The notes under the pieces were generated by a model. It was not told where the DNA came from and searched no databases. It worked only from the letters and a program-made list of their open reading frames with translations. The translations under genes and the position numbers were made by a program. A DNA stretch of 59,724 bases from Bacteroidia bacterium (GTDB lineage Bacteria; Bacteroidota; Bacteroidia; Bacteroidales; VadinHA17): NCBI GenBank assembly GCA_026391515.1, contig JAPLEC010000457.1, positions 1 to 59,724 on the forward strand, written 5' to 3'. Below are positions 1 to 59,724 of this stretch, piece by piece. How positions within the stretch are numbered: the first letter of the stretch is position 1; each line of letters opens with the position of its first letter.

Positions 1-674
1 TTAATACTTCCTTCAAGCTGTTCTTTTGCATCATCGGGGAAAGGTTTTCCAAGAACGTCTTTTATCTTCTTCTTAGATTCTTCCGAGAGGAATATTAATT
101 CCTGTGCATTTATTTCAGTATCAGATTTATATCCTTTTTTATGTTTGAATTCATTAAGCATTTCATCAAGCTGTTTACGGATACCTTTTCCTTCACCAAG
201 ATCAATACCTTCAGCTTTTTCCATAACAACATCAGCATACATCATAATAAGCCTGCGGTAAGAATCCCATACAAACCTTGGATTTTTAGTCTTTTTAAGA
301 AATCCGGGTATAGTTGTTGAACAGAGTCCTATATTAAGCACTGTATCCATCATTCCTGGCATCGATTTGCGTGCACCGGAGCGGCATGAAACAAGAAGTG
401 CATTTTCCGGATCGCCATAATTCATTTTCATCGTTTCTTCAGTCAGTTTCATTGCTGCCCAGACTTCCGGCATCAGGTCGGGATGAAGAGTACAGTTGTT
501 CTGGTAATATTCTGTGCAAGCCTCGGTGGTAATAGTGAAACCTGCAGGAACAGGCAGGCCTAAGAGGCACATTTCTGCCAGATTAGCTCCTTTACCTCCG
601 AGAAGGTTCTTCATATCAGCTTTACCCTCGGCAGTTTTCTTGCCAAAGGAGTATACTCTTTTTATTTTTGACAT
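1..674 (-). CDS. ppdK: pyruvate, phosphate dikinase, N-terminal part (gene continues past window start)
   Basis: Manual reverse translation from ATG at 674..672 gives MSKIKRVYSFGKKTAEGKADMKNLLGGKGANLAEM... This is the PPDK ATP-grasp N-terminus with the GGKGANL motif. The frame stays open to position 1. It is absent from the ORF track because it is truncated. Confidence 0.85.
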   Translation of the reverse strand, partial: MSKIKRVYSFGKKTAEGKADMKNLLGGKGANLAEMCLLGLPVPAGFTITTEACTEYYQNNCTLHPDLMPEVWAAMKLTEETMKMNYGDPENALLVSCRSGARKSMPGMMDTVLNIGLCSTTIPGFLKKTKNPRFVWDSYRRLIMMYADVVMEKAEGIDLGEGKGIRKQLDEMLNEFKHKKGYKSDTEINAQELIFLSEESKKKIKDVLGKPFPDDAKEQLEGSI

Positions 675-723
675 AATATTATGGTTTTGAAATAGTTAAT
701 TATTGATTTTTCGAAATAGGTTG

Positions 724-731
724 CAAAGTTA
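724..731 (-). promoter_or_regulatory. Bacteroidota -7 promoter box TAACTTTG (TAnnTTTG) upstream of ppdK
   Basis: The plus strand reads caaagtta, so the minus strand reads TAACTTTG. It lies about 50 nt upstream of the ppdK ATG. Confidence 0.4.
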
Positions 732-773
732 ATACAAAAATTGAATTTCTAAAATGGTGCAGAACACACTATT

Positions 774-1673
774 TTAAGCACGGGGATGGAACATAATGAG
801 GGTGTCGCGCAAAAAGCTCCTGTCGATATGGGTATAGATTTCAGTCGTGAGAATTGATTCATGGCCGAGCATTTCCTGAACTGCCCTTAGATCGGCTCCG
901 CCTTCAATCAGATGTGTTGCAAATGAGTGGCGGAAAGTATGCGGACTGATTTTTTTCCTGATGCCGGCTTTTGCAGCTAAGTCTTTTATAATAGTGAATA
1001 TCATTGCTCTTGTCAGCCTCCTGCCTCTGCGATTCAAAAACATGATGTTCTGATCATATATTACAGGAAGCCTGTTCCTATCAGGCTTATAATTATCAAT
1101 TTCTTTCAGTGCTTTATTGCTGATCGGGACTAGCCTCTGCTTATTCCCTTTCCCGGTCACAGTCACAAATCCTTCACCATAATGGATGTCAGTAATCCTG
1201 AGATTCACAAGCTCCGAGACACGCAAGCCGCAACCATAGAGTGTTTCAATTATAGCCTTATTTCTGTGTCCTTCTGGTCTGCTCAGGTCTATTACCTTTA
1301 TCATGGAGTCAATCTCGTTGACAGAGAGAACTTCAGGGAGCTTGAATCCTATCTTTGGCGATTCAATAAGTGAAGCAGGATTTTCTGAAATTTCTTCCTC
1401 AATAAGCAAAAACCTGAAGAATGCCCTTATCCCTGAAATAATCCTTGATTGGGTTCTTGTGTTCTGATTATCAGCACCAAACCATGCCAGAAATTCCTTA
1501 AGATTCTGGTATGTCACACCCGTTGGGGATTTATTGATTCCATTTTCAACAAAGAATTTTTCAAGCTTGAGAACATCATCCTTATATGCTTCGATACTGT
1601 TCTCAGATAACGATTTCTCAAGCCTGAGATATGTTTCAAAATCCTTTATTGCCTGTTTCCACGATAGGCTCAT
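774..1673 (-). CDS. xerD: site-specific tyrosine recombinase XerD/XerC
   Basis: 299 aa. N-terminal SAM-like domain (AIKDFETYLRLEKSLSENSIEAY) and a C-terminal catalytic region with HTFRHSFATHLIEGGADLRAVQEMLGHESILTTEIYTH (R..HxxR..Y). Confidence 0.85.
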   Translation of the reverse strand: MSLSWKQAIKDFETYLRLEKSLSENSIEAYKDDVLKLEKFFVENGINKSPTGVTYQNLKEFLAWFGADNQNTRTQSRIISGIRAFFRFLLIEEEISENPASLIESPKIGFKLPEVLSVNEIDSMIKVIDLSRPEGHRNKAIIETLYGCGLRVSELVNLRITDIHYGEGFVTVTGKGNKQRLVPISNKALKEIDNYKPDRNRLPVIYDQNIMFLNRRGRRLTRAMIFTIIKDLAAKAGIRKKISPHTFRHSFATHLIEGGADLRAVQEMLGHESILTTEIYTHIDRSFLRDTLIMFHPRA

Positions 1674-1739
1674 AATTATCAGTTTAATCCCTTAGTGCTC
1701 TTCGCGATTTTCCTTTGTGCTCTTCGTGGTTAAGTTTTT

Positions 1740-1774
1740 TTAACCACAAAGGACACAATCCCGAGTACTCGGGA
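1740..1774 (+). repeat. 35-nt dispersed repeat TTAACCACAAAGGACACAATCCCGAGTACTCGGGA, copy 1
   Basis: Identical to the reverse complement of 23989..24023. Contains the 20-nt perfect palindrome AATCCCGAGTACTCGGGATT (1757..1776). Flanked by further CACAAAGG/CCTTTGTG cores at 1712..1719 and 1786..1793. Confidence 0.9.
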
Positions 1775-1862
1775 TTACAAAGTAACACAAAGGCAGGATA
1801 CCTTTTTATTTCAAATGGATAATTATTTTACCTACTTTTACCATTTATAATTATTACCTGAA

Positions 1863-2291
1863 ATGAAGATTAGCATTATAAATGGTCCTAACCTTAATCT
1901 TCTTGGGAAGCGTGAACCTGAAAAATACGGAAACCAGTCCTTCGATGATTACCTCTTAATATTAAAGGCAAAATATCCGGAGATTAATTTTGAGTATTTC
2001 CAATCAAACGTTGAAGGTGAACTGATAAATGAAATCCATAAGAAGGGCTTCGCATCTGATGGCATTATACTTAATGCAGGCGGATATACACATACTTCCG
2101 TTGCAATTGCTGATGCCATTGCATCAATCAAAGCTCCTGTAATTGAGGTACATATAACAAATATTGCAGCCCGCGAAGAATTCCGGCATATCAGCCTGAT
2201 AGCTCATAGCTGTACTGGTTCAATTTCAGGTTTCGGACTCGACAGCTACAGACTGGCAGTTGAGGCAATTACAGGGAAATACAAGAATTAA
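1863..2291 (+). CDS. aroQ: type II 3-dehydroquinate dehydratase
   Basis: 142 aa. INGPNLNLLGKREPEKYG ... NAGGYTHTSVAIADA ... EVHITNI are typical AroQ motifs. Confidence 0.92.
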   Translation: MKISIINGPNLNLLGKREPEKYGNQSFDDYLLILKAKYPEINFEYFQSNVEGELINEIHKKGFASDGIILNAGGYTHTSVAIADAIASIKAPVIEVHITNIAAREEFRHISLIAHSCTGSISGFGLDSYRLAVEAITGKYKN

Positions 2292-2301
2292 ACAAAGAAA
2301 G

Positions 2302-3738
2302 ATGGTCAGGAAAAGAACAAAGATTGTCGCTACTTTATCAGATAAAAACTGTGAACCTGGTTTCATTGAACAGCTTTATGATGAAGGTATGGATGTGGTC
2401 AGGATTAATTCTGCCCATCTGGATATTGAGGGAGCTCTGCGTATAATCAGGAACGTCCGAAAAGTTTCCGACAAAATAGCAATCCTTGTCGATACAAAGG
2501 GACCGGAGATCCGTACAACTGTTTGTGATTCCCCTATCGCTGTCAAAAAAGGAAAATCCTATCGTATGACAGGTGATCCAGCGAAAAAATCGACAGCTGA
2601 ATCAATCAATGTAAGCCTGAAAACCTTTGCTAAAGAGATTCCTCTGGGATCACAGATCATGATAGATGATGGAGAAATTGAACTGAAAGTGCTGCGAAAA
2701 GAAGGAAACACTCTTGTATGCAAAGCTGACAATGATGGTTTAATTGGTTCAAGAAAAAGTGTAAATATCCCCGGTGTAAAAATAGACCTGCCTTCAGTCA
2801 CAGAACGAGATAAGCAATTTCTTGAAATGGCTGCAAAAAATGAGGTCGATTTCATCGCACACTCATTTGTAAGGTCAAAACAGGATGTTCTTGATGTTCA
2901 AGCTGTTCTGGACAAATATAATAGTGATATCAAGATCATTGCCAAGATTGAAAACGAGGAGGGCGTTGAAAATATTGCTGATATTCTGGATGTCGTTTAC
3001 GGGATAATGGTTGCCAGAGGAGATCTTGCAATCGAGATTCCTTATGAGAAAATTCCTCCTATTCAGAAGATGATAATTTCAAGATGTATCTACTGCAGAA
3101 AGCCGGTGATTGTTGCAACGCAGATGCTTCATTCCATGATAACCAATCCCCGCCCGACAAGAGCTGAAGTAAGTGATATAGCCAGTGCAATATATTCGCA
3201 AACCGATGCAATAATGCTGAGCGGCGAGACTGCCAATGGCAAATATCCGGTTGAAGCAGTTAAAACAATGACTAAAGTCGCCCTGGAAGTCGAAAATAAC
3301 AAAGAAAAATTTCTTGAGACTCCTTATCTGAATGTCACCGGCGAAATATCTGCGTATCTGGCAAAAGTAGCTGTAAAAACATCCTTAAGAATAGCTGCTA
3401 AAGGAATTATCGCAGATACGGTAAGAGGGAGGACAATCAGGGATATGGCTTCATTCAGAGGATTTAATCTTATCATGGCACAATGTTATTCTGAAAGGAC
3501 CATGAGAGAGCTGGCACTCTCATACGGGGTATATGCAAGCTTTCAGGAGCGGAGAAATTCTATTAATGAGTTTATCCATATCGCATTGAAAAACCTTACC
3601 AAGGCACACGATCTTAAAGGGAATGATATTATTGTTGTGCTTGCCGGAAATTTCTCAGGAGGATCCGGCTTCTCATTTATTGAAGTAGGTACAGTGCAGT
3701 ATCTGAAAGACCGTATCAGCATAAAAGATGACCATTAA
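2302..3738 (+). CDS. pyk: pyruvate kinase
   Basis: RKRTKIVATLS ... MDVVRINSAH ... DTKGPEIRT ... MVARGDLAIEIP ... ATQMLHSM. The ATG at 2302 is preferred over the TTG at 2260, which overlaps the aroQ 3' end. Confidence 0.92.
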   Translation: MVRKRTKIVATLSDKNCEPGFIEQLYDEGMDVVRINSAHLDIEGALRIIRNVRKVSDKIAILVDTKGPEIRTTVCDSPIAVKKGKSYRMTGDPAKKSTAESINVSLKTFAKEIPLGSQIMIDDGEIELKVLRKEGNTLVCKADNDGLIGSRKSVNIPGVKIDLPSVTERDKQFLEMAAKNEVDFIAHSFVRSKQDVLDVQAVLDKYNSDIKIIAKIENEEGVENIADILDVVYGIMVARGDLAIEIPYEKIPPIQKMIISRCIYCRKPVIVATQMLHSMITNPRPTRAEVSDIASAIYSQTDAIMLSGETANGKYPVEAVKTMTKVALEVENNKEKFLETPYLNVTGEISAYLAKVAVKTSLRIAAKGIIADTVRGRTIRDMASFRGFNLIMAQCYSERTMRELALSYGVYASFQERRNSINEFIHIALKNLTKAHDLKGNDIIVVLAGNFSGGSGFSFIEVGTVQYLKDRISIKDDH

Positions 3739-3784
3739 TTGGTCTGATTTTTGCGGATCTATTTTAGCCTGAAACTGTTGAAAA

Positions 3785-4267
3785 ATGTTAAAAACCCTGA
3801 TTCTTTCAATAGTGCTTCTGTTTCACCCGGTTCATGTTTCACTGACAAGCATTGACCATGTTCCCGGAACTGATTCCCTGAAGGTTTTTGTAAAGATGTT
3901 CTATGACGATTTTCTGCTTGATTATAAGTTATTTGACGGTGAAAATGAATCGGTAAAAAAAATGACTACGGGTCAGCTGTTCCCGGCCGAACTTATGAAT
4001 AAATATCTTGATAAAAAAGTTAATATATCTATGAACAATAAACAGCTGAGAGGGAAGTTATTAAATCTGACACTTGAAGATAATGAAATCAGCATGAACC
4101 TTGTGTACAAGTCGGATAAAAGACCGAAGACTATCTCTGTAAAAAATATGATCATGACAGGGTTATATAATGATCAGGCAAATATGACTTTGATCAGGGT
4201 AGATGATTTTGAAGAAGGAATCAAGCTGACTCCTGAGCAAACAGAACAAACTTTTAATTTGAAATAA
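3785..4267 (+). CDS. hypothetical secreted protein, possibly DUF6702-like
   Basis: 160 aa. Hydrophobic N-terminus followed by HPVHVSLTSIDH. The family assignment is from memory only. Confidence 0.45.
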   Translation: MLKTLILSIVLLFHPVHVSLTSIDHVPGTDSLKVFVKMFYDDFLLDYKLFDGENESVKKMTTGQLFPAELMNKYLDKKVNISMNNKQLRGKLLNLTLEDNEISMNLVYKSDKRPKTISVKNMIMTGLYNDQANMTLIRVDDFEEGIKLTPEQTEQTFNLK

Positions 4268-4291
4268 ATTCAGGTAACAGGGGATAATGAA

Positions 4292-6871
4292 ATGAAAAGA
4301 TTTTTAGTGCTTGTGCTTTTTATTCTGAATTTTTCTATTCTTTCAGCAACGCATAACAGGGCAGGCGAAATAACATATATCCAGTTATCAGACCTTACCT
4401 ACGAGATCACCATAACAACATTCACCTATACATTAAGTTATGCTGACAGACCCCAGCTGGATGTTCACTGGGGCGATAATTCCGTTTCAACGGCACCAAG
4501 GATAAGCAAGGTTACCCTCCCTAATTATTACAGAAGAAATATCTATAAAATCGTCCACACATTTCCGGGTCCGGGCATTTATAGAATTGTAGTTCAGGAT
4601 CCGAACAGGAATTATGGTGTAAGAAACATACCTAACTCCGTAAACGTGGTGTTCTCAATTTCAACAACTCTGATTGTTAATCCGGCAATGGGATTTAATA
4701 ATACACCTGTACTTCTCAATCCTCCTTATGATAAAGCTGCATTAGGATATATTTTCATTCATAATCCGGCTGCTTATGACCCTGATGGTGACAGTCTTTC
4801 ATATGCACTTACAGTCTGCACACGTGAAGACGGAAGACCAATTGTAGGTTATACTCTGCCACCTGCTACTCATTATATTCGTGTCGATTCTGTCTCAGGC
4901 GACCTGATATGGAATACCCCTGCAGATACAGGTAAATATAATGTTGCCATGGAGATTCAGGAGTGGAGAAATAACAAAAAAATCGGAACCGTTGTGCGTG
5001 ATATGCAGATTGAGGTTTTTAGAACAAATAATAAACCTCCCGTAAACCTTGTACCAAACGATACATGTATAGTAGTTGGAGATAGTATCACTTTTGAAGT
5101 TTCTGCTACTGATGCAAATAATGATCGGATATCCCTGAAAGCAACATCAGGCGTCTTTAGTCTCTCATGTCCGGCAAAATTCTCCGGTATCGATTCATTG
5201 CCTGGAATATCCCATTCAAAATTCAGATGGAAACCTTGCTATGAGGTTGTGAGGAATCAACCTTATAATGTTATTTTCAAATCGGATGATGATAATGAAG
5301 ATATCAAGCTCTCAGATATTGATAATATGGCTATCAAAGTGCTTGGTCCTTCGCCATCTCTTAACAGTGCTATAGCAATTGGTAAGTCTATAAGACTGGG
5401 ATGGAATAATTATGGAACAACAGCAATTTCAGGATTTAGTATTTACAGAAGAGAAGGCATGCAGGATTTCATAATCGATTCCTGTACATCAGGAGTGCCT
5501 GCCTCCACCGGATTTGTCAAAGTAGGATATATCGCTGGCAGTTCAACAGTCTCATTTACAGATACTGATAATGGTCAGGGTCTTCAGTTTGGTAAGAAAT
5601 ATTATTACAGAATTTGTGCTGTTTTCAAGAACGGAACTGAAAGTAAACCATCAAATGAAATTCCCTCCATTCTGGTGTCCGGAATCCCGGTAATTAGAAA
5701 TGTTAGTGTCAGCACTACTGACGCAGTTAACGGCTCTATTTACCTTGCGTGGCAAAAGCTGGCTGACTCCATCAGCCCCCCGTATGAATATCATATATAC
5801 AGAGCACAGGGAGTCGCAGGAACACAATATTCTCTTGTAAAATCATGGACCACAAGCGATAAGAATGATACTGTTTATAATGATAATTCAATAAATACAC
5901 TCGATTACGGATATATTTATAGCATCTCGTTAAGGAGCAATGATACTATAGTTGGCGATTCTTCATTTGCATCGTCAGTCTTTATTACATTAAGCCCCGG
6001 AGATGAAAAAATAAGGTTTATGTTTAACCATAATGATCCATGGATAAATACAAAATATGAAATCTGGAGGTATAATGATGCCATGACTGACTCTGTACTA
6101 ATCGATTCAACCGACCAGATAACATATATAGACGAGGGACTGGAGAATGGCAAGAATTATTGCTACTTCGTGAGATCAACCGGAGGTTACAGTGACCTTA
6201 GTTTGCCCCAGAACCTCGTTAATTCATCCCAGAATGCCTGCTCCACGCCCGTGGATAATGAGCCACCCTGCGTACCTGATATAAACGTTACAAGTCAATG
6301 CCAGGAGATGTCAAATACAGTTACCTGGGAAAAAGCTGATACCGATTGTTTTAACGATATAGCAGGTTATAAAATCTATTACAAGGAGCTTTATGATGAA
6401 AATCTAAGTCTCATACATATAGTAAATAGCAGGGATAGTTTAGTTTATGTACATAATGGACTAAAGATCATCGCCGGATGCTATGCAGTTTCGGCTTTCG
6501 ACTCATTAGGTAACGAAAGTGATAAATCAGTGATGGTGTGCGTTGATTCCTGCAACTTCTTTGAGATACCTAATGTATTTACGCCAAACAACGACGGGAA
6601 AAATGATAAGCTCGTTGCTAAAGCTTCGGGGCTTGTGGAAAAAATTGATTTTAAGCTGTATAACCGTAATGGCTTATTGCTGTTCAATACTGAAAATCCA
6701 AAGATAGAGTGGGATGGAACCTACAAAGGAAGAATCGTTTCTCCCGGAGTATATTTCTATCAGTGCGATGTTTATGAGAGACGGATTACAGGTCTGGAGC
6801 TTTTCCATCTTTCAGGCTTTGTCCACATTTATACCGATGAGTCAAAGGTCGTAGCAGTGCCAACAAAATGA
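4292..6871 (+). CDS. large secreted adhesin-like protein with T9SS type-B (gliding-motility-associated) C-terminal sorting domain
   Basis: 859 aa. Signal peptide, N-terminal ATHNRAGEITY motif, DPDGDSLSY cadherin-like motif and Fn3-like segments. The C-terminus reads FFEIPNVFTPNNDGKNDKL...KLYNRNGLLLF...WDGTYKGRIVSPGVYFYQ, which fits the TIGR04131-type pattern. Confidence 0.8.
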   Translation: MKRFLVLVLFILNFSILSATHNRAGEITYIQLSDLTYEITITTFTYTLSYADRPQLDVHWGDNSVSTAPRISKVTLPNYYRRNIYKIVHTFPGPGIYRIVVQDPNRNYGVRNIPNSVNVVFSISTTLIVNPAMGFNNTPVLLNPPYDKAALGYIFIHNPAAYDPDGDSLSYALTVCTREDGRPIVGYTLPPATHYIRVDSVSGDLIWNTPADTGKYNVAMEIQEWRNNKKIGTVVRDMQIEVFRTNNKPPVNLVPNDTCIVVGDSITFEVSATDANNDRISLKATSGVFSLSCPAKFSGIDSLPGISHSKFRWKPCYEVVRNQPYNVIFKSDDDNEDIKLSDIDNMAIKVLGPSPSLNSAIAIGKSIRLGWNNYGTTAISGFSIYRREGMQDFIIDSCTSGVPASTGFVKVGYIAGSSTVSFTDTDNGQGLQFGKKYYYRICAVFKNGTESKPSNEIPSILVSGIPVIRNVSVSTTDAVNGSIYLAWQKLADSISPPYEYHIYRAQGVAGTQYSLVKSWTTSDKNDTVYNDNSINTLDYGYIYSISLRSNDTIVGDSSFASSVFITLSPGDEKIRFMFNHNDPWINTKYEIWRYNDAMTDSVLIDSTDQITYIDEGLENGKNYCYFVRSTGGYSDLSLPQNLVNSSQNACSTPVDNEPPCVPDINVTSQCQEMSNTVTWEKADTDCFNDIAGYKIYYKELYDENLSLIHIVNSRDSLVYVHNGLKIIAGCYAVSAFDSLGNESDKSVMVCVDSCNFFEIPNVFTPNNDGKNDKLVAKASGLVEKIDFKLYNRNGLLLFNTENPKIEWDGTYKGRIVSPGVYFYQCDVYERRITGLELFHLSGFVHIYTDESKVVAVPTK

Positions 6872-6881
6872 TTAAGAAAAA

Positions 6882-8090
6882 ATGTTGATGAGGAAGATTT
6901 TAATATTGTTTTCAGCTTTATTGCTTTCCGGAGCTGTTTCCGGACAGCAGGGGTATGACTGTTTGCTTAAGGCCAGAGCTCTGAAAGAATCAGGAAAGAC
7001 TGATAATGCTATTGATATTCTCTCGGCTGAATTACAAAACAATAAGGATAGCAGATTATTTATCGAACGAGCTGAAGCATATGCAATTAAAAGAGACTAT
7101 TCAAATGCTATTGCTGATTATAATGCAGCAAACAGCATATCTCATGAATCGGCCGAATATGGTCTGGCAAAGGTTTATGCAATGAAAGGAGACGCAGCCA
7201 CTTCTCTGTATCATCTTGAGATGAACCTGAAATCGCCCTTTAAGAAAAGTGAAAAAGATATTATGCTCGATCCGGTTTTCAGCAAAATTGAAAACAGACC
7301 TGAATGGCGTCAATTTTGGAAAAATGAATGGTTTTCAGTTTTTGATAAAAGCATTGCAGAGATTGAATATTATCTTTCAGCAGGAAAAAATAATGAGGCT
7401 GCATCTATACTGTCAGAGCTTAAGAAAAATTACCCGGGAAGCGAATCAGTATCGTATGCCGATGCATTACTGAATCTTTCAGCAGGCAAGTACGGCGAAG
7501 CAGTTAAGTCATTATCAGATTTGTTGACCATAAATCCTGATAATGAGAAGTATCTGAGAACATTAGCCAAAGCACAGACAGGTGCTTCAAACCCGGCGGG
7601 TGCATCTGTTACCTACTCAAAGCTGATAAGCATGGAGATACCTGATGCTGATCTGCTTCTGCTCAGGGCAGAATGTTACAAAAAGACAGGGGAGACATCC
7701 AGAGCTATATCTGATATTGCAGAATATCTTTCATACTATCCGGAAAACAAAATTGCTTTAAGTCTGGCAGGAAAAATGGAAGCAGCATCAGGTAATAACC
7801 TGAAAGCTCTTGAATATTTTTCTAAAAACCTGAAGCTTCATCCAAACGATCCTGAATGTTATGTCGATCGTGCAAATTCATATTTTTTATCTAAATCATG
7901 GGAATGGGCCATTAAAGATTACAGCATGTCGCTCGACCTGGCGCCCGGTAATTCAGATGTATGGCTGAATAAAGGCATTGCACTGGTTAACACCGGGAAA
8001 ATTGATGACGCCTGTCACGATTTCAAACAATCGTCAGCACTGGGAAATAAAAAGGCAACTGATTATATCAGCAGGTACTGTATAAAATGA
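6882..8090 (+). CDS. tetratricopeptide-repeat protein, secreted/periplasmic
   Basis: 402 aa. Signal peptide and repeated A..Y......Y..A...Y..A TPR-like units. Starts 10 nt after the upstream gene. Confidence 0.7.
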   Translation: MLMRKILILFSALLLSGAVSGQQGYDCLLKARALKESGKTDNAIDILSAELQNNKDSRLFIERAEAYAIKRDYSNAIADYNAANSISHESAEYGLAKVYAMKGDAATSLYHLEMNLKSPFKKSEKDIMLDPVFSKIENRPEWRQFWKNEWFSVFDKSIAEIEYYLSAGKNNEAASILSELKKNYPGSESVSYADALLNLSAGKYGEAVKSLSDLLTINPDNEKYLRTLAKAQTGASNPAGASVTYSKLISMEIPDADLLLLRAECYKKTGETSRAISDIAEYLSYYPENKIALSLAGKMEAASGNNLKALEYFSKNLKLHPNDPECYVDRANSYFLSKSWEWAIKDYSMSLDLAPGNSDVWLNKGIALVNTGKIDDACHDFKQSSALGNKKATDYISRYCIK

Positions 8091-8093
8091 TTG

Positions 8094-8125
8094 CCGGCTA
8101 CCGGCAACCGGTTACCGGTTACCGG
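8094..8125. repeat. five CCGG tetramers at exact 7-nt spacing (CCGGnnn)x5
   Basis: CCGG occurs at 8094, 8101, 8108, 8115 and 8122. The array fills the 28-nt gap between convergent genes and runs over the kinase stop codon at 8119..8121. It is self-complementary in several registers. Confidence 0.85.
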
Positions 8126-10881
8126 ATGTGCTTCAATATGCGTTCGAACAGATCGTGAGGCTTGAACGGTTTCAGAACGTAATCATTAATATTCAGCTCA
8201 TCTATTTTATCGTGGCTCTCTGACATTATAGCTGCAGTCAGAGCAACAATTGGGATGCTATTGATTCTGGGATTTTCAGATTTTCTGATGATTTTGGTTG
8301 CTTCAATACCGTCCATAACAGGCATGTGCAGATCCATCAGGATCAGATCAAAATCTTCCTGCTCCAGCTTTTCAATTGCAAGCTGTCCGTTTTCAGCATG
8401 AGTTACAACCACTCCCCAGCCTGTAAGGAATTTATTTGCAACAAAGAAATTTATCTTGTTATCTTCTGCAACAAGAATACGCTTACCTTCAAGTCCAATA
8501 TATGATTCAGGTACTTCACCATGCTCTCTGGCAGCTTTTTCGGAAACAAGAAAAGTAAGTATGAAACTGAAAGTCGATCCCTTACCGGTTTCACTTTCCA
8601 GTGTTATTTTACCTCCCTGAAGCTCAATCAGTTTCTTGCAAATTGCCAGTCCAAGTCCCGTTCCGCCATATTGTCTGGTGGTATCAGACGATGCCTGTGC
8701 AAATCTGTCAAAAATTTCTATATGCTTCTCTTTTGGAATTCCGATTCCTGTATCCTGAACTGAGAATTCCATTTTTGACTGATTATCTTTTCTTCCCAGT
8801 TCCCTGATCGTAACTGTAATTCCACCCTGATTTGTAAACTTTAATGCATTTGACAGGAGATTTGAAAGAATCTGGTTCAGCCTTATCTGATCACTAATGA
8901 CCTCAACAGGAAGGTTGCCTTCCCTCTTGATTTCAAAGGTGAGATGCTTGGCTTTAGACCTGAATGAATATGATCTCATAATTTCATCCAGAAAATCATT
9001 CAGATTAAACTGGGTTTGTTCAAAAACTATCTTGCCCGACTCCATTTTGTTATAATCGAGCACATCATTTACGAGTGTCAGAAGATGGTTTCCTGAAAAC
9101 CTTAACGTTTTTATGTAATCCATCTGATCCTCACGCGGATTACCCTGTAAAAGCAGGTTTGTTATCCCGATCACCTCATTCAGCGGAGTTCTTATTTCAT
9201 GGCTCATCGTTGACATGAAGAGTTGCTTCGATTGAGCTGCCTCTTCTGCTTTCTGACGGGCCACAATGATATTATCCATCATCATTCGACGCTGGATTGC
9301 AATAGCAATCTGGTTTGCAATAAAATCCAGTACGTACAGGTCATCATGAGAGAACTTATTCTCATCATTGTAATCCTGAAGGCACATTACTCCGATAATG
9401 TCATTCTCTACTTTAAGAGGTACCCCCATCCATACTTTGCAGGGTGTGCCAACCAAATCAATATCACCTGATTCCTCTAACAGTTTAAGATCATTTTCTT
9501 TCAGCAGAACAGACTTATTGTTTTTGATTACATAACCCGTAATTGTCTTTTTAGCCGGTATTTCATGGAAGTTATCTTTTTCGTCAGCAAAAAATGGTAA
9601 AGAGAGAGTCTCTGATGTTTTATCATACAGGGCTATAAAGAAATTATTTGTATCCCATATCTTGCTTAATTCATGCACAATTGTGGGATATATTTCTTTA
9701 ATATCCATCTGTTTGAGTGCAGCTGAAGATATATTATAGAGTATCTCCTGTAAAAGCTGGTTTTTCCTTTCGGAAGTTATGTCCCTGTAGATCCCAAGAT
9801 ATGCAACTGTCTCATTATTAGAGATAACCGAAGTTGCTATCAGTGATACCTGTATTCTGTTGTTGAATTTATCTTTTCTGACAGTCTGCCTTAATACCCT
9901 TTGATGCTGAACAGCAAGCTTATCAATTGAAATTGCTTCTTCTTTCAATTCATCGGGAACAATCAGATCATCCAGCAGTTTGTTCACCGCTTCTTCCGGA
10001 GTATAACCAAAAAGGTTCGTAAATTCTTTATTTATCATGGTTATTCTTCCGGGAATGTCAGTAATTGCTATAGCTTCAGGAGTCGAATCAATGAGTTGTT
10101 CAAGAAAAGCTTTTTCCCTGTTTATCTGAGCTTCATATTTTTTATGTTTACTGACATCAATAATGGTTCCTCTGTACCCAATCTTTTTACCTTCATGAAA
10201 TATAGGAAATGAATGAGTTATAATCGGGATCAGGGTGCCATCATTTTTTTTGACATTGTACTCATTGCTGGCAATCTCATCCGGAGATTGCAATGCATTA
10301 AGATTTGAAAGCATTTTTTTATAACTCTCAGGGAAAATATCAGCAATGTGCACTCCCTTCTTAATATCTTCCCCTGTTAATCCAAAAAGAGCAAGTCCTA
10401 ACTTATTTCCAAATAATACTTTACCGTTCAGATCAAGTTCGTAGATTATTCCGGGTAGCATCTCTGCAAAGGTTCGGAATAATAGTGATTGTTTAAGTAT
10501 ATCATCATCCTGCTTTTGCTGATAGCCTGGCTCCCAGGTGATTACAATATTGCCGGATGTCAGCAGGAACCCTATGTAATAACCCTCAGAATCATCTCCG
10601 GCATTTGAAGCTGCTATTTTATGGGATGCTTTTTTTATATATATATGACGTACCAGCTCAACCAGTTTATTACGTTTGGATAGAGGAGTATCATCGATGC
10701 ATTTTCCTATAACTTCGTTTTTATCAACGAATTCTACCTCTTCTGCCTTACTGTTAAGATCTCTGATATAGAATCTGCCATCTTCTCCTATGCTGAACAG
10801 AGCCAGGTAGCTGCTGATAGTGTCAAATATTTCTTGAATTACATTACCCTTGCTCTCTCTTTTAATTGGTTTCTTCATCAA
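8119..10881 (-). CDS. hybrid sensor histidine kinase/response regulator (PAS-PAS-GAF-HisKA-HATPase-REC)
   Basis: 920 aa. H-box MSHEIRTPLN, GTGLGLAICKKLIELQGG, and a C-terminal receiver ILVAEDNKIN...DLILMDLHMPVMDG...KP. Confidence 0.9.
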   Translation of the reverse strand: MMKKPIKRESKGNVIQEIFDTISSYLALFSIGEDGRFYIRDLNSKAEEVEFVDKNEVIGKCIDDTPLSKRNKLVELVRHIYIKKASHKIAASNAGDDSEGYYIGFLLTSGNIVITWEPGYQQKQDDDILKQSLLFRTFAEMLPGIIYELDLNGKVLFGNKLGLALFGLTGEDIKKGVHIADIFPESYKKMLSNLNALQSPDEIASNEYNVKKNDGTLIPIITHSFPIFHEGKKIGYRGTIIDVSKHKKYEAQINREKAFLEQLIDSTPEAIAITDIPGRITMINKEFTNLFGYTPEEAVNKLLDDLIVPDELKEEAISIDKLAVQHQRVLRQTVRKDKFNNRIQVSLIATSVISNNETVAYLGIYRDITSERKNQLLQEILYNISSAALKQMDIKEIYPTIVHELSKIWDTNNFFIALYDKTSETLSLPFFADEKDNFHEIPAKKTITGYVIKNNKSVLLKENDLKLLEESGDIDLVGTPCKVWMGVPLKVENDIIGVMCLQDYNDENKFSHDDLYVLDFIANQIAIAIQRRMMMDNIIVARQKAEEAAQSKQLFMSTMSHEIRTPLNEVIGITNLLLQGNPREDQMDYIKTLRFSGNHLLTLVNDVLDYNKMESGKIVFEQTQFNLNDFLDEIMRSYSFRSKAKHLTFEIKREGNLPVEVISDQIRLNQILSNLLSNALKFTNQGGITVTIRELGRKDNQSKMEFSVQDTGIGIPKEKHIEIFDRFAQASSDTTRQYGGTGLGLAICKKLIELQGGKITLESETGKGSTFSFILTFLVSEKAAREHGEVPESYIGLEGKRILVAEDNKINFFVANKFLTGWGVVVTHAENGQLAIEKLEQEDFDLILMDLHMPVMDGIEATKIIRKSENPRINSIPIVALTAAIMSESHDKIDELNINDYVLKPFKPHDLFERILKHIR

Positions 10882-11021
10882 AAAGATTGGATTGTAAACA
10901 GTTATAAGTTATGATTCCTGGTATTTTTCTTTATAGTCCGTCAGATAGTTGCTTGGATTGCCGGTTTAAAAATAACAAATAATGCTCTATTTATGCCAGC
11001 ACGTAAAGCAAATCTGTTATT

Positions 11022-11693
11022 TCAGCAGCGATTTTCCCTGGTTTTTTTCTTTTTACAGTAATATTTACAAAATTCTGTGAGGCCACACTGGTCACAGAGA
11101 GGATTTCTGGCTTTACATATGTACCTGCCATGCAGTATAAGCCAATGATGAGCCTGGTGAATCAGCTCCTCAGGTATATTCTTTGTAAGCTGCAGCTCGG
11201 CATTCATTGGAGTCTTTGCATTTATTGTAAGGCCAATCCTTACTGAAACCCTGAAAACATGAGTATCGACTGCCATTACAGGTTTTCGGAATACGACTGA
11301 AGCAATGACATTTGCAGTTTTCCTTCCGACACCCGGAAGCCTTTGCAGCAATGAAGGATCAGATGGTACCTTACCATCAAATTCATTTAAAAGCATTTTT
11401 GACATTCCTGAAAGATGTTTTGCTTTGTTATTCGGATATGAGCATGACTTTATAAATTCGAAGATCTCTGATGGTTCTGCTTCAGCCATAGATCTTGCAT
11501 CAGGGTACCTTCTCAGCAGGGCAGGAGTTATCATATTTACCCTCTTGTCGGTGCATTGTGCTGATAAGATAACTGCAACTAAAAGTTCAAAAGGATCGTA
11601 GTAAACAAGTTCTGTCTCTGCTACCGGACGGTTAACAGCGAAATAATCAATTGTACGTTTGTATCTTTCTTTTAATGTCATTGTATCAGACAT
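11022..11693 (-). CDS. nth: endonuclease III
   Basis: 223 aa. HhH-GPD motif LPGVGRKTANV and the C-terminal Fe-S cluster CKARNPLCDQCGLTEFC. Confidence 0.92.
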   Translation of the reverse strand: MSDTMTLKERYKRTIDYFAVNRPVAETELVYYDPFELLVAVILSAQCTDKRVNMITPALLRRYPDARSMAEAEPSEIFEFIKSCSYPNNKAKHLSGMSKMLLNEFDGKVPSDPSLLQRLPGVGRKTANVIASVVFRKPVMAVDTHVFRVSVRIGLTINAKTPMNAELQLTKNIPEELIHQAHHWLILHGRYICKARNPLCDQCGLTEFCKYYCKKKKTRENRC

Positions 11694-11722
11694 AATCCCA
11701 GACCTGTTAAGATAATGATTTT

Positions 11723-11730
11723 TATTTTTG
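11723..11730 (+). promoter_or_regulatory. candidate -7 box TATTTTTG upstream of aroB-aroC
   Basis: Matches TAnnTTTG. It lies 108 nt upstream of the aroB start, which is a long leader. Confidence 0.25.
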
Positions 11731-11837
11731 CATTATTGGCTGGATTAATAAAGAGCTGAATTTGATTCATTTCGTGAACCATTTATGCAAATTGAACCGG
11801 AGATTTTATAACTTTAACTTGTATTAGAATTAGCAAC

Positions 11838-12875
11838 TTGGAAAAGATAATAATTTCGACACCGGATTCGATCTCCGCAATCATCACAGGAGCTAAATGG
11901 GAAGCAGTTGTAAAACTCCTTCCTGAAAAAGGAGCTGCTATAATCACCGACAATAATGTATTTGATCTTTACGGCGCTGATTTCCCGGATTTTCCGGTTT
12001 TAAAAATCAAGCCCGGAGAGCAAAGCAAACAGCTTGATGTAATCGGGAACCTGTCAAAAAAGCTTCTTGATATCGGAATTGACCGGACAGGATTTATACT
12101 TGCAATAGGAGGAGGGGTAGTTTGTGATATTGCAGGCTTTCTTGCATCTGTCTATATGCGAGGAATACGATGCGGATTTGTTTCCACCAGTCTTTTATCT
12201 CAGGTTGATGCCAGCACTGGAGGAAAGAACGGGGTTAACATCGGTGACATTAAAAACGTAATCGGTAATTTCAAACAACCTGAATTTGTAGTTTGCGATG
12301 CTACCATGCTTAGTACCCTTCCTGAAGAAGAATATTCTTCGGGCCTTGCAGAACTTATCAAGACAGGAATAATCGGTGACAGAACAATAATAAATGTCCT
12401 TGAAAAAAACCATACGGGAATAATTAATCGGGATAAAAATATCCTTTCGGATCTTGTTGCAAAAGCAGTTAAGTTTAAAGCAAAAATAGTATCAAAGGAT
12501 GAGAAAGAGTCCGGGTTACGACGGATACTTAACTTCGGCCATACCTTTGGACATGCTGTTGAACTGCATGCAGGTGTTAAGCACGGTTTTGCAGTAGCAT
12601 GGGGAATGGAGTTGGCAACAACTTTTTCATATAAGAGGGGTTTAATTAAAAAGGCAGAATGCAATAAAATAATTGATCTGCTTAAAAAATATAATCTTTC
12701 AGGCAATTATAATATACCTGAAAAAGAAATCGGGGAACTTATTCTCCATGATAAAAAGAGATCCGGCAGAGATATTAATTTCGTTTTCGTAAAAGGAATA
12801 GGTAAGGCGGTTGTGAAAAAAATAATAGTACAGGAAGTAATTGATTTTTACAGGTTTTATAAATCAGTTAAATAA
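11838..12875 (+). CDS. aroB: 3-dehydroquinate synthase
   Basis: 345 aa. GGGVVCDIAGF and NFGHTFGHAVE motifs. The frame opens at 11817 and has no in-frame ATG near the N-terminus, so a TTG start at 11838 is inferred. Confidence 0.88.
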   Translation: MEKIIISTPDSISAIITGAKWEAVVKLLPEKGAAIITDNNVFDLYGADFPDFPVLKIKPGEQSKQLDVIGNLSKKLLDIGIDRTGFILAIGGGVVCDIAGFLASVYMRGIRCGFVSTSLLSQVDASTGGKNGVNIGDIKNVIGNFKQPEFVVCDATMLSTLPEEEYSSGLAELIKTGIIGDRTIINVLEKNHTGIINRDKNILSDLVAKAVKFKAKIVSKDEKESGLRRILNFGHTFGHAVELHAGVKHGFAVAWGMELATTFSYKRGLIKKAECNKIIDLLKKYNLSGNYNIPEKEIGELILHDKKRSGRDINFVFVKGIGKAVVKKIIVQEVIDFYRFYKSVK

Positions 12876-12881
12876 GATGTT

Positions 12882-13871
12882 ATGAATTCTTTCGGAGTAA
12901 TTTTCAGAGTGACAATTTTTGGAGAATCACATGGTCGTTCGATAGGAGTGGTTATAGACGGATGTCCCCCTGGCATTCCTGTCGGACCTGAAGATTTCAA
13001 ACCTGATCTGGTCAGACGTAAAAGCGGGAGAAAGGGTACTACAAAAAGACAGGAGCCTGATTTGCCTGAAATTCTGAGCGGAATTTATAAAGGTTTTACA
13101 AATGGCGCTCCGCTTGCAATAATCACAACGAACAAGGATAAGATCTCATCAGACTATGATGAATTTGTTGACATACCCCGCCCGGGACATGCCGATTTTG
13201 TTGCAAAAACCAAGTACTCAGGCTTCGCAGATCTACGGGGGAGCGGGCATTTTTCAGGAAGAATAACCTGGGGACTGGTAGTCGCAGGGGTGATTGCAAA
13301 AAAGATCTCAAAAGATGCGGTCATTGCTGCAAAACTCATTTCAGCCGGAGGATCAACCGATATTGAAAGAGCTATAAATAAGGCTGTTAAAGAGAATGAC
13401 TCAATAGGTGGCATTATTGAATGCAGGGTGAAAAATCCACCTAAAGCAATCGGAGAACCATTCTTTTATTCATTTGAATCAGCAGTAAGTCACCTTGTAT
13501 TTTCAGTTCCTGCAATAAAGGGAATTGAATTCGGATCAGGATTTGCCGCAGCAGCAATGAAGGGTTCTGTGCATAACGACCCATTTATTGATAAAAATGG
13601 AAAAACATCGACGAACAATGCAGGTGGAATAAATGGCGGAATAACCAATGGTAATGAAATTATTTTCAGAGTTGCTGTAAAACCCACATCATCAACCGGT
13701 GTTGAACAGACTACCTTCAATTTTGCAACGAAAAAAATGCAAACATTAACTGTAAAGGGTCGTCATGATACCTGTATTGCATTAAGAATGCCCGTTATAA
13801 TTGAAGCTGTTACAGCGATCGCGATGGCCGACCTGATGCTGATCGACAGGGGAATCTATTTTCACCATTAA
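12882..13871 (+). CDS. aroC: chorismate synthase
   Basis: 329 aa. FGESHG...GVVIDGCP...PRPGHAD...RSSGR-like...GRHD motifs. Confidence 0.9.
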   Translation: MNSFGVIFRVTIFGESHGRSIGVVIDGCPPGIPVGPEDFKPDLVRRKSGRKGTTKRQEPDLPEILSGIYKGFTNGAPLAIITTNKDKISSDYDEFVDIPRPGHADFVAKTKYSGFADLRGSGHFSGRITWGLVVAGVIAKKISKDAVIAAKLISAGGSTDIERAINKAVKENDSIGGIIECRVKNPPKAIGEPFFYSFESAVSHLVFSVPAIKGIEFGSGFAAAAMKGSVHNDPFIDKNGKTSTNNAGGINGGITNGNEIIFRVAVKPTSSTGVEQTTFNFATKKMQTLTVKGRHDTCIALRMPVIIEAVTAIAMADLMLIDRGIYFHH

Positions 13872-15211
13872 GCCTTTGTGCCTTGGTACCTTTGCGCCTC
13901 TATAGCCAAAACTTTCTTTGTCGATCTGGTTATTCTGACTCGGTTATCAATTCTCTCCCCGATAATCCAGACAATTTTGCCACCTGATTCCAAAATACGA
14001 GCCTTTTCTTTTTCCAGTCTTGAAAACTTCCTGTCAACAAAATAATCGCTGAGTTTCTTTTTCTGGTTCATGCCGAACGGATAAAAAAAGTCGCCATGGC
14101 GCCATTTCCTTATTATCAGAGGAAAAGAGATTTTCTGTGAGTCGAAACATCCGAAATTACAGTCATTTGGAATAACATAACTGCTGGTAATATTGATAAT
14201 TTTAGCTGATTCTATCCCTGGTGCCAAATTCAATTCTGCAGCATTATTTATCCTGATATTTTCATTCTCATTTTGTGAATGGCCTGAAATTATGATCTCT
14301 TTCCTGTTTTTAATAATCCTGTGAGTCAGAGTGAACAACTGACCACCTGTTTTACCTGTAATCACATTCAGAAGATCGTCTAAATTACTGTTAGTAACTC
14401 CATAAGGTCTGAACAGCTCAAATAATATTGTTTTATTGTGAAAAAAAGGTTGTATCAGGTGAGGATTCAGAACAACTATTTCTTCTCTCTTCTCAAATGA
14501 TTTTTTTCTTAAGTTATCGATGTAGCATGTATAAATTTCATTTACTTCCCTCATTCTTTCAGCTGTCTGGTTAAGGGTAGTCTCTATTGACGGATTAATC
14601 TCTTTCAGAACAGGTATGACAAGGTGCCTGATCTTGTTTCTTGCATATTTTGTCTCTGAATTCGATTTATCTTCCCGGTACTTTATTTTGTGACTTTTGC
14701 AGTATTTCTCTATCGATTCCCGTGAGGCAAAAAGCAAAGGTCTTATTATACTGTCACCGGAGACTCTAATGCCAGTAAGTCCTGCAATTCCTGTACCTCT
14801 GGTCAAATTGATCAATAATGTCTCAATATTATCATTAAGGTTATGTGCAATAGCTGTGCTGACAAATTTGTTCTTTTTCCTGATTTCTTCAAACCATTTA
14901 TATCGCAATTCCCTTGCAGCCATCTGGATAGAAATACCTCTTTCAGCAGCATATTCTTTTGTTTTGAACCTGGTCGAAAAAAATGGGATATTATTGTTTG
15001 ATGCAAATTTTCTTACAAGCTCTTCATCTTTATCGGATTCTCTTCCGCGCAGGCAGAAATTACAATGAGCAATTCCGGTTTTAATACCGTATTTGATGAA
15101 GAGATCTGCCATTACCATAGAATCAATCCCTCCGCTGACAGCCATAAGCACTCTGTCACCTTTTTTAACCAGATGGTTCTCTTCAATATATTTAATGAAA
15201 TCAATAAGCAT
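13868..15211 (-). CDS. tilS: tRNA(Ile)-lysidine synthetase
   Basis: 447 aa. PP-loop AVSGGIDSMV. Its stop codon overlaps the aroC stop within TTAA (13868..13871). Confidence 0.9.
   Translation of the reverse strand: MLIDFIKYIEENHLVKKGDRVLMAVSGGIDSMVMADLFIKYGIKTGIAHCNFCLRGRESDKDEELVRKFASNNNIPFFSTRFKTKEYAAERGISIQMAARELRYKWFEEIRKKNKFVSTAIAHNLNDNIETLLINLTRGTGIAGLTGIRVSGDSIIRPLLFASRESIEKYCKSHKIKYREDKSNSETKYARNKIRHLVIPVLKEINPSIETTLNQTAERMREVNEIYTCYIDNLRKKSFEKREEIVVLNPHLIQPFFHNKTILFELFRPYGVTNSNLDDLLNVITGKTGGQLFTLTHRIIKNRKEIIISGHSQNENENIRINNAAELNLAPGIESAKIINITSSYVIPNDCNFGCFDSQKISFPLIIRKWRHGDFFYPFGMNQKKKLSDYFVDRKFSRLEKEKARILESGGKIVWIIGERIDNRVRITRSTKKVLAIEAQRYQGTKA
13873..13893. repeat. 21-nt CCTTTGTG-family repeat (CCTTTGTGCCTTGGTACCTTT)
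   Basis: Matches 36692..36712 (CCTTTGTGCCTTTGTACCGTT) at 19 of 21 positions. It lies inside the last 12 codons of tilS. Confidence 0.75.
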
Positions 15212-15229
15212 TTGGTTTTTTTCTAAAAA

Positions 15230-17164
15230 TTACTGGTAAGGAATTATTGTCGGAGGTCCGGGATCGAATTTATTTGGTTCAAGCAATTGTTCACCCGACA
15301 CAGAAAAATAATTTACTTTTGAATATTGCGGAAGATTTAGATAGAAGCAGAACCTGATCTGTAATGTATTGAATACCAGGTTGTTGTTTCTGATTCTGAT
15401 TCCTAATCCAATACTTGAAAGGAAATCTCCATTTTTTAACGTCTCATTAGTCCCGAAAAGAAGACCAAGATCTGTAAATGCAAAGAATGCAAATCTGAAA
15501 CCATAATATTTTACAGGACTAAACAGGACAGATTCAAGACTTAATGATAATCGTTGTTGGCCGCTGACAGAATCGTTCTTGAAACCCGAGAAGCCGTTTT
15601 CAAAATTATAAACAAGGTATTCATTCGAAAATCTGCCAAAGCCTCTGGTATAATCAACCTTTACAAAGTTTCTTATCCTGTAATTTTTAAGGTATATCAG
15701 GTTTGAAAAGAAGGATGATCTCAGAAGAAGAATGCCCTGTTCAGTCGAGCTGTGATTTAAGAAAGTCGAGAATCCTGCTGAAAAATATGAATAACCGAAA
15801 TTTCTTATTGATTGTCCTGCAGATATATTTGCTCCGGCATAGAATCTGTCTTGAAACTCATTAATCTCCTTCCCGAATGTTAAATTAAGCAATCCTCCAT
15901 GCGGAATATCCTCTGTTCGGCCATATTCATAAATAAGATTAGTCCTGTAAAACTTCTGAACAGAAATAGCAGCGGAGCCAAGAAACATTCTGTATTTCTG
16001 ATAGTTATGATAAGAATCAAATGGTAAATCGGGCCCTTCGAAAACATTATTGAATGTATAGCGCGCACCTATAATAAGCCTTGTTACTGATTTCTTACTT
16101 AAAAGCCATGACCTCATCAGCCAGTAATTCTGAAAGTTATATTTAAAAGGTACAACAATTGAATCAAGAGCAATATTTGTAAACATTTGTCTGACTGAGA
16201 TCCCGCCGGCATACTTTGTTGTCGAACTGATCAATTTGCGTTCAAGAACAAATCCATAGGTTTTTTCTCCAAGTCCGTTTGAGAAATAGAGGTTCAGATT
16301 GATAAATGATTTCACGATATTATCAATATTGTATTCAATTCCAAAGCCTGGAGAATCTGGAAGATTTTTATCATAAGGGATATTAAGTCTGAATTCATGA
16401 CCGAGCCCGAGAATATTTTTTTCATACAATGAAAATAAACCCTTTTTAATCGAACTATACTCATAATTGGCTCCAAGAGAGTAAACATCCTTAGTCATAA
16501 CAATTATGTCGACATCTTCATCTGAAACAGGAACAATAACAATTCTTGAGTCATCAATATAAGGTAATTGCCTGAGTATCCTCTCATTATCACTAATTAA
16601 AAGAGGAGATATAGTATCACCTTCCGAAAAGAGTAGATTCTTCCGGATAATGAATTCATTTGTATTTAAATGAGTCTTATTTAAAATGTTTTCGGTATTG
16701 TTTGGTTTACCTGAAAAAGGATTATTAATATTTGATCCAAAAACATTTAAGCGTCTTATTTCAATTTTCCGGATCTTTTTCCCGGAATATTTTAAGAAAT
16801 TCAATTCGCTCGATTGGGTAATATGCTTTGCCGAAGTGGATTCATTTGTGAGAATCAGGTAATCATATAATCTCCTTGTTATCACATTCTTTGATGCTTT
16901 AACTTTTAACGAGTCCAGAAAAATGGAGGTAGTTTCTTCAGATAATGTTTTTGCAGGGATGAGATTATATGGATTTTTCAGCAATGTATTATTCAGGAAG
17001 ATGTGCACACAGCTGAGGTCAGAAGCAATTCTAAAAGGCTGGCTTCTTTTAATTGAATCGTTTGAGGTTGGAATTTGAGAAAAAAGAGGGATATTATAAA
17101 GCAGAAGTGCCAATATAATCAAAGGCCCGACTGTACCTTGGTATTTTAATTGAAAACGCCACAT
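15230..17164 (-). CDS. Omp85/BamA-superfamily-like outer-membrane protein (single POTRA-like segment plus beta-barrel)
   Basis: 644 aa. Signal-like N-terminus, a POTRA-like stretch (IRKIEIRRLNVFG...LLFSEGD...LRQLPYIDDSRIVIVP), then alternating aromatic/Gly beta-strand patterns to the C-terminus. Confidence 0.5.
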   Translation of the reverse strand: MWRFQLKYQGTVGPLIILALLLYNIPLFSQIPTSNDSIKRSQPFRIASDLSCVHIFLNNTLLKNPYNLIPAKTLSEETTSIFLDSLKVKASKNVITRRLYDYLILTNESTSAKHITQSSELNFLKYSGKKIRKIEIRRLNVFGSNINNPFSGKPNNTENILNKTHLNTNEFIIRKNLLFSEGDTISPLLISDNERILRQLPYIDDSRIVIVPVSDEDVDIIVMTKDVYSLGANYEYSSIKKGLFSLYEKNILGLGHEFRLNIPYDKNLPDSPGFGIEYNIDNIVKSFINLNLYFSNGLGEKTYGFVLERKLISSTTKYAGGISVRQMFTNIALDSIVVPFKYNFQNYWLMRSWLLSKKSVTRLIIGARYTFNNVFEGPDLPFDSYHNYQKYRMFLGSAAISVQKFYRTNLIYEYGRTEDIPHGGLLNLTFGKEINEFQDRFYAGANISAGQSIRNFGYSYFSAGFSTFLNHSSTEQGILLLRSSFFSNLIYLKNYRIRNFVKVDYTRGFGRFSNEYLVYNFENGFSGFKNDSVSGQQRLSLSLESVLFSPVKYYGFRFAFFAFTDLGLLFGTNETLKNGDFLSSIGLGIRIRNNNLVFNTLQIRFCFYLNLPQYSKVNYFSVSGEQLLEPNKFDPGPPTIIPYQ

Positions 17165-17874
17165 CAGGTTTCATGAGAATTGCTTTCAAGAACATCGTCT
17201 GAATTAAACTGGAATCCCAGGCGTTTACCGGTAATAACCCGCGAGTGCTGAATTTTTGCCTCTGCCTGTCCGACAGTCGCAATTTTCACCGTATCATATG
17301 GAGGTACCAGAAGATCAAATTCAAGGGAATATTGGATTGCAGTTGAAATAATCAGTTCCAGCGATTGTTTACTTATCTCTTCGCTTCCATAATTTGTGAA
17401 AAGCATTCCCATCTGCCTCTTTCCCTCAACAAAATACTGATTCTCATGATTAATGAAAATTCGGGCAATAAGGTATCCCAGATCATCGAGTCTTGAATAC
17501 TTAAATGAATCGGCAAGAAAATTGTAAATATTTATTATTCCTGAATATGCATTGTACTTATTTTTCTGGATATAGGCAGTTTTCCATGCAGGGTGCTCTC
17601 TGTCGAACTGAAATATGTTTGAATGCATGCTGAAAAGCAGGATATCGCCGGCAACCTTTATCTGAGCATCAAAATTACTCCGGTCGGTATATTCAAGCCT
17701 GATTCTGGAATCAACGCCACTAAGCCCGGCGGTTAATTCCTTCGCTAAACTCTTCAGAATATCTTTTACCGTACAGAACGAAACGAAAGTATTGTCATAT
17801 ACCTTTTGCTTCAGTACGGATTTCTCTTTCAAAATTCCTATAATTGATTGTTTCTTATCATCATGATCGGACAT
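17164..17874 (-). CDS. conserved hypothetical cytoplasmic protein
   Basis: ORF 17164..17904. The ATG at 17874 (MSDHDDKK...) is preferred over the GTG at 17904. No signal peptide. Its stop overlaps the start of the downstream Omp85-like gene. Confidence 0.5.
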   Translation of the reverse strand: MSDHDDKKQSIIGILKEKSVLKQKVYDNTFVSFCTVKDILKSLAKELTAGLSGVDSRIRLEYTDRSNFDAQIKVAGDILLFSMHSNIFQFDREHPAWKTAYIQKNKYNAYSGIINIYNFLADSFKYSRLDDLGYLIARIFINHENQYFVEGKRQMGMLFTNYGSEEISKQSLELIISTAIQYSLEFDLLVPPYDTVKIATVGQAEAKIQHSRVITGKRLGFQFNSDDVLESNSHET

Positions 17875-17978
17875 AGCTGACTTTTTAAATTGTAATAGAG
17901 GCACCTAAATTAATAATTATTCATGAAATAATTAAAATCAGATCTTCCCGATAATATTATCCAAAAGTGAATAATGAA

Positions 17979-19454
17979 TTAATATGATCGTGCAAAAAGA
18001 ACTCTTCTTTTTGAAGGTTTGCCCGAATAAATGCATTTACCATCTTCTTCAGGAGAGTCAAATGGGATACATCTTATGGTAGCCTTGGTCTCCTCCTTGA
18101 TCTTTTCTTCAGTTTCGGGAGATCCGTCCCAGTGAGCCATAATAAAACCTCCCTGATTATCGAGAATATTCACAAAATCTTCCCATTTGTCGACATATAG
18201 GGTATTCTCTTTTTTAAATTCTAAAGCTTTTCTGAAGATATTCCCCTGAATTTCATCAAGGATATGTGAAATTTGACTGATTGCTGTGTCCACTGTAACA
18301 GTCTCTTTTTTAAGTGTATCCCTTCTGGCAATCTCTACTGTCCCGTTTTGGATATCGCGAGGTCCGATTGCAATACGGACAGGAACGCCCTTGAGTTCAT
18401 AATCAGCAAATTTCCAGCCGGGAGTGTTATTATCACGATCATCAAATTTCACTGTGATTGACTTTGCTTCAAGCTTTTTCCTGATTTTTAGTGCAACTTC
18501 AGAAATTTGTTCCAGTTGAACTGAATTCTTAAAGATAGGTATTATGACCACCTGGATTGGAGCCAGACGGGGAGGCAGAACCAGCCCGTGGTTATCGGAA
18601 TGTGCCATAATAAGGGCTCCAATCGTTCTTGTAGATAAACCCCAGGAGGTTGCCCAGACATAATCAAGTTTACCGGTTTTATCGGTAAACTGTACATCAA
18701 AAGCTTTAGCAAAATTCTGCCCAAGGAAATGACTCGTCCCGGCCTGGAGAGCTTTCCCATCCTGCATGATGGCTTCGATTGCATAAGTATCAATAGCACC
18801 TGCAAAACGTTCATTTTCAGATTTATATCCTTTAATTACAGGAAGTGCCATAAAGTTTTCTGCAAACTCTGCATAAATATTGATCATCCTTACAGTCTCT
18901 TCAATAGCTTCTTCCCTGGTGGCATGGGCGGTATGTCCTTCCTGCCAGAGAAACTCGGCAGTCCTGATAAAAAGTCTTGTCCTCATTTCCCACCTGACTA
19001 CATTACCCCACTGGTTTATCAGAATCGGAAGGTCTCTGTAAGAATGGATCCAATTCTTATATGAATTCCAGATTATTGTCTCAGACGTAGGCCGGATAAT
19101 CAATTCCTCTTCAAGCTTCGATGTCGGATCTACTATTACGCCCTTCCCGTTTTCATCTTTTTTAAGACGGTAATGAGTGACAATTGCACACTCTTTTGCA
19201 AAACCTTCAACATGCTTTGCTTCCTTACTGAAAAATGATTTTGGTATGAACAGCGGGAAATAAGCATTGACATGACCGGTTGCTTTAAACATCCTGTCCA
19301 GTTCAGCCTGAATCTTTTCCCATATTGCAAACCCGTAAGGTTTGATGACCATGCAACCTCTGACAGCTGAGTTTTCAGCCAGATCTGCCTTGATTACCAG
19401 ATCGTTATACCATTGTGCATAATTCTCTTCCCTGTTAGTTAAAAACTTCGCCAT
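17979..19454 (-). CDS. proS: proline--tRNA ligase (archaeal/eukaryotic-type, 491 aa)
   Basis: Class II aaRS motifs ([29 protein letters not shown]) and the C-terminal ...VLFARSY typical of ProRS. Confidence 0.92.
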
Positions 19455-19554
19455 ATTTTTTGGTACGCTATTTGATTTATATATTATGAATAAAAAAGAT
19501 AGCGTAAAAATAGATAAAAACTTTAGTTATCATTAAAAAAACAGGAGGTTCATC

Positions 19555-20799
19555 ATGAAAGCAAAATTTTACATCGGATTTTTATCAGCACTTCTTCTGG
19601 CATGTATGCCTGCAAAAGCACAGTATGCTGATAATACAGACTACAATAATGATGGAGCCGGAACAGTAATAAATAATTATTACATGGATGATTATGATTA
19701 CTATTACTCATCACGCATCAACAGATTTCACAGGTCATATGCAGCTTTCGACTATTATTCTCCTGTGTTTACGGACTCGTACTGGTATAGTTACAGACCA
19801 TTTTCCTGGGGAGTAAGTATTTATGGAAGAAGCGGATTCGGTTTCGGCTTTTCTTTCAATTACCCGGTTTATTATTATGATTACGGTTATAATAACTGGT
19901 ACGGTTACAATTACGGGATGTACGATCCTTACTATGGAAGCTCATGGTGCTGGGGTTACGATCCATTTTATTACAGCTGGTACTCCCCGTTTGTGATCAA
20001 TATAAATATAGGCCACAGATGGAGAGATAATTACTGGAGCGGGTACGGACATAACAACTGGTACAATGACTACAGACCGGAATACTATGCACATAATGAC
20101 TATTACAACAATTATCATGGAATCAGGAACTCATTCAGAGAATTTCCCGGCCATGGCAGATCTCAGGACTTTAACAGACCAAATCCCGATAATGGAATAA
20201 GACGTGGAGCCCCTGGTGCCAGACCAGATATGAACAAGAATAATGGTGGAGCAAATCCTGGTGCCGGTTCTAATAACGGTACACCAAGAAGAAATCCTAA
20301 CCAGGATCAGAACGGGGGACAAGGTTTCCCGAATAACGGAGGATCTCCAAATCAGGGTAATAACGGTAATAACGGTAACAATAGCAATAACGGGAATAAC
20401 CAGAATAGCCGCACATACGGAAACAATGGGAATTTTGGCCATAACGGCAGCAATGCAGGTAATAATGGTAATAACAACAACAGCCGACCTGGCGGAAATA
20501 ATGGAAATTTCGGTAATAACCCAGGCGAAAGAAAAGGTAGTGCAGTAAGCAGATCGCAAGGTACAGCAACTGCTTCTTCAAGATCCCAGGTAAATGCTGG
20601 TTCACCTTCAGGCAGGACCTACAGCGCGCCGGCTAGAAGCTCATCATCTCAAAGATCAGAAGCTACGATGTCAGGAAGCAGGAGTTCACACTCTGCTCCG
20701 GCAGCAAGATCCTCCTCTTCAGGTTCAAGGTCAAAACCTGCATCGACATCAAAATCGTCTTCTGGTTCAACCTCACGATCAAAAAGCAGAAGCAGGTAA
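19555..20799 (+). CDS. secreted tripartite low-complexity protein (Tyr/aromatic-rich, Asn/Gly-rich, Ser/Arg-rich)
   Basis: 414 aa. Signal peptide MKAKFYIGFLSALLLACMPAKAQ. AGGAGG lies 6 nt upstream of the ATG. No recognisable enzymatic motif. Confidence 0.7.
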   Translation: MKAKFYIGFLSALLLACMPAKAQYADNTDYNNDGAGTVINNYYMDDYDYYYSSRINRFHRSYAAFDYYSPVFTDSYWYSYRPFSWGVSIYGRSGFGFGFSFNYPVYYYDYGYNNWYGYNYGMYDPYYGSSWCWGYDPFYYSWYSPFVININIGHRWRDNYWSGYGHNNWYNDYRPEYYAHNDYYNNYHGIRNSFREFPGHGRSQDFNRPNPDNGIRRGAPGARPDMNKNNGGANPGAGSNNGTPRRNPNQDQNGGQGFPNNGGSPNQGNNGNNGNNSNNGNNQNSRTYGNNGNFGHNGSNAGNNGNNNNSRPGGNNGNFGNNPGERKGSAVSRSQGTATASSRSQVNAGSPSGRTYSAPARSSSSQRSEATMSGSRSSHSAPAARSSSSGSRSKPASTSKSSSGSTSRSKSRSR

Positions 20800-20830
20800 A
20801 AACTTAAATGATAATTGATAAATTTCTATA

Positions 20831-20902
20831 GTTCGTTTACATCAAAATGTCAAGAGTTCGTTTACACTCTAATTTACAATTTGTTTCAATAGTTCGTTTA
20901 CA
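20831..20902 (+). repeat. left-end cluster of three GTTCGTTTACA subterminal repeats
   Basis: Exact 11-mers at 20831..20841, 20856..20866 and 20892..20902. Confidence 0.9.
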
Positions 20903-20948
20903 TATAGTTAAAAAGGTTCTTTGAAATTTTGGAACTTCGTCAATAAAA

Positions 20949-22099
20949 ATGAAAGACGAAGAGATACTCAGGCAACAGGCGATCGAATTACATCTAAAAG
21001 GCATGGCGATTGTTGATATTACTGATAGACTTGGCAAATCACGTCAATGGGTTCATAAATGGCTCAATAGATATAAATCTGGTGACGATAAGTGGTATCT
21101 ATCACTTTCCAATGCCCCCAAGAGGCCAATTAAGGCTGTATCAGAAGACATTGAAAACACGGTTGTATCCATCCGACAAAAGCTGAAAGACCAGAAGTAT
21201 GCTCAGAAAGGTGCTTTAAATATTCTTTATGAGTTTGAACGCTTAAACATAAAGCCTCCTTCATTATCAACTATTAATAGGATCATTCGACGTAATGGTC
21301 TTATTGACAGAGGAACAAAGCGAGAAGCAAAAAAAAAGAATATCCTGATTACTTCTCGAATGTACAACAGATGGATCTCATGGGTCCCAAATATCTTAAA
21401 GGTGGCTCCCGGTATTACATACTTAACATTATTGCTGTTGAGTCTCATTATGCCGGGGTTTATCCCATACCGGATAAGACTTCTGAAAGTGTAACATTGG
21501 CAGTATCTCAGTTTTGGGTAGACTTCTCAATGCCAGATTATTTACAATTGGACAATGAACTTTCTTTCAGGGGAAGTAACCGTCATCCCAGGAGCTTTGT
21601 TTCTTTAATACGCTTAGCTTTGTCTGAAAAGATAACACCTATCTTTATTCCTCCTGCCGAACCTTGGCGCAATGGGGTAATTGAAAAGTTCAATGATAAT
21701 GTTCAGAGGTATTTTTTAAATACACAGAACTTCTCTAACATCAAAGAGCTGCAGGATCGTGCTGTTGAGTTTATGTCCTTTCACAATCAGAACCATCGGT
21801 ATTCAACCTTGGGTGGGAAAACACCTGGTCAGATGGTCTCTGATTTGAACTGCTTCAGATTAAAAGCTCTGCCTGATCCAGAGGAAAAGATCCCGATGGA
21901 AGAGGGTGAAGTTGTTTTTATCAGATTTATTCGCAGCGATTGCAAAGTCAAAATCCTAGATGTACAGTTTGAAATTAAAAAAGAACTCATGTACAGCTAT
22001 GTAATCGCCAGAATAATCATACAAAAACATATCCTGCAGATAGAAAGAGATCATAATATCTACCATGTTTTTCCATTCCTGATGCCTGTTAATTACTAA
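20949..22099 (+). CDS. IS transposase (HTH plus rve DDE core), two frames joined by a -1 frameshift
   Basis: Frame A (20949..) encodes HTH regions. Frame B (open from 21308, ending 22099) carries the DDE residues in QMDLMGP, LQLDNELSF and PWRNGVIEKFN. The frames overlap at the A9 run. The predicted fusion is about 383 aa: ...REAKKK/EYPDYFSNVQQMDLMGPKYL... Confidence 0.8.
21332..21338 (+). promoter_or_regulatory. -1 ribosomal frameshift slippery heptamer A_AAA_AAG
   Basis: In the upstream frame the codons are AAA(21333) AAG(21336), preceded by A at 21332. A -1 slip makes GAA at 21338 the next codon, which is exactly the downstream DDE frame. Confidence 0.65.
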
Positions 22100-22106
22100 T
22101 CCAAAA

Positions 22107-22232
22107 TGTCAATGAACTTATGATATTTTGCTCGCCTTAGCGGCAGCGCCCCCTAGGGGGTTGTATCAAAACAATGTAAACGAACTCTTGACACAGTGTT
22201 TCATTAAAGAAGTGTAAACGAACTTATGATAT
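22107..22232 (-). repeat. right-end cluster of inverted subterminal repeats
   Basis: TGTAAACGAAC at 22175..22185 and 22213..22223. The 20-mer TGTAAACGAACTTATGATAT (22213..22232) recurs as TGTCAATGAACTTATGATAT (22107..22126) with 18 of 20 matches. Confidence 0.85.
22149..22160. terminator. perfect palindrome CCCCCTAGGGGG downstream of the transposase stop
   Basis: 12-nt GC hairpin in otherwise AT-rich DNA, 50 nt after the stop at 22099. Confidence 0.4.
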
Positions 22233-22258
22233 ATTACACAAATAAATTAAAAGGTTAG

Positions 22259-22266
22259 TACCTTTG
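22259..22266 (+). promoter_or_regulatory. -7 box TACCTTTG upstream of the FKBP gene
   Basis: Matches TAnnTTTG, 23 nt upstream of the ATG at 22289. Confidence 0.4.
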
Positions 22267-22288
22267 TAAAACCTAAAAAAACTGAGAG

Positions 22289-22777
22289 ATGAGCCGCATA
22301 AAAACATCATGGTTTCTGTTTATTATTCTGATGATCCTTACAACAGCCTGTCCAAAATCTACATGGGAAGAGCAGGAGCAAAGAATGATCAATGATTATA
22401 TCAAATCACTGGGAGACACTGCTTATGTGCTTTATCCAAGCGGACTTTATTATATTGAACTTGAGGAAGGAACTGGCCGTTCTCCTGTTGATAATGATAT
22501 CGCTTATTTTAAATATAAGGCTAAGTTTCTGGATTATGTTACATTTGATTCAAATGAGCCGGATTCAGTTCCTGTTAAATACCTTATGGGATCAGATACT
22601 ATTGTAAAAGGTGTTGATGAAGGATTGAGATATATGAAAGAAGGTGGGAAAGCAAAGCTGGTTACACCTTCCCGTCTTGCGTATGGATTTGAAGGAATCT
22701 GGCAGATAGTGCCAGGTTATACACCTCTTCTCTGGGTTATTGAACTCGACAGTGTAAAAGTCGGGCCAGGCAAATAG
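22289..22777 (+). CDS. FKBP-type peptidyl-prolyl cis-trans isomerase, lipoprotein-like
   Basis: 162 aa. Signal plus Cys (LTTAC). FKBP C-terminal core: Y.G.FLDYVTFDSN...VKGVDEGLRYMKEGGKAKL..PS.LAYG. Confidence 0.8.
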   Translation: MSRIKTSWFLFIILMILTTACPKSTWEEQEQRMINDYIKSLGDTAYVLYPSGLYYIELEEGTGRSPVDNDIAYFKYKAKFLDYVTFDSNEPDSVPVKYLMGSDTIVKGVDEGLRYMKEGGKAKLVTPSRLAYGFEGIWQIVPGYTPLLWVIELDSVKVGPGK

Positions 22778-22783
22778 CAGAGA

Positions 22784-23389
22784 ATGAAATTTTCTGAAAT
22801 AAAAAATCATCTTGCATTATTCAGGGTTGGTATTGCCGGCGCAGGCGGGCTTGGCTCAAACTGTGCTGTTGCATTAGCAAGATGCGGGGTTGGTACACTT
22901 GTTTTGTCTGATTTTGATGTTATAGAACCGGCAAACCTGAATCGTCAGTATTATTTTACAAACCAGGTCGGAATGTTCAAAACTACTGCACTTAAGGATA
23001 ATATTGCCAGGATAAATCCTGATATTACTGTAATTGCCCACACTGAAAAGCTTAACGAATCAAATATTTTTGAGATTTTTGAAGGTTGTGATGTTGTGGT
23101 TGAAGCATTTGACAAAGACGAAATGAAAGAGATGCTTATTGAAACTGTCCAGACTAAAATGCCGGGAACACCTGTTGTAGTTGGTTCAGGACTGGCAGGC
23201 TGGGGGAAAAGTAACAGAATCAGTTACAGGAAAATCGATGAAACTCTGTATGTTTGTGGCGATGAATCGACTGTTGCAGGGGATGAATTCCCTCCAATGG
23301 CTCCAAGAGTAGGAATGGTCGCAAATATGCAGGCAAACACTGTCGTCGAAATTCTAATGAAAAAAACAAAAGATTATTTTCAGACATGA
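22784..23389 (+). CDS. thiF: ThiF-family (short form) sulfur-carrier adenylyltransferase
   Basis: 201 aa. Nucleotide-binding loop GIAGAGGLGSNCAVALARCGVG and DFDVIEPANLNRQ. Confidence 0.75.
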   Translation: MKFSEIKNHLALFRVGIAGAGGLGSNCAVALARCGVGTLVLSDFDVIEPANLNRQYYFTNQVGMFKTTALKDNIARINPDITVIAHTEKLNESNIFEIFEGCDVVVEAFDKDEMKEMLIETVQTKMPGTPVVVGSGLAGWGKSNRISYRKIDETLYVCGDESTVAGDEFPPMAPRVGMVANMQANTVVEILMKKTKDYFQT

Positions 23390-23589
23390 AAATATTGTTG
23401 AACAACAGACTTGAAGAATTCAGTAAGGAACCGATAAGCATTAACGAAATGCTTGAACTGAAAAAATTCTCCTTTAAAATGAGAATCATCAAGTTAAATG
23501 GTGTTTTGATTCCCAAAGAAAAATACGATTCTACTTTTATTCACGAGGGCGATAATGTTAATATGCTTTATCTGATGAGCGGCGGTTGA
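23386..23589 (+). CDS. thiS: ThiS/MoaD-family sulfur carrier protein
   Basis: 67 aa ending in ...LMSGG. Overlaps the thiF stop by 4 nt. Confidence 0.7.
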   Translation: MKILLNNRLEEFSKEPISINEMLELKKFSFKMRIIKLNGVLIPKEKYDSTFIHEGDNVNMLYLMSGG

Positions 23590-23615
23590 AATAAAAAGTA
23601 TAAATTTGTACCATA

Positions 23616-23954
23616 ATGTTAAGGTTCAAATTTTTAGATAGGGTTCCTCACATTTTCAGGAATAAATATATTCTAACAATCCTTATCTTCCTTATCTGGA
23701 TTTTATTGCTCGATTCAAATAACCTGATAGCCAGATACAAAGAAATCCGTGAACTCCATAAGCTCAGAAACGAGAAGGAATATTATACAAAAAAAATAGA
23801 AGTTGATAAGAGCAAGCTTAAGGAGCTGAAAACTGACGATCAGAACCTTGAAAAATTTGCAAGGGAACAATATTACATGAAAAAACCTGACGAGGACCTG
23901 TATATTGTTCTGACTCCCCAGGAAGACCGGAAAATCACTCGAAAGAATAACTAA
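23616..23954 (+). CDS. FtsB/DivIC-like septum formation initiator
   Basis: 112 aa. One N-terminal TM helix followed by a coiled coil (IRELHKLRNEKEYYTKKIEVDKSKLKELK...EKFAREQYYMKKPDE). Confidence 0.6.
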   Translation: MLRFKFLDRVPHIFRNKYILTILIFLIWILLLDSNNLIARYKEIRELHKLRNEKEYYTKKIEVDKSKLKELKTDDQNLEKFAREQYYMKKPDEDLYIVLTPQEDRKITRKNN

Positions 23955-23963
23955 ATTATTTAA

Positions 23964-24023
23964 TTAACCACAAAGAGCCTTTTTGTGTTCCCGAGTACTC
24001 GGGATTGTGTCCTTTGTGGTTAA
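23964..24023. terminator. long hairpin/bidirectional terminator built from the CACAAAGG-CCCGAGTACTCGGG repeat family
   Basis: TTAACCACAAAG (23964..23975) pairs with CTTTGTGGTTAA (24012..24023). The inner palindrome is TCCCGAGTACTCGGGA. It lies between convergent genes. Confidence 0.6.
23989..24023 (-). repeat. 35-nt dispersed repeat, copy 2 (inverted)
   Basis: Its reverse complement is identical to 1740..1774. Confidence 0.9.
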
Positions 24024-24029
24024 GTTTTC

Positions 24030-25289
24030 TTAACCTTTTTCAAGAGATCTATAGAAAATTAATAATTTATTGGGATCATTTGAACTGAACTTATTCCCTG
24101 TTAATGACAACAACCGTGAGGCTGCATCTGCAACAGGCTGTTTCTCAAATATATCCGAATGAACATAATTGAGATATTTCACAATCCTGAACATATTAAA
24201 CCATCCGAAAAACCTTTTCGTAAAAGACTCTTTTGCAGATGAATTTTTATTCAATTCGGCTATTCTTGATAACCACTCTTTTTCATCAATAAAAGATTTC
24301 AGGCCGGCAGGCAATGCTTTGTAGAAATCCTGAATTCCCAGGATGCTGCTTCGAAATAATCTCTCAGCCATACTGAATAATTGTCTGAGCTCCATGAAAG
24401 CACCAATATCATATGTAAGGAGCAGATCACTGCTGTTATCCATCAACCTGGTTATTGAAGGGCCTGTTCCGAAAGGAACTCTGTATGATTCTCTTGGAGA
24501 CGGATGAACCACAGTCGTATTCAGAGAAAAATACCCATCTGTCCGGACCAGGTTCTGAATGAAGTAAAAATCTTCACCGGCCTGTCTCCTGTTCATTCCC
24601 CCGGCTTTGACGTATTGTCCGGCTTTAACCGCAATAGCAGAGCCAACCGTGTGAAAAGCATATGGGAAGCCTGAAAATTTCAGAGCCTGAAGATAATATC
24701 TTAAGTGTAACTCATACATTATGATGTACTTATAATTTTTTTCAGGGTATTCTTTACCTGAAAGAGGATGTTCAAAATATATTGAGCATGCTGTATGTTC
24801 CTTTTTTTTCAGCAGATTATTACATATCGAAGTAAAATAATTCTTCTCCACAATGCAGTCTGCATCAAGGCTGACAATAACTCCTTCGGATTTTTCAATT
24901 GAATTAAAACGTCGCAAAGCTTCATCCATTCCTGCTTTCCTGGCAAGTCCTACGCCCCATTTGTCAAAAGAAGGTTGTCCTGTATCAAAGACAAAAAGCC
25001 GGAAGAAACAATTTAGATTTTCTTTCTCCCAGCTTTCGATATTAATAATGCACTCATTGTTATGCCTGATACTTTCTTTATCAGCATCAGCCGGTGCATT
25101 AACAATTATAATGACTTCAACCAGGCAGTCAGGTTCCAAGCATTTGGCGAGGGAATCAAGAAGTACTGATATGGCAGGTTCATTAAAAGCAGGTACAACA
25201 ACTATTATACCTGTCTGGTTATCAGGCGTTTCTGAAAATAATTGCGGGAATAAGGCTCTTTTTTCAAGCCACTCAGTGGCAAAAGCCAT
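24030..25289 (-). CDS. family 2 glycosyltransferase
   Basis: 419 aa. GT-A signatures VVVPAFNEP, SLDADC and QAGEDFYF. Confidence 0.75.
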   Translation of the reverse strand: MAFATEWLEKRALFPQLFSETPDNQTGIIVVVPAFNEPAISVLLDSLAKCLEPDCLVEVIIIVNAPADADKESIRHNNECIINIESWEKENLNCFFRLFVFDTGQPSFDKWGVGLARKAGMDEALRRFNSIEKSEGVIVSLDADCIVEKNYFTSICNNLLKKKEHTACSIYFEHPLSGKEYPEKNYKYIIMYELHLRYYLQALKFSGFPYAFHTVGSAIAVKAGQYVKAGGMNRRQAGEDFYFIQNLVRTDGYFSLNTTVVHPSPRESYRVPFGTGPSITRLMDNSSDLLLTYDIGAFMELRQLFSMAERLFRSSILGIQDFYKALPAGLKSFIDEKEWLSRIAELNKNSSAKESFTKRFFGWFNMFRIVKYLNYVHSDIFEKQPVADAASRLLSLTGNKFSSNDPNKLLIFYRSLEKG

Positions 25290-25294
25290 TCTTG

Positions 25295-25891
25295 TTACTT
25301 TTTCTCTGCTTTGTATTTCTGATTCAGTGCATCAAGGACCTTATGGGTTATGTCAAGTCCGGAATCACCATAGAGCACAGGACTCCCGAAGCTCTTGCCA
25401 AAAATGAACTGGTAATTGTACTGGGATTTGTTCTCTTCGAGGTACGTTGTTATATAATCTACTATTTGTCTGTTCATTACCTGTTCTTCTTCGAGAAGGT
25501 TAGACTGAAGATCGTTGCTCAATTTTGCGAGTTCCTGCTGCTGCATGTCCAGAGCCTGCGCCATTTCTTCAGTCTGAGCTCTGGTAACCAAACCTTTATC
25601 AACTTTTGCCCGAGCATCCGCAGTATTTTTTTCCAGCTGGTTTTTCCTTGAAGTGTATTCAGCTTCAGCTTTCTTCTGCTTTTCCATCAGGTTTGCCATT
25701 CTGTCAAGGTACATATCAAATTTTAAGATCACCGTATCAATATTAACAAATGCTATTCCCTGGGCCGTGACTTCAGTCTGACTGGTTTCTTTGGCAGATT
25801 TTTTATCTTTTTCCCCTGTAAAATGCAGGAAGAAAAGGCATGCCACTGCAACAAACAGAACAGCAAAAAGTGCTATGGTAAGTTTCTTCAT
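25295..25891 (-). CDS. OmpH/Skp-family periplasmic chaperone-like protein
   Basis: 198 aa. Signal/TM, then a long Lys/Glu/Gln coiled-coil arm. The downstream GT2 gene starts 5 nt after its stop. Confidence 0.7.
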   Translation of the reverse strand: MKKLTIALFAVLFVAVACLFFLHFTGEKDKKSAKETSQTEVTAQGIAFVNIDTVILKFDMYLDRMANLMEKQKKAEAEYTSRKNQLEKNTADARAKVDKGLVTRAQTEEMAQALDMQQQELAKLSNDLQSNLLEEEQVMNRQIVDYITTYLEENKSQYNYQFIFGKSFGSPVLYGDSGLDITHKVLDALNQKYKAEKK

Positions 25892-26019
25892 TTCAGATCA
25901 AATATTTGTTAAACAATTGTCAGGCGCAAAGATAAAAAATAAAAAGACAAGACCGCAACCGGCTGGAAATTATTATAAAAGCTTGAATGTAAATTGATTC
26001 CGACAGGAACTGAGCAATC

Positions 26020-27009
26020 CTAGAATTCAGGACAAGGTAATGCTCTCATTTTCTTTCTTTGTGAATTAAGACTAACTGTAGAGAATTCATAAATAAGAGC
26101 TACTTCATGTGCACCACCGGTAGAACCGATCAGGTTCGAAATAGTGAAGTCGTAGCTATAACCGATATGGAGCTGTTTCGTTTTAATTCCAACAAGACCG
26201 ATAATTGCATCACCCGCCTGAGAAGTAAGGAAAGGAATGCCCCTGTACCATAAACCGAAAATAAGAGGATTCCTGTAATAATATAATCCGATATCTGTTT
26301 GATTAAATTTGGCCTGTCTCTGGTAATTTACAGCAACAGAAAGCACCTCTTTCAGCGTAACTCTCAATCTTGTTTTCTTGTATAACTGAACACCACCATA
26401 AAGATTGAATTTAATAGGTACTTTTGAGTTATCTCCATAAAAAGAAGTTTTCGGGACTAGCAGGTGATCCAGAGTAAAGCCTGCCCAAATCCTGTCATTA
26501 TAAGTAAGAGCTGAAGCAGCAAAATCCACATCAGCCACATGCGAGAAGGACGGAGGATAAACAGAGGGTGTTGTTCCGCTTCCTGTCAGCTGGCTGTTAA
26601 AAACCAGCTTATAAATGTCAAGTCCGATGTAATAGAATTTAAAATTTACCCCTGGTCTGATATGCCACTGCTTATTAATATTGAAATCATAAGAGTATAA
26701 CAGGCCAATATTTGTTGTGCTCAGGTCTCCCGAACCTGCAACATCATAAGTTGCCAAAACACCAATACCGGAATTAAAATTAGGCATGGCTTTATCAAAT
26801 GAAATACTGTAGGTATGAAAAACCCCCGGAATAGCAGGCCATTGGTTCCTGTAATTCAGTCCGAGTCTGTAATCTTCTGTTGCACCGGCAAATGAGGGTG
26901 ATAAATAAAGAGGATTCGCGTAGAATTGGGAGAATGTCGGATCCTGGCTATAGCCATCTACAAAAAGGACAAATGACAGTATTAGTATATATTTAATCCT
27001 TTTCAGCAA
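26020..27009 (-). CDS. PorP/SprF-family type IX secretion system membrane protein
   Basis: 329 aa. N-terminal QDPTFSQFYANPLYLSPSFAG signature and beta-barrel-like periodicity. Confidence 0.85.
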   Translation of the reverse strand: MLKRIKYILILSFVLFVDGYSQDPTFSQFYANPLYLSPSFAGATEDYRLGLNYRNQWPAIPGVFHTYSISFDKAMPNFNSGIGVLATYDVAGSGDLSTTNIGLLYSYDFNINKQWHIRPGVNFKFYYIGLDIYKLVFNSQLTGSGTTPSVYPPSFSHVADVDFAASALTYNDRIWAGFTLDHLLVPKTSFYGDNSKVPIKFNLYGGVQLYKKTRLRVTLKEVLSVAVNYQRQAKFNQTDIGLYYYRNPLIFGLWYRGIPFLTSQAGDAIIGLVGIKTKQLHIGYSYDFTISNLIGSTGGAHEVALIYEFSTVSLNSQRKKMRALPCPEF

Positions 27010-27202
27010 AATTGTCTGTTAGGTTTACGTTGACGAAAATAGTTAAATCAATTAACAATTCCTTAAGATTTAACGAATTTTTGCCCCAAATGTGACAGAG
27101 ACAACATGAATTTTTAATGAATAGTGGTAAAATTTAGATGAAAGGCCTGAATTCATTGATGAATGGAAGAGGCGATTTTCAGGGATTTTGAGAAAAACAG
27201 AC

Positions 27203-28567
27203 TCAATTTTTCAGTAGAGTGACATCACCCATTTTAATAAAGGTCTCTCCGTTCACAAAATTTCCACGAACTTTCCAGATATAAACACCTGCGTTGCTGA
27301 GCTGGCCTTTGTAATAACCATCCCATCCGATATTTACGTCATTGCTTTCAAAAATCATAACACCACGTCTGTTGAAAATCCTTAACTGATAGTCAGATAC
27401 ACCTGAAAAAACAGGATGAAATACCTGAGAAGCTTCATCGCTTTTCAGAGTAAAATAACCTCCTGTCGGTCCGTTGGGGTTTGGAATAAATGCATTCGGG
27501 AAATTAATATAATAACCGGAATTTGAAAATGCATTATAAATTGTGAGTGAGTCGGAACAGTCAAATTCCGAAATTGCAACAAGGCGGACATTATATTTTC
27601 CTGACTTTTTGTACGAGTACAATGGTTCATAAAGCTCAGAAAAATTCCCATCGCCAAAATCCCATCTGTATTTTTCGGCACCTGTCGAATAGTTACGGAA
27701 GCTGATCTGATCGTCAGGTAAAATGGCATTTTCAGGAGTAAATTCGAACTTTGTTGAAGGTTTGGGATGGACGATGATAACAGTTAAAGAAACTGATTTT
27801 ATATCGCCAGGACCAGATACCTGCAATATAACTTTATATTCGCCTGCATTATCAAATATCCATTCAGGATTCTTTTGTGTTGAATAACCACCATCACCAA
27901 AGTTCCACACGCAGGAATCGAATGAACCGGCTTTGTTTTTAAATCTTATCTTTAGAGGAGTACACCCTTCTGTAACAGATGCTTCAATTAGATTTTCACT
28001 GTTATTTATCCCACCCTTGAGTTCATCTTTTTCCGTAGATGTTTCTTTGATCACTCCATTTTTAGGTAACAAACTCACAATGGCAGAAGGAGTAGAAATA
28101 ATGTCTCCCTGGCCTGAAATGCCCTGATTGACTTTTTCATTCTTACCTGCTTCTGTTGTTATTGAAGGACTTTTCCTTCTTCCTTCTGCTTTGCCCTGAA
28201 TATTTTCTGAAGGATTTAAGCTCTGATTTGAAGGAATATTTACAGCCAGGCTGTCAGTTACATTTGAATTTTTAATTTCGATGGAAACGGGTTCTTGTGT
28301 TTTTCTTTCAATTTTATTCTTATCAGGTCCAGAGGACAGAAAGATAGCAATAGCTGTGCCGGCAACTGCAATACTCCCTGCATACCAGATATTGAATCGA
28401 GTCGGGTTAAAATGCAGGAATTCCCTTCTTCCCAGCCTGCGCATAAGATTTGCGCTGACAGACAGAGAAGGTGTAACCTCTGCATTTTCAAGCTTTTGCC
28501 TGAATAACTCGTTCAGCATTCTATCTTCTTTTTCCCCTTTCACTTTATTATAAAATTCAATCTTCAT
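27203..28567 (-). CDS. anti-sigma-like membrane protein with PKD domains and a T9SS type-B C-terminal sorting domain
   Basis: 454 aa. N-terminus ELFRQKLENAEVTPS..., then one TM (FNIWYAGSIAVAGTAIAIFL). Two PKD-like units (WNFGDGGYS..., WDFGDGNFS...). C-terminus FPNAFIPNPNG...RIFNRRGVMIFE...IGWDGYYKGQLSNAGVYIWKV. Its start overlaps the sigma gene stop (TAATG). Confidence 0.75.
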   Translation of the reverse strand: MKIEFYNKVKGEKEDRMLNELFRQKLENAEVTPSLSVSANLMRRLGRREFLHFNPTRFNIWYAGSIAVAGTAIAIFLSSGPDKNKIERKTQEPVSIEIKNSNVTDSLAVNIPSNQSLNPSENIQGKAEGRRKSPSITTEAGKNEKVNQGISGQGDIISTPSAIVSLLPKNGVIKETSTEKDELKGGINNSENLIEASVTEGCTPLKIRFKNKAGSFDSCVWNFGDGGYSTQKNPEWIFDNAGEYKVILQVSGPGDIKSVSLTVIIVHPKPSTKFEFTPENAILPDDQISFRNYSTGAEKYRWDFGDGNFSELYEPLYSYKKSGKYNVRLVAISEFDCSDSLTIYNAFSNSGYYINFPNAFIPNPNGPTGGYFTLKSDEASQVFHPVFSGVSDYQLRIFNRRGVMIFESNDVNIGWDGYYKGQLSNAGVYIWKVRGNFVNGETFIKMGDVTLLKN

Positions 28568-29133
28568 TATTTATCACTTGCAGAATAGTTGCTTTTCAGT
28601 TTTCTCAGTATTTCAAGCTTATCCCTTATTGCTGCTTTTGCCCTGCTGTACTGCGATTTCGATGTATTTGTATCGATTCCCAGCATCTTGGCTATCTCTT
28701 TGTGCTTATATCCTTCAACAGCATAAAGGTTAAACACCATTCTGTATCCTGCAGGCAGCTCATTAAGAACTTTATACAATTCATCAGATGTAAAAAAGTC
28801 CTGTTCAAAGCTTGCAACTCCTGTTTCAACCGACACATACTCCTCAATTTCAATATGATACCTGTATTTCAGATTTTTATGATAATGAGTTATTGCCGTG
28901 TTTACTGCAACTTTTCTTAACCAGCCTATGAAAGAACCTGTACCTGAAAAATCTTTTATATTAAAAAAAATCTTTAAAAAACTATCCTGCAAAATGTCCT
29001 CTGCCTCCGCTTTGTCAGTTGCATATCTCAGACAAACACCAAGCAAAAAACGTGAATACTTATCGTACAGCAATTGTTGCGATTTTCTGTCATGCTTCGC
29101 ACACCCCTCTATTATTTCCTGGTCGCTCATCAT
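28567..29133 (-). CDS. ECF-type RNA polymerase sigma-70 factor
   Basis: 188 aa. Region 2 (AEDILQDSFLKIF...WLRKVAVNTAI) and region 4 (FNLYAVEGYKHKEIAKMLGIDTNTSKSQYSRAK). Confidence 0.88.
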   Translation of the reverse strand: MMSDQEIIEGCAKHDRKSQQLLYDKYSRFLLGVCLRYATDKAEAEDILQDSFLKIFFNIKDFSGTGSFIGWLRKVAVNTAITHYHKNLKYRYHIEIEEYVSVETGVASFEQDFFTSDELYKVLNELPAGYRMVFNLYAVEGYKHKEIAKMLGIDTNTSKSQYSRAKAAIRDKLEILRKLKSNYSASDK

Positions 29134-29322
29134 TTGCCGACGACAATTTTAAGACATCTCATGAAAATAAATGGTTGCATAAACTGAAAAATTAATTCAA
29201 AATAAATAATCTTATTTATCAATCCTCTTCATTTCAATGACAAAGGTCATTAAAAAATATACAGAGATCATCTTTTTTAGCAGTTTATAAACGAAATTTA
29301 CCATTTATATATTTTAGGCACC

Positions 29323-30234
29323 ATGTTTAACAAATTCATTTCGGCAATATTACCATATTTTCCGAAGAAATTCATCTGGATATTTTCAAGGTCATACATT
29401 TCAGGCGAGACAATAGATGATGCGATGCGCGTATCAAAAGACCTGAACAGCAAGAATATCAAGGTTACTCTTGATGTTCTCGGAGAATTTATTAAAACTC
29501 CCGATGAAGCTGAAACCAACAAAAAGGAATATCTCGATCTGATAGATGTTTCGTACAAAACCGGTATAGACGGGAACTTCTCAGTCAAACCTACAAGCTT
29601 CGGCTTGCTGATTGATAAGAATATCTGCTACCAGCATCTCAGGGAGATAGTTGTAAAAGCAGCTTCATATAAGGGATTTATCAGGATCGATATGGAAGAT
29701 TCTCCGTGTACCGACATGGAAATTGAATTATTCCGTAAGCTGAAGGTTGAATTTCCTGCAAATGTTGGATTGGTCGTCCAGGCATATTTAAAACGAACCC
29801 TTAATGACATAAAAGGATTGGCCGATCTGAACAGCGAAACAAATCCTTTAAGCTTCAGGCTATGTAAAGGAATCTACGTTGAACCCGAAGCAATCTCATT
29901 TAAGAAATATGAAGAGATAAACCAGCATTACCTTGAAGATCTTGAATTCCTGTTTCAGAACAAGATCCATGTAGGTATTGCAACTCACGATAAACCTCTT
30001 GTTGAAAAGGTTTATAACCTGATTAAAGAATATAATGTTCCTAAACATCTTTACGAGTTCCAGATGCTTTACGGAGTTACACCTAAGCTTCGCGAAAGCA
30101 TTGTTAATGAAGGACATACAATGAGGGTTTATGTTCCGTTCGGTGAAAAATGGTTTGGTTATTCAACCCGTCGCCTGAAGGAGAATCCTAAGATGGCAAG
30201 CCATATCATTAAGGCGATATTCTATAAGGGGTAA
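29323..30234 (+). CDS. proline dehydrogenase family protein
   Basis: 303 aa. VTLDVLGE, IRIDMEDS, VVQAYLKRT and TRRLKENP motifs typical of monofunctional PutA-like ProDH. Confidence 0.8.
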   Translation: MFNKFISAILPYFPKKFIWIFSRSYISGETIDDAMRVSKDLNSKNIKVTLDVLGEFIKTPDEAETNKKEYLDLIDVSYKTGIDGNFSVKPTSFGLLIDKNICYQHLREIVVKAASYKGFIRIDMEDSPCTDMEIELFRKLKVEFPANVGLVVQAYLKRTLNDIKGLADLNSETNPLSFRLCKGIYVEPEAISFKKYEEINQHYLEDLEFLFQNKIHVGIATHDKPLVEKVYNLIKEYNVPKHLYEFQMLYGVTPKLRESIVNEGHTMRVYVPFGEKWFGYSTRRLKENPKMASHIIKAIFYKG

Positions 30235-30240
30235 GAATAA

Positions 30241-30380
30241 GGTCGTCTCAAAAGGCACCATCCCGCTGAAGCGGGAAGAAAGTTAAAATACTATAAATCA
30301 ACACTTTCCTCCCGCTTTTTGCGGGAGGTGTCCCGACCGAAGTGTCAGGACGGGGTGGTTACTTTAACTTATGAGACACG
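30241..30380. repeat. cluster of GC-rich hairpins (TCCCGC/GCGGGA family) between convergent genes
   Basis: TCCCGC-tgaa-GCGGGA (30261..30276). CCTCCCGC-ttttt-GCGGGAGG (30308..30328). GTCCCGAC-n6-GTCAGGAC (30329..30350). Possible enclosing pairs are GTCTCA (30245)/TGAGAC (30372) and ACCATCCCG (30257)/CGGGGTGGT (30351). Confidence 0.7.
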
Positions 30381-30385
30381 CTTTC

Positions 30386-31108
30386 TTATTTTCTCTGCTT
30401 TAAAGTTTCGAGATATTTCTTATGAATCTGGTAAATATCCTGGTCCGTCAGCTGAGGCTGAAGGGGCTGAGGCTTTTCGGGTAATCCGTTAATAAGAAGA
30501 TAGACTGCGGGAATTAATAGCAAAGGACTCAGCCCTATCATTTTGTCAGGCGGGATTTGTCCTTTATAGTAGGCATCTTCACGTTGTTTTTGGCGTATAA
30601 CTTCATAATTTGTCGCTGGATCGCCAAGCTTATTCTGACTTACACGTGCCTGATAAGCTGATACAGCAAGGTTGTATTTTGCATTTTCATATTCAGGATT
30701 TGATTCAGTCATTGGATTCATCAGATCCGACTTCAGTGATGTAAGTCTGGGAATTATAATCACTTCACCTATCAATAAAGTGTCAGTCTGCAAAAAAATT
30801 CCGGCAATAAACTCCCTGCCAGACAGTGTATCGTTAATAAACATAATAGCTTGTTTATAGCCAAGCCTTCGGAAAATGATGGTGTCATTTCTGTTCACAT
30901 AGAAAGCAAATTTTCCTTCACCGTCACTGGCCGAAATAAACGATCTGTTTATAAATATCTGAGAGTTTGACAGTGGAGATTCGGTATTTGCATCCATCAC
31001 CAGACCATGGAAAAGGATATTCCCCCTGGCATTATTTAACACCTGGCAAAAACTTGAATTAATGAAAAAGAGTAAAGAGGCTGAAACCAAAATGAAATAT
31101 TTTTTCAT
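30386..31108 (-). CDS. carboxypeptidase-regulatory-like domain protein, hypothetical
   Basis: 240 aa. Signal peptide, a CarboxypepD_reg-like beta-sandwich segment (LFHGLVMDANTESPLSNSQIF...SDGEGKFAFYV) and a hydrophobic segment near the C-terminus. Confidence 0.5.
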   Translation of the reverse strand: MKKYFILVSASLLFFINSSFCQVLNNARGNILFHGLVMDANTESPLSNSQIFINRSFISASDGEGKFAFYVNRNDTIIFRRLGYKQAIMFINDTLSGREFIAGIFLQTDTLLIGEVIIIPRLTSLKSDLMNPMTESNPEYENAKYNLAVSAYQARVSQNKLGDPATNYEVIRQKQREDAYYKGQIPPDKMIGLSPLLLIPAVYLLINGLPEKPQPLQPQLTDQDIYQIHKKYLETLKQRK

Positions 31109-31123
31109 AGACCGTAATGCTCG

Positions 31124-31696
31124 TTACAGTTTGATTATAAGCTCGCTAAGTGACCGCTTGGGAACATGATGTTTTTTTTCTCCATCTCTCCAGTATTTCA
31201 CATCACCATCCTTAATATCATCAATAATCACTTTTTCGACAGGTTTTCCAAGAGCAAGAATCAGCAATATTTCAAATCGTTCAGGAATTTTCAGTTCAGA
31301 CCTGAGCTGTTCACGCTTTATTGAAGCAATCATGCAACCTCCCAGTCCAGCTTCGGTAGCTCCGAGCATTATACTTTGTGCTGCAATCCCATGATCGACT
31401 CCAAAACCCTCTGTAATTGATTTGTCGCCAAGAACGATGATGTATCCCGACGGCCTCTCCCCCGGTTCTGGTCCATCCCACTCCTTCAGGTATGCTGCCC
31501 ATACTACTGAAGGAAAAACCCTGGCGCAATCCTCGGGTGAATTGTAAACCAGGTATTTCAGAGGCTGACGGTTTGCACCTGAAGCCGAAAGCCTGGCCAT
31601 TCCGATAAGTTCTTCAAGAGTCTTATAATCAATACGATAAGACTCATCAAACCGTCTGTAGGAACGGGTTTTGAAAACCAGATCTTTTAGTGTCAT
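31124..31696 (-). CDS. nitroreductase family protein
   Basis: 190 aa. RSYRRF...SASGANRQP... pattern and a length typical of NfnB/NfsA-like folds. Confidence 0.75.
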   Translation of the reverse strand: MTLKDLVFKTRSYRRFDESYRIDYKTLEELIGMARLSASGANRQPLKYLVYNSPEDCARVFPSVVWAAYLKEWDGPEPGERPSGYIIVLGDKSITEGFGVDHGIAAQSIMLGATEAGLGGCMIASIKREQLRSELKIPERFEILLILALGKPVEKVIIDDIKDGDVKYWRDGEKKHHVPKRSLSELIIKL

Positions 31697-31802
31697 TTAT
31701 ACACTTATATTTTATTTCTCCTCTCTTATCCAGTTTAGAGGTCTATTCCCAAAAAAAGTGGTAAATACTAAATTACAGATTTACAAGGAAATCAAAGCAT
31801 TA

Positions 31803-32378
31803 TCAGAAACGCTTTGAAACAATATCCCAGTCAATTATCTCCCAGAAGGATTTTAGATAATCGGGACGCCGGTTCCTGTAATCGATATAATATGCGTGTT
31901 CCCATACATCACAGGTTAACAGTGGTTCAAGCCCTTTTCTCATAGGATTTCCGGCATTTGATTCCTGGATGATCTGCAGATTTCCATCTTCATTTTTTAC
32001 CAGCCATGCCCAGCCGGAACCGAACAGAGTAACTGCAGCTTTTGTAAACTGCTCTTTAAAAGAATCGAAGGATCCAAATGTCTTAGTGATAGCATCAGCT
32101 AGTTTACCTTCAGGTTTACGTTTGCCATTCCTTGAAAATGATTCAAAATAGAAAGTATGATTCCAAACCTGGGCTGCATTATTAAAAATGCCTCCTTCAG
32201 CTTTTTTAATAATAGTTTCAAGATCTGCTTTTTCGAATTCAGTGCCAGGAACCAATCCATTCAGGTTGTTTACATAAGCCATGTGGTGCTTACCATAGTG
32301 ATATTCAAGTGTTTCTTCACTTATGTGAGGAATAAGTGCGTTCAGCCTGTACGGAAGTTTTGGAAGTTCGAATGCCAT
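31803..32378 (-). CDS. sodB: Fe/Mn superoxide dismutase
   Basis: 191 aa. [25 protein letters not shown] ... [18 protein letters not shown]. Confidence 0.92.
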
Positions 32379-32450
32379 GGTTCAGATGTTTTAAGTAAGA
32401 ATTCAGAAATCGTATATCAAATCAAATGTAAACAATTTAAGCCATTTGAT

Positions 32451-33287
32451 TTAATACGGAGTGAGAAAAATTTGTTCCGGCATTTCAGGAATTATATCCT
32501 TCTCTCCTGCTATTCTGAAAAGTTCAGAGATGGCTTTCTTACCCTCTTTGCCCAGATTTAATGTGTATTTATTGACAAAGAGCTTGATATGATTATTCAT
32601 TACCGTACTATCCATTTCCTTTGCGTTGGAAGTGACAAAATCGTATGATGCGATTGAATCGTGATAAGCAAATTCCAGGCTTCTGCGGATAATACGGTTT
32701 ACTTTTAGTGCTATATCATTCCCGATCCTCCTGTTTATTACGATCATACCCAGAGGTATTGGAAGATTTGTAAGCTTATGCCAGTATTCACCCAAATCAG
32801 CAATTTTCTGAAGTCCCTTTTTATGGTATGTGAAACGCGTTTCATGGATTATCAGTCCTGCGTCGACTTCATCTTTCAGTATCGCATCTACGATATCGGA
32901 AAAAAGATATTCTGTTTTATTATTTGCTCCTGGCCATGCAATACTTAAAAGGAGGTTTGCAGTAGTATAATTACCCGGAATGGCTATTCTGGAAGAGATC
33001 AATTCTGATTCGTAAATTTTGCGCTTGCTGATCAGGAGCGGCCCGTTCCTGTGACCAAGTGCGCTTCCTGAATCGAGGATAAGATAATTCCTGGCAGTAA
33101 AAGCGTATGCAAAACAGCTTATTTTGGTGATATCAAGCTTACCTGAAAAAGCCCTATGGTTAAGTTCCTCGACATCAGACAGAAGATAATCAAATTCCAA
33201 TCCCTCAGTATCAATTCTCCCATGCACCATAGCATCAAAAATAAATGTATCGTTTGGGCAGGGTGAGAAACCAAGTGTCAGTTTCAT
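32451..33287 (-). CDS. mqnD: 1,4-dihydroxy-6-naphthoate synthase (futalosine pathway)
   Basis: 278 aa. N-terminus LGFSPCPNDTFIFDAMVHGRIDTEGL, characteristic of MqnD. Adjacent to mqnB. Confidence 0.8.
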   Translation of the reverse strand: MKLTLGFSPCPNDTFIFDAMVHGRIDTEGLEFDYLLSDVEELNHRAFSGKLDITKISCFAYAFTARNYLILDSGSALGHRNGPLLISKRKIYESELISSRIAIPGNYTTANLLLSIAWPGANNKTEYLFSDIVDAILKDEVDAGLIIHETRFTYHKKGLQKIADLGEYWHKLTNLPIPLGMIVINRRIGNDIALKVNRIIRRSLEFAYHDSIASYDFVTSNAKEMDSTVMNNHIKLFVNKYTLNLGKEGKKAISELFRIAGEKDIIPEMPEQIFLTPY

Positions 33288-33290
33288 TTT

Positions 33291-33968
33291 TCAATCAAGA
33301 GTTAAAAAAAACTCAATCAGCTTTTCTGAAAGATTATTAAGAGCGACCTGAATATTCCATTTGTTTTTATCGCGAGGTTCCACTCTGTTTGAGATTGACC
33401 TAATTGCCAGGAAAGGTATTTTTTCTCCGCTGCAAATATAAAAAAAAGTTGCTCCCTCCATAGTTTCAATATCGGGATTATATTTGCTCCTTAGTCGTTC
33501 AATAGTGGAAGCAGAACCGGAAGAGGTATTGACAGTAACAGCATTGACTTGTTTTAATTTACTGATTATCTGTGTATTAAATGTTGTATCTGCCAGAATT
33601 TTCCCGTCTTTAAAAGGAAACTGGTTTGGATCCTGAATACCAGCTTCAGAAAGAGTGAGAAAGCTGTTGCCTTTCTCCACACCTGAATCGGCAAAACAAT
33701 CAGAAACGGGAACGACTACATCTCCGATGACAATGTCTTCCTTATAACTGCCTGCAATGCCTATATTCATAGCAAGATCAGGCCAGGGATTAGCAGAGAG
33801 CCATTTCATCAAAGACCATGATGTTGCAACAGAACCGACGCCTGTTATTAAAAGGCTTATTTCATTATTCCCAAGAATGTATCCATCACGGGATAGTTTT
33901 ATTCCGGGAATTTTTCTGAAAGCATCGGCCTCAGATTCAGTGGCAACGACTAATAAAATTCTTTTCAA
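33291..33968 (-). CDS. mqnB: futalosine hydrolase
   Basis: 225 aa. PNP/UDP-phosphorylase-like fold (LLVVATESEA...GVGSVA...METMEGA-like). Sits next to mqnD. Confidence 0.7.
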   Translation of the reverse strand: MKRILLVVATESEADAFRKIPGIKLSRDGYILGNNEISLLITGVGSVATSWSLMKWLSANPWPDLAMNIGIAGSYKEDIVIGDVVVPVSDCFADSGVEKGNSFLTLSEAGIQDPNQFPFKDGKILADTTFNTQIISKLKQVNAVTVNTSSGSASTIERLRSKYNPDIETMEGATFFYICSGEKIPFLAIRSISNRVEPRDKNKWNIQVALNNLSEKLIEFFLTLD

Positions 33969-34086
33969 CTTTTTTTCTTAATGCCCACTATTCTTACTGA
34001 AGGGTAGCCAATTCTCAAATATATTGCTTTTCAGACTTAAAAAGACAAACTTTATTGGTAATATTGTATTATAAACGCACTGTGAA

Positions 34087-34497
34087 ATGATCTATCTTAC
34101 ACGTCGAGAAAGATTCAGTGCTGCTCACAGGATGTTCAGGCAGGACTGGTCTGATGAAAAGAACCGGGAGGTTTTCGGGAAATGTTCGAATCCAAACTGG
34201 CATGGACATAATTATATCCTTTGGATTACTGTTAAGGGAGAACCATCTGAAGACCATGGATTTGTAATGAATATCAACCTTCTCAAAAAAATTGTTCAGG
34301 AAAAAATAATTGACAAGCTCGACCACAGGAACATAAATCTGGATGTTGACTTTATGAAAGGCAGGATTGCAACAACCGAAAATCTTGCAGTGGCTATCTG
34401 GGAGGAGCTTAAGAATGCAATTGAAAATGAGGGCGCTTGCCTCCATTGTATTAAAATTGAAGAAACTGAAAACAATTTGATAGAATATTATGGCTAA
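34087..34497 (+). CDS. queD: 6-carboxytetrahydropterin synthase / 6-pyruvoyl-tetrahydropterin synthase
   Basis: 136 aa. FSAAHRM...[11 protein letters not shown]...DHRNIN motifs. Confidence 0.85.
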
Positions 34498-35137
34498 GAC
34501 TATTGAAAAAATTAATGATGGTTCAGGAATGACCGATGAAGGGTACAATAAAATAGAGACCTGGAATGCAGAAACCATCGAAGAAATGGCAAAGATGTAT
34601 AAAAGGGTTCTCGAGCTCATAGGCGAAGATCCAAAGAGAGAAGGACTTGTACGAACCCCTGTCAGGGTTGCTAAAGCCATCAATTACCTGACCGTAGGTT
34701 ATAACATGAATCCGCATGAGATCCTTAAAGCAGCGATGTTCAAGGAAGAGTACAGGCAGATGGTTATTGTTAAGGATATTGACCTTTATTCGATGTGCGA
34801 ACATCACATGTTGCCTTTTTTCGGCAAAGCTCATGTCGCATATATTCCTGACGGGTATATTACCGGACTGAGCAAAATAGCACGTGTTGTTGAAGCTTAT
34901 TCAAGGAGGCTGCAGGTACAGGAGCGTCTGACAACACAAATAAGGAATTGTATTCAGGATACTCTTAAACCACTTGGAGTAGCAGTTGTTATTGAAGCTC
35001 AGCATATGTGCATGCAGATCAGAGGAGTACAGAAACAAAACTCAGTTACAACAACATCAGCATTTACCGGAATATTTCTTGAACATCTTAACACCCGCGA
35101 AGAGTTTATTCATCTGATCGGATCGAGGTTGCATTGA
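34490..35137 (+). CDS. folE: GTP cyclohydrolase I
   Basis: 215 aa. [21 protein letters not shown] ... RLQVQERLT ... EAQHMCM. Confidence 0.92.
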
Positions 35138-35162
35138 TTAACTGCATTATCTTTTAATTTCT

Positions 35163-35170
35163 TACTTTTG
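35163..35170 (+). promoter_or_regulatory. -7 box TACTTTTG upstream of fabD
   Basis: Matches TAnnTTTG, 39 nt upstream of the ATG at 35209. Confidence 0.4.
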
Positions 35171-35208
35171 CAAACCGCTCAAAGCGGACTTAATTTAAAA
35201 GTCTGATT

Positions 35209-36090
35209 ATGAAAGCATTCGTATTCCCCGGACAGGGAGCACAGTTTCCCGGTATGGGTAAAGATCTCTATAACAAATTTCCTATTGCAAAAGAGTTGTT
35301 TGAAAAGGCAAATTCAATTCTTGGCTTCAGGATCACAGATCTGATGTTTGGCGGAACTACTGAAGATCTGAAACAGACTAAAGTTACCCAGCCTGCCATC
35401 TTCCTTCATTCAACAATTCTTGCAGCTGTGCTTGGAGATACTTTTAAACCCGATATGGTTGCAGGTCATTCGCTTGGTGAATTCTCAGCATTAGTTGCAA
35501 ACAGAGCTCTCTCTTTTGAAGATGGTCTGGTGCTTGTCTCAAAAAGAGCATTGGCAATGCAAAAAGCATGTGAAAAGACTCCTTCAACTATGGCTGCAAT
35601 AATCGGAGCAGAGGATAAGGTAGTTGAGGAAGTATGTGCCTCAATAATTGAAGTTGTTGTGCCCGCTAATTATAATTGTCCCGGACAGATAGTCATTTCC
35701 GGTTCAAACGAAGGTATTGACAAAGCTATTGAAGCTCTCAAGGAAAAAGGTGTTAAAAGAGCACTTAAGCTTGCAGTGGGAGGAGCATTCCATTCTCCAA
35801 TTATGGAACCTGCAAGGGTAGAGCTTGAAGAGGCTATCAGAATGACAAATTTCAACAAACCTGTCTGCCCTGTTTATCAAAACGTCAGTGCAAAACCTTC
35901 AAGTGATCCGGATTTAATTAAAACAAACCTTGTTGCACAGCTTACCTCACCTGTAAGATGGACCCAGAGTGTGATAAATATGATTTCAGATGGAGCTACA
36001 TCGTTTACAGAAGTCGGCCCTGGTAATGTTTTGCAGGGACTGATAAAAAAGGTGAATCAGAATATTATTACTGAAGGGGTAGTTTTATGA
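35209..36090 (+). CDS. fabD: ACP S-malonyltransferase
   Basis: 293 aa. FPGQGAQ, GHSLGEFSAL and GAFHSP motifs. Confidence 0.93.
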   Translation: MKAFVFPGQGAQFPGMGKDLYNKFPIAKELFEKANSILGFRITDLMFGGTTEDLKQTKVTQPAIFLHSTILAAVLGDTFKPDMVAGHSLGEFSALVANRALSFEDGLVLVSKRALAMQKACEKTPSTMAAIIGAEDKVVEEVCASIIEVVVPANYNCPGQIVISGSNEGIDKAIEALKEKGVKRALKLAVGGAFHSPIMEPARVELEEAIRMTNFNKPVCPVYQNVSAKPSSDPDLIKTNLVAQLTSPVRWTQSVINMISDGATSFTEVGPGNVLQGLIKKVNQNIITEGVVL

Positions 36091-36092
36091 TA

Positions 36093-36129
36093 GTCTTGCA
36101 GGTCTTGCAGGTCTTGCAGGTCCTGGAAG
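36093..36129. repeat. tandem 9-mer (GTCTTGCAG)x3 followed by the degenerate unit GTCCTGGAAG
   Basis: Exact triplication at 36093..36119. It fills most of the 43-nt spacer between the convergent fabD and osmC-like genes. Confidence 0.9.
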
Positions 36130-36133
36130 TTGA

Positions 36134-36574
36134 TTAGAAATTCAAAGTTACATTCTGGAAGACGGATTCGTTCAGGGATAGGGCAACAGGGCAGGTCTTT
36201 ACACAATATTCGAGAATCCTTCTTTGTTTGTCAGTGCAGGTATTCCCGATAAAATCAAATTCAATTTTCACCTCTCCAATCTTCCTGGGATTCTCAGCCA
36301 TAATTTTGGTTATTTTACATGTCGCTCCATCTATTGAAAAACCATGTTCCCTTGCTGCAATGCCCATAATTGTAAATATGCAGCTCCCAAGGGCTGAAGC
36401 TACCATATCGGTAGGTGAGAAATTCTCTCCTTTTCCTTTATTGTCCACCGGAGCATCGGTAATGATTTTGCTTCCTGATCGTACATGAGTTATCTCTGTT
36501 CTCAGATCGCCTTTATAGATTGTTGTTGCTGTTTCCATTTTGGACTTTATTGAATTGTTTGATATTGACTCCAA
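36134..36574 (-). CDS. OsmC/Ohr-family peroxiredoxin-like protein
   Basis: 146 aa. Two conserved Cys contexts (ALGSCI, VKTCPV). Confidence 0.75.
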   Translation of the reverse strand: MESISNNSIKSKMETATTIYKGDLRTEITHVRSGSKIITDAPVDNKGKGENFSPTDMVASALGSCIFTIMGIAAREHGFSIDGATCKITKIMAENPRKIGEVKIEFDFIGNTCTDKQRRILEYCVKTCPVALSLNESVFQNVTLNF

Positions 36575-36604
36575 TTAATTAAGTGTATCTTTAGTTTAAT
36601 CAGT

Positions 36605-36726
36605 TACTTACCCACCCCTACCTCCCGCTTCTCCGCCGGTTGGCGGATTCGCGGGACAAGCTCTCCCAGGAGGGGATCCTGAGGGTTTTTACCTTTGTGC
36701 CTTTGTACCGTTTCACCTTTACACCG
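36605..36726. repeat. GC-rich nested hairpin plus CCTTTGTG-family repeat downstream of the 990-aa gene
   Basis: TCCCGC (36623..36628) pairs with GCGGGA (36651..36656), enclosing CCGCC-ggtt-GGCGG (36633..36646). CCTTTGTGCCTTTGTACCGTT at 36692..36712 matches 13873..13893. Confidence 0.7.
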
Positions 36727-39699
36727 TTATACGGGTTTCATTATTGCTCCTTTATGACGTTTCCCGTCGACCATAATCTCGAGAGGTTTTTCAAACCGGA
36801 TATGCCTTATGTAGTCGTCTTCGTAAACTGTATTAAGTCCATTAAGATAATTAACATCATAACAACCTTCATTGATATAAGGATTTATAGTGAAATATCC
36901 GACCCGGAACGATGTAAGATTCTGGAAGAAATGCGTTCCCTGGCTTGGATCAATCCTGTAATTTTTCAGTCCTGATTCAATGATTATTCTTGCAGCTGAT
37001 ATCTGCGGCCATTTTACAGGGATTCCAAGCCATGGATCTGTAGATCCCCATCTGCCAGGACCAACCAGCACATATCCGATTCCCTGTTTTACAAATGAAG
37101 CGTTTAAATTCTCAATAATAGCAGCAACGTTTTTATTCAGTGCAGCATTAAAGGATTCCGGTTTTATATAAACCATATCATGAATTCCTTTAAATAATCC
37201 ATTACCCAGAGCTGATTCAGAAAATATGATTGTATCCTCGCGTTTAACATTTTCAAGGTTTATGCTATAAGTCTCGTCTGAATATACTATTGGCCTGATT
37301 TGCAGGAAGTTGAATATCTTTGGTGTACCTGCTGGTGTCTCAAGGTTTGCTGCAAATTCAATTTCTATAGGATTGTTCATTTCTCTTTGGCCAAGCTCAA
37401 GAAGGGTGGACAGGATTTCAGCAAGCGGGAATGATTTGTGCTGTAAAATATTTGAAAAAGTTATAACTCTCTTACCCTGAGAGGTTATTCCATCGCGAAG
37501 AATATTATTTGTATGGTCGTATGTTGAAGCCAGATATTTCATTGCACCATCGTTATTTGCATCTTTTATATCTATCCTGAGTATATTGACTCCATCGTCG
37601 GTAGAAGGTACAAAACTGTCGATATTGAGATCAAGGGCCCGGAATTCCTTTTGAGAGTCACGAATGGCCAGCTCGGGAGACGAAAGCTGAAGGATTTTTT
37701 TGGGAATTTTTGGACAGAATCTCAGTGACATTCCTCCCTCGACGATCAATTTGCCAAGACCAAATGCAACATTTACAATTCCATCTTCTGCCTTTTCGGA
37801 ACCAATCGGGTAATAATTTATCGACCTGGCCACCCCTGAAAGAGTCGGATAGAAAATATCTCCATGTCTGTTTCCACAAACTTCCTGCAGAACTATTCCC
37901 ATCTTTTCCTCATCAATCACGTTTGAAGTAGCAGTCATATAAGCCTTGCTGGCTTTATAGTAAACCGAAGCATAAACCTCTTTAATGGCATCGGATAATA
38001 CCGTAACCATTTGCTTGTTATCAGGCAGCCTGGGGATCATATATGTTGAATAGACTCCTGCAAATGGCTGATAATGTGAATCTTCCAGCTTACTTGAAGA
38101 TCGTACAGCTAAAGGATGATTTCGGGAAACGGCCAGATAAGCATAGAAATCCTGGTATACACGTCCGGGAAGCTCCGCATTGATGAACCTGTTAAGAATC
38201 TCATCGTCGGAGAGGTCTGACAGAGCAACAGCATAAAGGTTGTTATGGTCCATGAACTCATCAAAGATGTCGGTACTCAACACAACGGTTCGTGGAATTG
38301 TAATAAGAACATCAGGGAACTTATTAAACAGTTTGTTGTTCTTTATAATCCTGTTAATAAATGCAAGTCCCCTTGCTTTTCCTCCGATAGACCCTTCCCC
38401 TATCCTTGAAAAGATCTGGTATTCATCAAAACTTGACTTATCGAACTTCGCAATCACTCCTCTTCCTTTTCCCAACCGGAAGCTTGAAATAGCGACATAT
38501 AGAAATCTTCTCATCTCGTCCATTGTCTCAAAATCTTCCTTCCTGATGTATTTAAACATTTGGGCTACAGGGAATAAAGCTCTCGCATTCAGCCATTTTG
38601 AGAAGTGATTTCGGGTGGCATGATATTCAAGAGTGTTATCGGGGATAGTGAGCAGCTTTTGCTGAAGACTCTGAAGATCAGTGGCTATGGCTATTGGTTC
38701 AAGAGTATCAGGATTTCTGAAAACAAATGGTCCGAAAGCAAGGTTTTGTATTATAAAATTCCGCAGCTCAAGAGATAACGATTTGGAATACTTATGAATA
38801 AATCCTGCACCAATCTCCTCAGCTTTCTTTTTATGCTCAATATTCGATGATTGAAGCAGGAATGGAACCTTATCATCATCGGCCATCACTACCTTGCATA
38901 ATTCGAGCCCTGCATTTTCATCCGGAACATTATCTCTTTTATAGCTGATATCGGAGATCACCCCAAGGACATTGTACTTATATTTTTTGTACAAAGCTTC
39001 TGCATCATTGAAATTATTGGCAAGTAATATTTTCGGTCTTCCCCTCATTTTAAGCATCCTCTGGTGCTCATTAAGCGCTTCACGTTGAAAATCAAGCGAT
39101 TGTAGCAGTACAATCCTGTAAATATTCGGAAGGTAAGATGAAATATATCTGATTGAGTTTTCAACAAGGATGATTGCCTGAACACCAATATTCTCTATAT
39201 CATGATCAGCATTCATCTTATCTTCAATCAGCTTTATTATTGCCAGTATCAGTGCGGCATCACCCAGCCAGCAGAAGACATAATCAATAGCGCTGAGATC
39301 TTCTCCTTCAAGCCTGAAGGAGACTTCGCGTGAAAAATATGTAAGAACAACAATCGGAATGCTGGGATATTTGGCTTTTATCCTTTTTGCGAGGGCAAAT
39401 ACATCTATACCTTTAAGGCTCAGCATTGAAATTACCAGGTCAACATTTCCCTCCTGGAGAATCTTAAAGGCATCTTCTGCATTGTCTGTCTGAACAAATG
39501 TCGGTGGATATCTAAGGTTAAGTGAAACGTATTCGTTGAAAATCTGCTCATCAATCCTGCCATCTTCTTCAAGCATGTAATTATCATAATTACTGCATAT
39601 TACGAGTACCCGATGTATTCGTTTCTGCATAAGAAGGTCGAATGATGTATCGGTAAAATCATATTTCTGCAGATCAAGTATTCCTTCAATGATGGTCAT
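36727..39699 (-). CDS. receiver-like domains fused to a PEP/pyruvate-binding (PPDK_N ATP-grasp) domain and a conserved C-terminal module, function unknown
   Basis: 990 aa. DLVISM degenerate receiver. Second receiver-like domain ILVENS...GVISDISY...LLQSS...FIHK. ATP-grasp motifs GGKARGLAFIN and VRSSSKLEDSHYQPFAG. C-terminal LVGPGRWGSTDPWLGIPVKWPQIS...GTHFFQNLTS...RHIRFEKPL. Confidence 0.7.
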   Translation of the reverse strand: MTIIEGILDLQKYDFTDTSFDLLMQKRIHRVLVICSNYDNYMLEEDGRIDEQIFNEYVSLNLRYPPTFVQTDNAEDAFKILQEGNVDLVISMLSLKGIDVFALAKRIKAKYPSIPIVVLTYFSREVSFRLEGEDLSAIDYVFCWLGDAALILAIIKLIEDKMNADHDIENIGVQAIILVENSIRYISSYLPNIYRIVLLQSLDFQREALNEHQRMLKMRGRPKILLANNFNDAEALYKKYKYNVLGVISDISYKRDNVPDENAGLELCKVVMADDDKVPFLLQSSNIEHKKKAEEIGAGFIHKYSKSLSLELRNFIIQNLAFGPFVFRNPDTLEPIAIATDLQSLQQKLLTIPDNTLEYHATRNHFSKWLNARALFPVAQMFKYIRKEDFETMDEMRRFLYVAISSFRLGKGRGVIAKFDKSSFDEYQIFSRIGEGSIGGKARGLAFINRIIKNNKLFNKFPDVLITIPRTVVLSTDIFDEFMDHNNLYAVALSDLSDDEILNRFINAELPGRVYQDFYAYLAVSRNHPLAVRSSSKLEDSHYQPFAGVYSTYMIPRLPDNKQMVTVLSDAIKEVYASVYYKASKAYMTATSNVIDEEKMGIVLQEVCGNRHGDIFYPTLSGVARSINYYPIGSEKAEDGIVNVAFGLGKLIVEGGMSLRFCPKIPKKILQLSSPELAIRDSQKEFRALDLNIDSFVPSTDDGVNILRIDIKDANNDGAMKYLASTYDHTNNILRDGITSQGKRVITFSNILQHKSFPLAEILSTLLELGQREMNNPIEIEFAANLETPAGTPKIFNFLQIRPIVYSDETYSINLENVKREDTIIFSESALGNGLFKGIHDMVYIKPESFNAALNKNVAAIIENLNASFVKQGIGYVLVGPGRWGSTDPWLGIPVKWPQISAARIIIESGLKNYRIDPSQGTHFFQNLTSFRVGYFTINPYINEGCYDVNYLNGLNTVYEDDYIRHIRFEKPLEIMVDGKRHKGAIMKPV

Positions 39700-39710
39700 A
39701 CAGTGAAAAA

Positions 39711-42700
39711 TTAATGATTTATTGTGATAACAGCAATTCCTTTTTTCCCGTCCATTCTGACGAGAAGGGGTTTTTCGAACCGGATATGCCGGAAGTATTT
39801 ACCATTTTCAATTACCTGCTGCTCATTAAGCCTGTCCCAGTTTATTTTTCCGTTATGGGCTCCCTGGTTAATTGAAAAGTATCCTACATTCATTGATGTG
39901 ACATTGTGAAAAAAGTGGGATCCGAGTGATGCATCGAGGTGAAAATCAGGGAGATCGACTTCTACAATAACTTTTGCATTTGATATTTGCGGCCAGACTA
40001 CCGGTATGCCAAGAAACCTATCTTTTGTTCCCCATCTTCCGGGACCTACCAGGATATAACGAAGGTTGGCTTTCAGCATCTTTTCGTTAATCATGTCGAT
40101 CTCTTCAGCTATTTGCGTGGTACGTAAATTATCAAATTTATCAGGTTCAATATAAATTAAATCTGAAATATCATCGATCACTCCGTTTCCCATGCTTGTA
40201 ATAGATTCAAGGATCAGATCTTCATTATTAATACTCTCAGGATCAATATTATATCCTGCTCCGGTTCCTACCAGCGGTTTTATCTGAAGAAGATAAAAAG
40301 AGGCGTTCCCATCTTTATCTTTATTCAGATCGATCGCAAATTCAATTTCTGACGGGTTTCCTGTAGCTTCAGCTACAACATCAAGTATGGTCTTGAGTGT
40401 TGGCGCAAGCGGGATATAATTATATTTGAGAATATCAGTAAAATTTATTACACGGGGTCCAGGAGTATCGAGCCCGGGCACAATTGTATCATTATCTGTA
40501 TTCAATACTGATGCTGAGTGATTCAATGTTCCATGTTCTTCAGCTTTCGCAATATCCAGGGTTATAAGACCTGCATTTTCACCATCCAGCAGGTTTAAAT
40601 CTTTTTTTGTCATATCGACAGCATAGAAATAAACCTGGGAATTCTTATACAGATCATTTTGAGAAATAATATCCAGAGACGGGTATGACGGTGAAAATCT
40701 GAAAGCTCTTTCTCCTTCGACCACATAATGACCTAATCCTACAGCCATAACTGCAAAGCCATCTTCAGGCGTCATGTGAGCCACCGGATAAAAATTAAAT
40801 GACTGGGCAGTTCCGCTTATATGCGGATAGAATGCATCATTAAACCTGTTACCGACCACCTCCTGGATTACAACAGCCATTTTTTCGAGTTCGATTTTAT
40901 AATTGATTGCTTCAAAATATGTTCGTGAACTCCTTGAATATATTGAAGCAAAAACAAGCTTTATGGCATTAGACAGCTGCCGCAGCCTGGTATCAAATTC
41001 GTTATGATTATTGGGAAGAAGATATGTCCCGAAAATGCCTGAGAAAGGCTGGCTCAATGAATCTTCAAATAAGCTTGATGATCTCACTGCAATAGGTTTC
41101 TCTATTTGTTTAAGTAGTATCCTCAGCTCTTTTTCCAGTGTGTAGCTTAGACTCCCTTCGAGAAAAAGTCTTTGAAGCGCATCAAAATCCTTTTCTTCTT
41201 TTACGCTGTTCCACAAATGATTACGTTCCATGAACATATCGAACTCATCTGTTCCTATTATGGCAGTTATTGGGGCTTTAATGTTTATTCCCGGTAAAAG
41301 CCTTCCAAGCTCAAAGCTGTATATCAATGTATTGATGAATGCAAGGCCTCTTCCTTTTCCGCCAAGCGAACCGCCTGACAGGCTCACAACGTTAGTCTCG
41401 TCAATTACTGCCGATTCTTCAAAATTGATAACTCTTCCTTTGTTTGTCTCGCGCCTGCGCTTACGGATTATATCGATAAGAAATTCCCTGAGCTCTTTAA
41501 GAGTGTTAAAATCAGATACCTTAATCGGGTTAATAAGCTTGGCAATTTTTACCTCACCTCTTGCCATCAGCCATAGTGAGAAATGATTCTTCATTGCATG
41601 GTACGCCAGAGAATCTTCAGGCACTGTCTCGAGATAAGCCTCGAATTCTTTCATTGATTTTGCTACTGCGATCTGGCGTCCCTTATTATCTCTGTAAACA
41701 AAATGTCCAAAACCCAGGTAATAGTTTATAAATGATTTCAGGTCCTGGAGAAGACTTTCAGAGTTTTTATTTATAAAATTTGACTTAAGTGCAAAGGCAT
41801 ATTTTGCATTTTCGGGGTCAGATGACTGAAGGACTGTGGGAAGATTCGGCAATTCTTCTTTTATCATCTGAATCAGCTCGAAGCCGGCGGTATCATTTAA
41901 TACGCCATTCCTCGGAAACCGCATATCAGATATGATACACAACAGGCTTTCTTTATACTTATTATATATAGTCACAGAATCCTCCCAGTTTGAGGCAAGT
42001 AAAATTTTTGGTCTTGCCCTGAGCTTCAGCACTTTATAAAGTTCGTCTGTAGAGACATCCTCAATAAGGCTTCTTGTTTGCTCCAGCACCAGCGTATATA
42101 GCATTGGCAGGTAGCTTGAATAGTATTCAGCAGAATCTTCCACAAGAAGAATTACCCTGGTAAGTCCTTTTTTGGTATCATTTTCGACATTTACCCTATC
42201 TTCGAGAAGCTTGACCATTGCAAAGAATACTTTGGATTCACCGGTCCAGACAAAATAATTATCGAATGGTACACCTGCTGCTTTCTGCTTTTTAACAAAA
42301 GGAACATCTCCAGGATTATTCAGAAGAATGAATGTCGGCAGGTAAGGATATTTATCCTTGATTTTTTTACAAAGTATCATCGGGCTCTCCTTATGGACAC
42401 CAATCATAATAATTACCATGTCGAAGTGTCTGGCTTTAAGCCTGTTAAAAGCTTCATCCTCGCTTGAAACACCGGTAACCCTCGGGAGAGAAGTCAGGCT
42501 AAGCTGATAATATTCACCTAGCATATGGTCTGAGAATCGTCCTTCACCCTCAATGGAATAGGCATCATAAAGGTTAGCCACCAGAAGTATCTCTTTAACT
42601 TTGAAGGGCTGTAAATCGTGAAAGACATCCCGTTCAGCATTATGACGCTCCAGAAATTTTTGCAACAGCTTTCTGCTTGATACTGTTTTTAAATCTTCCG

Positions 42701-43157
42701 GTTCTTCCTTCGGGACCTGGGCTAATCGTATTATATCGCGTGCCTTATAACTATTGATATAACCTGTTAAAAGACTTGCAATATTCTGGATCAGGTCCCA
42801 TTCCTCTTTTAAGAAAGGGCCTCCTTTTTCAACACTGAATTCTCTTGTATAAAATATTTCTATTGAACCCTTTTCATTGTCTATTGTGTTGAATTCCTGG
42901 ATCATTTTCCATGAAGTCTCCTGAAAATTAGGCGTTTCAAATGTTTTATCAAGGAATCTTATACGTGCTTCAGTATATTCAGGATATTGCCAGGCTGCCG
43001 GTAAAAGCAATACAACCTGCTGGAGTGTTTCCTCGATGGGCTTACCTTCCTTAAGAATATAGGTAGTCTGATTTATACAAGAAAGCTCCTTTACCCTTTC
43101 CTGCTGATCGTGAAGCAGCTTGTGGTATTCAGGTGTAATATGGTTCTTTTCATCCAT
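39711..43157 (-). CDS. paralogue of the downstream gene, with an extra N-terminal sensor-like module
   Basis: 1148 aa. Same domain order (DMVIIM; LLVEDS...CIISDMRF...VLQSS...FINK; GGKGRGLAFIN; VRSSSLFEDSLSQPFSG; LVGPGRWGTKDRFLGIPVVWPQIS...GSHFFHNVTS...RHIRFEKPL). Adds about 170 N-terminal aa (ELSCINQ...LLLPAAWQYPEYTEARIRF...). Confidence 0.7.
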   Translation of the reverse strand: MDEKNHITPEYHKLLHDQQERVKELSCINQTTYILKEGKPIEETLQQVVLLLPAAWQYPEYTEARIRFLDKTFETPNFQETSWKMIQEFNTIDNEKGSIEIFYTREFSVEKGGPFLKEEWDLIQNIASLLTGYINSYKARDIIRLAQVPKEEPEDLKTVSSRKLLQKFLERHNAERDVFHDLQPFKVKEILLVANLYDAYSIEGEGRFSDHMLGEYYQLSLTSLPRVTGVSSEDEAFNRLKARHFDMVIIMIGVHKESPMILCKKIKDKYPYLPTFILLNNPGDVPFVKKQKAAGVPFDNYFVWTGESKVFFAMVKLLEDRVNVENDTKKGLTRVILLVEDSAEYYSSYLPMLYTLVLEQTRSLIEDVSTDELYKVLKLRARPKILLASNWEDSVTIYNKYKESLLCIISDMRFPRNGVLNDTAGFELIQMIKEELPNLPTVLQSSDPENAKYAFALKSNFINKNSESLLQDLKSFINYYLGFGHFVYRDNKGRQIAVAKSMKEFEAYLETVPEDSLAYHAMKNHFSLWLMARGEVKIAKLINPIKVSDFNTLKELREFLIDIIRKRRRETNKGRVINFEESAVIDETNVVSLSGGSLGGKGRGLAFINTLIYSFELGRLLPGINIKAPITAIIGTDEFDMFMERNHLWNSVKEEKDFDALQRLFLEGSLSYTLEKELRILLKQIEKPIAVRSSSLFEDSLSQPFSGIFGTYLLPNNHNEFDTRLRQLSNAIKLVFASIYSRSSRTYFEAINYKIELEKMAVVIQEVVGNRFNDAFYPHISGTAQSFNFYPVAHMTPEDGFAVMAVGLGHYVVEGERAFRFSPSYPSLDIISQNDLYKNSQVYFYAVDMTKKDLNLLDGENAGLITLDIAKAEEHGTLNHSASVLNTDNDTIVPGLDTPGPRVINFTDILKYNYIPLAPTLKTILDVVAEATGNPSEIEFAIDLNKDKDGNASFYLLQIKPLVGTGAGYNIDPESINNEDLILESITSMGNGVIDDISDLIYIEPDKFDNLRTTQIAEEIDMINEKMLKANLRYILVGPGRWGTKDRFLGIPVVWPQISNAKVIVEVDLPDFHLDASLGSHFFHNVTSMNVGYFSINQGAHNGKINWDRLNEQQVIENGKYFRHIRFEKPLLVRMDGKKGIAVITINH

Positions 43158-43217
43158 GTGGCAGAAACCGGAGAAGATCAGGAGTTAAAATTAGTAAAAT
43201 TTCCGGTTTACTACGAT

Positions 43218-43303
43218 GGCGCCGATTTGCAATCGGTGCCAAAATAGTTTTATCAGTGGTACGGATTGCAACCAAGCAAAGGCACGGATTACAAATCCGC
43301 GCC
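43218..43303. repeat. MITE/REP-like element bounded by two 23-nt hairpin modules, copy 1
   Basis: GGCGCCGATTTGCAATCGGTGCC (43218..43240) and GGCACGGATTACAAATCCGCGCC (43281..43303). The block AAAGGCACGGATTAcAAATCCGCGCCAGCA (43278..43307) matches 56537..56566 at 29 of 30 positions. Confidence 0.8.
43273..43303 (-). terminator. intrinsic terminator candidate for korAB
   Basis: The minus strand reads GGCGCGGATTtgtAATCCGTGCC followed by TTTGCTTGG. It lies 24 nt downstream of the korB stop. Confidence 0.5.
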
Positions 43304-43326
43304 AGCATCTTAAAAGTAAACAGGTT

Positions 43327-44349
43327 TTATTCCACTTTCCATATCGATCCGCTCAGCAGAAGATCATCCATACATTTAATCTTCGAATCCTTCTGAACTG
43401 ATTTAATCTGTTCCTGGACGTCAGCTTCATAGGTATTTCCTGCAACAGACCTTATAACTCCAAGAGCTACAGGGTATTCAGGATATCTCATATTCGCAAG
43501 CATATATTGAATTCCGGGATTCGGTTCTGATGCATCATGAACCAGCAGATTCTTTTCAGCAATCCCGTTCTCACCTATTGTGACAACTTTCAGTTTAAGT
43601 CCGTCGAGAACAAGACCCATATTATTTTCCTTCCCGAATTTCATTGGCTCACCATGTTTCAGGATAATGGTTCTGTCGTCTCTGACTTCTTTTCCTGTAA
43701 CAACATCATGGATCCCATCGTTAAAAATCACACAGTTCTGGAGAACTTCGACAACAGAAGTACCTTTATGTTTTGCTGCTTCAATATATATCTGGATTGA
43801 AAGAGCAATATTTGAGTCAACAGTACGGGCAAAGAATTTCCCTTTTGCACCAATTACCAGTTCGCCGACTGAAAAAGGTTCTTCAACTGTTCCGAAGGGT
43901 GATGTTTTTGTCACCAATCCTTTTCCCGATGTAGGGGAATACTGGCCTTTTGTCAGTCCGTATATCTCATTGTTAAACAATATTATATTAATATCTATAT
44001 TACGACGGATTGCATGAATGAAATGATTTCCGCCGATTGCAAGTGCATCGCCATCGCCGGTAATATCCCATACAGAAAGTTCCGGATTAGCGGTTTTAAC
44101 ACCTGAGGCAACCGCTGCTGCACGGCCATGAATTCCGTGGAAACCATAGGTATCCATATAATAAGGGAATCTCGATGAACAACCGATGCCTGATATAAAT
44201 GCAAATTTCTCCTTTGGTATTCCAAGCTCCGGCAGTGCTCTCTGGACAGCATTTAATACAGCATGATCGCCGCAGCCAGGGCACCATCTTACTTCCTGGT
44301 CGCTTTTAAAATCTTTCTGTGTGTACTGAATTGTTTGTTGTTCTGCCAT
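43327..44349 (-). CDS. korB: 2-oxoglutarate/2-oxoacid:ferredoxin oxidoreductase, beta subunit
   Basis: 340 aa. TPP-binding region WCPGCGDHAVL...GDGDALAIGGNH. Confidence 0.88.
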   Translation of the reverse strand: MAEQQTIQYTQKDFKSDQEVRWCPGCGDHAVLNAVQRALPELGIPKEKFAFISGIGCSSRFPYYMDTYGFHGIHGRAAAVASGVKTANPELSVWDITGDGDALAIGGNHFIHAIRRNIDINIILFNNEIYGLTKGQYSPTSGKGLVTKTSPFGTVEEPFSVGELVIGAKGKFFARTVDSNIALSIQIYIEAAKHKGTSVVEVLQNCVIFNDGIHDVVTGKEVRDDRTIILKHGEPMKFGKENNMGLVLDGLKLKVVTIGENGIAEKNLLVHDASEPNPGIQYMLANMRYPEYPVALGVIRSVAGNTYEADVQEQIKSVQKDSKIKCMDDLLLSGSIWKVE

Positions 44350-44350
44350 T

Positions 44351-46195
44351 TTATTTGCCCTCCAGAATTTTAATACATTTTTCTTTTATCTCTTTGATCG
44401 TGAATGGAAGTCCCTGGACTTTATTGACCTGTTCGTAGTTAAATTCCTGGTATTTCATACGCAGGTAATCGGCAAACTGACCAAGATTCAATTCAGCAAC
44501 AACAATTTTCTTGAATTTCCTGAAGACTTCATTTACATTTTTTGGAAAAGGATTTATATAGTTAAAATTAGCAAGGCTGACTTTATATCCTTCGGCCTGT
44601 AATTCACGGACGGCTGTCATCAGATATCCGCGTGAGCCGCCCCAGCCAACTAACAGCAGGTCGCCCGATTCTTCGCCATAAACTGTAAGGTCTGGAATTT
44701 TATCTGCAACTTTGGCTACTTTATCAGCCCTTAACTTTACCATCTGTTCGTGGTTCTCGGGGATGTAAGAAACAGTTCCTTTCAGAGTTTTTTCAAGTCC
44801 TCCTATCCTGTGCTCGAGTCCAGGTGTTCCAGGGATAGCCCATGACCTCACAAGTGTCTCACAATCACGGGCATATGGAAGAAAAGGAATCTTTGTCTTA
44901 TCAGCAAATGGAGGTTTTATTTCAGGCAGATCTTTCATTTTCGGGATTTTCCATGGTTCAGAACCATTGGCCAGATACCCGTCTGTTAGAAGCAGCACCG
45001 GCGTCATATGTTCCAGAGCAATCTTTGCAGCTTCATAAGCAAAGTGGAAACAGTCGGATGGGGTGCTTGCAGCTATTACCACAACAGGACATTCGCCACT
45101 CCTTCCATAAAGCGCCTGCATCAGGTCGGACTGTTCTGTCTTTGTGGGAAGGCCGGTAGAAGGGCCTCCTCTTTGAACATTAACTATAACTATTGGCAGC
45201 TCAGCCATGACTGCAAGTCCGATAGCTTCTGATTTCAGGGCAAGTCCCGGACCTGAAGTAGAGGTTACTGCCAGGTTTCCCGAGAAGCTGGCGCCCAGGG
45301 CGGTACAGATTCCGGCTATTTCATCTTCAGCCTGGAAGCTTTTAACACCCAGATCTTTACGTGCAGCCATCTCTTCAAGAATACCTGTTGCAGGTGTTAT
45401 AGGGTAAGATCCGATAAATAGCTTAAGACCAGCTTTCTCGGCGGCTGCCAATAATCCCCAGGCTGTTGCTATATTGCCACAGATGTTTCTGTAAGTACCC
45501 TTTGCTATCTGTGCCGGTTCAATTTTAATAACAGGGTTTAATGCCTCAATCGTCTCTGCATAATAATAACCTGCTCTTAAAGCAATTTTATTTGCTTCAG
45601 CTATTTCAGGTTTTTTAGCAAATTTCTTATCAAAATACTGTTCGGTATATTTTAGCCTTCTGTCGAAAAGCCAGTAAACCATTCCCAGAGCAAACATATT
45701 TTTTGTTCTCAGAATCGATTTTGGATCAAGACCTATGTCCTTCAGAGCTTCCTTAACCATTGAAGAAATTGGAGCTGCAATAACATTATAATTATCAAGC
45801 TTTTCTTCAACAACAGGATCGCTCTTATATCCTGCTTTCTCAATATTTTTATCCGTAAAATTATCTTTATCAAAAATTATTGTGCCTCCCGGTTTAACCC
45901 ATTTTACATTTGCTTTTACTGCTGCCGGATTCATAGCAACCAGTACATCAGAATAATCGCCGGGGGTATTGATCTCTGAATGTCCCAGATGGACCTGGAA
46001 ACCTGAAACACCGCCTACAGTACCTTGCGGAGCACGGATCTCTGCCGGATAATCAGGGAATGTTGACAGATCGTTACCGAACAATGCAGCAGTATCAGAA
46101 AAAAGTGTTCCTGTAAGCTGCATGCCATCGCCGGAATCGCCTGAAAAACGGATAACTACTTCTTCTCTTTCAATAACCTGTGAATTTTTCGCCAT
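44351..46195 (-). CDS. korA: 2-oxoglutarate/2-oxoacid:ferredoxin oxidoreductase, alpha subunit
   Basis: 614 aa. Fused gamma/alpha-type arrangement, GSYPITPAT and GPGLALK motifs. korB starts 2 nt after its stop. Confidence 0.88.
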   Translation of the reverse strand: MAKNSQVIEREEVVIRFSGDSGDGMQLTGTLFSDTAALFGNDLSTFPDYPAEIRAPQGTVGGVSGFQVHLGHSEINTPGDYSDVLVAMNPAAVKANVKWVKPGGTIIFDKDNFTDKNIEKAGYKSDPVVEEKLDNYNVIAAPISSMVKEALKDIGLDPKSILRTKNMFALGMVYWLFDRRLKYTEQYFDKKFAKKPEIAEANKIALRAGYYYAETIEALNPVIKIEPAQIAKGTYRNICGNIATAWGLLAAAEKAGLKLFIGSYPITPATGILEEMAARKDLGVKSFQAEDEIAGICTALGASFSGNLAVTSTSGPGLALKSEAIGLAVMAELPIVIVNVQRGGPSTGLPTKTEQSDLMQALYGRSGECPVVVIAASTPSDCFHFAYEAAKIALEHMTPVLLLTDGYLANGSEPWKIPKMKDLPEIKPPFADKTKIPFLPYARDCETLVRSWAIPGTPGLEHRIGGLEKTLKGTVSYIPENHEQMVKLRADKVAKVADKIPDLTVYGEESGDLLLVGWGGSRGYLMTAVRELQAEGYKVSLANFNYINPFPKNVNEVFRKFKKIVVAELNLGQFADYLRMKYQEFNYEQVNKVQGLPFTIKEIKEKCIKILEGK

Positions 46196-46254
46196 GATAA
46201 ATCATTAATATTAATGGAAGGCTTGATTACACTTAATCAATAGTTTAGTATATA

Positions 46255-46262
46255 CAAAATTA
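46255..46262 (-). promoter_or_regulatory. -7 box TAATTTTG upstream of korA
   Basis: The plus strand reads caaaatta. It lies 60 nt upstream of the korA ATG. Confidence 0.35.
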
Positions 46263-46329
46263 GTTTTTTAAAGTTCGAAAAAACATATTATTAATGATAA
46301 ATGTGCATGATTTTGGTCATGTTTTGAAT

Positions 46330-46460
46330 AGACCCCCAGCCCCGCCAAGGCGTGGCCTGCCCCCTAAAGGGGGCTTAATCCTGAGGTCGCCTGAAAGTTT
46401 TTAATATACCGTAGAACTAGCTCCCCTTCAGGGGGGATGTCGCGAAGCGACAGGGGGGCA
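46330..46460. repeat. array of four GC-rich hairpins directly downstream of murI
   Basis: CGCC-aa-GGCG (46343..46352). GCCCCC-taaa-GGGGGC (46359..46374). CCCC-ttca-GGGG (46423..46434). TGTCGC-gaa-GCGACA (46438..46452). Confidence 0.75.
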
Positions 46461-47261
46461 TCAGCTCCAGATATCTGCTTTCTCGAGGTTTATCTCTCCT
46501 TCGAAGAACATCTTTGCAATCTTCTCAAAATAAGGAGTATAGTCGGAGACATAAAACTGGTCTATTACCTTGCCGGATGTATTAATCAGATTGTTTTCTT
46601 CGAGTATTTCTCTAAGAGTTATAGCCACTACTTTTGATGAATCTAAAATCTCTATATTAAAGTTGAATATTTTGCTGATCTGGTTTTTAATTATCGGATA
46701 ATGAGTGCAGCCAAGGACTAAAGCTTCTATTCCTGTCAGAGACTGATCAGAAAGATATGCCCGGATTATTGCATTGCTTATATCATCAAAAATAAATCCT
46801 TCCTCGATCATCGGAACCAGTAAAGGGGTGGCCAGCGAGACAATACTAGTTTCAGGTGAAAGTTCTTTCAACTTTATCTCGTAAGTTCCGGAGCTGATTG
46901 TTCTTTTTGTTCCAATAACTCCTACTTTATTGAAATGTCTGGTGTTTAAGTACTTAACTACAGGATCAATTACATCAATAAGTATTGTGCGGGAAGCAAA
47001 TTCTTTTTTCAGAGTTTCAAAAGCTGAAGCTGAAGCGGAATTGCAGGCAACGAGAATAACTTTGGATTTATGTTCCAGCAGGAATTCTGTAATCCTGCGG
47101 GAGTATTGTTTTATCGATTCAGCCGATTTATCTCCATAAGGAAGGTGCGCGGTATCGCCAAAATATATTATACTTTCTCCCGGCAGAATTTGTTTAATTG
47201 CGTGAGCAACAGTAAGGCCTCCGACCCCTGAATCAAAAATTCCTATTGGCTTTTCTTTCAC
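46461..47261 (-). CDS. murI: glutamate racemase
   Basis: 266 aa. IGIFDSGVGGLTV, VACNSASA and LGCTHYP motifs. Confidence 0.93.
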   Translation of the reverse strand: MKEKPIGIFDSGVGGLTVAHAIKQILPGESIIYFGDTAHLPYGDKSAESIKQYSRRITEFLLEHKSKVILVACNSASASAFETLKKEFASRTILIDVIDPVVKYLNTRHFNKVGVIGTKRTISSGTYEIKLKELSPETSIVSLATPLLVPMIEEGFIFDDISNAIIRAYLSDQSLTGIEALVLGCTHYPIIKNQISKIFNFNIEILDSSKVVAITLREILEENNLINTSGKVIDQFYVSDYTPYFEKIAKMFFEGEINLEKADIWS

Positions 47262-47329
47262 TTTACTGAAATATTAAAAAAATGACCATCCGCCAGCTGG
47301 CGGATGGTCATCGGTATAGTGTTTAAAAA

Positions 47330-47842
47330 TTATTTCAGGCCAAGCTTGGCTTTGGCGAGTGGCATTATATTCGTGCTTTTCGTTTCATCGTAATAAAGCA
47401 GCGCACCTTTGGTAAGATCAAAAACATAAAAGAATCCATTCTCTTTGCCAACATCTTTAATAGCTTTATCGACTTTTGTATAGATTGGCTGGAAAAGCTC
47501 TACCTGTTTGTTCTGAAGCTGTTCCTGTGCATTAACCTGGAAATCCTGCATCCTTTTGTTAAGGTCGATCATTTCTTGTTCCTTGGTTTGCTTGACAATG
47601 TCTGTCCAGTTTTTTTGTTCCTTACTATATGCGTCATTCTTGTTATTCAGTTCGACCTGCATCAATTCAAGAGCATTAACCAGTTCTTTACGGAATTTTT
47701 CAAGTTTTGCCGTAGCCGAATCCCATTCCGGCATAGCCTGGATCAGCTCATCGCTATTTATATGTCCGAACTTCATGTTTTGAGATTTACCTGTAAATGT
47801 TGCACATATAACAAGAAGTGTAATTGCTATAAATCTTTTCAT
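47330..47842 (-). CDS. OmpH/Skp-family periplasmic chaperone
   Basis: 170 aa. Signal peptide and coiled-coil arm. Occupies the conserved position downstream of bamA. Confidence 0.8.
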   Translation of the reverse strand: MKRFIAITLLVICATFTGKSQNMKFGHINSDELIQAMPEWDSATAKLEKFRKELVNALELMQVELNNKNDAYSKEQKNWTDIVKQTKEQEMIDLNKRMQDFQVNAQEQLQNKQVELFQPIYTKVDKAIKDVGKENGFFYVFDLTKGALLYYDETKSTNIMPLAKAKLGLK

Positions 47843-47884
47843 TTCAAATTGTTTTATTTATTTATAAAGTGCAAAAGTAATTAT

Positions 47885-48400
47885 TTAATTTTTATAACCT
47901 AATTTTTCAAGTATTTGATCGCTAATGTCATATTTAGGATTTGCAAAAAGGATATTTCCTCCGGAAGCAGTATCAAAAATTACTGCATAGCTGCCTTCAA
48001 CAGCGATATCTTTAATAGCTTTCAGTATTTCATCCTGGATTGGTTTGACGAGTTCTTCTCTTTTCTTGAAAAGTTCTCCTTCCATTCCAAAGTACTTATT
48101 CTGAAGGTCTTTCATTTCTTTTTCCTTAGTAATGATTGCTTCTTCTCTTTTAGTCTTCATATCCTGTGAAAGAAGAGGTGCTTCATTCTGATATGATTTA
48201 TATATCTGTTCAACAACAGCATAGCCATCTGCGACTTCTTTTTCCCATTGTTTAGAAAGCTTATCCAGCTGTTCCTGTGCTGTATTAAATGCCGGAATGT
48301 TTTTCCTGATATATTCAGAATCGACAAATGCATATTTCTGCGCAACAGCCATAGCTGAAGTCAGAATAAATAATCCTATAATAAAAACTGCTTTTTTCAT
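47885..48400 (-). CDS. OmpH/Skp-family periplasmic chaperone
   Basis: The ORF runs to 48421. The ATG at 48400 (MKKAVFIIGLF...) gives a canonical signal peptide. Confidence 0.8.
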   Translation of the reverse strand: MKKAVFIIGLFILTSAMAVAQKYAFVDSEYIRKNIPAFNTAQEQLDKLSKQWEKEVADGYAVVEQIYKSYQNEAPLLSQDMKTKREEAIITKEKEMKDLQNKYFGMEGELFKKREELVKPIQDEILKAIKDIAVEGSYAVIFDTASGGNILFANPKYDISDQILEKLGYKN

Positions 48401-48422
48401 GATTTGTAATTTAATGTTCATT

Positions 48423-50948
48423 TTAAAATTGCTGACCTATAACAAAATGGAATTGTGATTTATTAGCGCTTGGGTAAAGAGAAGGATTTGGAACCTCATC
48501 GAAACCATATCCCCAGTCGATACCAAGTAATCCGAACATCGGAAGGTTAGCCCTCAGTCCGATACCTGCCGAACGGTTCATTTTAAACGGATTAAATTCT
48601 TTAAGTTGATACCATGCTCTCCCTGATTCAAGGAATACAAGTCCATAAACAGTTGCCTGCTGGTTAAGAGAGATAGGATACCTCATCTCAAAAGTAATTT
48701 TTGAATAGAGATTACCTGCCGGAGCTCCGCTCTTAGCGTCTGTAGGAGTGAGAGATCCGTTAGTATAACCCCTCAGGGCAATTACTTCGCGACCATAGAA
48801 GCTATAACCTGTCATTCCATCACCACCCAGATAGAAGTTTTCAAAAGGCGATGGCCCTATATCTCTGTTAAAATAGCCAAGGTATCCGAATGCAAACCGG
48901 GAATTAAGAACAAGTTTGTCATTCTTCGAAAGTGGAAAATAATAATCTGCCTTAAAAAGCCATTTATGGAATTCAATCCATTTGTATTTTACTTCATCTG
49001 TCACATTTGACATATTCCTGCCACTTATAAAAGAGTAAGGAGGAGTTGCCTGGAGTGATAATGTAAATGATGAGCCGCTTCTTGGATAAATGAGATTAGG
49101 ACTTGTAGAAAATCTCTGAAGCCTCACGGTAAGACTCGCGAGATTTGACTGGCCATTCTGAAAAAGGAACTGGTAATAGCTGTAGTTATTAAGGCTGTAT
49201 CTTTGGTAGCTTAGCTCTCCGTAAATTGAGAAAAAGTCATCAGGCCAGTTCAATCTCTTTCCCAGACCCAACGAACCTCCGTCCATAATCATCGATTGAC
49301 GTCCATCTTCACCTTTCTTTTTTCCGTTTGTCATCACAGATCTTGTCAATGAAATGGAAAAGGTATTCGGCTTTTTCCCTCCAAGCCAGGGCTCGACAAA
49401 TGCAATGTTATATGCCTGATATACACGACCATTTGACTGCACTCTTAGGCTCAGTGATTGTCCATCGCCGGAAGGATATGGTCGCCACTCTTTGAGCTTA
49501 AAAAAGTTGCGCATTGCAAAATTGCTGAATATAACACCTATTGATCCAACAAGCATGCCTGCGCCCCACCCTCCTGAGAGTTCGAACTGGTCGTTTGCTT
49601 TTTCTTCGAGCTGATATAAAAGATTAACTGTTCCTGTCGTTGGATCTGAGATTGGTGTAGGATTGATCTTTTCCGGGTCAAAATGGCCGAGCACACCCAA
49701 CTGTCGCATTGATCTTAAAATTTCCTCTTTACTGAAAAGATCACCGGGAAGGGTGTGCAGCTCACGCCGGGCAACATGTTCATTGGTTCGTGTATTACCC
49801 GTGATTATAATATCGTTCAGATAAGCCTGATCGCCTTCATATATTCTGATTTCCAGATCAATAGAGTCTCCTTCAACTTTAGCTTCAACCGGAGTAAGCC
49901 TTGAAAAGAGATAACCATAATCAAGGTACAGGTTGCTTACAGCATCTTCTGCTCCACTTAATCCCTGTAGCCTGTCAAGTATCAGAGACTGGTTATAAAC
50001 AGATCCCCTTTTGACATTAAAAACTTTGGTAAGATCTTCTTTCCTGTAGACACTATTACCAACCCAATCAACATTCCTAAGGAAATACTGATTCCCTTCA
50101 TCAACCTTGATTTTCAAACCGATACGATTATCAGAAATATTATATACTGAATCGAAAACGATTGTAAAATCCTTAAATCCGTTATCATTATAAAATGTAA
50201 TCAGCTTCTCTTTGTCTTCTTCATATTTTTCGCCGATGTATTTTGACGTCTTGAAAATATTCAGGTTCTTCTTCTTAGTGCCCTTCATCTGATGGCGGAG
50301 CTTCGAAGTCTTAAAATATTCATTCCCGATAAATGCCAGCTGGCCGATTTTTACCTTTTTGTTTTTATCAACATTGATATTGAGTATAACATTATTAGGT
50401 TGATCAGGATCATCTTTCTGAACAAAATCGACAGCTGTATTAAGGAATCCTTTTTCAATAAAATGGTCCCTGATAATCTTTTTTGTATTGTTCAGAACAT
50501 AAGAGGTAACCTGCGATCCAACAGGAAGACTTATTTTTTTAATAATGTCATCTGTTTCAGAATTTCTTATTCCATTGATTTTTACGGCAGACAAACGTGG
50601 TCTTTCCTGCAACAAAATATCAAGAGAGACTGTATCTGATTTGATCGATGTTATAGAAATTCTTACATCAGAAAATAAGCCCAGTTGCCATAATTTCTGA
50701 GCTGCAGTGGTAATAACATCTCCCGGAATAGCAATTGTTTGTCCGACTCTTAATCCGGAAATTCCCTGCAGGGCATTTAAATCAAGATATCTTACTCCTG
50801 ATATTGAAACATCTCCAATTACATAATCATCTGCATTTGAAAAATCAAAAATTTCCTGTTTTCCCTGAGCATTTGCCTGAATGCCAGTGATAACAAGCAT
50901 AAGTGCTATAACAATTCTTTTAAATCTTATTATCCTCATCAATTTCAT
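48423..50948 (-). CDS. bamA: outer membrane protein assembly factor BamA
   Basis: 841 aa. Multiple POTRA repeats, a C-terminal Omp85 barrel ending ...FHFVIGQQF, and uppS-bamA-skp synteny. Confidence 0.92.
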   Translation of the reverse strand: MKLMRIIRFKRIVIALMLVITGIQANAQGKQEIFDFSNADDYVIGDVSISGVRYLDLNALQGISGLRVGQTIAIPGDVITTAAQKLWQLGLFSDVRISITSIKSDTVSLDILLQERPRLSAVKINGIRNSETDDIIKKISLPVGSQVTSYVLNNTKKIIRDHFIEKGFLNTAVDFVQKDDPDQPNNVILNINVDKNKKVKIGQLAFIGNEYFKTSKLRHQMKGTKKKNLNIFKTSKYIGEKYEEDKEKLITFYNDNGFKDFTIVFDSVYNISDNRIGLKIKVDEGNQYFLRNVDWVGNSVYRKEDLTKVFNVKRGSVYNQSLILDRLQGLSGAEDAVSNLYLDYGYLFSRLTPVEAKVEGDSIDLEIRIYEGDQAYLNDIIITGNTRTNEHVARRELHTLPGDLFSKEEILRSMRQLGVLGHFDPEKINPTPISDPTTGTVNLLYQLEEKANDQFELSGGWGAGMLVGSIGVIFSNFAMRNFFKLKEWRPYPSGDGQSLSLRVQSNGRVYQAYNIAFVEPWLGGKKPNTFSISLTRSVMTNGKKKGEDGRQSMIMDGGSLGLGKRLNWPDDFFSIYGELSYQRYSLNNYSYYQFLFQNGQSNLASLTVRLQRFSTSPNLIYPRSGSSFTLSLQATPPYSFISGRNMSNVTDEVKYKWIEFHKWLFKADYYFPLSKNDKLVLNSRFAFGYLGYFNRDIGPSPFENFYLGGDGMTGYSFYGREVIALRGYTNGSLTPTDAKSGAPAGNLYSKITFEMRYPISLNQQATVYGLVFLESGRAWYQLKEFNPFKMNRSAGIGLRANLPMFGLLGIDWGYGFDEVPNPSLYPSANKSQFHFVIGQQF

Positions 50949-51694
50949 TATTTTTCTAAAACCTGTTCCCTCGTTTTTCCAAATCTTCTTTCTCTTTTCT
51001 GGAAGTCAATTATAGCATTATAAAAATCCTCCTTACCAAAATCAGGCCAAAGTTTTTCAGTAAAATATAATTCTGCATATGCAAGTTGCCATAAAAGAAA
51101 ATTGCTGATTCTTAACTCACCACTGGTCCTTATCATTAAATCAGGATCCGGGATTCCCTGAGTCTTAAGGTACTTTTCAAATAATTCCTCGTTTACAGAT
51201 TCATATTTCAGTATTCCACGGTTTAAATCCGATGCAATTCTCTTTGCGGCTTCAGTTATTTCCCATCTGGAACTATAGCTGAGAGCTATAACCAGATTTA
51301 ATCCATTTGAACCTGAAGTCACTTCAATTGTTTCAAACAACCTTGCCCTTACGTCATCAGCAAGTCTTCCAAGATCACCTATGGCCGTAAGACTTATATT
51401 ATTCTTTAATAGTGTATCAGTCTCATTATTAAGTGATTGTACCATAATATCCATTAATGCAGAGACTTCATCATCAGGTCTTCCCCAGTTTTCCGTTGAG
51501 AAAGCATAAAGGGTCAGATATTTAATTCCAAGCTCAGCAGCTGCCTCAATAATATTTCTGACAGATTCAACACCCTGCTGGTGCCCGAAAATTCTGTCCT
51601 TTCCATGCTGAATGGCCCATCTGCCATTTCCATCCATAATAATCGCAACATGGAGCGGTAGTTTATCAATATCAATCAACTGTCTTAATGACAT
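50948..51694 (-). CDS. uppS: isoprenyl transferase (undecaprenyl diphosphate synthase)
   Basis: 248 aa. HVAIIMDGNGRWA and RTSGELRISNFLLWQ motifs. Confidence 0.93.
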   Translation of the reverse strand: MSLRQLIDIDKLPLHVAIIMDGNGRWAIQHGKDRIFGHQQGVESVRNIIEAAAELGIKYLTLYAFSTENWGRPDDEVSALMDIMVQSLNNETDTLLKNNISLTAIGDLGRLADDVRARLFETIEVTSGSNGLNLVIALSYSSRWEITEAAKRIASDLNRGILKYESVNEELFEKYLKTQGIPDPDLMIRTSGELRISNFLLWQLAYAELYFTEKLWPDFGKEDFYNAIIDFQKRERRFGKTREQVLEK

Positions 51695-51697
51695 AAT

Positions 51698-52378
51698 CTA
51701 GTGTCTCCTCCTTTTGCTGTCCACATCGTTGTAGGCAGGGCATCCGGCCAATTTGTTGTAGATCTTCCATGTAAGAGCAATGCCGGCAAATGAATACCAG
51801 TCATTATTATGGAGCCACGCAAAATCGGACGGAGCAACAAAATCTTTCAGACCGTCAAAGTTATCATAAAAAGTTTTACGAAAGCCATATTCTGCTTCGA
51901 GTCCCATATTTTTATAAATATTCACTTTAAAACCTACTGAAAACGGGATAACTGGTTCAATAGCAAAGACGGCATAATTAGTAACAACGGCACCAACGCC
52001 GGCTGCAAAATATGGCGAATAATCCCATAATTTTCCTTCGGTAGTATAAGGCAGAAAGTTAAATTCAAACTGAATTGCAAGTTCTCCCACAATTCCTGAA
52101 AATGAGGCAGCCCTTGTTTTCTGGAAATTGTTATTGAAATCAAGATCGTTTGCTCTCAGTCCTCCTGCAAAAATATTTGCTCTCAATGCATGCCTTGGAT
52201 GCAAGTTGTACCTGTAAAAAATACCACCTGCCGGCAGAGGTGAATACATTACCTTGCTGGGATTGATATCACCCATATATGACGAGACACCAAGAAAAAT
52301 CCCGTAATCAGAATTACGTTGTCCGACTGCAGTTAGGGAAAGGCTGACAAAGAAGAAAATCCAAGGTATTCTTTTCAT
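51698..52378 (-). CDS. small outer-membrane beta-barrel protein, DUF6089/PorG-like
   Basis: 226 aa. Signal peptide and alternating beta-strand pattern. Sits immediately upstream of uppS-bamA, as I recall for P. gingivalis PorG. The assignment is from memory. Confidence 0.5.
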   Translation of the reverse strand: MKRIPWIFFFVSLSLTAVGQRNSDYGIFLGVSSYMGDINPSKVMYSPLPAGGIFYRYNLHPRHALRANIFAGGLRANDLDFNNNFQKTRAASFSGIVGELAIQFEFNFLPYTTEGKLWDYSPYFAAGVGAVVTNYAVFAIEPVIPFSVGFKVNIYKNMGLEAEYGFRKTFYDNFDGLKDFVAPSDFAWLHNNDWYSFAGIALTWKIYNKLAGCPAYNDVDSKRRRH

Positions 52379-52399
52379 TAAAAATAATCCCGTTCATTA

Positions 52400-53149
52400 T
52401 CATCTGAATGAGGGCAAACCATGAGGCCCTGTTTTCAGCTTGTAAGTGATAGTAAGATTTAAAAAATAATAAACGTCATTAGCCTTGGAATATTGTGAAG
52501 TATAGCCATCCAGATAATCAGTGAGAGTATATCTTCCACCTACCTCGACTCCAAAATTCAGGTTAGGGGAATAAACGAGAGTCGCTCCCAATCCACCGGG
52601 AAATACAGCGGTGAATCCACCGACCTTGTAATTAGTATCAGCAACAAGGTCATCATTACCATTTACCCAATAAGCTGCACCACCAACACCTCCAAATACA
52701 TAAAAGTCGAGCGATTTAAGAACTTTCTTGATATAACCCTGTTTACCCTTGTAAAACAAATAACTGTTTTCAGCATAATTTTTAATGAAGTAATATTCGC
52801 CGATAAGGGCCGGTTCGAAAATTGATGTTGTTGCTGCCATTTTTCTGCCTTCATTAGATCCTCTTACATCGGTAGCATGAAAAAGAGCATAACTCATACT
52901 GAGCCTTACATTTACACTCCTTGTGATCCTGTATTTCAAATTCCCATTTATATCGAACCTGGTCTGTAGGAAAGTCATATCCCTTAAGCCGAGAATGTTT
53001 TTTGTCTGTGAGTATCCACCGATATCACCAAAGAAAAAGGATGGACCTACACCCAAAGTGGCTTCCCATCTTTTCATTTTCCACAATTGTGCCTGTGAAA
53101 AAGGAACTGAAAGAATGAATACCAATATTATCAGAAATGACCGTTTCAT
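52400..53149 (-). CDS. outer-membrane beta-barrel protein (OmpA-beta-barrel/DUF6089-like)
   Basis: 249 aa. Signal peptide ...SQAQ, Gly/aromatic beta-strand periodicity and a C-terminal aromatic residue. Confidence 0.5.
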   Translation of the reverse strand: MKRSFLIILVFILSVPFSQAQLWKMKRWEATLGVGPSFFFGDIGGYSQTKNILGLRDMTFLQTRFDINGNLKYRITRSVNVRLSMSYALFHATDVRGSNEGRKMAATTSIFEPALIGEYYFIKNYAENSYLFYKGKQGYIKKVLKSLDFYVFGGVGGAAYWVNGNDDLVADTNYKVGGFTAVFPGGLGATLVYSPNLNFGVEVGGRYTLTDYLDGYTSQYSKANDVYYFLNLTITYKLKTGPHGLPSFR

Positions 53150-53174
53150 GATACAATATAAATTATTGCTGATA

Positions 53175-53182
53175 CAAATATA
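53175..53182 (-). promoter_or_regulatory. -7 box TATATTTG upstream of the beta-barrel/uppS/bamA gene string
   Basis: The plus strand reads caaatata, 26 nt upstream of the ATG at 53149. A second match (caaaatta) lies at 53217..53224. Confidence 0.35.
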
Positions 53183-53293
53183 ATAATCTAAAATTTAGAG
53201 CAATTAATAATCTGATACAAAATTAATTAAATATTATCAACCCAAAAATAATCCATATTCGGAACAATGATGATATTCAGATCATTAATAGTT

Positions 53294-54172
53294 TCAGTTT
53301 CTTTTATCTACACCCCACATAAGCCTGTTTCGAAGAGTATTGTAGAAATCCCGTCCCTTAAGCATTATCGTTTTTAATTTTGTCCCGGTTCTTACAATAT
53401 GGATCTCCTCGCTGATTGAGAGTCTTTTAAACCTGAAATCGCATGTTGCCATATATTCGTCGGTCCTGGCTTCCATAACCATCCTGAGTTTACTATCACC
53501 TGAAAGTACAATCGGCCTTATTGTGAGATTATGCGGCGAAATAGGAGATATAATAATACTCTCATCTTCAGGCGATAATATCGGTCCTCCGACACTGAGA
53601 TTATAGGCTGTTGAACCGGTGGCTGTCGAAACGATAAGTCCGTCGGCCCAATATGTATTCAGAAAAACATCATTCACATAAACATGAATCGTTATCATGC
53701 TCAGGTTGGCTTTCTGGATAGTAATTTCATTGAGTGCTATAGCTGATTCTCCACTGAAAAGGTTGACAGGGCGGCATATTTCAAGAAGAGATCTTTCAAT
53801 GATGTCGTACTCGTTCTGGCATAGCTGATCAATGGATTTATTTAATTCCTCACCAGGTATATTTGCCAGAAATCCCATTCTGCCGGTATTTACCCCAGCC
53901 ACAGGGATTCCAAGATCTTTAACTTTCAGAACAGTTTCGAGGAAGGTGCCATCTCCACCAACACTAAATATTATGTCGGGTAAATCCGAAAACTCAGGAA
54001 GATCGCTGATCCACTCAACTGATCCTTCGCCACTGGTTGTTTTTGCACCTGTCGATTTCTTAAAAAGCTGAATCAGAATTCCCCTCTTCCGGAATTCGTT
54101 CACAAGCCTCTGCACACCATCCCTGGTTTTTGTGTTATTATCCTTGCTGTAAATGGCAACTCGTTGCAACAT
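53294..54172 (-). CDS. nadK: NAD kinase
   Basis: 292 aa. GGDGTFL and the NAD kinase C-terminal pattern STATGSTAYNLSVGGPI. Confidence 0.92.
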   Translation of the reverse strand: MLQRVAIYSKDNNTKTRDGVQRLVNEFRKRGILIQLFKKSTGAKTTSGEGSVEWISDLPEFSDLPDIIFSVGGDGTFLETVLKVKDLGIPVAGVNTGRMGFLANIPGEELNKSIDQLCQNEYDIIERSLLEICRPVNLFSGESAIALNEITIQKANLSMITIHVYVNDVFLNTYWADGLIVSTATGSTAYNLSVGGPILSPEDESIIISPISPHNLTIRPIVLSGDSKLRMVMEARTDEYMATCDFRFKRLSISEEIHIVRTGTKLKTIMLKGRDFYNTLRNRLMWGVDKRN

Positions 54173-54178
54173 AAGTTG

Positions 54179-54844
54179 TTACATATTTAGATATTTCATC
54201 AGGAGATCAAATCTTTCGGAATAAAACCGGTCAATAGAATCATTTGTGGTAACCCATGTTTTTACATCGTAGTTATATCTTTCAAAAGTCCTGATCAATG
54301 ATAAAAGATCCGTTGTATTGACTTTTAAGGTAACCTCAAGCCGTGTTGATTCTTTTGGAGAAGTAATATACATGCTAAGCACCTTAACATTATTACTTTC
54401 AACAATCTGGGCTATCTGCGAAAGCGAATAATCCGTTTCAATCATTTCAAGGACTATAATTCCTCCGGGTTGATCCATGGATGAGATTCCGGCAATATGT
54501 CTTATAAGGTCACTTGTCGTTATTAATCCCTTGTAGTGTTTCTGGTTATCAAGCACAGGAACTACAGACAGCTTAAGCTGTGATGCAAGCCCGATGACTT
54601 CAAAAAGGTGCTGGTCAGAAGTAACATAAGGTTTTAATAATGTAAGCTCATGATTACCAATTGGTTCTTCAGGCTGATTCATATCATAAATGTCTGTATC
54701 GGATATGAGCCCGAGAAAATCCTGGTTGTTCACTATCGGTAAATGGGATATCCGGAATATCTCCATCCAGTTCAAGGCTGTCTGCCCTGTATCGGATGTT
54801 TTCAGCGATGGAATAATCTCGGATATCAAGTCGTTCGCAACCAT
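54179..54844 (-). CDS. CBS domain-containing protein
   Basis: 221 aa. CBS pair (HLPIVNNQDFLGLISDTDI ; VPVLDNQKHYKGLITTSDL) plus an ACT-like tail. Confidence 0.7.
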   Translation of the reverse strand: MVANDLISEIIPSLKTSDTGQTALNWMEIFRISHLPIVNNQDFLGLISDTDIYDMNQPEEPIGNHELTLLKPYVTSDQHLFEVIGLASQLKLSVVPVLDNQKHYKGLITTSDLIRHIAGISSMDQPGGIIVLEMIETDYSLSQIAQIVESNNVKVLSMYITSPKESTRLEVTLKVNTTDLLSLIRTFERYNYDVKTWVTTNDSIDRFYSERFDLLMKYLNM

Positions 54845-54890
54845 TCAGGTTAATTTTCAACTAAATTAATAAAAAAAGCGTCAGTTCTAT

Positions 54891-54898
54891 TAATTTTG
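54891..54898 (+). promoter_or_regulatory. -7 box TAATTTTG upstream of pdxJ
   Basis: Matches TAnnTTTG, 41 nt upstream of the ATG at 54939. Confidence 0.4.
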
Positions 54899-54938
54899 CA
54901 TTACTAATAACTATACGAATAATCAATATATTTATTTT

Positions 54939-55655
54939 ATGACCAGGCTTAGTGTTAACATAAATAAAATTGCAACTTTGCGAAATGCAAGAGGAGGGAA
55001 TATTCCAAATGTCCTTAATGCAGCAATAAACTGCCAATTATTCGGTGCCGATGGTATTACGGTTCATCCGCGGCCCGACGAACGGCATATCAGGTACAAG
55101 GATGTCCTTGAAATAAGACCAATAATTAAAACTGAATTCAACATAGAAGGTAATCCCTCAGACAGTTTTATCGACCTTGTGCTCTCTGTCAAACCCGATC
55201 AGGTGACCCTTGTCCCCGACAGGCATGATGCAATTACATCAAATGCCGGCTGGGATACGTTGAAAAACAGAACCTTTCTTACAGATGTTGTTTCAACCTT
55301 TAAGAAAGCTGGAATCAGAACATCACTTTTTATTGATACACAAGCAGTTAATATTGAAAATGCTGTGGTTACCGGAACAGACAGGGTCGAACTTTACACT
55401 GAGCCTTATGCTTCGGGTTTCAATAAAAATGCCATTGAAGCTATAACACCCTTTATTAGAGCAGCAGAAATAGCCAGAGATGCTGGTCTGGGGGTTAATG
55501 CTGGACACGATCTTAATCTTGATAATCTTGCCTACTTTCATAAAAACATACCATGGCTCCTTGAAGTCTCTATCGGGCATGCACTTATCTCTGATGCTCT
55601 TTATCTTGGCCTTGAAAATACAATCCAGATGTATAAAAGGCAATTAACCGGCTGA
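54939..55655 (+). CDS. pdxJ: pyridoxine 5'-phosphate synthase
   Basis: 238 aa. [30 protein letters not shown] and NAGHDLN motifs. Confidence 0.93.
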
Positions 55656-55662
55656 CAGGAAC

Positions 55663-56463
55663 ATGAAATTATTTTACAGGAAATACGGGGAAGGACCACC
55701 GCTTGTAATACTTCATGGATTATATGGTTCCTCGGACAACTGGGTTTCAATTGCAAAAAAGCTCGTCAATAATTTTACTGTATATCTTCCCGACCAGAGA
55801 AACCACGGACAATCTCCGCACTCAGATGTGCATGATTATGATTCCATGAGCAATGATCTTCATGAGTTTGTCATTGAACTTAATCTGAAGAAGTTCTTTC
55901 TGGCCGGACACAGCATGGGAGGCAAAACTGCGGTCCGTTTTGCGCTCAGATGGCCTGAAATGCTTGAAGGACTGCTGGTTGCAGACATTTCTCCGTTTGA
56001 GACAAAAGCCAGATATACGGAATATTATAATCAGCACCTGACAATCCTTAAAACCCTCGCGAAAATTGATATCTCGGAAGCCAGATCAAGAGCTGAAGTG
56101 GAAAAATTGTTTGCAGAAAAAATCAGTTCCGTACGAATAAGAAAATTGATTTTGAAAAACATCCATAGAAGTGATGAAGGAAAACTTTCGTGGAAAATCA
56201 ATAATGCATCTCTTCTGAAAAATATTGATAAGATAATGGACAGTGTTGTTGCTAAAAACGAGATTTTGGAACCAGTAACCGGTTTTCCTGTCATTTTTCT
56301 GAAAGGAGAAAAATCGGATTATATTCCTCCCGAAGATTTCAGTCTCATTCTCCGGTTATTTCCTGCCGTGGAATTCAGAGTCATAAAAGATGCCGGGCAC
56401 TGGATTCACGTTGACAACCCGGAGGCAGTAATTACTGAAATTAATAATCTGCTGAATAATTGA
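55663..56463 (+). CDS. alpha/beta-fold hydrolase
   Basis: 266 aa. LHGLYGSSDNW and the nucleophile elbow GHSMGG. C-terminal GHWIH. Confidence 0.8.
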   Translation: MKLFYRKYGEGPPLVILHGLYGSSDNWVSIAKKLVNNFTVYLPDQRNHGQSPHSDVHDYDSMSNDLHEFVIELNLKKFFLAGHSMGGKTAVRFALRWPEMLEGLLVADISPFETKARYTEYYNQHLTILKTLAKIDISEARSRAEVEKLFAEKISSVRIRKLILKNIHRSDEGKLSWKINNASLLKNIDKIMDSVVAKNEILEPVTGFPVIFLKGEKSDYIPPEDFSLILRLFPAVEFRVIKDAGHWIHVDNPEAVITEINNLLNN

Positions 56464-56467
56464 CACT

Positions 56468-56562
56468 GGTGCCGATTTGGCTTTGCCGAGCTCGGCCCGC
56501 TAAAGCGGTCCTCGGTTGCAATTGGTGTCAACCAAAAAAGGCACGGATTAAAAATCCGCGCC
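56468..56562. repeat. MITE/REP-like element, copy 2
   Basis: Shares GGTGCCGATTTG, GCAATTGGTGTC and AAAGGCACGGATTAaAAATCCGCGCCAGCA with 43218..43307. Carries extra internal palindromes GCCGAGCTCGGC and CCGC-taaa-GCGG. Confidence 0.8.
56533..56562 (-). terminator. intrinsic terminator candidate for the exonuclease/udk transcript
   Basis: The minus strand reads GGCGCGGATTtttAATCCGTGCC followed by TTTTTTGG. Confidence 0.5.
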
Positions 56563-56579
56563 AGCAAAAAGTTACAGAA

Positions 56580-57305
56580 TTAAAAGACTGTCACCGACTC
56601 AATCTTATCCTCCGGTATTCCCGGAAGATTCATGAAACGCAGAAGTATCTGGGCAATGGCGACAACGTCCTTTTCACAATAGCGGACTATTCTGCCTATA
56701 TCTTTTTCGTTGTAATAAACATCTGCCACCATACTGCCGTCTATATCATCCTTCGGTGAAGGTATTCCAAGGATGGACGTCAGAAGATCGAGGGAAGTGT
56801 AATTCTTATAATCGCCGAATTTCCATAGATCCATGGTATCAAGCAGTTTAACCTCCCAGGGTTTTTTACCGGCATTATCAAGTATTTCAGGAATAATAAG
56901 TTTATTGATGATCATCCTTCGTGCAATATAAGGAAAGTCGAATTCCCTTCCATTATGAGCACAAAGCTGAGCCTCTTTTTTTGAATGTGAAAATTTCGTA
57001 AGCATCTCAGAAAATTCTGTAAGAATAACTTTTTCATCATCATTAAAAAAAGATTTAAGCCTGAAGGTGAATGGATTCTTATCCTTAATGTAACCTACTG
57101 ATATACAGATTATTCTACCGAATTCAGAATAAATGCCAGCTCTTTCATAAGCATCTTCAGCTGACTGATCAGGAGCCCGGAATAACTTCGATTTCTTGTC
57201 CCAGTGAGCCTGCATCCGGGGATTAAGTTCACTCATAGACGATGCCTGGGGTACTGTTTCAATATCGAGAAACAATATATCTTCTACTTTAATATTTTCG
57301 AGCAT
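56580..57305 (-). CDS. 3'-5' exonuclease, PolB-exonuclease-like (DEDDy) stand-alone protein
   Basis: 241 aa. ExoI FLDIET, ExoII HNGREFDFPY and ExoIII YCEKDV. Confidence 0.7.
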   Translation of the reverse strand: MLENIKVEDILFLDIETVPQASSMSELNPRMQAHWDKKSKLFRAPDQSAEDAYERAGIYSEFGRIICISVGYIKDKNPFTFRLKSFFNDDEKVILTEFSEMLTKFSHSKKEAQLCAHNGREFDFPYIARRMIINKLIIPEILDNAGKKPWEVKLLDTMDLWKFGDYKNYTSLDLLTSILGIPSPKDDIDGSMVADVYYNEKDIGRIVRYCEKDVVAIAQILLRFMNLPGIPEDKIESVTVF

Positions 57306-57930
57306 ATTTTTGAGTTTTTTTCTTTTTCAAATGTTTTTCAATAATTGAGATGAGCATTTCTATGCCGATCTGGTTTTCTCCTCCGCCGGGTATTATGATA
57401 TCGGCATATCGTTTCGATGGTTCAATAAACTGAAGATGAGAAGGTTTAACGGTATCGTGATATCTTTCAAGCACCTTTAGTACGGAACGCCCGCGCTCGA
57501 CAATATCACGTTGAATTACCCTTCCCAGCCGGTCATCTGCGTCGGCATCCACAAATACTTTTATATCAAGCATCTTACGCAAACCCGGGTCTGCAAGTAT
57601 CAGGATACCTTCAATAAGCACAACCTTAGCCGGTTTAATTGTAATGGTTTCCTTCGACCTCACACAAGTCAGATACGAATAAATGGGCATCTCGACAGAC
57701 TTCCCTTTTTTAAGTTGTTTAAGATGATCGATCAGAAGACTGAATTCCAGAGAGTCAGGATGGTCAAAATTGATCTTTTGTCTCTCCTCAAGCGGGATAT
57801 GACTATTGTCCTTATAATAAGAGTCCTGAGGCATTACAATTACTTCGCCGCCTGGGAGACCTTCCATCAGCTTTCTGATTACTGTAGTTTTCCCGCACCC
57901 TGTACCGCCAGCTATTCCAACAATCAGCAT
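57289..57930 (-). CDS. udk: uridine kinase
   Basis: 213 aa. P-loop GIAGGTGCGKTT, with typical length and motifs. Overlaps the downstream gene by 17 nt. Confidence 0.9.
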   Translation of the reverse strand: MLIVGIAGGTGCGKTTVIRKLMEGLPGGEVIVMPQDSYYKDNSHIPLEERQKINFDHPDSLEFSLLIDHLKQLKKGKSVEMPIYSYLTCVRSKETITIKPAKVVLIEGILILADPGLRKMLDIKVFVDADADDRLGRVIQRDIVERGRSVLKVLERYHDTVKPSHLQFIEPSKRYADIIIPGGGENQIGIEMLISIIEKHLKKKKTQKYARKY

Positions 57931-57973
57931 TTATTTGTAATTTTGCATACAATAATGATCAAAAATAAGTAAA

Positions 57974-58060
57974 AGTTTGGAGTTTGACGAACGAAGTTTG
58001 AGGAATGAAATGACGAAATCCCGAGAATCGGGAGAGGAAATCCCGGGGAACGGGGGAGCC
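57974..58060. repeat. AGTTTG direct repeats plus two GAAATCCCG hairpins in a divergent promoter region
   Basis: AGTTTG at 57974, 57981 and 57994. TCCCGA-gaa-TCGGGA (58019..58033). TCCCG-gggaa-CGGGG (58041..58055). The first hairpin resembles AATCCCGAGTACTCGGGA of the 1740 family. Confidence 0.65.
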
Positions 58061-58088
58061 ATAGTTTGTAATTATTAACCACAACTGA

Positions 58089-59099
58089 ATGTCAGAACTT
58101 TACCCGATTAAATTTGAACCTGTATTAAAAGAAAAGATCTGGGGAGGAACGACCCTGGTCAGTCGTTTTCATAAAAATGCCAATCCTGATATTAAGTATG
58201 GTGAAAGCTGGGAATTATCAGCAGTATCTGACAATCTTTCAATTGTAAGTAACGGTTTCCTTGCCGGAAACAAAATTGAAGAGCTTATAGAAGTTTATAT
58301 GGGCGACATAACTGGAGATGCTGTTTTCGAGAAGTTCGGCAATGAATTCCCTTTGCTTATAAAGCTGATTGAAGCAAGAGAAGATCTCTCAATCCAGGTT
58401 CATCCGGACAATAAGATGGCTAAAGAGAGACACAAGGCGTATGGTAAAACTGAAATGTGGTATATCCTTGAAAGTGAGAGGAACTCAAAGATTTTTACCG
58501 GTTTTAAAGAACCTTTAAGTAAGGAGATTTATTTAAATGCAATGAAAACCGGAGATCTTCCGGGACTCCTGAATATTGAGAATCCTGTACCGGGAGATGT
58601 TTTTTTCACTCCGGCAGGCAGAATACACGCAATAGGTGGAGGCATTATGCTTGTTGAAATTCAGCAAACCTCCGATATCACCTACAGGATTTTTGACTGG
58701 AACAGGAAGGATATGAAAGGAAAATCAAGGGAGTTACATACTGAGCTGGCTCTTGATATTATTGATTTTAAGGCAGCAGGAAAGAATAAAATCTCAAAAC
58801 AACCGATTTTTAATAAAACTGAAAATCTTGTCAATTGTGAATTCTTTACTACAAACATCATAAGTTTCAATGAACGTATCAGTAAAGATTATAATCTTAT
58901 TGACTCCTTTGTAATCTATATTTGTACTGAGGGAGAATTCCTGATCCGTTGGGATGGTAATTCTGAACCCGTCTCAAAGGGTGAGACAGTTTTGCTTCCT
59001 GCTATTATAAAAGAGGTTATTCTGGAACCGTCACCTGAGTCAAAAGTACTCGAGGTTTTTATTAGTGAAGACTTAAATCAATATAAATCAAATAATTAA
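58089..59099 (+). CDS. manA: class I mannose-6-phosphate isomerase
   Basis: 336 aa. YPIKFEPVLKEKIWGG, LSIQVHPDN, KTEMWYIL and PAGRIHAIG cupin motifs. Confidence 0.88.
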   Translation: MSELYPIKFEPVLKEKIWGGTTLVSRFHKNANPDIKYGESWELSAVSDNLSIVSNGFLAGNKIEELIEVYMGDITGDAVFEKFGNEFPLLIKLIEAREDLSIQVHPDNKMAKERHKAYGKTEMWYILESERNSKIFTGFKEPLSKEIYLNAMKTGDLPGLLNIENPVPGDVFFTPAGRIHAIGGGIMLVEIQQTSDITYRIFDWNRKDMKGKSRELHTELALDIIDFKAAGKNKISKQPIFNKTENLVNCEFFTTNIISFNERISKDYNLIDSFVIYICTEGEFLIRWDGNSEPVSKGETVLLPAIIKEVILEPSPESKVLEVFISEDLNQYKSNN

Positions 59100-59104
59100 C
59101 TGCA

Positions 59105-59724
59105 ATGAAAATATTATCATACTTATCTTTTGTTCTCCTTATTCTATTTGCAGCTACCGGATGTACCGGGAAAGGATCAGGGAAAAAGGTATCCGAAACT
59201 TCCACTGTACCTGATACCGGGTTTACAGGAATTAAAAGATATACCAGTGGAATGTTTCTGATAAAGGAGGTAACATTTAAAAACGGAGTGCGTCAGGGAT
59301 TAATGAAAACTTTTTATCAGGACGGCCTGTTACGCATGACTTTCTGGTATGAAAACAATATGAGAGAGGACTCTTCATGCTTTTATTATCCCGATGGAAA
59401 GTTGTTCAGATCGACACCTTATGTACATGATACAGTTGACGGGATTGCAAGGCAATATTACACGAATGGGAGCATCAGAGCAAAGATCGGATACAAAAAA
59501 GGTTTTCGTACCGAGTTCTTTCAGGAGTTCGAAAATAATGGTAAACTATTTAGGGATTATCCCGAGGTTGTAGTCGGTTTAATGGATGAATATAAGTCAA
59601 CGGGTGTTTATCATATCATGCTCAGCTTATCAGATAAAAGTAAAAAGGTTAAATTTTACAGAGGCGATTTTACTGATGGCCGGTTTGATACTACAATGGT
59701 TAAGTCAATTAAAACTATTGATGG
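59105..59724 (+). CDS. lipoprotein with MORN-variant-like repeats (partial, continues past window end)
   Basis: Manual translation from ATG at 59105 gives MKILSYLSFVLLILFAATGC..., then repeated G..G....FY.DG.L segments. The frame is open to the window end. Confidence 0.5.
   Translation, partial: MKILSYLSFVLLILFAATGCTGKGSGKKVSETSTVPDTGFTGIKRYTSGMFLIKEVTFKNGVRQGLMKTFYQDGLLRMTFWYENNMREDSSCFYYPDGKLFRSTPYVHDTVDGIARQYYTNGSIRAKIGYKKGFRTEFFQEFENNGKLFRDYPEVVVGLMDEYKSTGVYHIMLSLSDKSKKVKFYRGDFTDGRFDTTMVKSIKTID

Follow-up and report, generated by a model that had tools for sequence, protein, structure and literature searches.

Tandem receiver/ATP-grasp proteins of a Bacteroidia bacterium and their genomic linkage to glutamate dehydrogenase

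The proteins encoded by two adjacent genes, A and B, probably control glutamate dehydrogenase (GDH), an enzyme of nitrogen assimilation, to judge from gene order among their relatives; this linkage to GDH is new here. The genes lie in the window, the 59,724-nucleotide stretch of DNA that was analysed. Both proteins join two receiver domains to an ATP-grasp domain of the pyruvate phosphate dikinase (PPDK) type and end in a new domain. They are not phosphoenolpyruvate (PEP) synthases, and that name, given to them in databases, is wrong, since they have neither the PEP-utilizers swivel domain nor the PEP barrel. Our belief is evenly divided over a fuller proposal, that A and B are the two subunits, or paralogous versions, of a regulatory enzyme that uses ATP under two-component control and belongs to the 2-oxoglutarate/glutamate node.

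Domain organisation of A and B

A sequence-only reading of the window had described two codirectional genes for proteins of 990 and 1148 amino acids with one domain order. Both open reading frames were found, on the minus strand, with A beginning 11 nt (39700-39710) after B, so that the two genes probably form a single operon. The proteins are 36% identical across 976 residues (E = 0) and have this order in common: an aspartate-less receiver, a canonical receiver, a DUF5752-like linker, a PPDK_N ATP-grasp domain and an unannotated C-terminal domain of about 170 amino acids. B has in addition a sensor-like domain ahead of the pseudo-receiver.

36727-39699, minus strand: gene A, 990 aa
36730-37233, minus strand: A C-terminal domain, aa 823-990; no Pfam family, no PDB fold match
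37270-38391, minus strand: A PPDK_N ATP-grasp domain, aa 437-810 (Pfam E 7e-35)
38410-38742, minus strand: A DUF5752-like linker, beta-hairpin plus helical, aa 320-430
38782-39183, minus strand: A second receiver, aa 173-306
39259-39618, minus strand: A pseudo-receiver, aa 28-147 (Pfam Response_reg, alignment to FleR)
39711-43157, minus strand: gene B, 1148 aa
39714-40220, minus strand: B C-terminal GPGRWG / G-S-H-F-F domain, aa 980-1148
40260-41369, minus strand: B PPDK_N ATP-grasp domain, aa 597-966 (Pfam E 1.5e-34)
41388-41720, minus strand: B DUF5752-like linker (Pfam match aa 499-573)
41757-42161, minus strand: B second receiver, about aa 333-467
42237-42599, minus strand: B pseudo-receiver, about aa 187-307
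42663-43157, minus strand: B sensor-like domain, residues 1-165, AWQYPE motif (tblastn in relatives)

All of the motifs quoted in that reading were located in the proteins: DLVISM (A87) and DMVIIM (B246) in the first receiver; LVENS (A178), LVEDS (B338) and ISD (A248, B409) in the second; GGKARGLAFIN (A439) and GGKGRGLAFIN (B599) in the ATP-grasp domain; LVGPGRWG (A878, B1036) in the C-terminal module; and RPKILLA, LLQSS/VLQSS, VRSSS, LGIPV, WPQIS, HFF and RHIRFEKPL. The AlphaFold model is of high confidence (pLDDT 93.9, pTM 0.92).

The first receiver, noted earlier for a methionine in place of the acceptor aspartate, is a pseudo-receiver throughout the family. Pfam Response_reg matches A69-142 (E 2e-10), and alignment to FleR sets Met92 of A (codon 39424-39426) opposite the FleR acceptor Asp; the corresponding residue of B is Met251 (codon 42405-42407). 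Across 111 relatives this position is Met, Thr, Phe or Val, and Asp in none. The second receiver, by contrast, keeps the quintet E180, D181, D250, S284 and K303 across the family. A itself has Asn at 181, together with E180, D250 (codon 38950-38952), S284 and K303, and B has LVEDS, ISD with D411 (codon 41925-41927), VLQSS and FINK; D250, S284 and K303 are retained by at least 90% of 111 members (32-52% identity to A).

The receiver-like regions are of the CheY fold, and the model matches the tandem receivers of PleD in Foldseek (E 5e-7, over about 360-420 aligned columns). As in PleD, tandem CheY-fold domains, one without its acceptor Asp, precede an enzymatic output. In A and B, however, the pseudo-receiver comes first, with an ATP-grasp unit as the output in place of GGDEF; the first helix of the true receiver is lengthened, as seen in A, and Pfam matches this domain only weakly (E 6e-4 to 0.06), its receiver model giving marginal recognition (E 0.03-0.06).

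The linker of B (499-573) scores 33.4 bits to DUF5752 when scanned alone, the gathering cut-off being 23. Residues 1-165 of B are unannotated, have no counterpart in A and gave no match in Pfam and PDB sequence searches. By tblastn this domain is present in all B-type orthologues, and some relatives repeat it two to four times in tandem; it also lies within the linker where A and B are fused, and a PAS-GerE regulator adjoining gdh contains it.

The ATP-grasp and C-terminal domains

The ATP-grasp domain is homologous to those of rifampin phosphotransferase (RPH), PEP synthase and PPDK, as the sequence-only reading proposed: besides the PPDK_N matches in both proteins, Foldseek finds RPH (5hv1, E 2e-12) and PPDK (5lu4, E 7e-5), with a TM score of 0.60 to the isolated RPH ATP domain. 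G439, G440, K441, R533, S534, S535, E539, D540 and Q800 are invariant among the family members aligned, and E779, E781 and R802 are found in no fewer than 90% of 111 members (32-52% identity to A). We take K441, R533, E779, E781, Q800 and R802 to be the PPDK catalytic Mg and phosphate ligands, and the conserved GGK, VRSSS..ED, ExEF and LQxRP motifs to correspond to the nucleotide, Mg and phosphate ligands of PPDK/PpsA. Unlike the dikinases, A and B have no swivelling phosphohistidine domain, PEP/pyruvate barrel or rifampin-binding domain; in their place are the two N-terminal receivers, the DUF5752-like linker and a C-terminal domain with GPGRWG and G[ST]HFF. The absence of a GGxTSHAA phosphohistidine motif and of a PEP-utilizer barrel had been noticed already and holds: a motif scan found no G-G-x-T-S-H-type motif in A or B, Pfam matched neither PEP-utilizers, with its canonical swivel His, nor PEP-utilizers_C in either protein, and it found no swivel domain or PEP barrel in 49/49 diverse relatives.

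The C-terminal domain carries GPGRWGS-x-D and S-Q-G-T-H923-F-F in A (His codon 36931-36933), and the family motif S-x-G-[ST]-H-F-F holds a near-invariant His (A H923; B H1081, codon 39915-39917) that 109 of 111 diverse relatives share. G882, R883, E908 and H923 are each kept in at least 90% of 111 members (32-52% identity to A). The earlier reading quoted GxHFFxNxTS and passed over the conservation of its His.

That reading also suggested that the LVGPGRWG..LGIPV module may be a degenerate swivel. In its full form the proposal makes A and B true dikinases with a very divergent swivel, the C-terminal module being remotely homologous to the mobile PEP-utilizers domain, in which His923, (pyro)phosphorylated by the ATP-grasp domain, carries phosphate to a substrate bound elsewhere. 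To our knowledge every characterised PPDK_N-type ATP-grasp enzyme operates through a swivel phospho-His domain, which favours this reading. By inspection, the near-invariant His follows a Ser/Thr and opens a helix that comes straight after a strand and loop, an arrangement reminiscent of the helix-capping T-S-H in PPDK, PpsA and enzyme I, and the secondary-structure elements run in a broadly similar order. The best local path that hhalign gave with a 3-sequence profile put QGSHFF on RTCHAAI, but the match to the PEP-utilizers profile had a probability of 1.4%, and a better 12-sequence template lowered this to 0.4%. Other searches with the module were also negative: Pfam gave no PF00391 match at E <= 10 in 74 C-terminal sequences or at E <= 0.01 in 49 full-length members, the PDB profile search found nothing, and Foldseek with the C-terminal model (pLDDT 88.9) gave a best E of 0.1 and TM <= 0.32, with no PPDK, PpsA, EI or RPH chain among the 50 matches listed. 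We therefore regard a divergent dikinase as unlikely. With the swivel phospho-His domain absent, the phosphotransfer chemistry of A and B stays putative, and His923 is possibly catalytic.

Genomic linkage and proposed function

In the window the pair lies between an oxidoreductase and an OsmC-like gene, the latter confirmed downstream.

36575-36726, minus strand: 152-nt spacer between A and the OsmC gene
43217-43303, minus strand: pair of similar G+C-rich hairpins in the interval from the oxidoreductase beta gene to B
43327-46195, minus strand: 2-oxoacid:acceptor (ferredoxin) oxidoreductase, upstream (NCBIfam models)
43327-44349, minus strand: oxidoreductase beta subunit
44351-46195, minus strand: oxidoreductase alpha subunit

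The upstream genes, previously read as korAB, do encode alpha and beta subunits, although NCBIfam assigns them to the generic 2-oxoacid:acceptor type and not to a 2-oxoglutarate-specific one; this synteny is kept in 13 of 80 relatives' loci. The hairpins resemble terminators and suggest that B and A are transcribed separately from the oxidoreductase. The hybrid histidine kinase at 8119-10881 is indeed the sole kinase core in the window, where no kinase adjoins A or B.

We surveyed 80 GTDB species loci for full-length GDH within 8 kb and found it in 29, immediately adjacent in 24; about 60% of the loci had none in that range, many of these being cut by contig ends. The tandem B-A arrangement occurs in 15 of the 80. 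The order is gdh, family gene, gdh in Lutibacter and Polaribacter (L032, L035, L052), and in Phocaeicola gdh and the family gene are divergently arranged. When divergent members were looked up in metagenomes, GDH neighboured the family gene in 8/8 informative cases (L081, L082, L083, L084, L085, L104, L105/106, L107/108), with gaps as small as 8 nt; in L085 gaps of 8 nt and 2 nt give an operon-tight spacing to gdh. A different subfamily (31-35% identical) accounts for some of these GDHs, and the adjacency spans very divergent lineages and architectures. It is because relatives nearly always adjoin gdh that we consider A and B probable controllers of GDH. In L054, L009 and L017 gdh lies directly downstream of A, in L054 in the order kinase, B, A, gdh, OsmC. 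The window contains no gdh, nor any remnant of one in the 152-nt spacer; its clade has the oxidoreductase upstream and has lost the gdh found downstream of A in relatives. The choice of substrate, previously called unknown, can be narrowed by strong genomic linkage to GDH.

Relatives also vary the partnership. An A-like core is fused to a B-like unit, B N-terminal domain included, in P0368 and P0385, and in L104 and L105 the B-like partner has a canonical pol-beta nucleotidyltransferase domain (NTP_transf_2, E 4e-10; GS...DID motif), a hint of a modifying enzyme.

In the mechanism that we propose, an unlinked histidine kinase would phosphorylate the second receiver (D250 in A, D411 in B), the pseudo-receiver would act, like its PleD counterpart, as adaptor or dimerisation module, and the extra domain of B would bind a metabolite signal. 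Together these would turn on the ATP-grasp/C-terminal catalytic unit, which would transfer a phosphoryl (or pyrophosphoryl) group from ATP, possibly via His923/His1081, most likely to GDH itself or to a partner that sets its activity. GDH is possibly the protein modified, although this does not follow from gene linkage, as genes co-regulated by nitrogen status would be linked in just this way. Were the mechanism to operate, glutamate synthesis would be matched to nitrogen and carbon supply.

The ATP-grasp domain might instead sense energy charge simply by binding ATP, ADP or AMP, with GDH or another partner regulated by direct binding gated by receiver phosphorylation. The very compact model with its single predicted conformation (pTM 0.92), the lack of a phospho-carrier domain recognisable by Pfam, Foldseek, PDB profile or hhalign, and a pseudo-receiver and extra sensor domain typical of signalling scaffolds all suit such a non-catalytic role. 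We think it improbable, given that the presumed Mg and phosphate ligands are invariant or nearly so, that the C-terminal domain has near-invariant polar residues of its own (R883, E908, H923), and that the nucleotidyltransferase added in relatives, with intact GS/DxD motifs, points to chemistry and not just binding. Less probable still is a metabolic enzyme whose substrate is a small molecule from the 2-oxoglutarate/glutamate node, such as a 2-oxoacid or amino acid phosphorylated or ligated at the expense of ATP, with receivers that do no more than tune flux. The genes do lie between the oxidoreductase and, in relatives, gdh, two enzymes able to make glutamate from succinyl-CoA, the spacing to gdh in L085 is tight, and carboxylate activation is common among ATP-grasp enzymes; yet the domain here is of the PPDK_N and not the carboxylate-amine ligase subclass, two receivers, a sensor domain and a relative's nucleotidyltransferase are hallmarks of a regulator, and we know of no missing ATP-dependent step in glutamate synthesis. 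Ordinary PEP synthases, as the source records name them, are refuted by the domain content of A, B and relatives and by the missing TSH motif, the NCBIfam PpsA matches being partial, confined to the ATP-grasp part and worth 20-53 bits against cut-offs of 500-1350, so that this identity is next to impossible.

The architecture has been catalogued before and its function has not: Galperin et al. 2018 (PMC5847659) list 'REC + pyruvate phosphate dikinase' of Bacteroides, and Maule et al. 2015 (PMC4395418) list aspartate-less receivers whose effector domain is PPDK. A and B have the domain combination of both censuses, aspartate-less receiver included; the available parts of the two papers list the combination only, with no function, C-terminal domain, second receiver or GDH linkage.

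Among better-known systems, the regulatory enzyme that we favour finds its nearest parallels in function. Large multidomain enzymes covalently control ammonium assimilation according to 2-oxoglutarate or glutamine: GlnE and GlnD are nucleotidyltransferases that regulate glutamine synthetase and PII, and in PtsP (EI-Ntr) a sensor domain is attached to a phosphotransfer enzyme of the PEP-utilising family. The analogy is functional only, as no sequence or fold relationship to A or B was found; the nucleotidyltransferase is absent from A and B themselves, B relatives carry one of the pol-beta type, and the linked enzyme is GDH rather than glutamine synthetase.

Linkage of relatives of A and B to glutamate dehydrogenase

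The two genes that we call A and B are separated by 11 nt, and their products are 36% identical over 976 residues. Both minus-strand open reading frames, together with every motif quoted from them in the sequence-only reading, were found where they were expected.

36727-39699, minus strand: A, 990 aa
39711-43157, minus strand: B, 1148 aa

Residue numbers follow A unless B is named, L-numbers denote genomic loci of relatives and P-numbers relative proteins. By the family we mean A, B and their relatives. When ORFs were called and neighbours clustered in 80 species loci, the only widely recurrent neighbour was a ~445-aa family-I glutamate dehydrogenase (GDH). A full-length GDH was detected by tblastn within 8 kb in 29 of the 80 loci, a lower bound given that many loci end at contig ends, and in 24 it adjoins the family gene directly by position. 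The placement of gdh varies: it lies directly downstream on the same strand, divergently upstream, or on both flanks, as in Lutibacter and Polaribacter (L032, L035, L052). Compared with the L009 enzyme, the two paralogues that flank the family gene on its own strand in those three loci are ~61% and 71% identical. The Phocaeicola family gene, represented by 1446 blocks in the collection, stands divergently to one gdh, and a maeB-gdh block is a few genes distant. At L039, L042 and L044, all of them Bacteroides loci, no gdh adjoins the family gene.

Nine loci of atypical or distant representatives were looked up; eight were informative and all eight had a GDH neighbour.

Gene order at loci of atypical or distant relatives
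L081: GDH, 54 nt, 1639-aa receiver-less fusion
L082: GDH, 1523-aa fusion
L083: gdh-then-family-member operon, divergent from a 1557-aa member
L084: family gene, GDH
L085: GDH, 8 nt, A-type, 2 nt, B-type
L104: GDH, A-type, second PPDK_N protein
L105/106: GDH, GDH, A-type, second PPDK_N protein, third family member
L107/108: family gene, peptidase, GDH, SBP-PAS histidine kinase, receiver

Several GDHs of these divergent loci belong to another subfamily, 31-35% identical to the Bacteroidota enzyme; the gdh linkage survives large changes in both partners. The histidine kinase that directly follows gdh at L107 (12519-15099) and L108 (6925-9505), and precedes a receiver protein, carries SBP_bac_3 and PAS domains. 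SBP_bac_3 is usually a solute- or amino-acid-binding domain, and in this lineage the kinase may provide the cognate sensory signal.

Among close relatives of the window's genes gdh lies directly 3' of A, in the order kinase-B-A-gdh-OsmC-fabD at L054, whose GDH scores above the NCBIfam GDH cut-offs, and B-A-gdh at L009 and L017. Downstream of A in the window are OsmC and then convergent fabD, folE and queD; tblastn found no gdh remnant in the A-OsmC spacer and no gdh anywhere in the 59.7-kb window. The sequence-only reading named the OsmC neighbour correctly and also placed genes for a 2-oxoacid:acceptor oxidoreductase (alpha and beta) upstream of B, where they do lie, but the models leave the 2-oxoglutarate specificity that it gave them unestablished. 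An oxidoreductase occupies this directly upstream position in 13 of the 80 loci, in the window's clade. From this upstream oxidoreductase and the gdh that follows A in relatives, we infer a probable ancestral cluster, oxidoreductase-B-A-gdh, from which gdh has been lost in the window. Anaerobic Bacteroidota reductively carboxylate succinyl-CoA to 2-oxoglutarate, which is then converted to glutamate by GDH; if that route holds here, the A/B pair would sit between its two enzymes.

36575-36726: spacer between A and OsmC, 152 nt, G+C-rich
43217-43241 and 43281-43303: two similar G+C-rich inverted repeats, stems 10-11 bp, loops 3 nt

The oxidoreductase beta gene and B are 169 nt apart, and both repeats fall in this interval. 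They may represent tandem terminators or else a small repeated element, and the presence of two G+C-rich hairpins at this point suggests that B-A is probably a bicistronic unit of its own. Further downstream of the A/B locus are two minus-strand genes identified by Pfam matches that look, from those matches, like futalosine-pathway menaquinone genes; past them, on the plus strand, are genes for 6-pyruvoyl-tetrahydropterin synthase and GTP cyclohydrolase I (whole stretch 32451-35137).

32451-33287, minus strand: VitK2_biosynth gene
33291-33968, minus strand: PNP_UDP_1 phosphorylase-family gene

Domain architecture of A and B

The receiver-like regions do have the CheY fold that the sequence-only reading gave them. 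An AlphaFold2 model of A, made from the alignment of 111 full-length relatives (32-52% identical to A) that we also used for residue conservation, is compact (pLDDT 93.9, pTM 0.92), and Foldseek against the PDB matched its N-terminal half to the tandem receivers of PleD (E 5e-7), to CheB and to 3luf. Pfam places Response_reg at A69-142, and the acceptor position of this first receiver is Met92 in A and Met251 in B. Across the 111 members the position is Met in 62, Thr in 15, Phe in 7, Val in 6 and Asp in 0; judged by its sequence, the first receiver is an aspartate-less pseudo-receiver throughout the family. The second receiver is only weakly matched by Response_reg (E 6e-4 to 0.06); it shows the (beta-alpha)5 pattern in the model at A173-306. 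Here E180 is present in 107 of the 111, D181 in 95, D250 in 101, S284 in 103 and K303 in 106; A itself carries Asn at 181, and B has E, D, D411, S and K. The long helix that links the receivers (A148-171, window 39187-39258) contains an invariant E159 and near-invariant D160, N163 and D167. DUF5752 (PF19027) is matched at B499-573 with 25.9-33.4 bits and in A with 13.5 bits, against a gathering cut-off of 23; matches at E <= 0.01 occur in 22 of 49 relatives, the alignment spanning just profile positions 20-108 of 208. In this DUF5752-like linker the Trp W369, part of NHFSxWL, is invariant.

No kinase adjoins A/B in the window, and the sole histidine-kinase core is that of the hybrid kinase at 8119-10881, as the first inspection had it, 26 kb away. 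This minus-strand gene encodes a PAS-GAF hybrid histidine kinase. Kinases adjoin the family gene in some relatives (L039, L042, L054, L107); those of ~1300 aa in some Bacteroides/Bacteroidales loci are 27-36% identical to the window's hybrid kinase.

L039 3958-7863: ~1300-aa kinase
L042 3925-7857: ~1300-aa kinase
L054, first ORF: ~1300-aa kinase

The ATP-grasp domain, PF01326 (PPDK_N), was matched at A437-810 (E 7e-35) and B597-966 (E 1.5e-34). Invariant or nearly so are G439-G440-K441, R533-S-S, E539-D540, E779-x-E781, Q800 and R802 (Lys in B), residues that we take to bind nucleotide, Mg and phosphate in PPDK and PpsA. Foldseek matched the domain to rifampin phosphotransferase (RPH; 5hv1, E 2e-12) and PPDK (5lu4, E 7e-5), with a TM of 0.60 on the isolated ATP domain 5hv6. 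The chains stop ~180 aa past this domain. Pfam detected neither the swivelling phosphohistidine domain (PF00391, PEP-utilizers) nor the PEP/pyruvate TIM barrel (PF02896) in A, B or 49 relatives, and a motif of the G-G-x-T-S-H-A-A type was absent from A and B; among these 49 diverse members PPDK_N was counted 49 times, Response_reg 42, DUF5752 22 and PEP-utilizers 0. A canonical PEP synthase, PPDK or RPH is ruled out because swivel domain and barrel are both missing. NCBIfam models for PpsA, PigC, RedH and RPH scored 20-53 bits against cut-offs of 500-1350 and covered only ~190 ATP-grasp residues; the best equivalog score was 52.7 bits against a cut-off of 883. The core of the earlier view holds: these are ATP-grasp proteins under signal control and not PEP synthases.

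The C-terminal 170 residues carry the motifs L-[IV]-G-P-G-R-W-G-[ST]-x-D-x-x-L-G-I-P-V-x-W and P-S-Q-G-[ST]-H-F-F-x-N. G882, R883, G892, E908 and H923 vary little or not at all; H923 is present in 109 of 111 sequences, a conservation that makes His923 a candidate catalytic or phospho-carrier residue. The suggestion that this module is a degenerate swivel domain found no support in any of four comparisons. No Pfam family covers it, fragments of relatives having no precomputed domain, and at E <= 10 the PPDK_N tail was the only recurrent Pfam match among 74 C-terminal sequences. A profile search of PDB sequences with the module returned nothing. A separate model of residues 806-990 (pLDDT 88.9, pTM 0.87) gave no fold match by Foldseek against the PDB (best E 0.1, TM at most 0.32), and no PPDK, PpsA, enzyme I (EI) or RPH chain was among the 50 matches listed. 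In hhalign against PEP-utilizers the probability was 1.4% with a small profile, whose templates came from E. coli PpsA, PtsI and PtsP, and 0.4% with a better one to which nine diverse plasmid-borne PpsA, PPDK, RPH, EI and stand-alone domains had been added. Searching with the module alone recovered mostly short fragments of the same family and no new architectures.

Some likeness to a swivel domain persists, all of it without statistical support: an [ST]-His caps the N-terminus of a helix that follows a strand and loop, the order of secondary-structure elements in the model looks alike, and one hhalign path paired the two His residues. It is on such likeness, and on the PPDK-type ATP-grasp domain, that a highly divergent true dikinase would have to be argued, against the negative searches for swivel domain and barrel. 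A non-catalytic scaffold that senses nucleotide would likewise use the ATP-grasp fold; its ligand residues and H923 are nonetheless conserved across the family. The GPGRWGSxD motif and the nucleotidyltransferase domains of some relatives had suggested that the C-terminal module might be a pol-beta nucleotidyltransferase. This was rejected: no nucleotidyltransferase was among the Foldseek matches listed for it, and in relatives that domain follows the GRWG/GTHFF domain as an extra.

Partnership of A and B and the accessory domains of relatives

B and A occur in tandem in 15 of the 80 loci. The fused proteins P0368 and P0385 consist of an A-like core followed by a complete B-like unit, with GGK, RSS..ED, LQxRP, GPGRWG and G[ST]HFF kept in both units, and these A+B fusions argue that the A-like and B-like units work together. 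B begins with an unannotated domain with an AWQYPE motif, for which no Pfam or PDB sequence match was found.

42663-43157, minus strand: B residues 1-165, AWQYPE-motif domain

By tblastn this domain is present in every B-type orthologue. It is repeated in tandem, twice at L022 and four times in P0317, it opens the third gene of the L085 operon, and it also occurs in the linker between both ATP-grasp/C-terminal units of P0368 and P0385, and inside a PAS-GerE transcription regulator adjoining gdh at L081. Its probable role is ligand sensing, in connection with gdh loci.

Positions of the AWQYPE-motif domain in relatives
L083 7050-8720
L081 5697-6152 and 9780-10145
L082 3134-3508
L085 4469-4867

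The B-like partner at L104 and L105 has an extra C-terminal NTP_transf_2 domain (pol-beta type, E 4e-10) with its GS...DID intact, and P0368 retains a degenerate nucleotidyltransferase copy. NTP_transf_2 is absent from A and B and was seen only in B-like partners of distant relatives. GlnE and GlnD modify glutamine synthetase and PII with a domain of this pol-beta nucleotidyltransferase type.

Second PPDK_N proteins with a pol-beta nucleotidyltransferase, in gdh operons
L104 4579-7728
L105 9409-12654
L106 5315-8560

A possible role in glutamate dehydrogenase control

Taken together, the gdh coupling, the A/B partnership, the new domains and the relatives with a nucleotidyltransferase suggest that a central nitrogen-assimilation enzyme is under a form of control not recognised before. 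In the mechanism that we propose, an unlinked kinase would phosphorylate D250 of A and D411 of B, the pseudo-receiver would act as an adaptor by analogy with PleD, and the N-terminal domain of B would bind a metabolite. These inputs would control whether the ATP-grasp/C-terminal unit transfers a phosphoryl or pyrophosphoryl group from ATP, possibly via His923, to GDH or a GDH-controlling partner. We would give even chances to A and B being catalytic regulators of the glutamate node; that GDH is itself covalently modified seems rather unlikely. Equally tentative is the wider proposal that the family is the catalytic core of an unrecognised post-translational GDH control system, in which the swivel has been replaced by a new His-bearing domain and which is driven by receivers and sensors and, in some members, carries a nucleotidyltransferase. 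Such a system would be a counterpart of the GlnE/GlnD control of glutamine synthetase. The gdh linkage would also suit a small-molecule enzyme of the glutamate node, a rival to the regulator that we favour and one that would have to accommodate the receivers and sensor domains as well. An anti-phage defence system was rejected, there being no PADLOC family match for A or B at E <= 1.

Bacteroidota, which are dominant in the human and ruminant gut, lean heavily on GDH for ammonium assimilation, and to our knowledge its post-translational control in this phylum is not understood. Yamamoto et al., in 1987, reportedly saw B. fragilis GDH reversibly inactivated in vivo. Baggio and Morrison, in 1996, are said to have found that B. 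thetaiotaomicron GdhA was active in E. coli only when given a ~3-kb region downstream of gdhA, and that a trans-acting locus was required for its activity. The proposed GDH control system, if real, could account for these reports. BT1969 encodes a malic enzyme and BT1971 a catalase. The maeB-gdh block that lies a few genes from the family gene in Phocaeicola is the same as that of B. thetaiotaomicron, which makes it possible that a family gene is the trans-acting factor downstream of B. thetaiotaomicron gdhA. The Bacteroides loci without an adjoining gdh (L039, L042, L044) speak against this.

If true, the control system would be widespread in Bacteroidota, including the dominant human-gut Phocaeicola and Prevotella, and in other phyla. 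If the family regulates or modifies GDH, a gap in the circuitry of nitrogen control would be closed, a PPDK-type ATP-grasp domain would be seen to operate without a swivel domain, and a new protein domain, DUF5752 and an unannotated sensor domain would each gain a function. The MAG proteins closest to A carry the names 'phosphoenolpyruvate synthase', 'PEP/pyruvate-binding domain-containing protein', 'response regulator' or 'CheY-like'. The family, physically tied to gdh across phyla, is systematically given the wrong name "PEP synthase". Should the GDH link turn out to be no more than co-regulation, metabolic reconstructions of Bacteroidota from gut and sediment would still gain from a corrected annotation.

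The bare architecture was known before. The combination of REC and PPDK is listed in the domain census of Galperin et al. (PMC5847659), and PPDK effector domains appear among those enriched for aspartate-less receivers in the census of Maule et al. 2015 (PMC4395418); a full-text literature search found no functional study of the family, only these two censuses listing the architecture. What is new is the cross-phylum gdh coupling, the A/B partnership drawn from fusions, the uncharacterised C- and N-terminal domains and the relatives that bear nucleotidyltransferases.

This is a large and highly conserved family: close relatives from many metagenome-assembled genomes (MAGs) are 87-92% identical. 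Word matches connect A with more than 8000 clusters at 90% identity, the best 120 of them being Bacteroidales or Bacteroidia MAG proteins 87-100% identical to A. An exhaustive HMMER scan of 1.84 billion representatives gave 1187 clusters (50% identity) below E 1e-30; the best 150 are mostly full-length proteins of ~1000 aa, and the remainder are either fragments below that length or fusions above it. When a single genome from each GTDB species was scanned, at least 598 loci were confirmed, and among those listed are cultured Bacteroides, Lutibacter and Gillisia as well as MAGs assigned to Prevotella, Alistipes, Tannerella, Parabacteroides and Phocaeicola.
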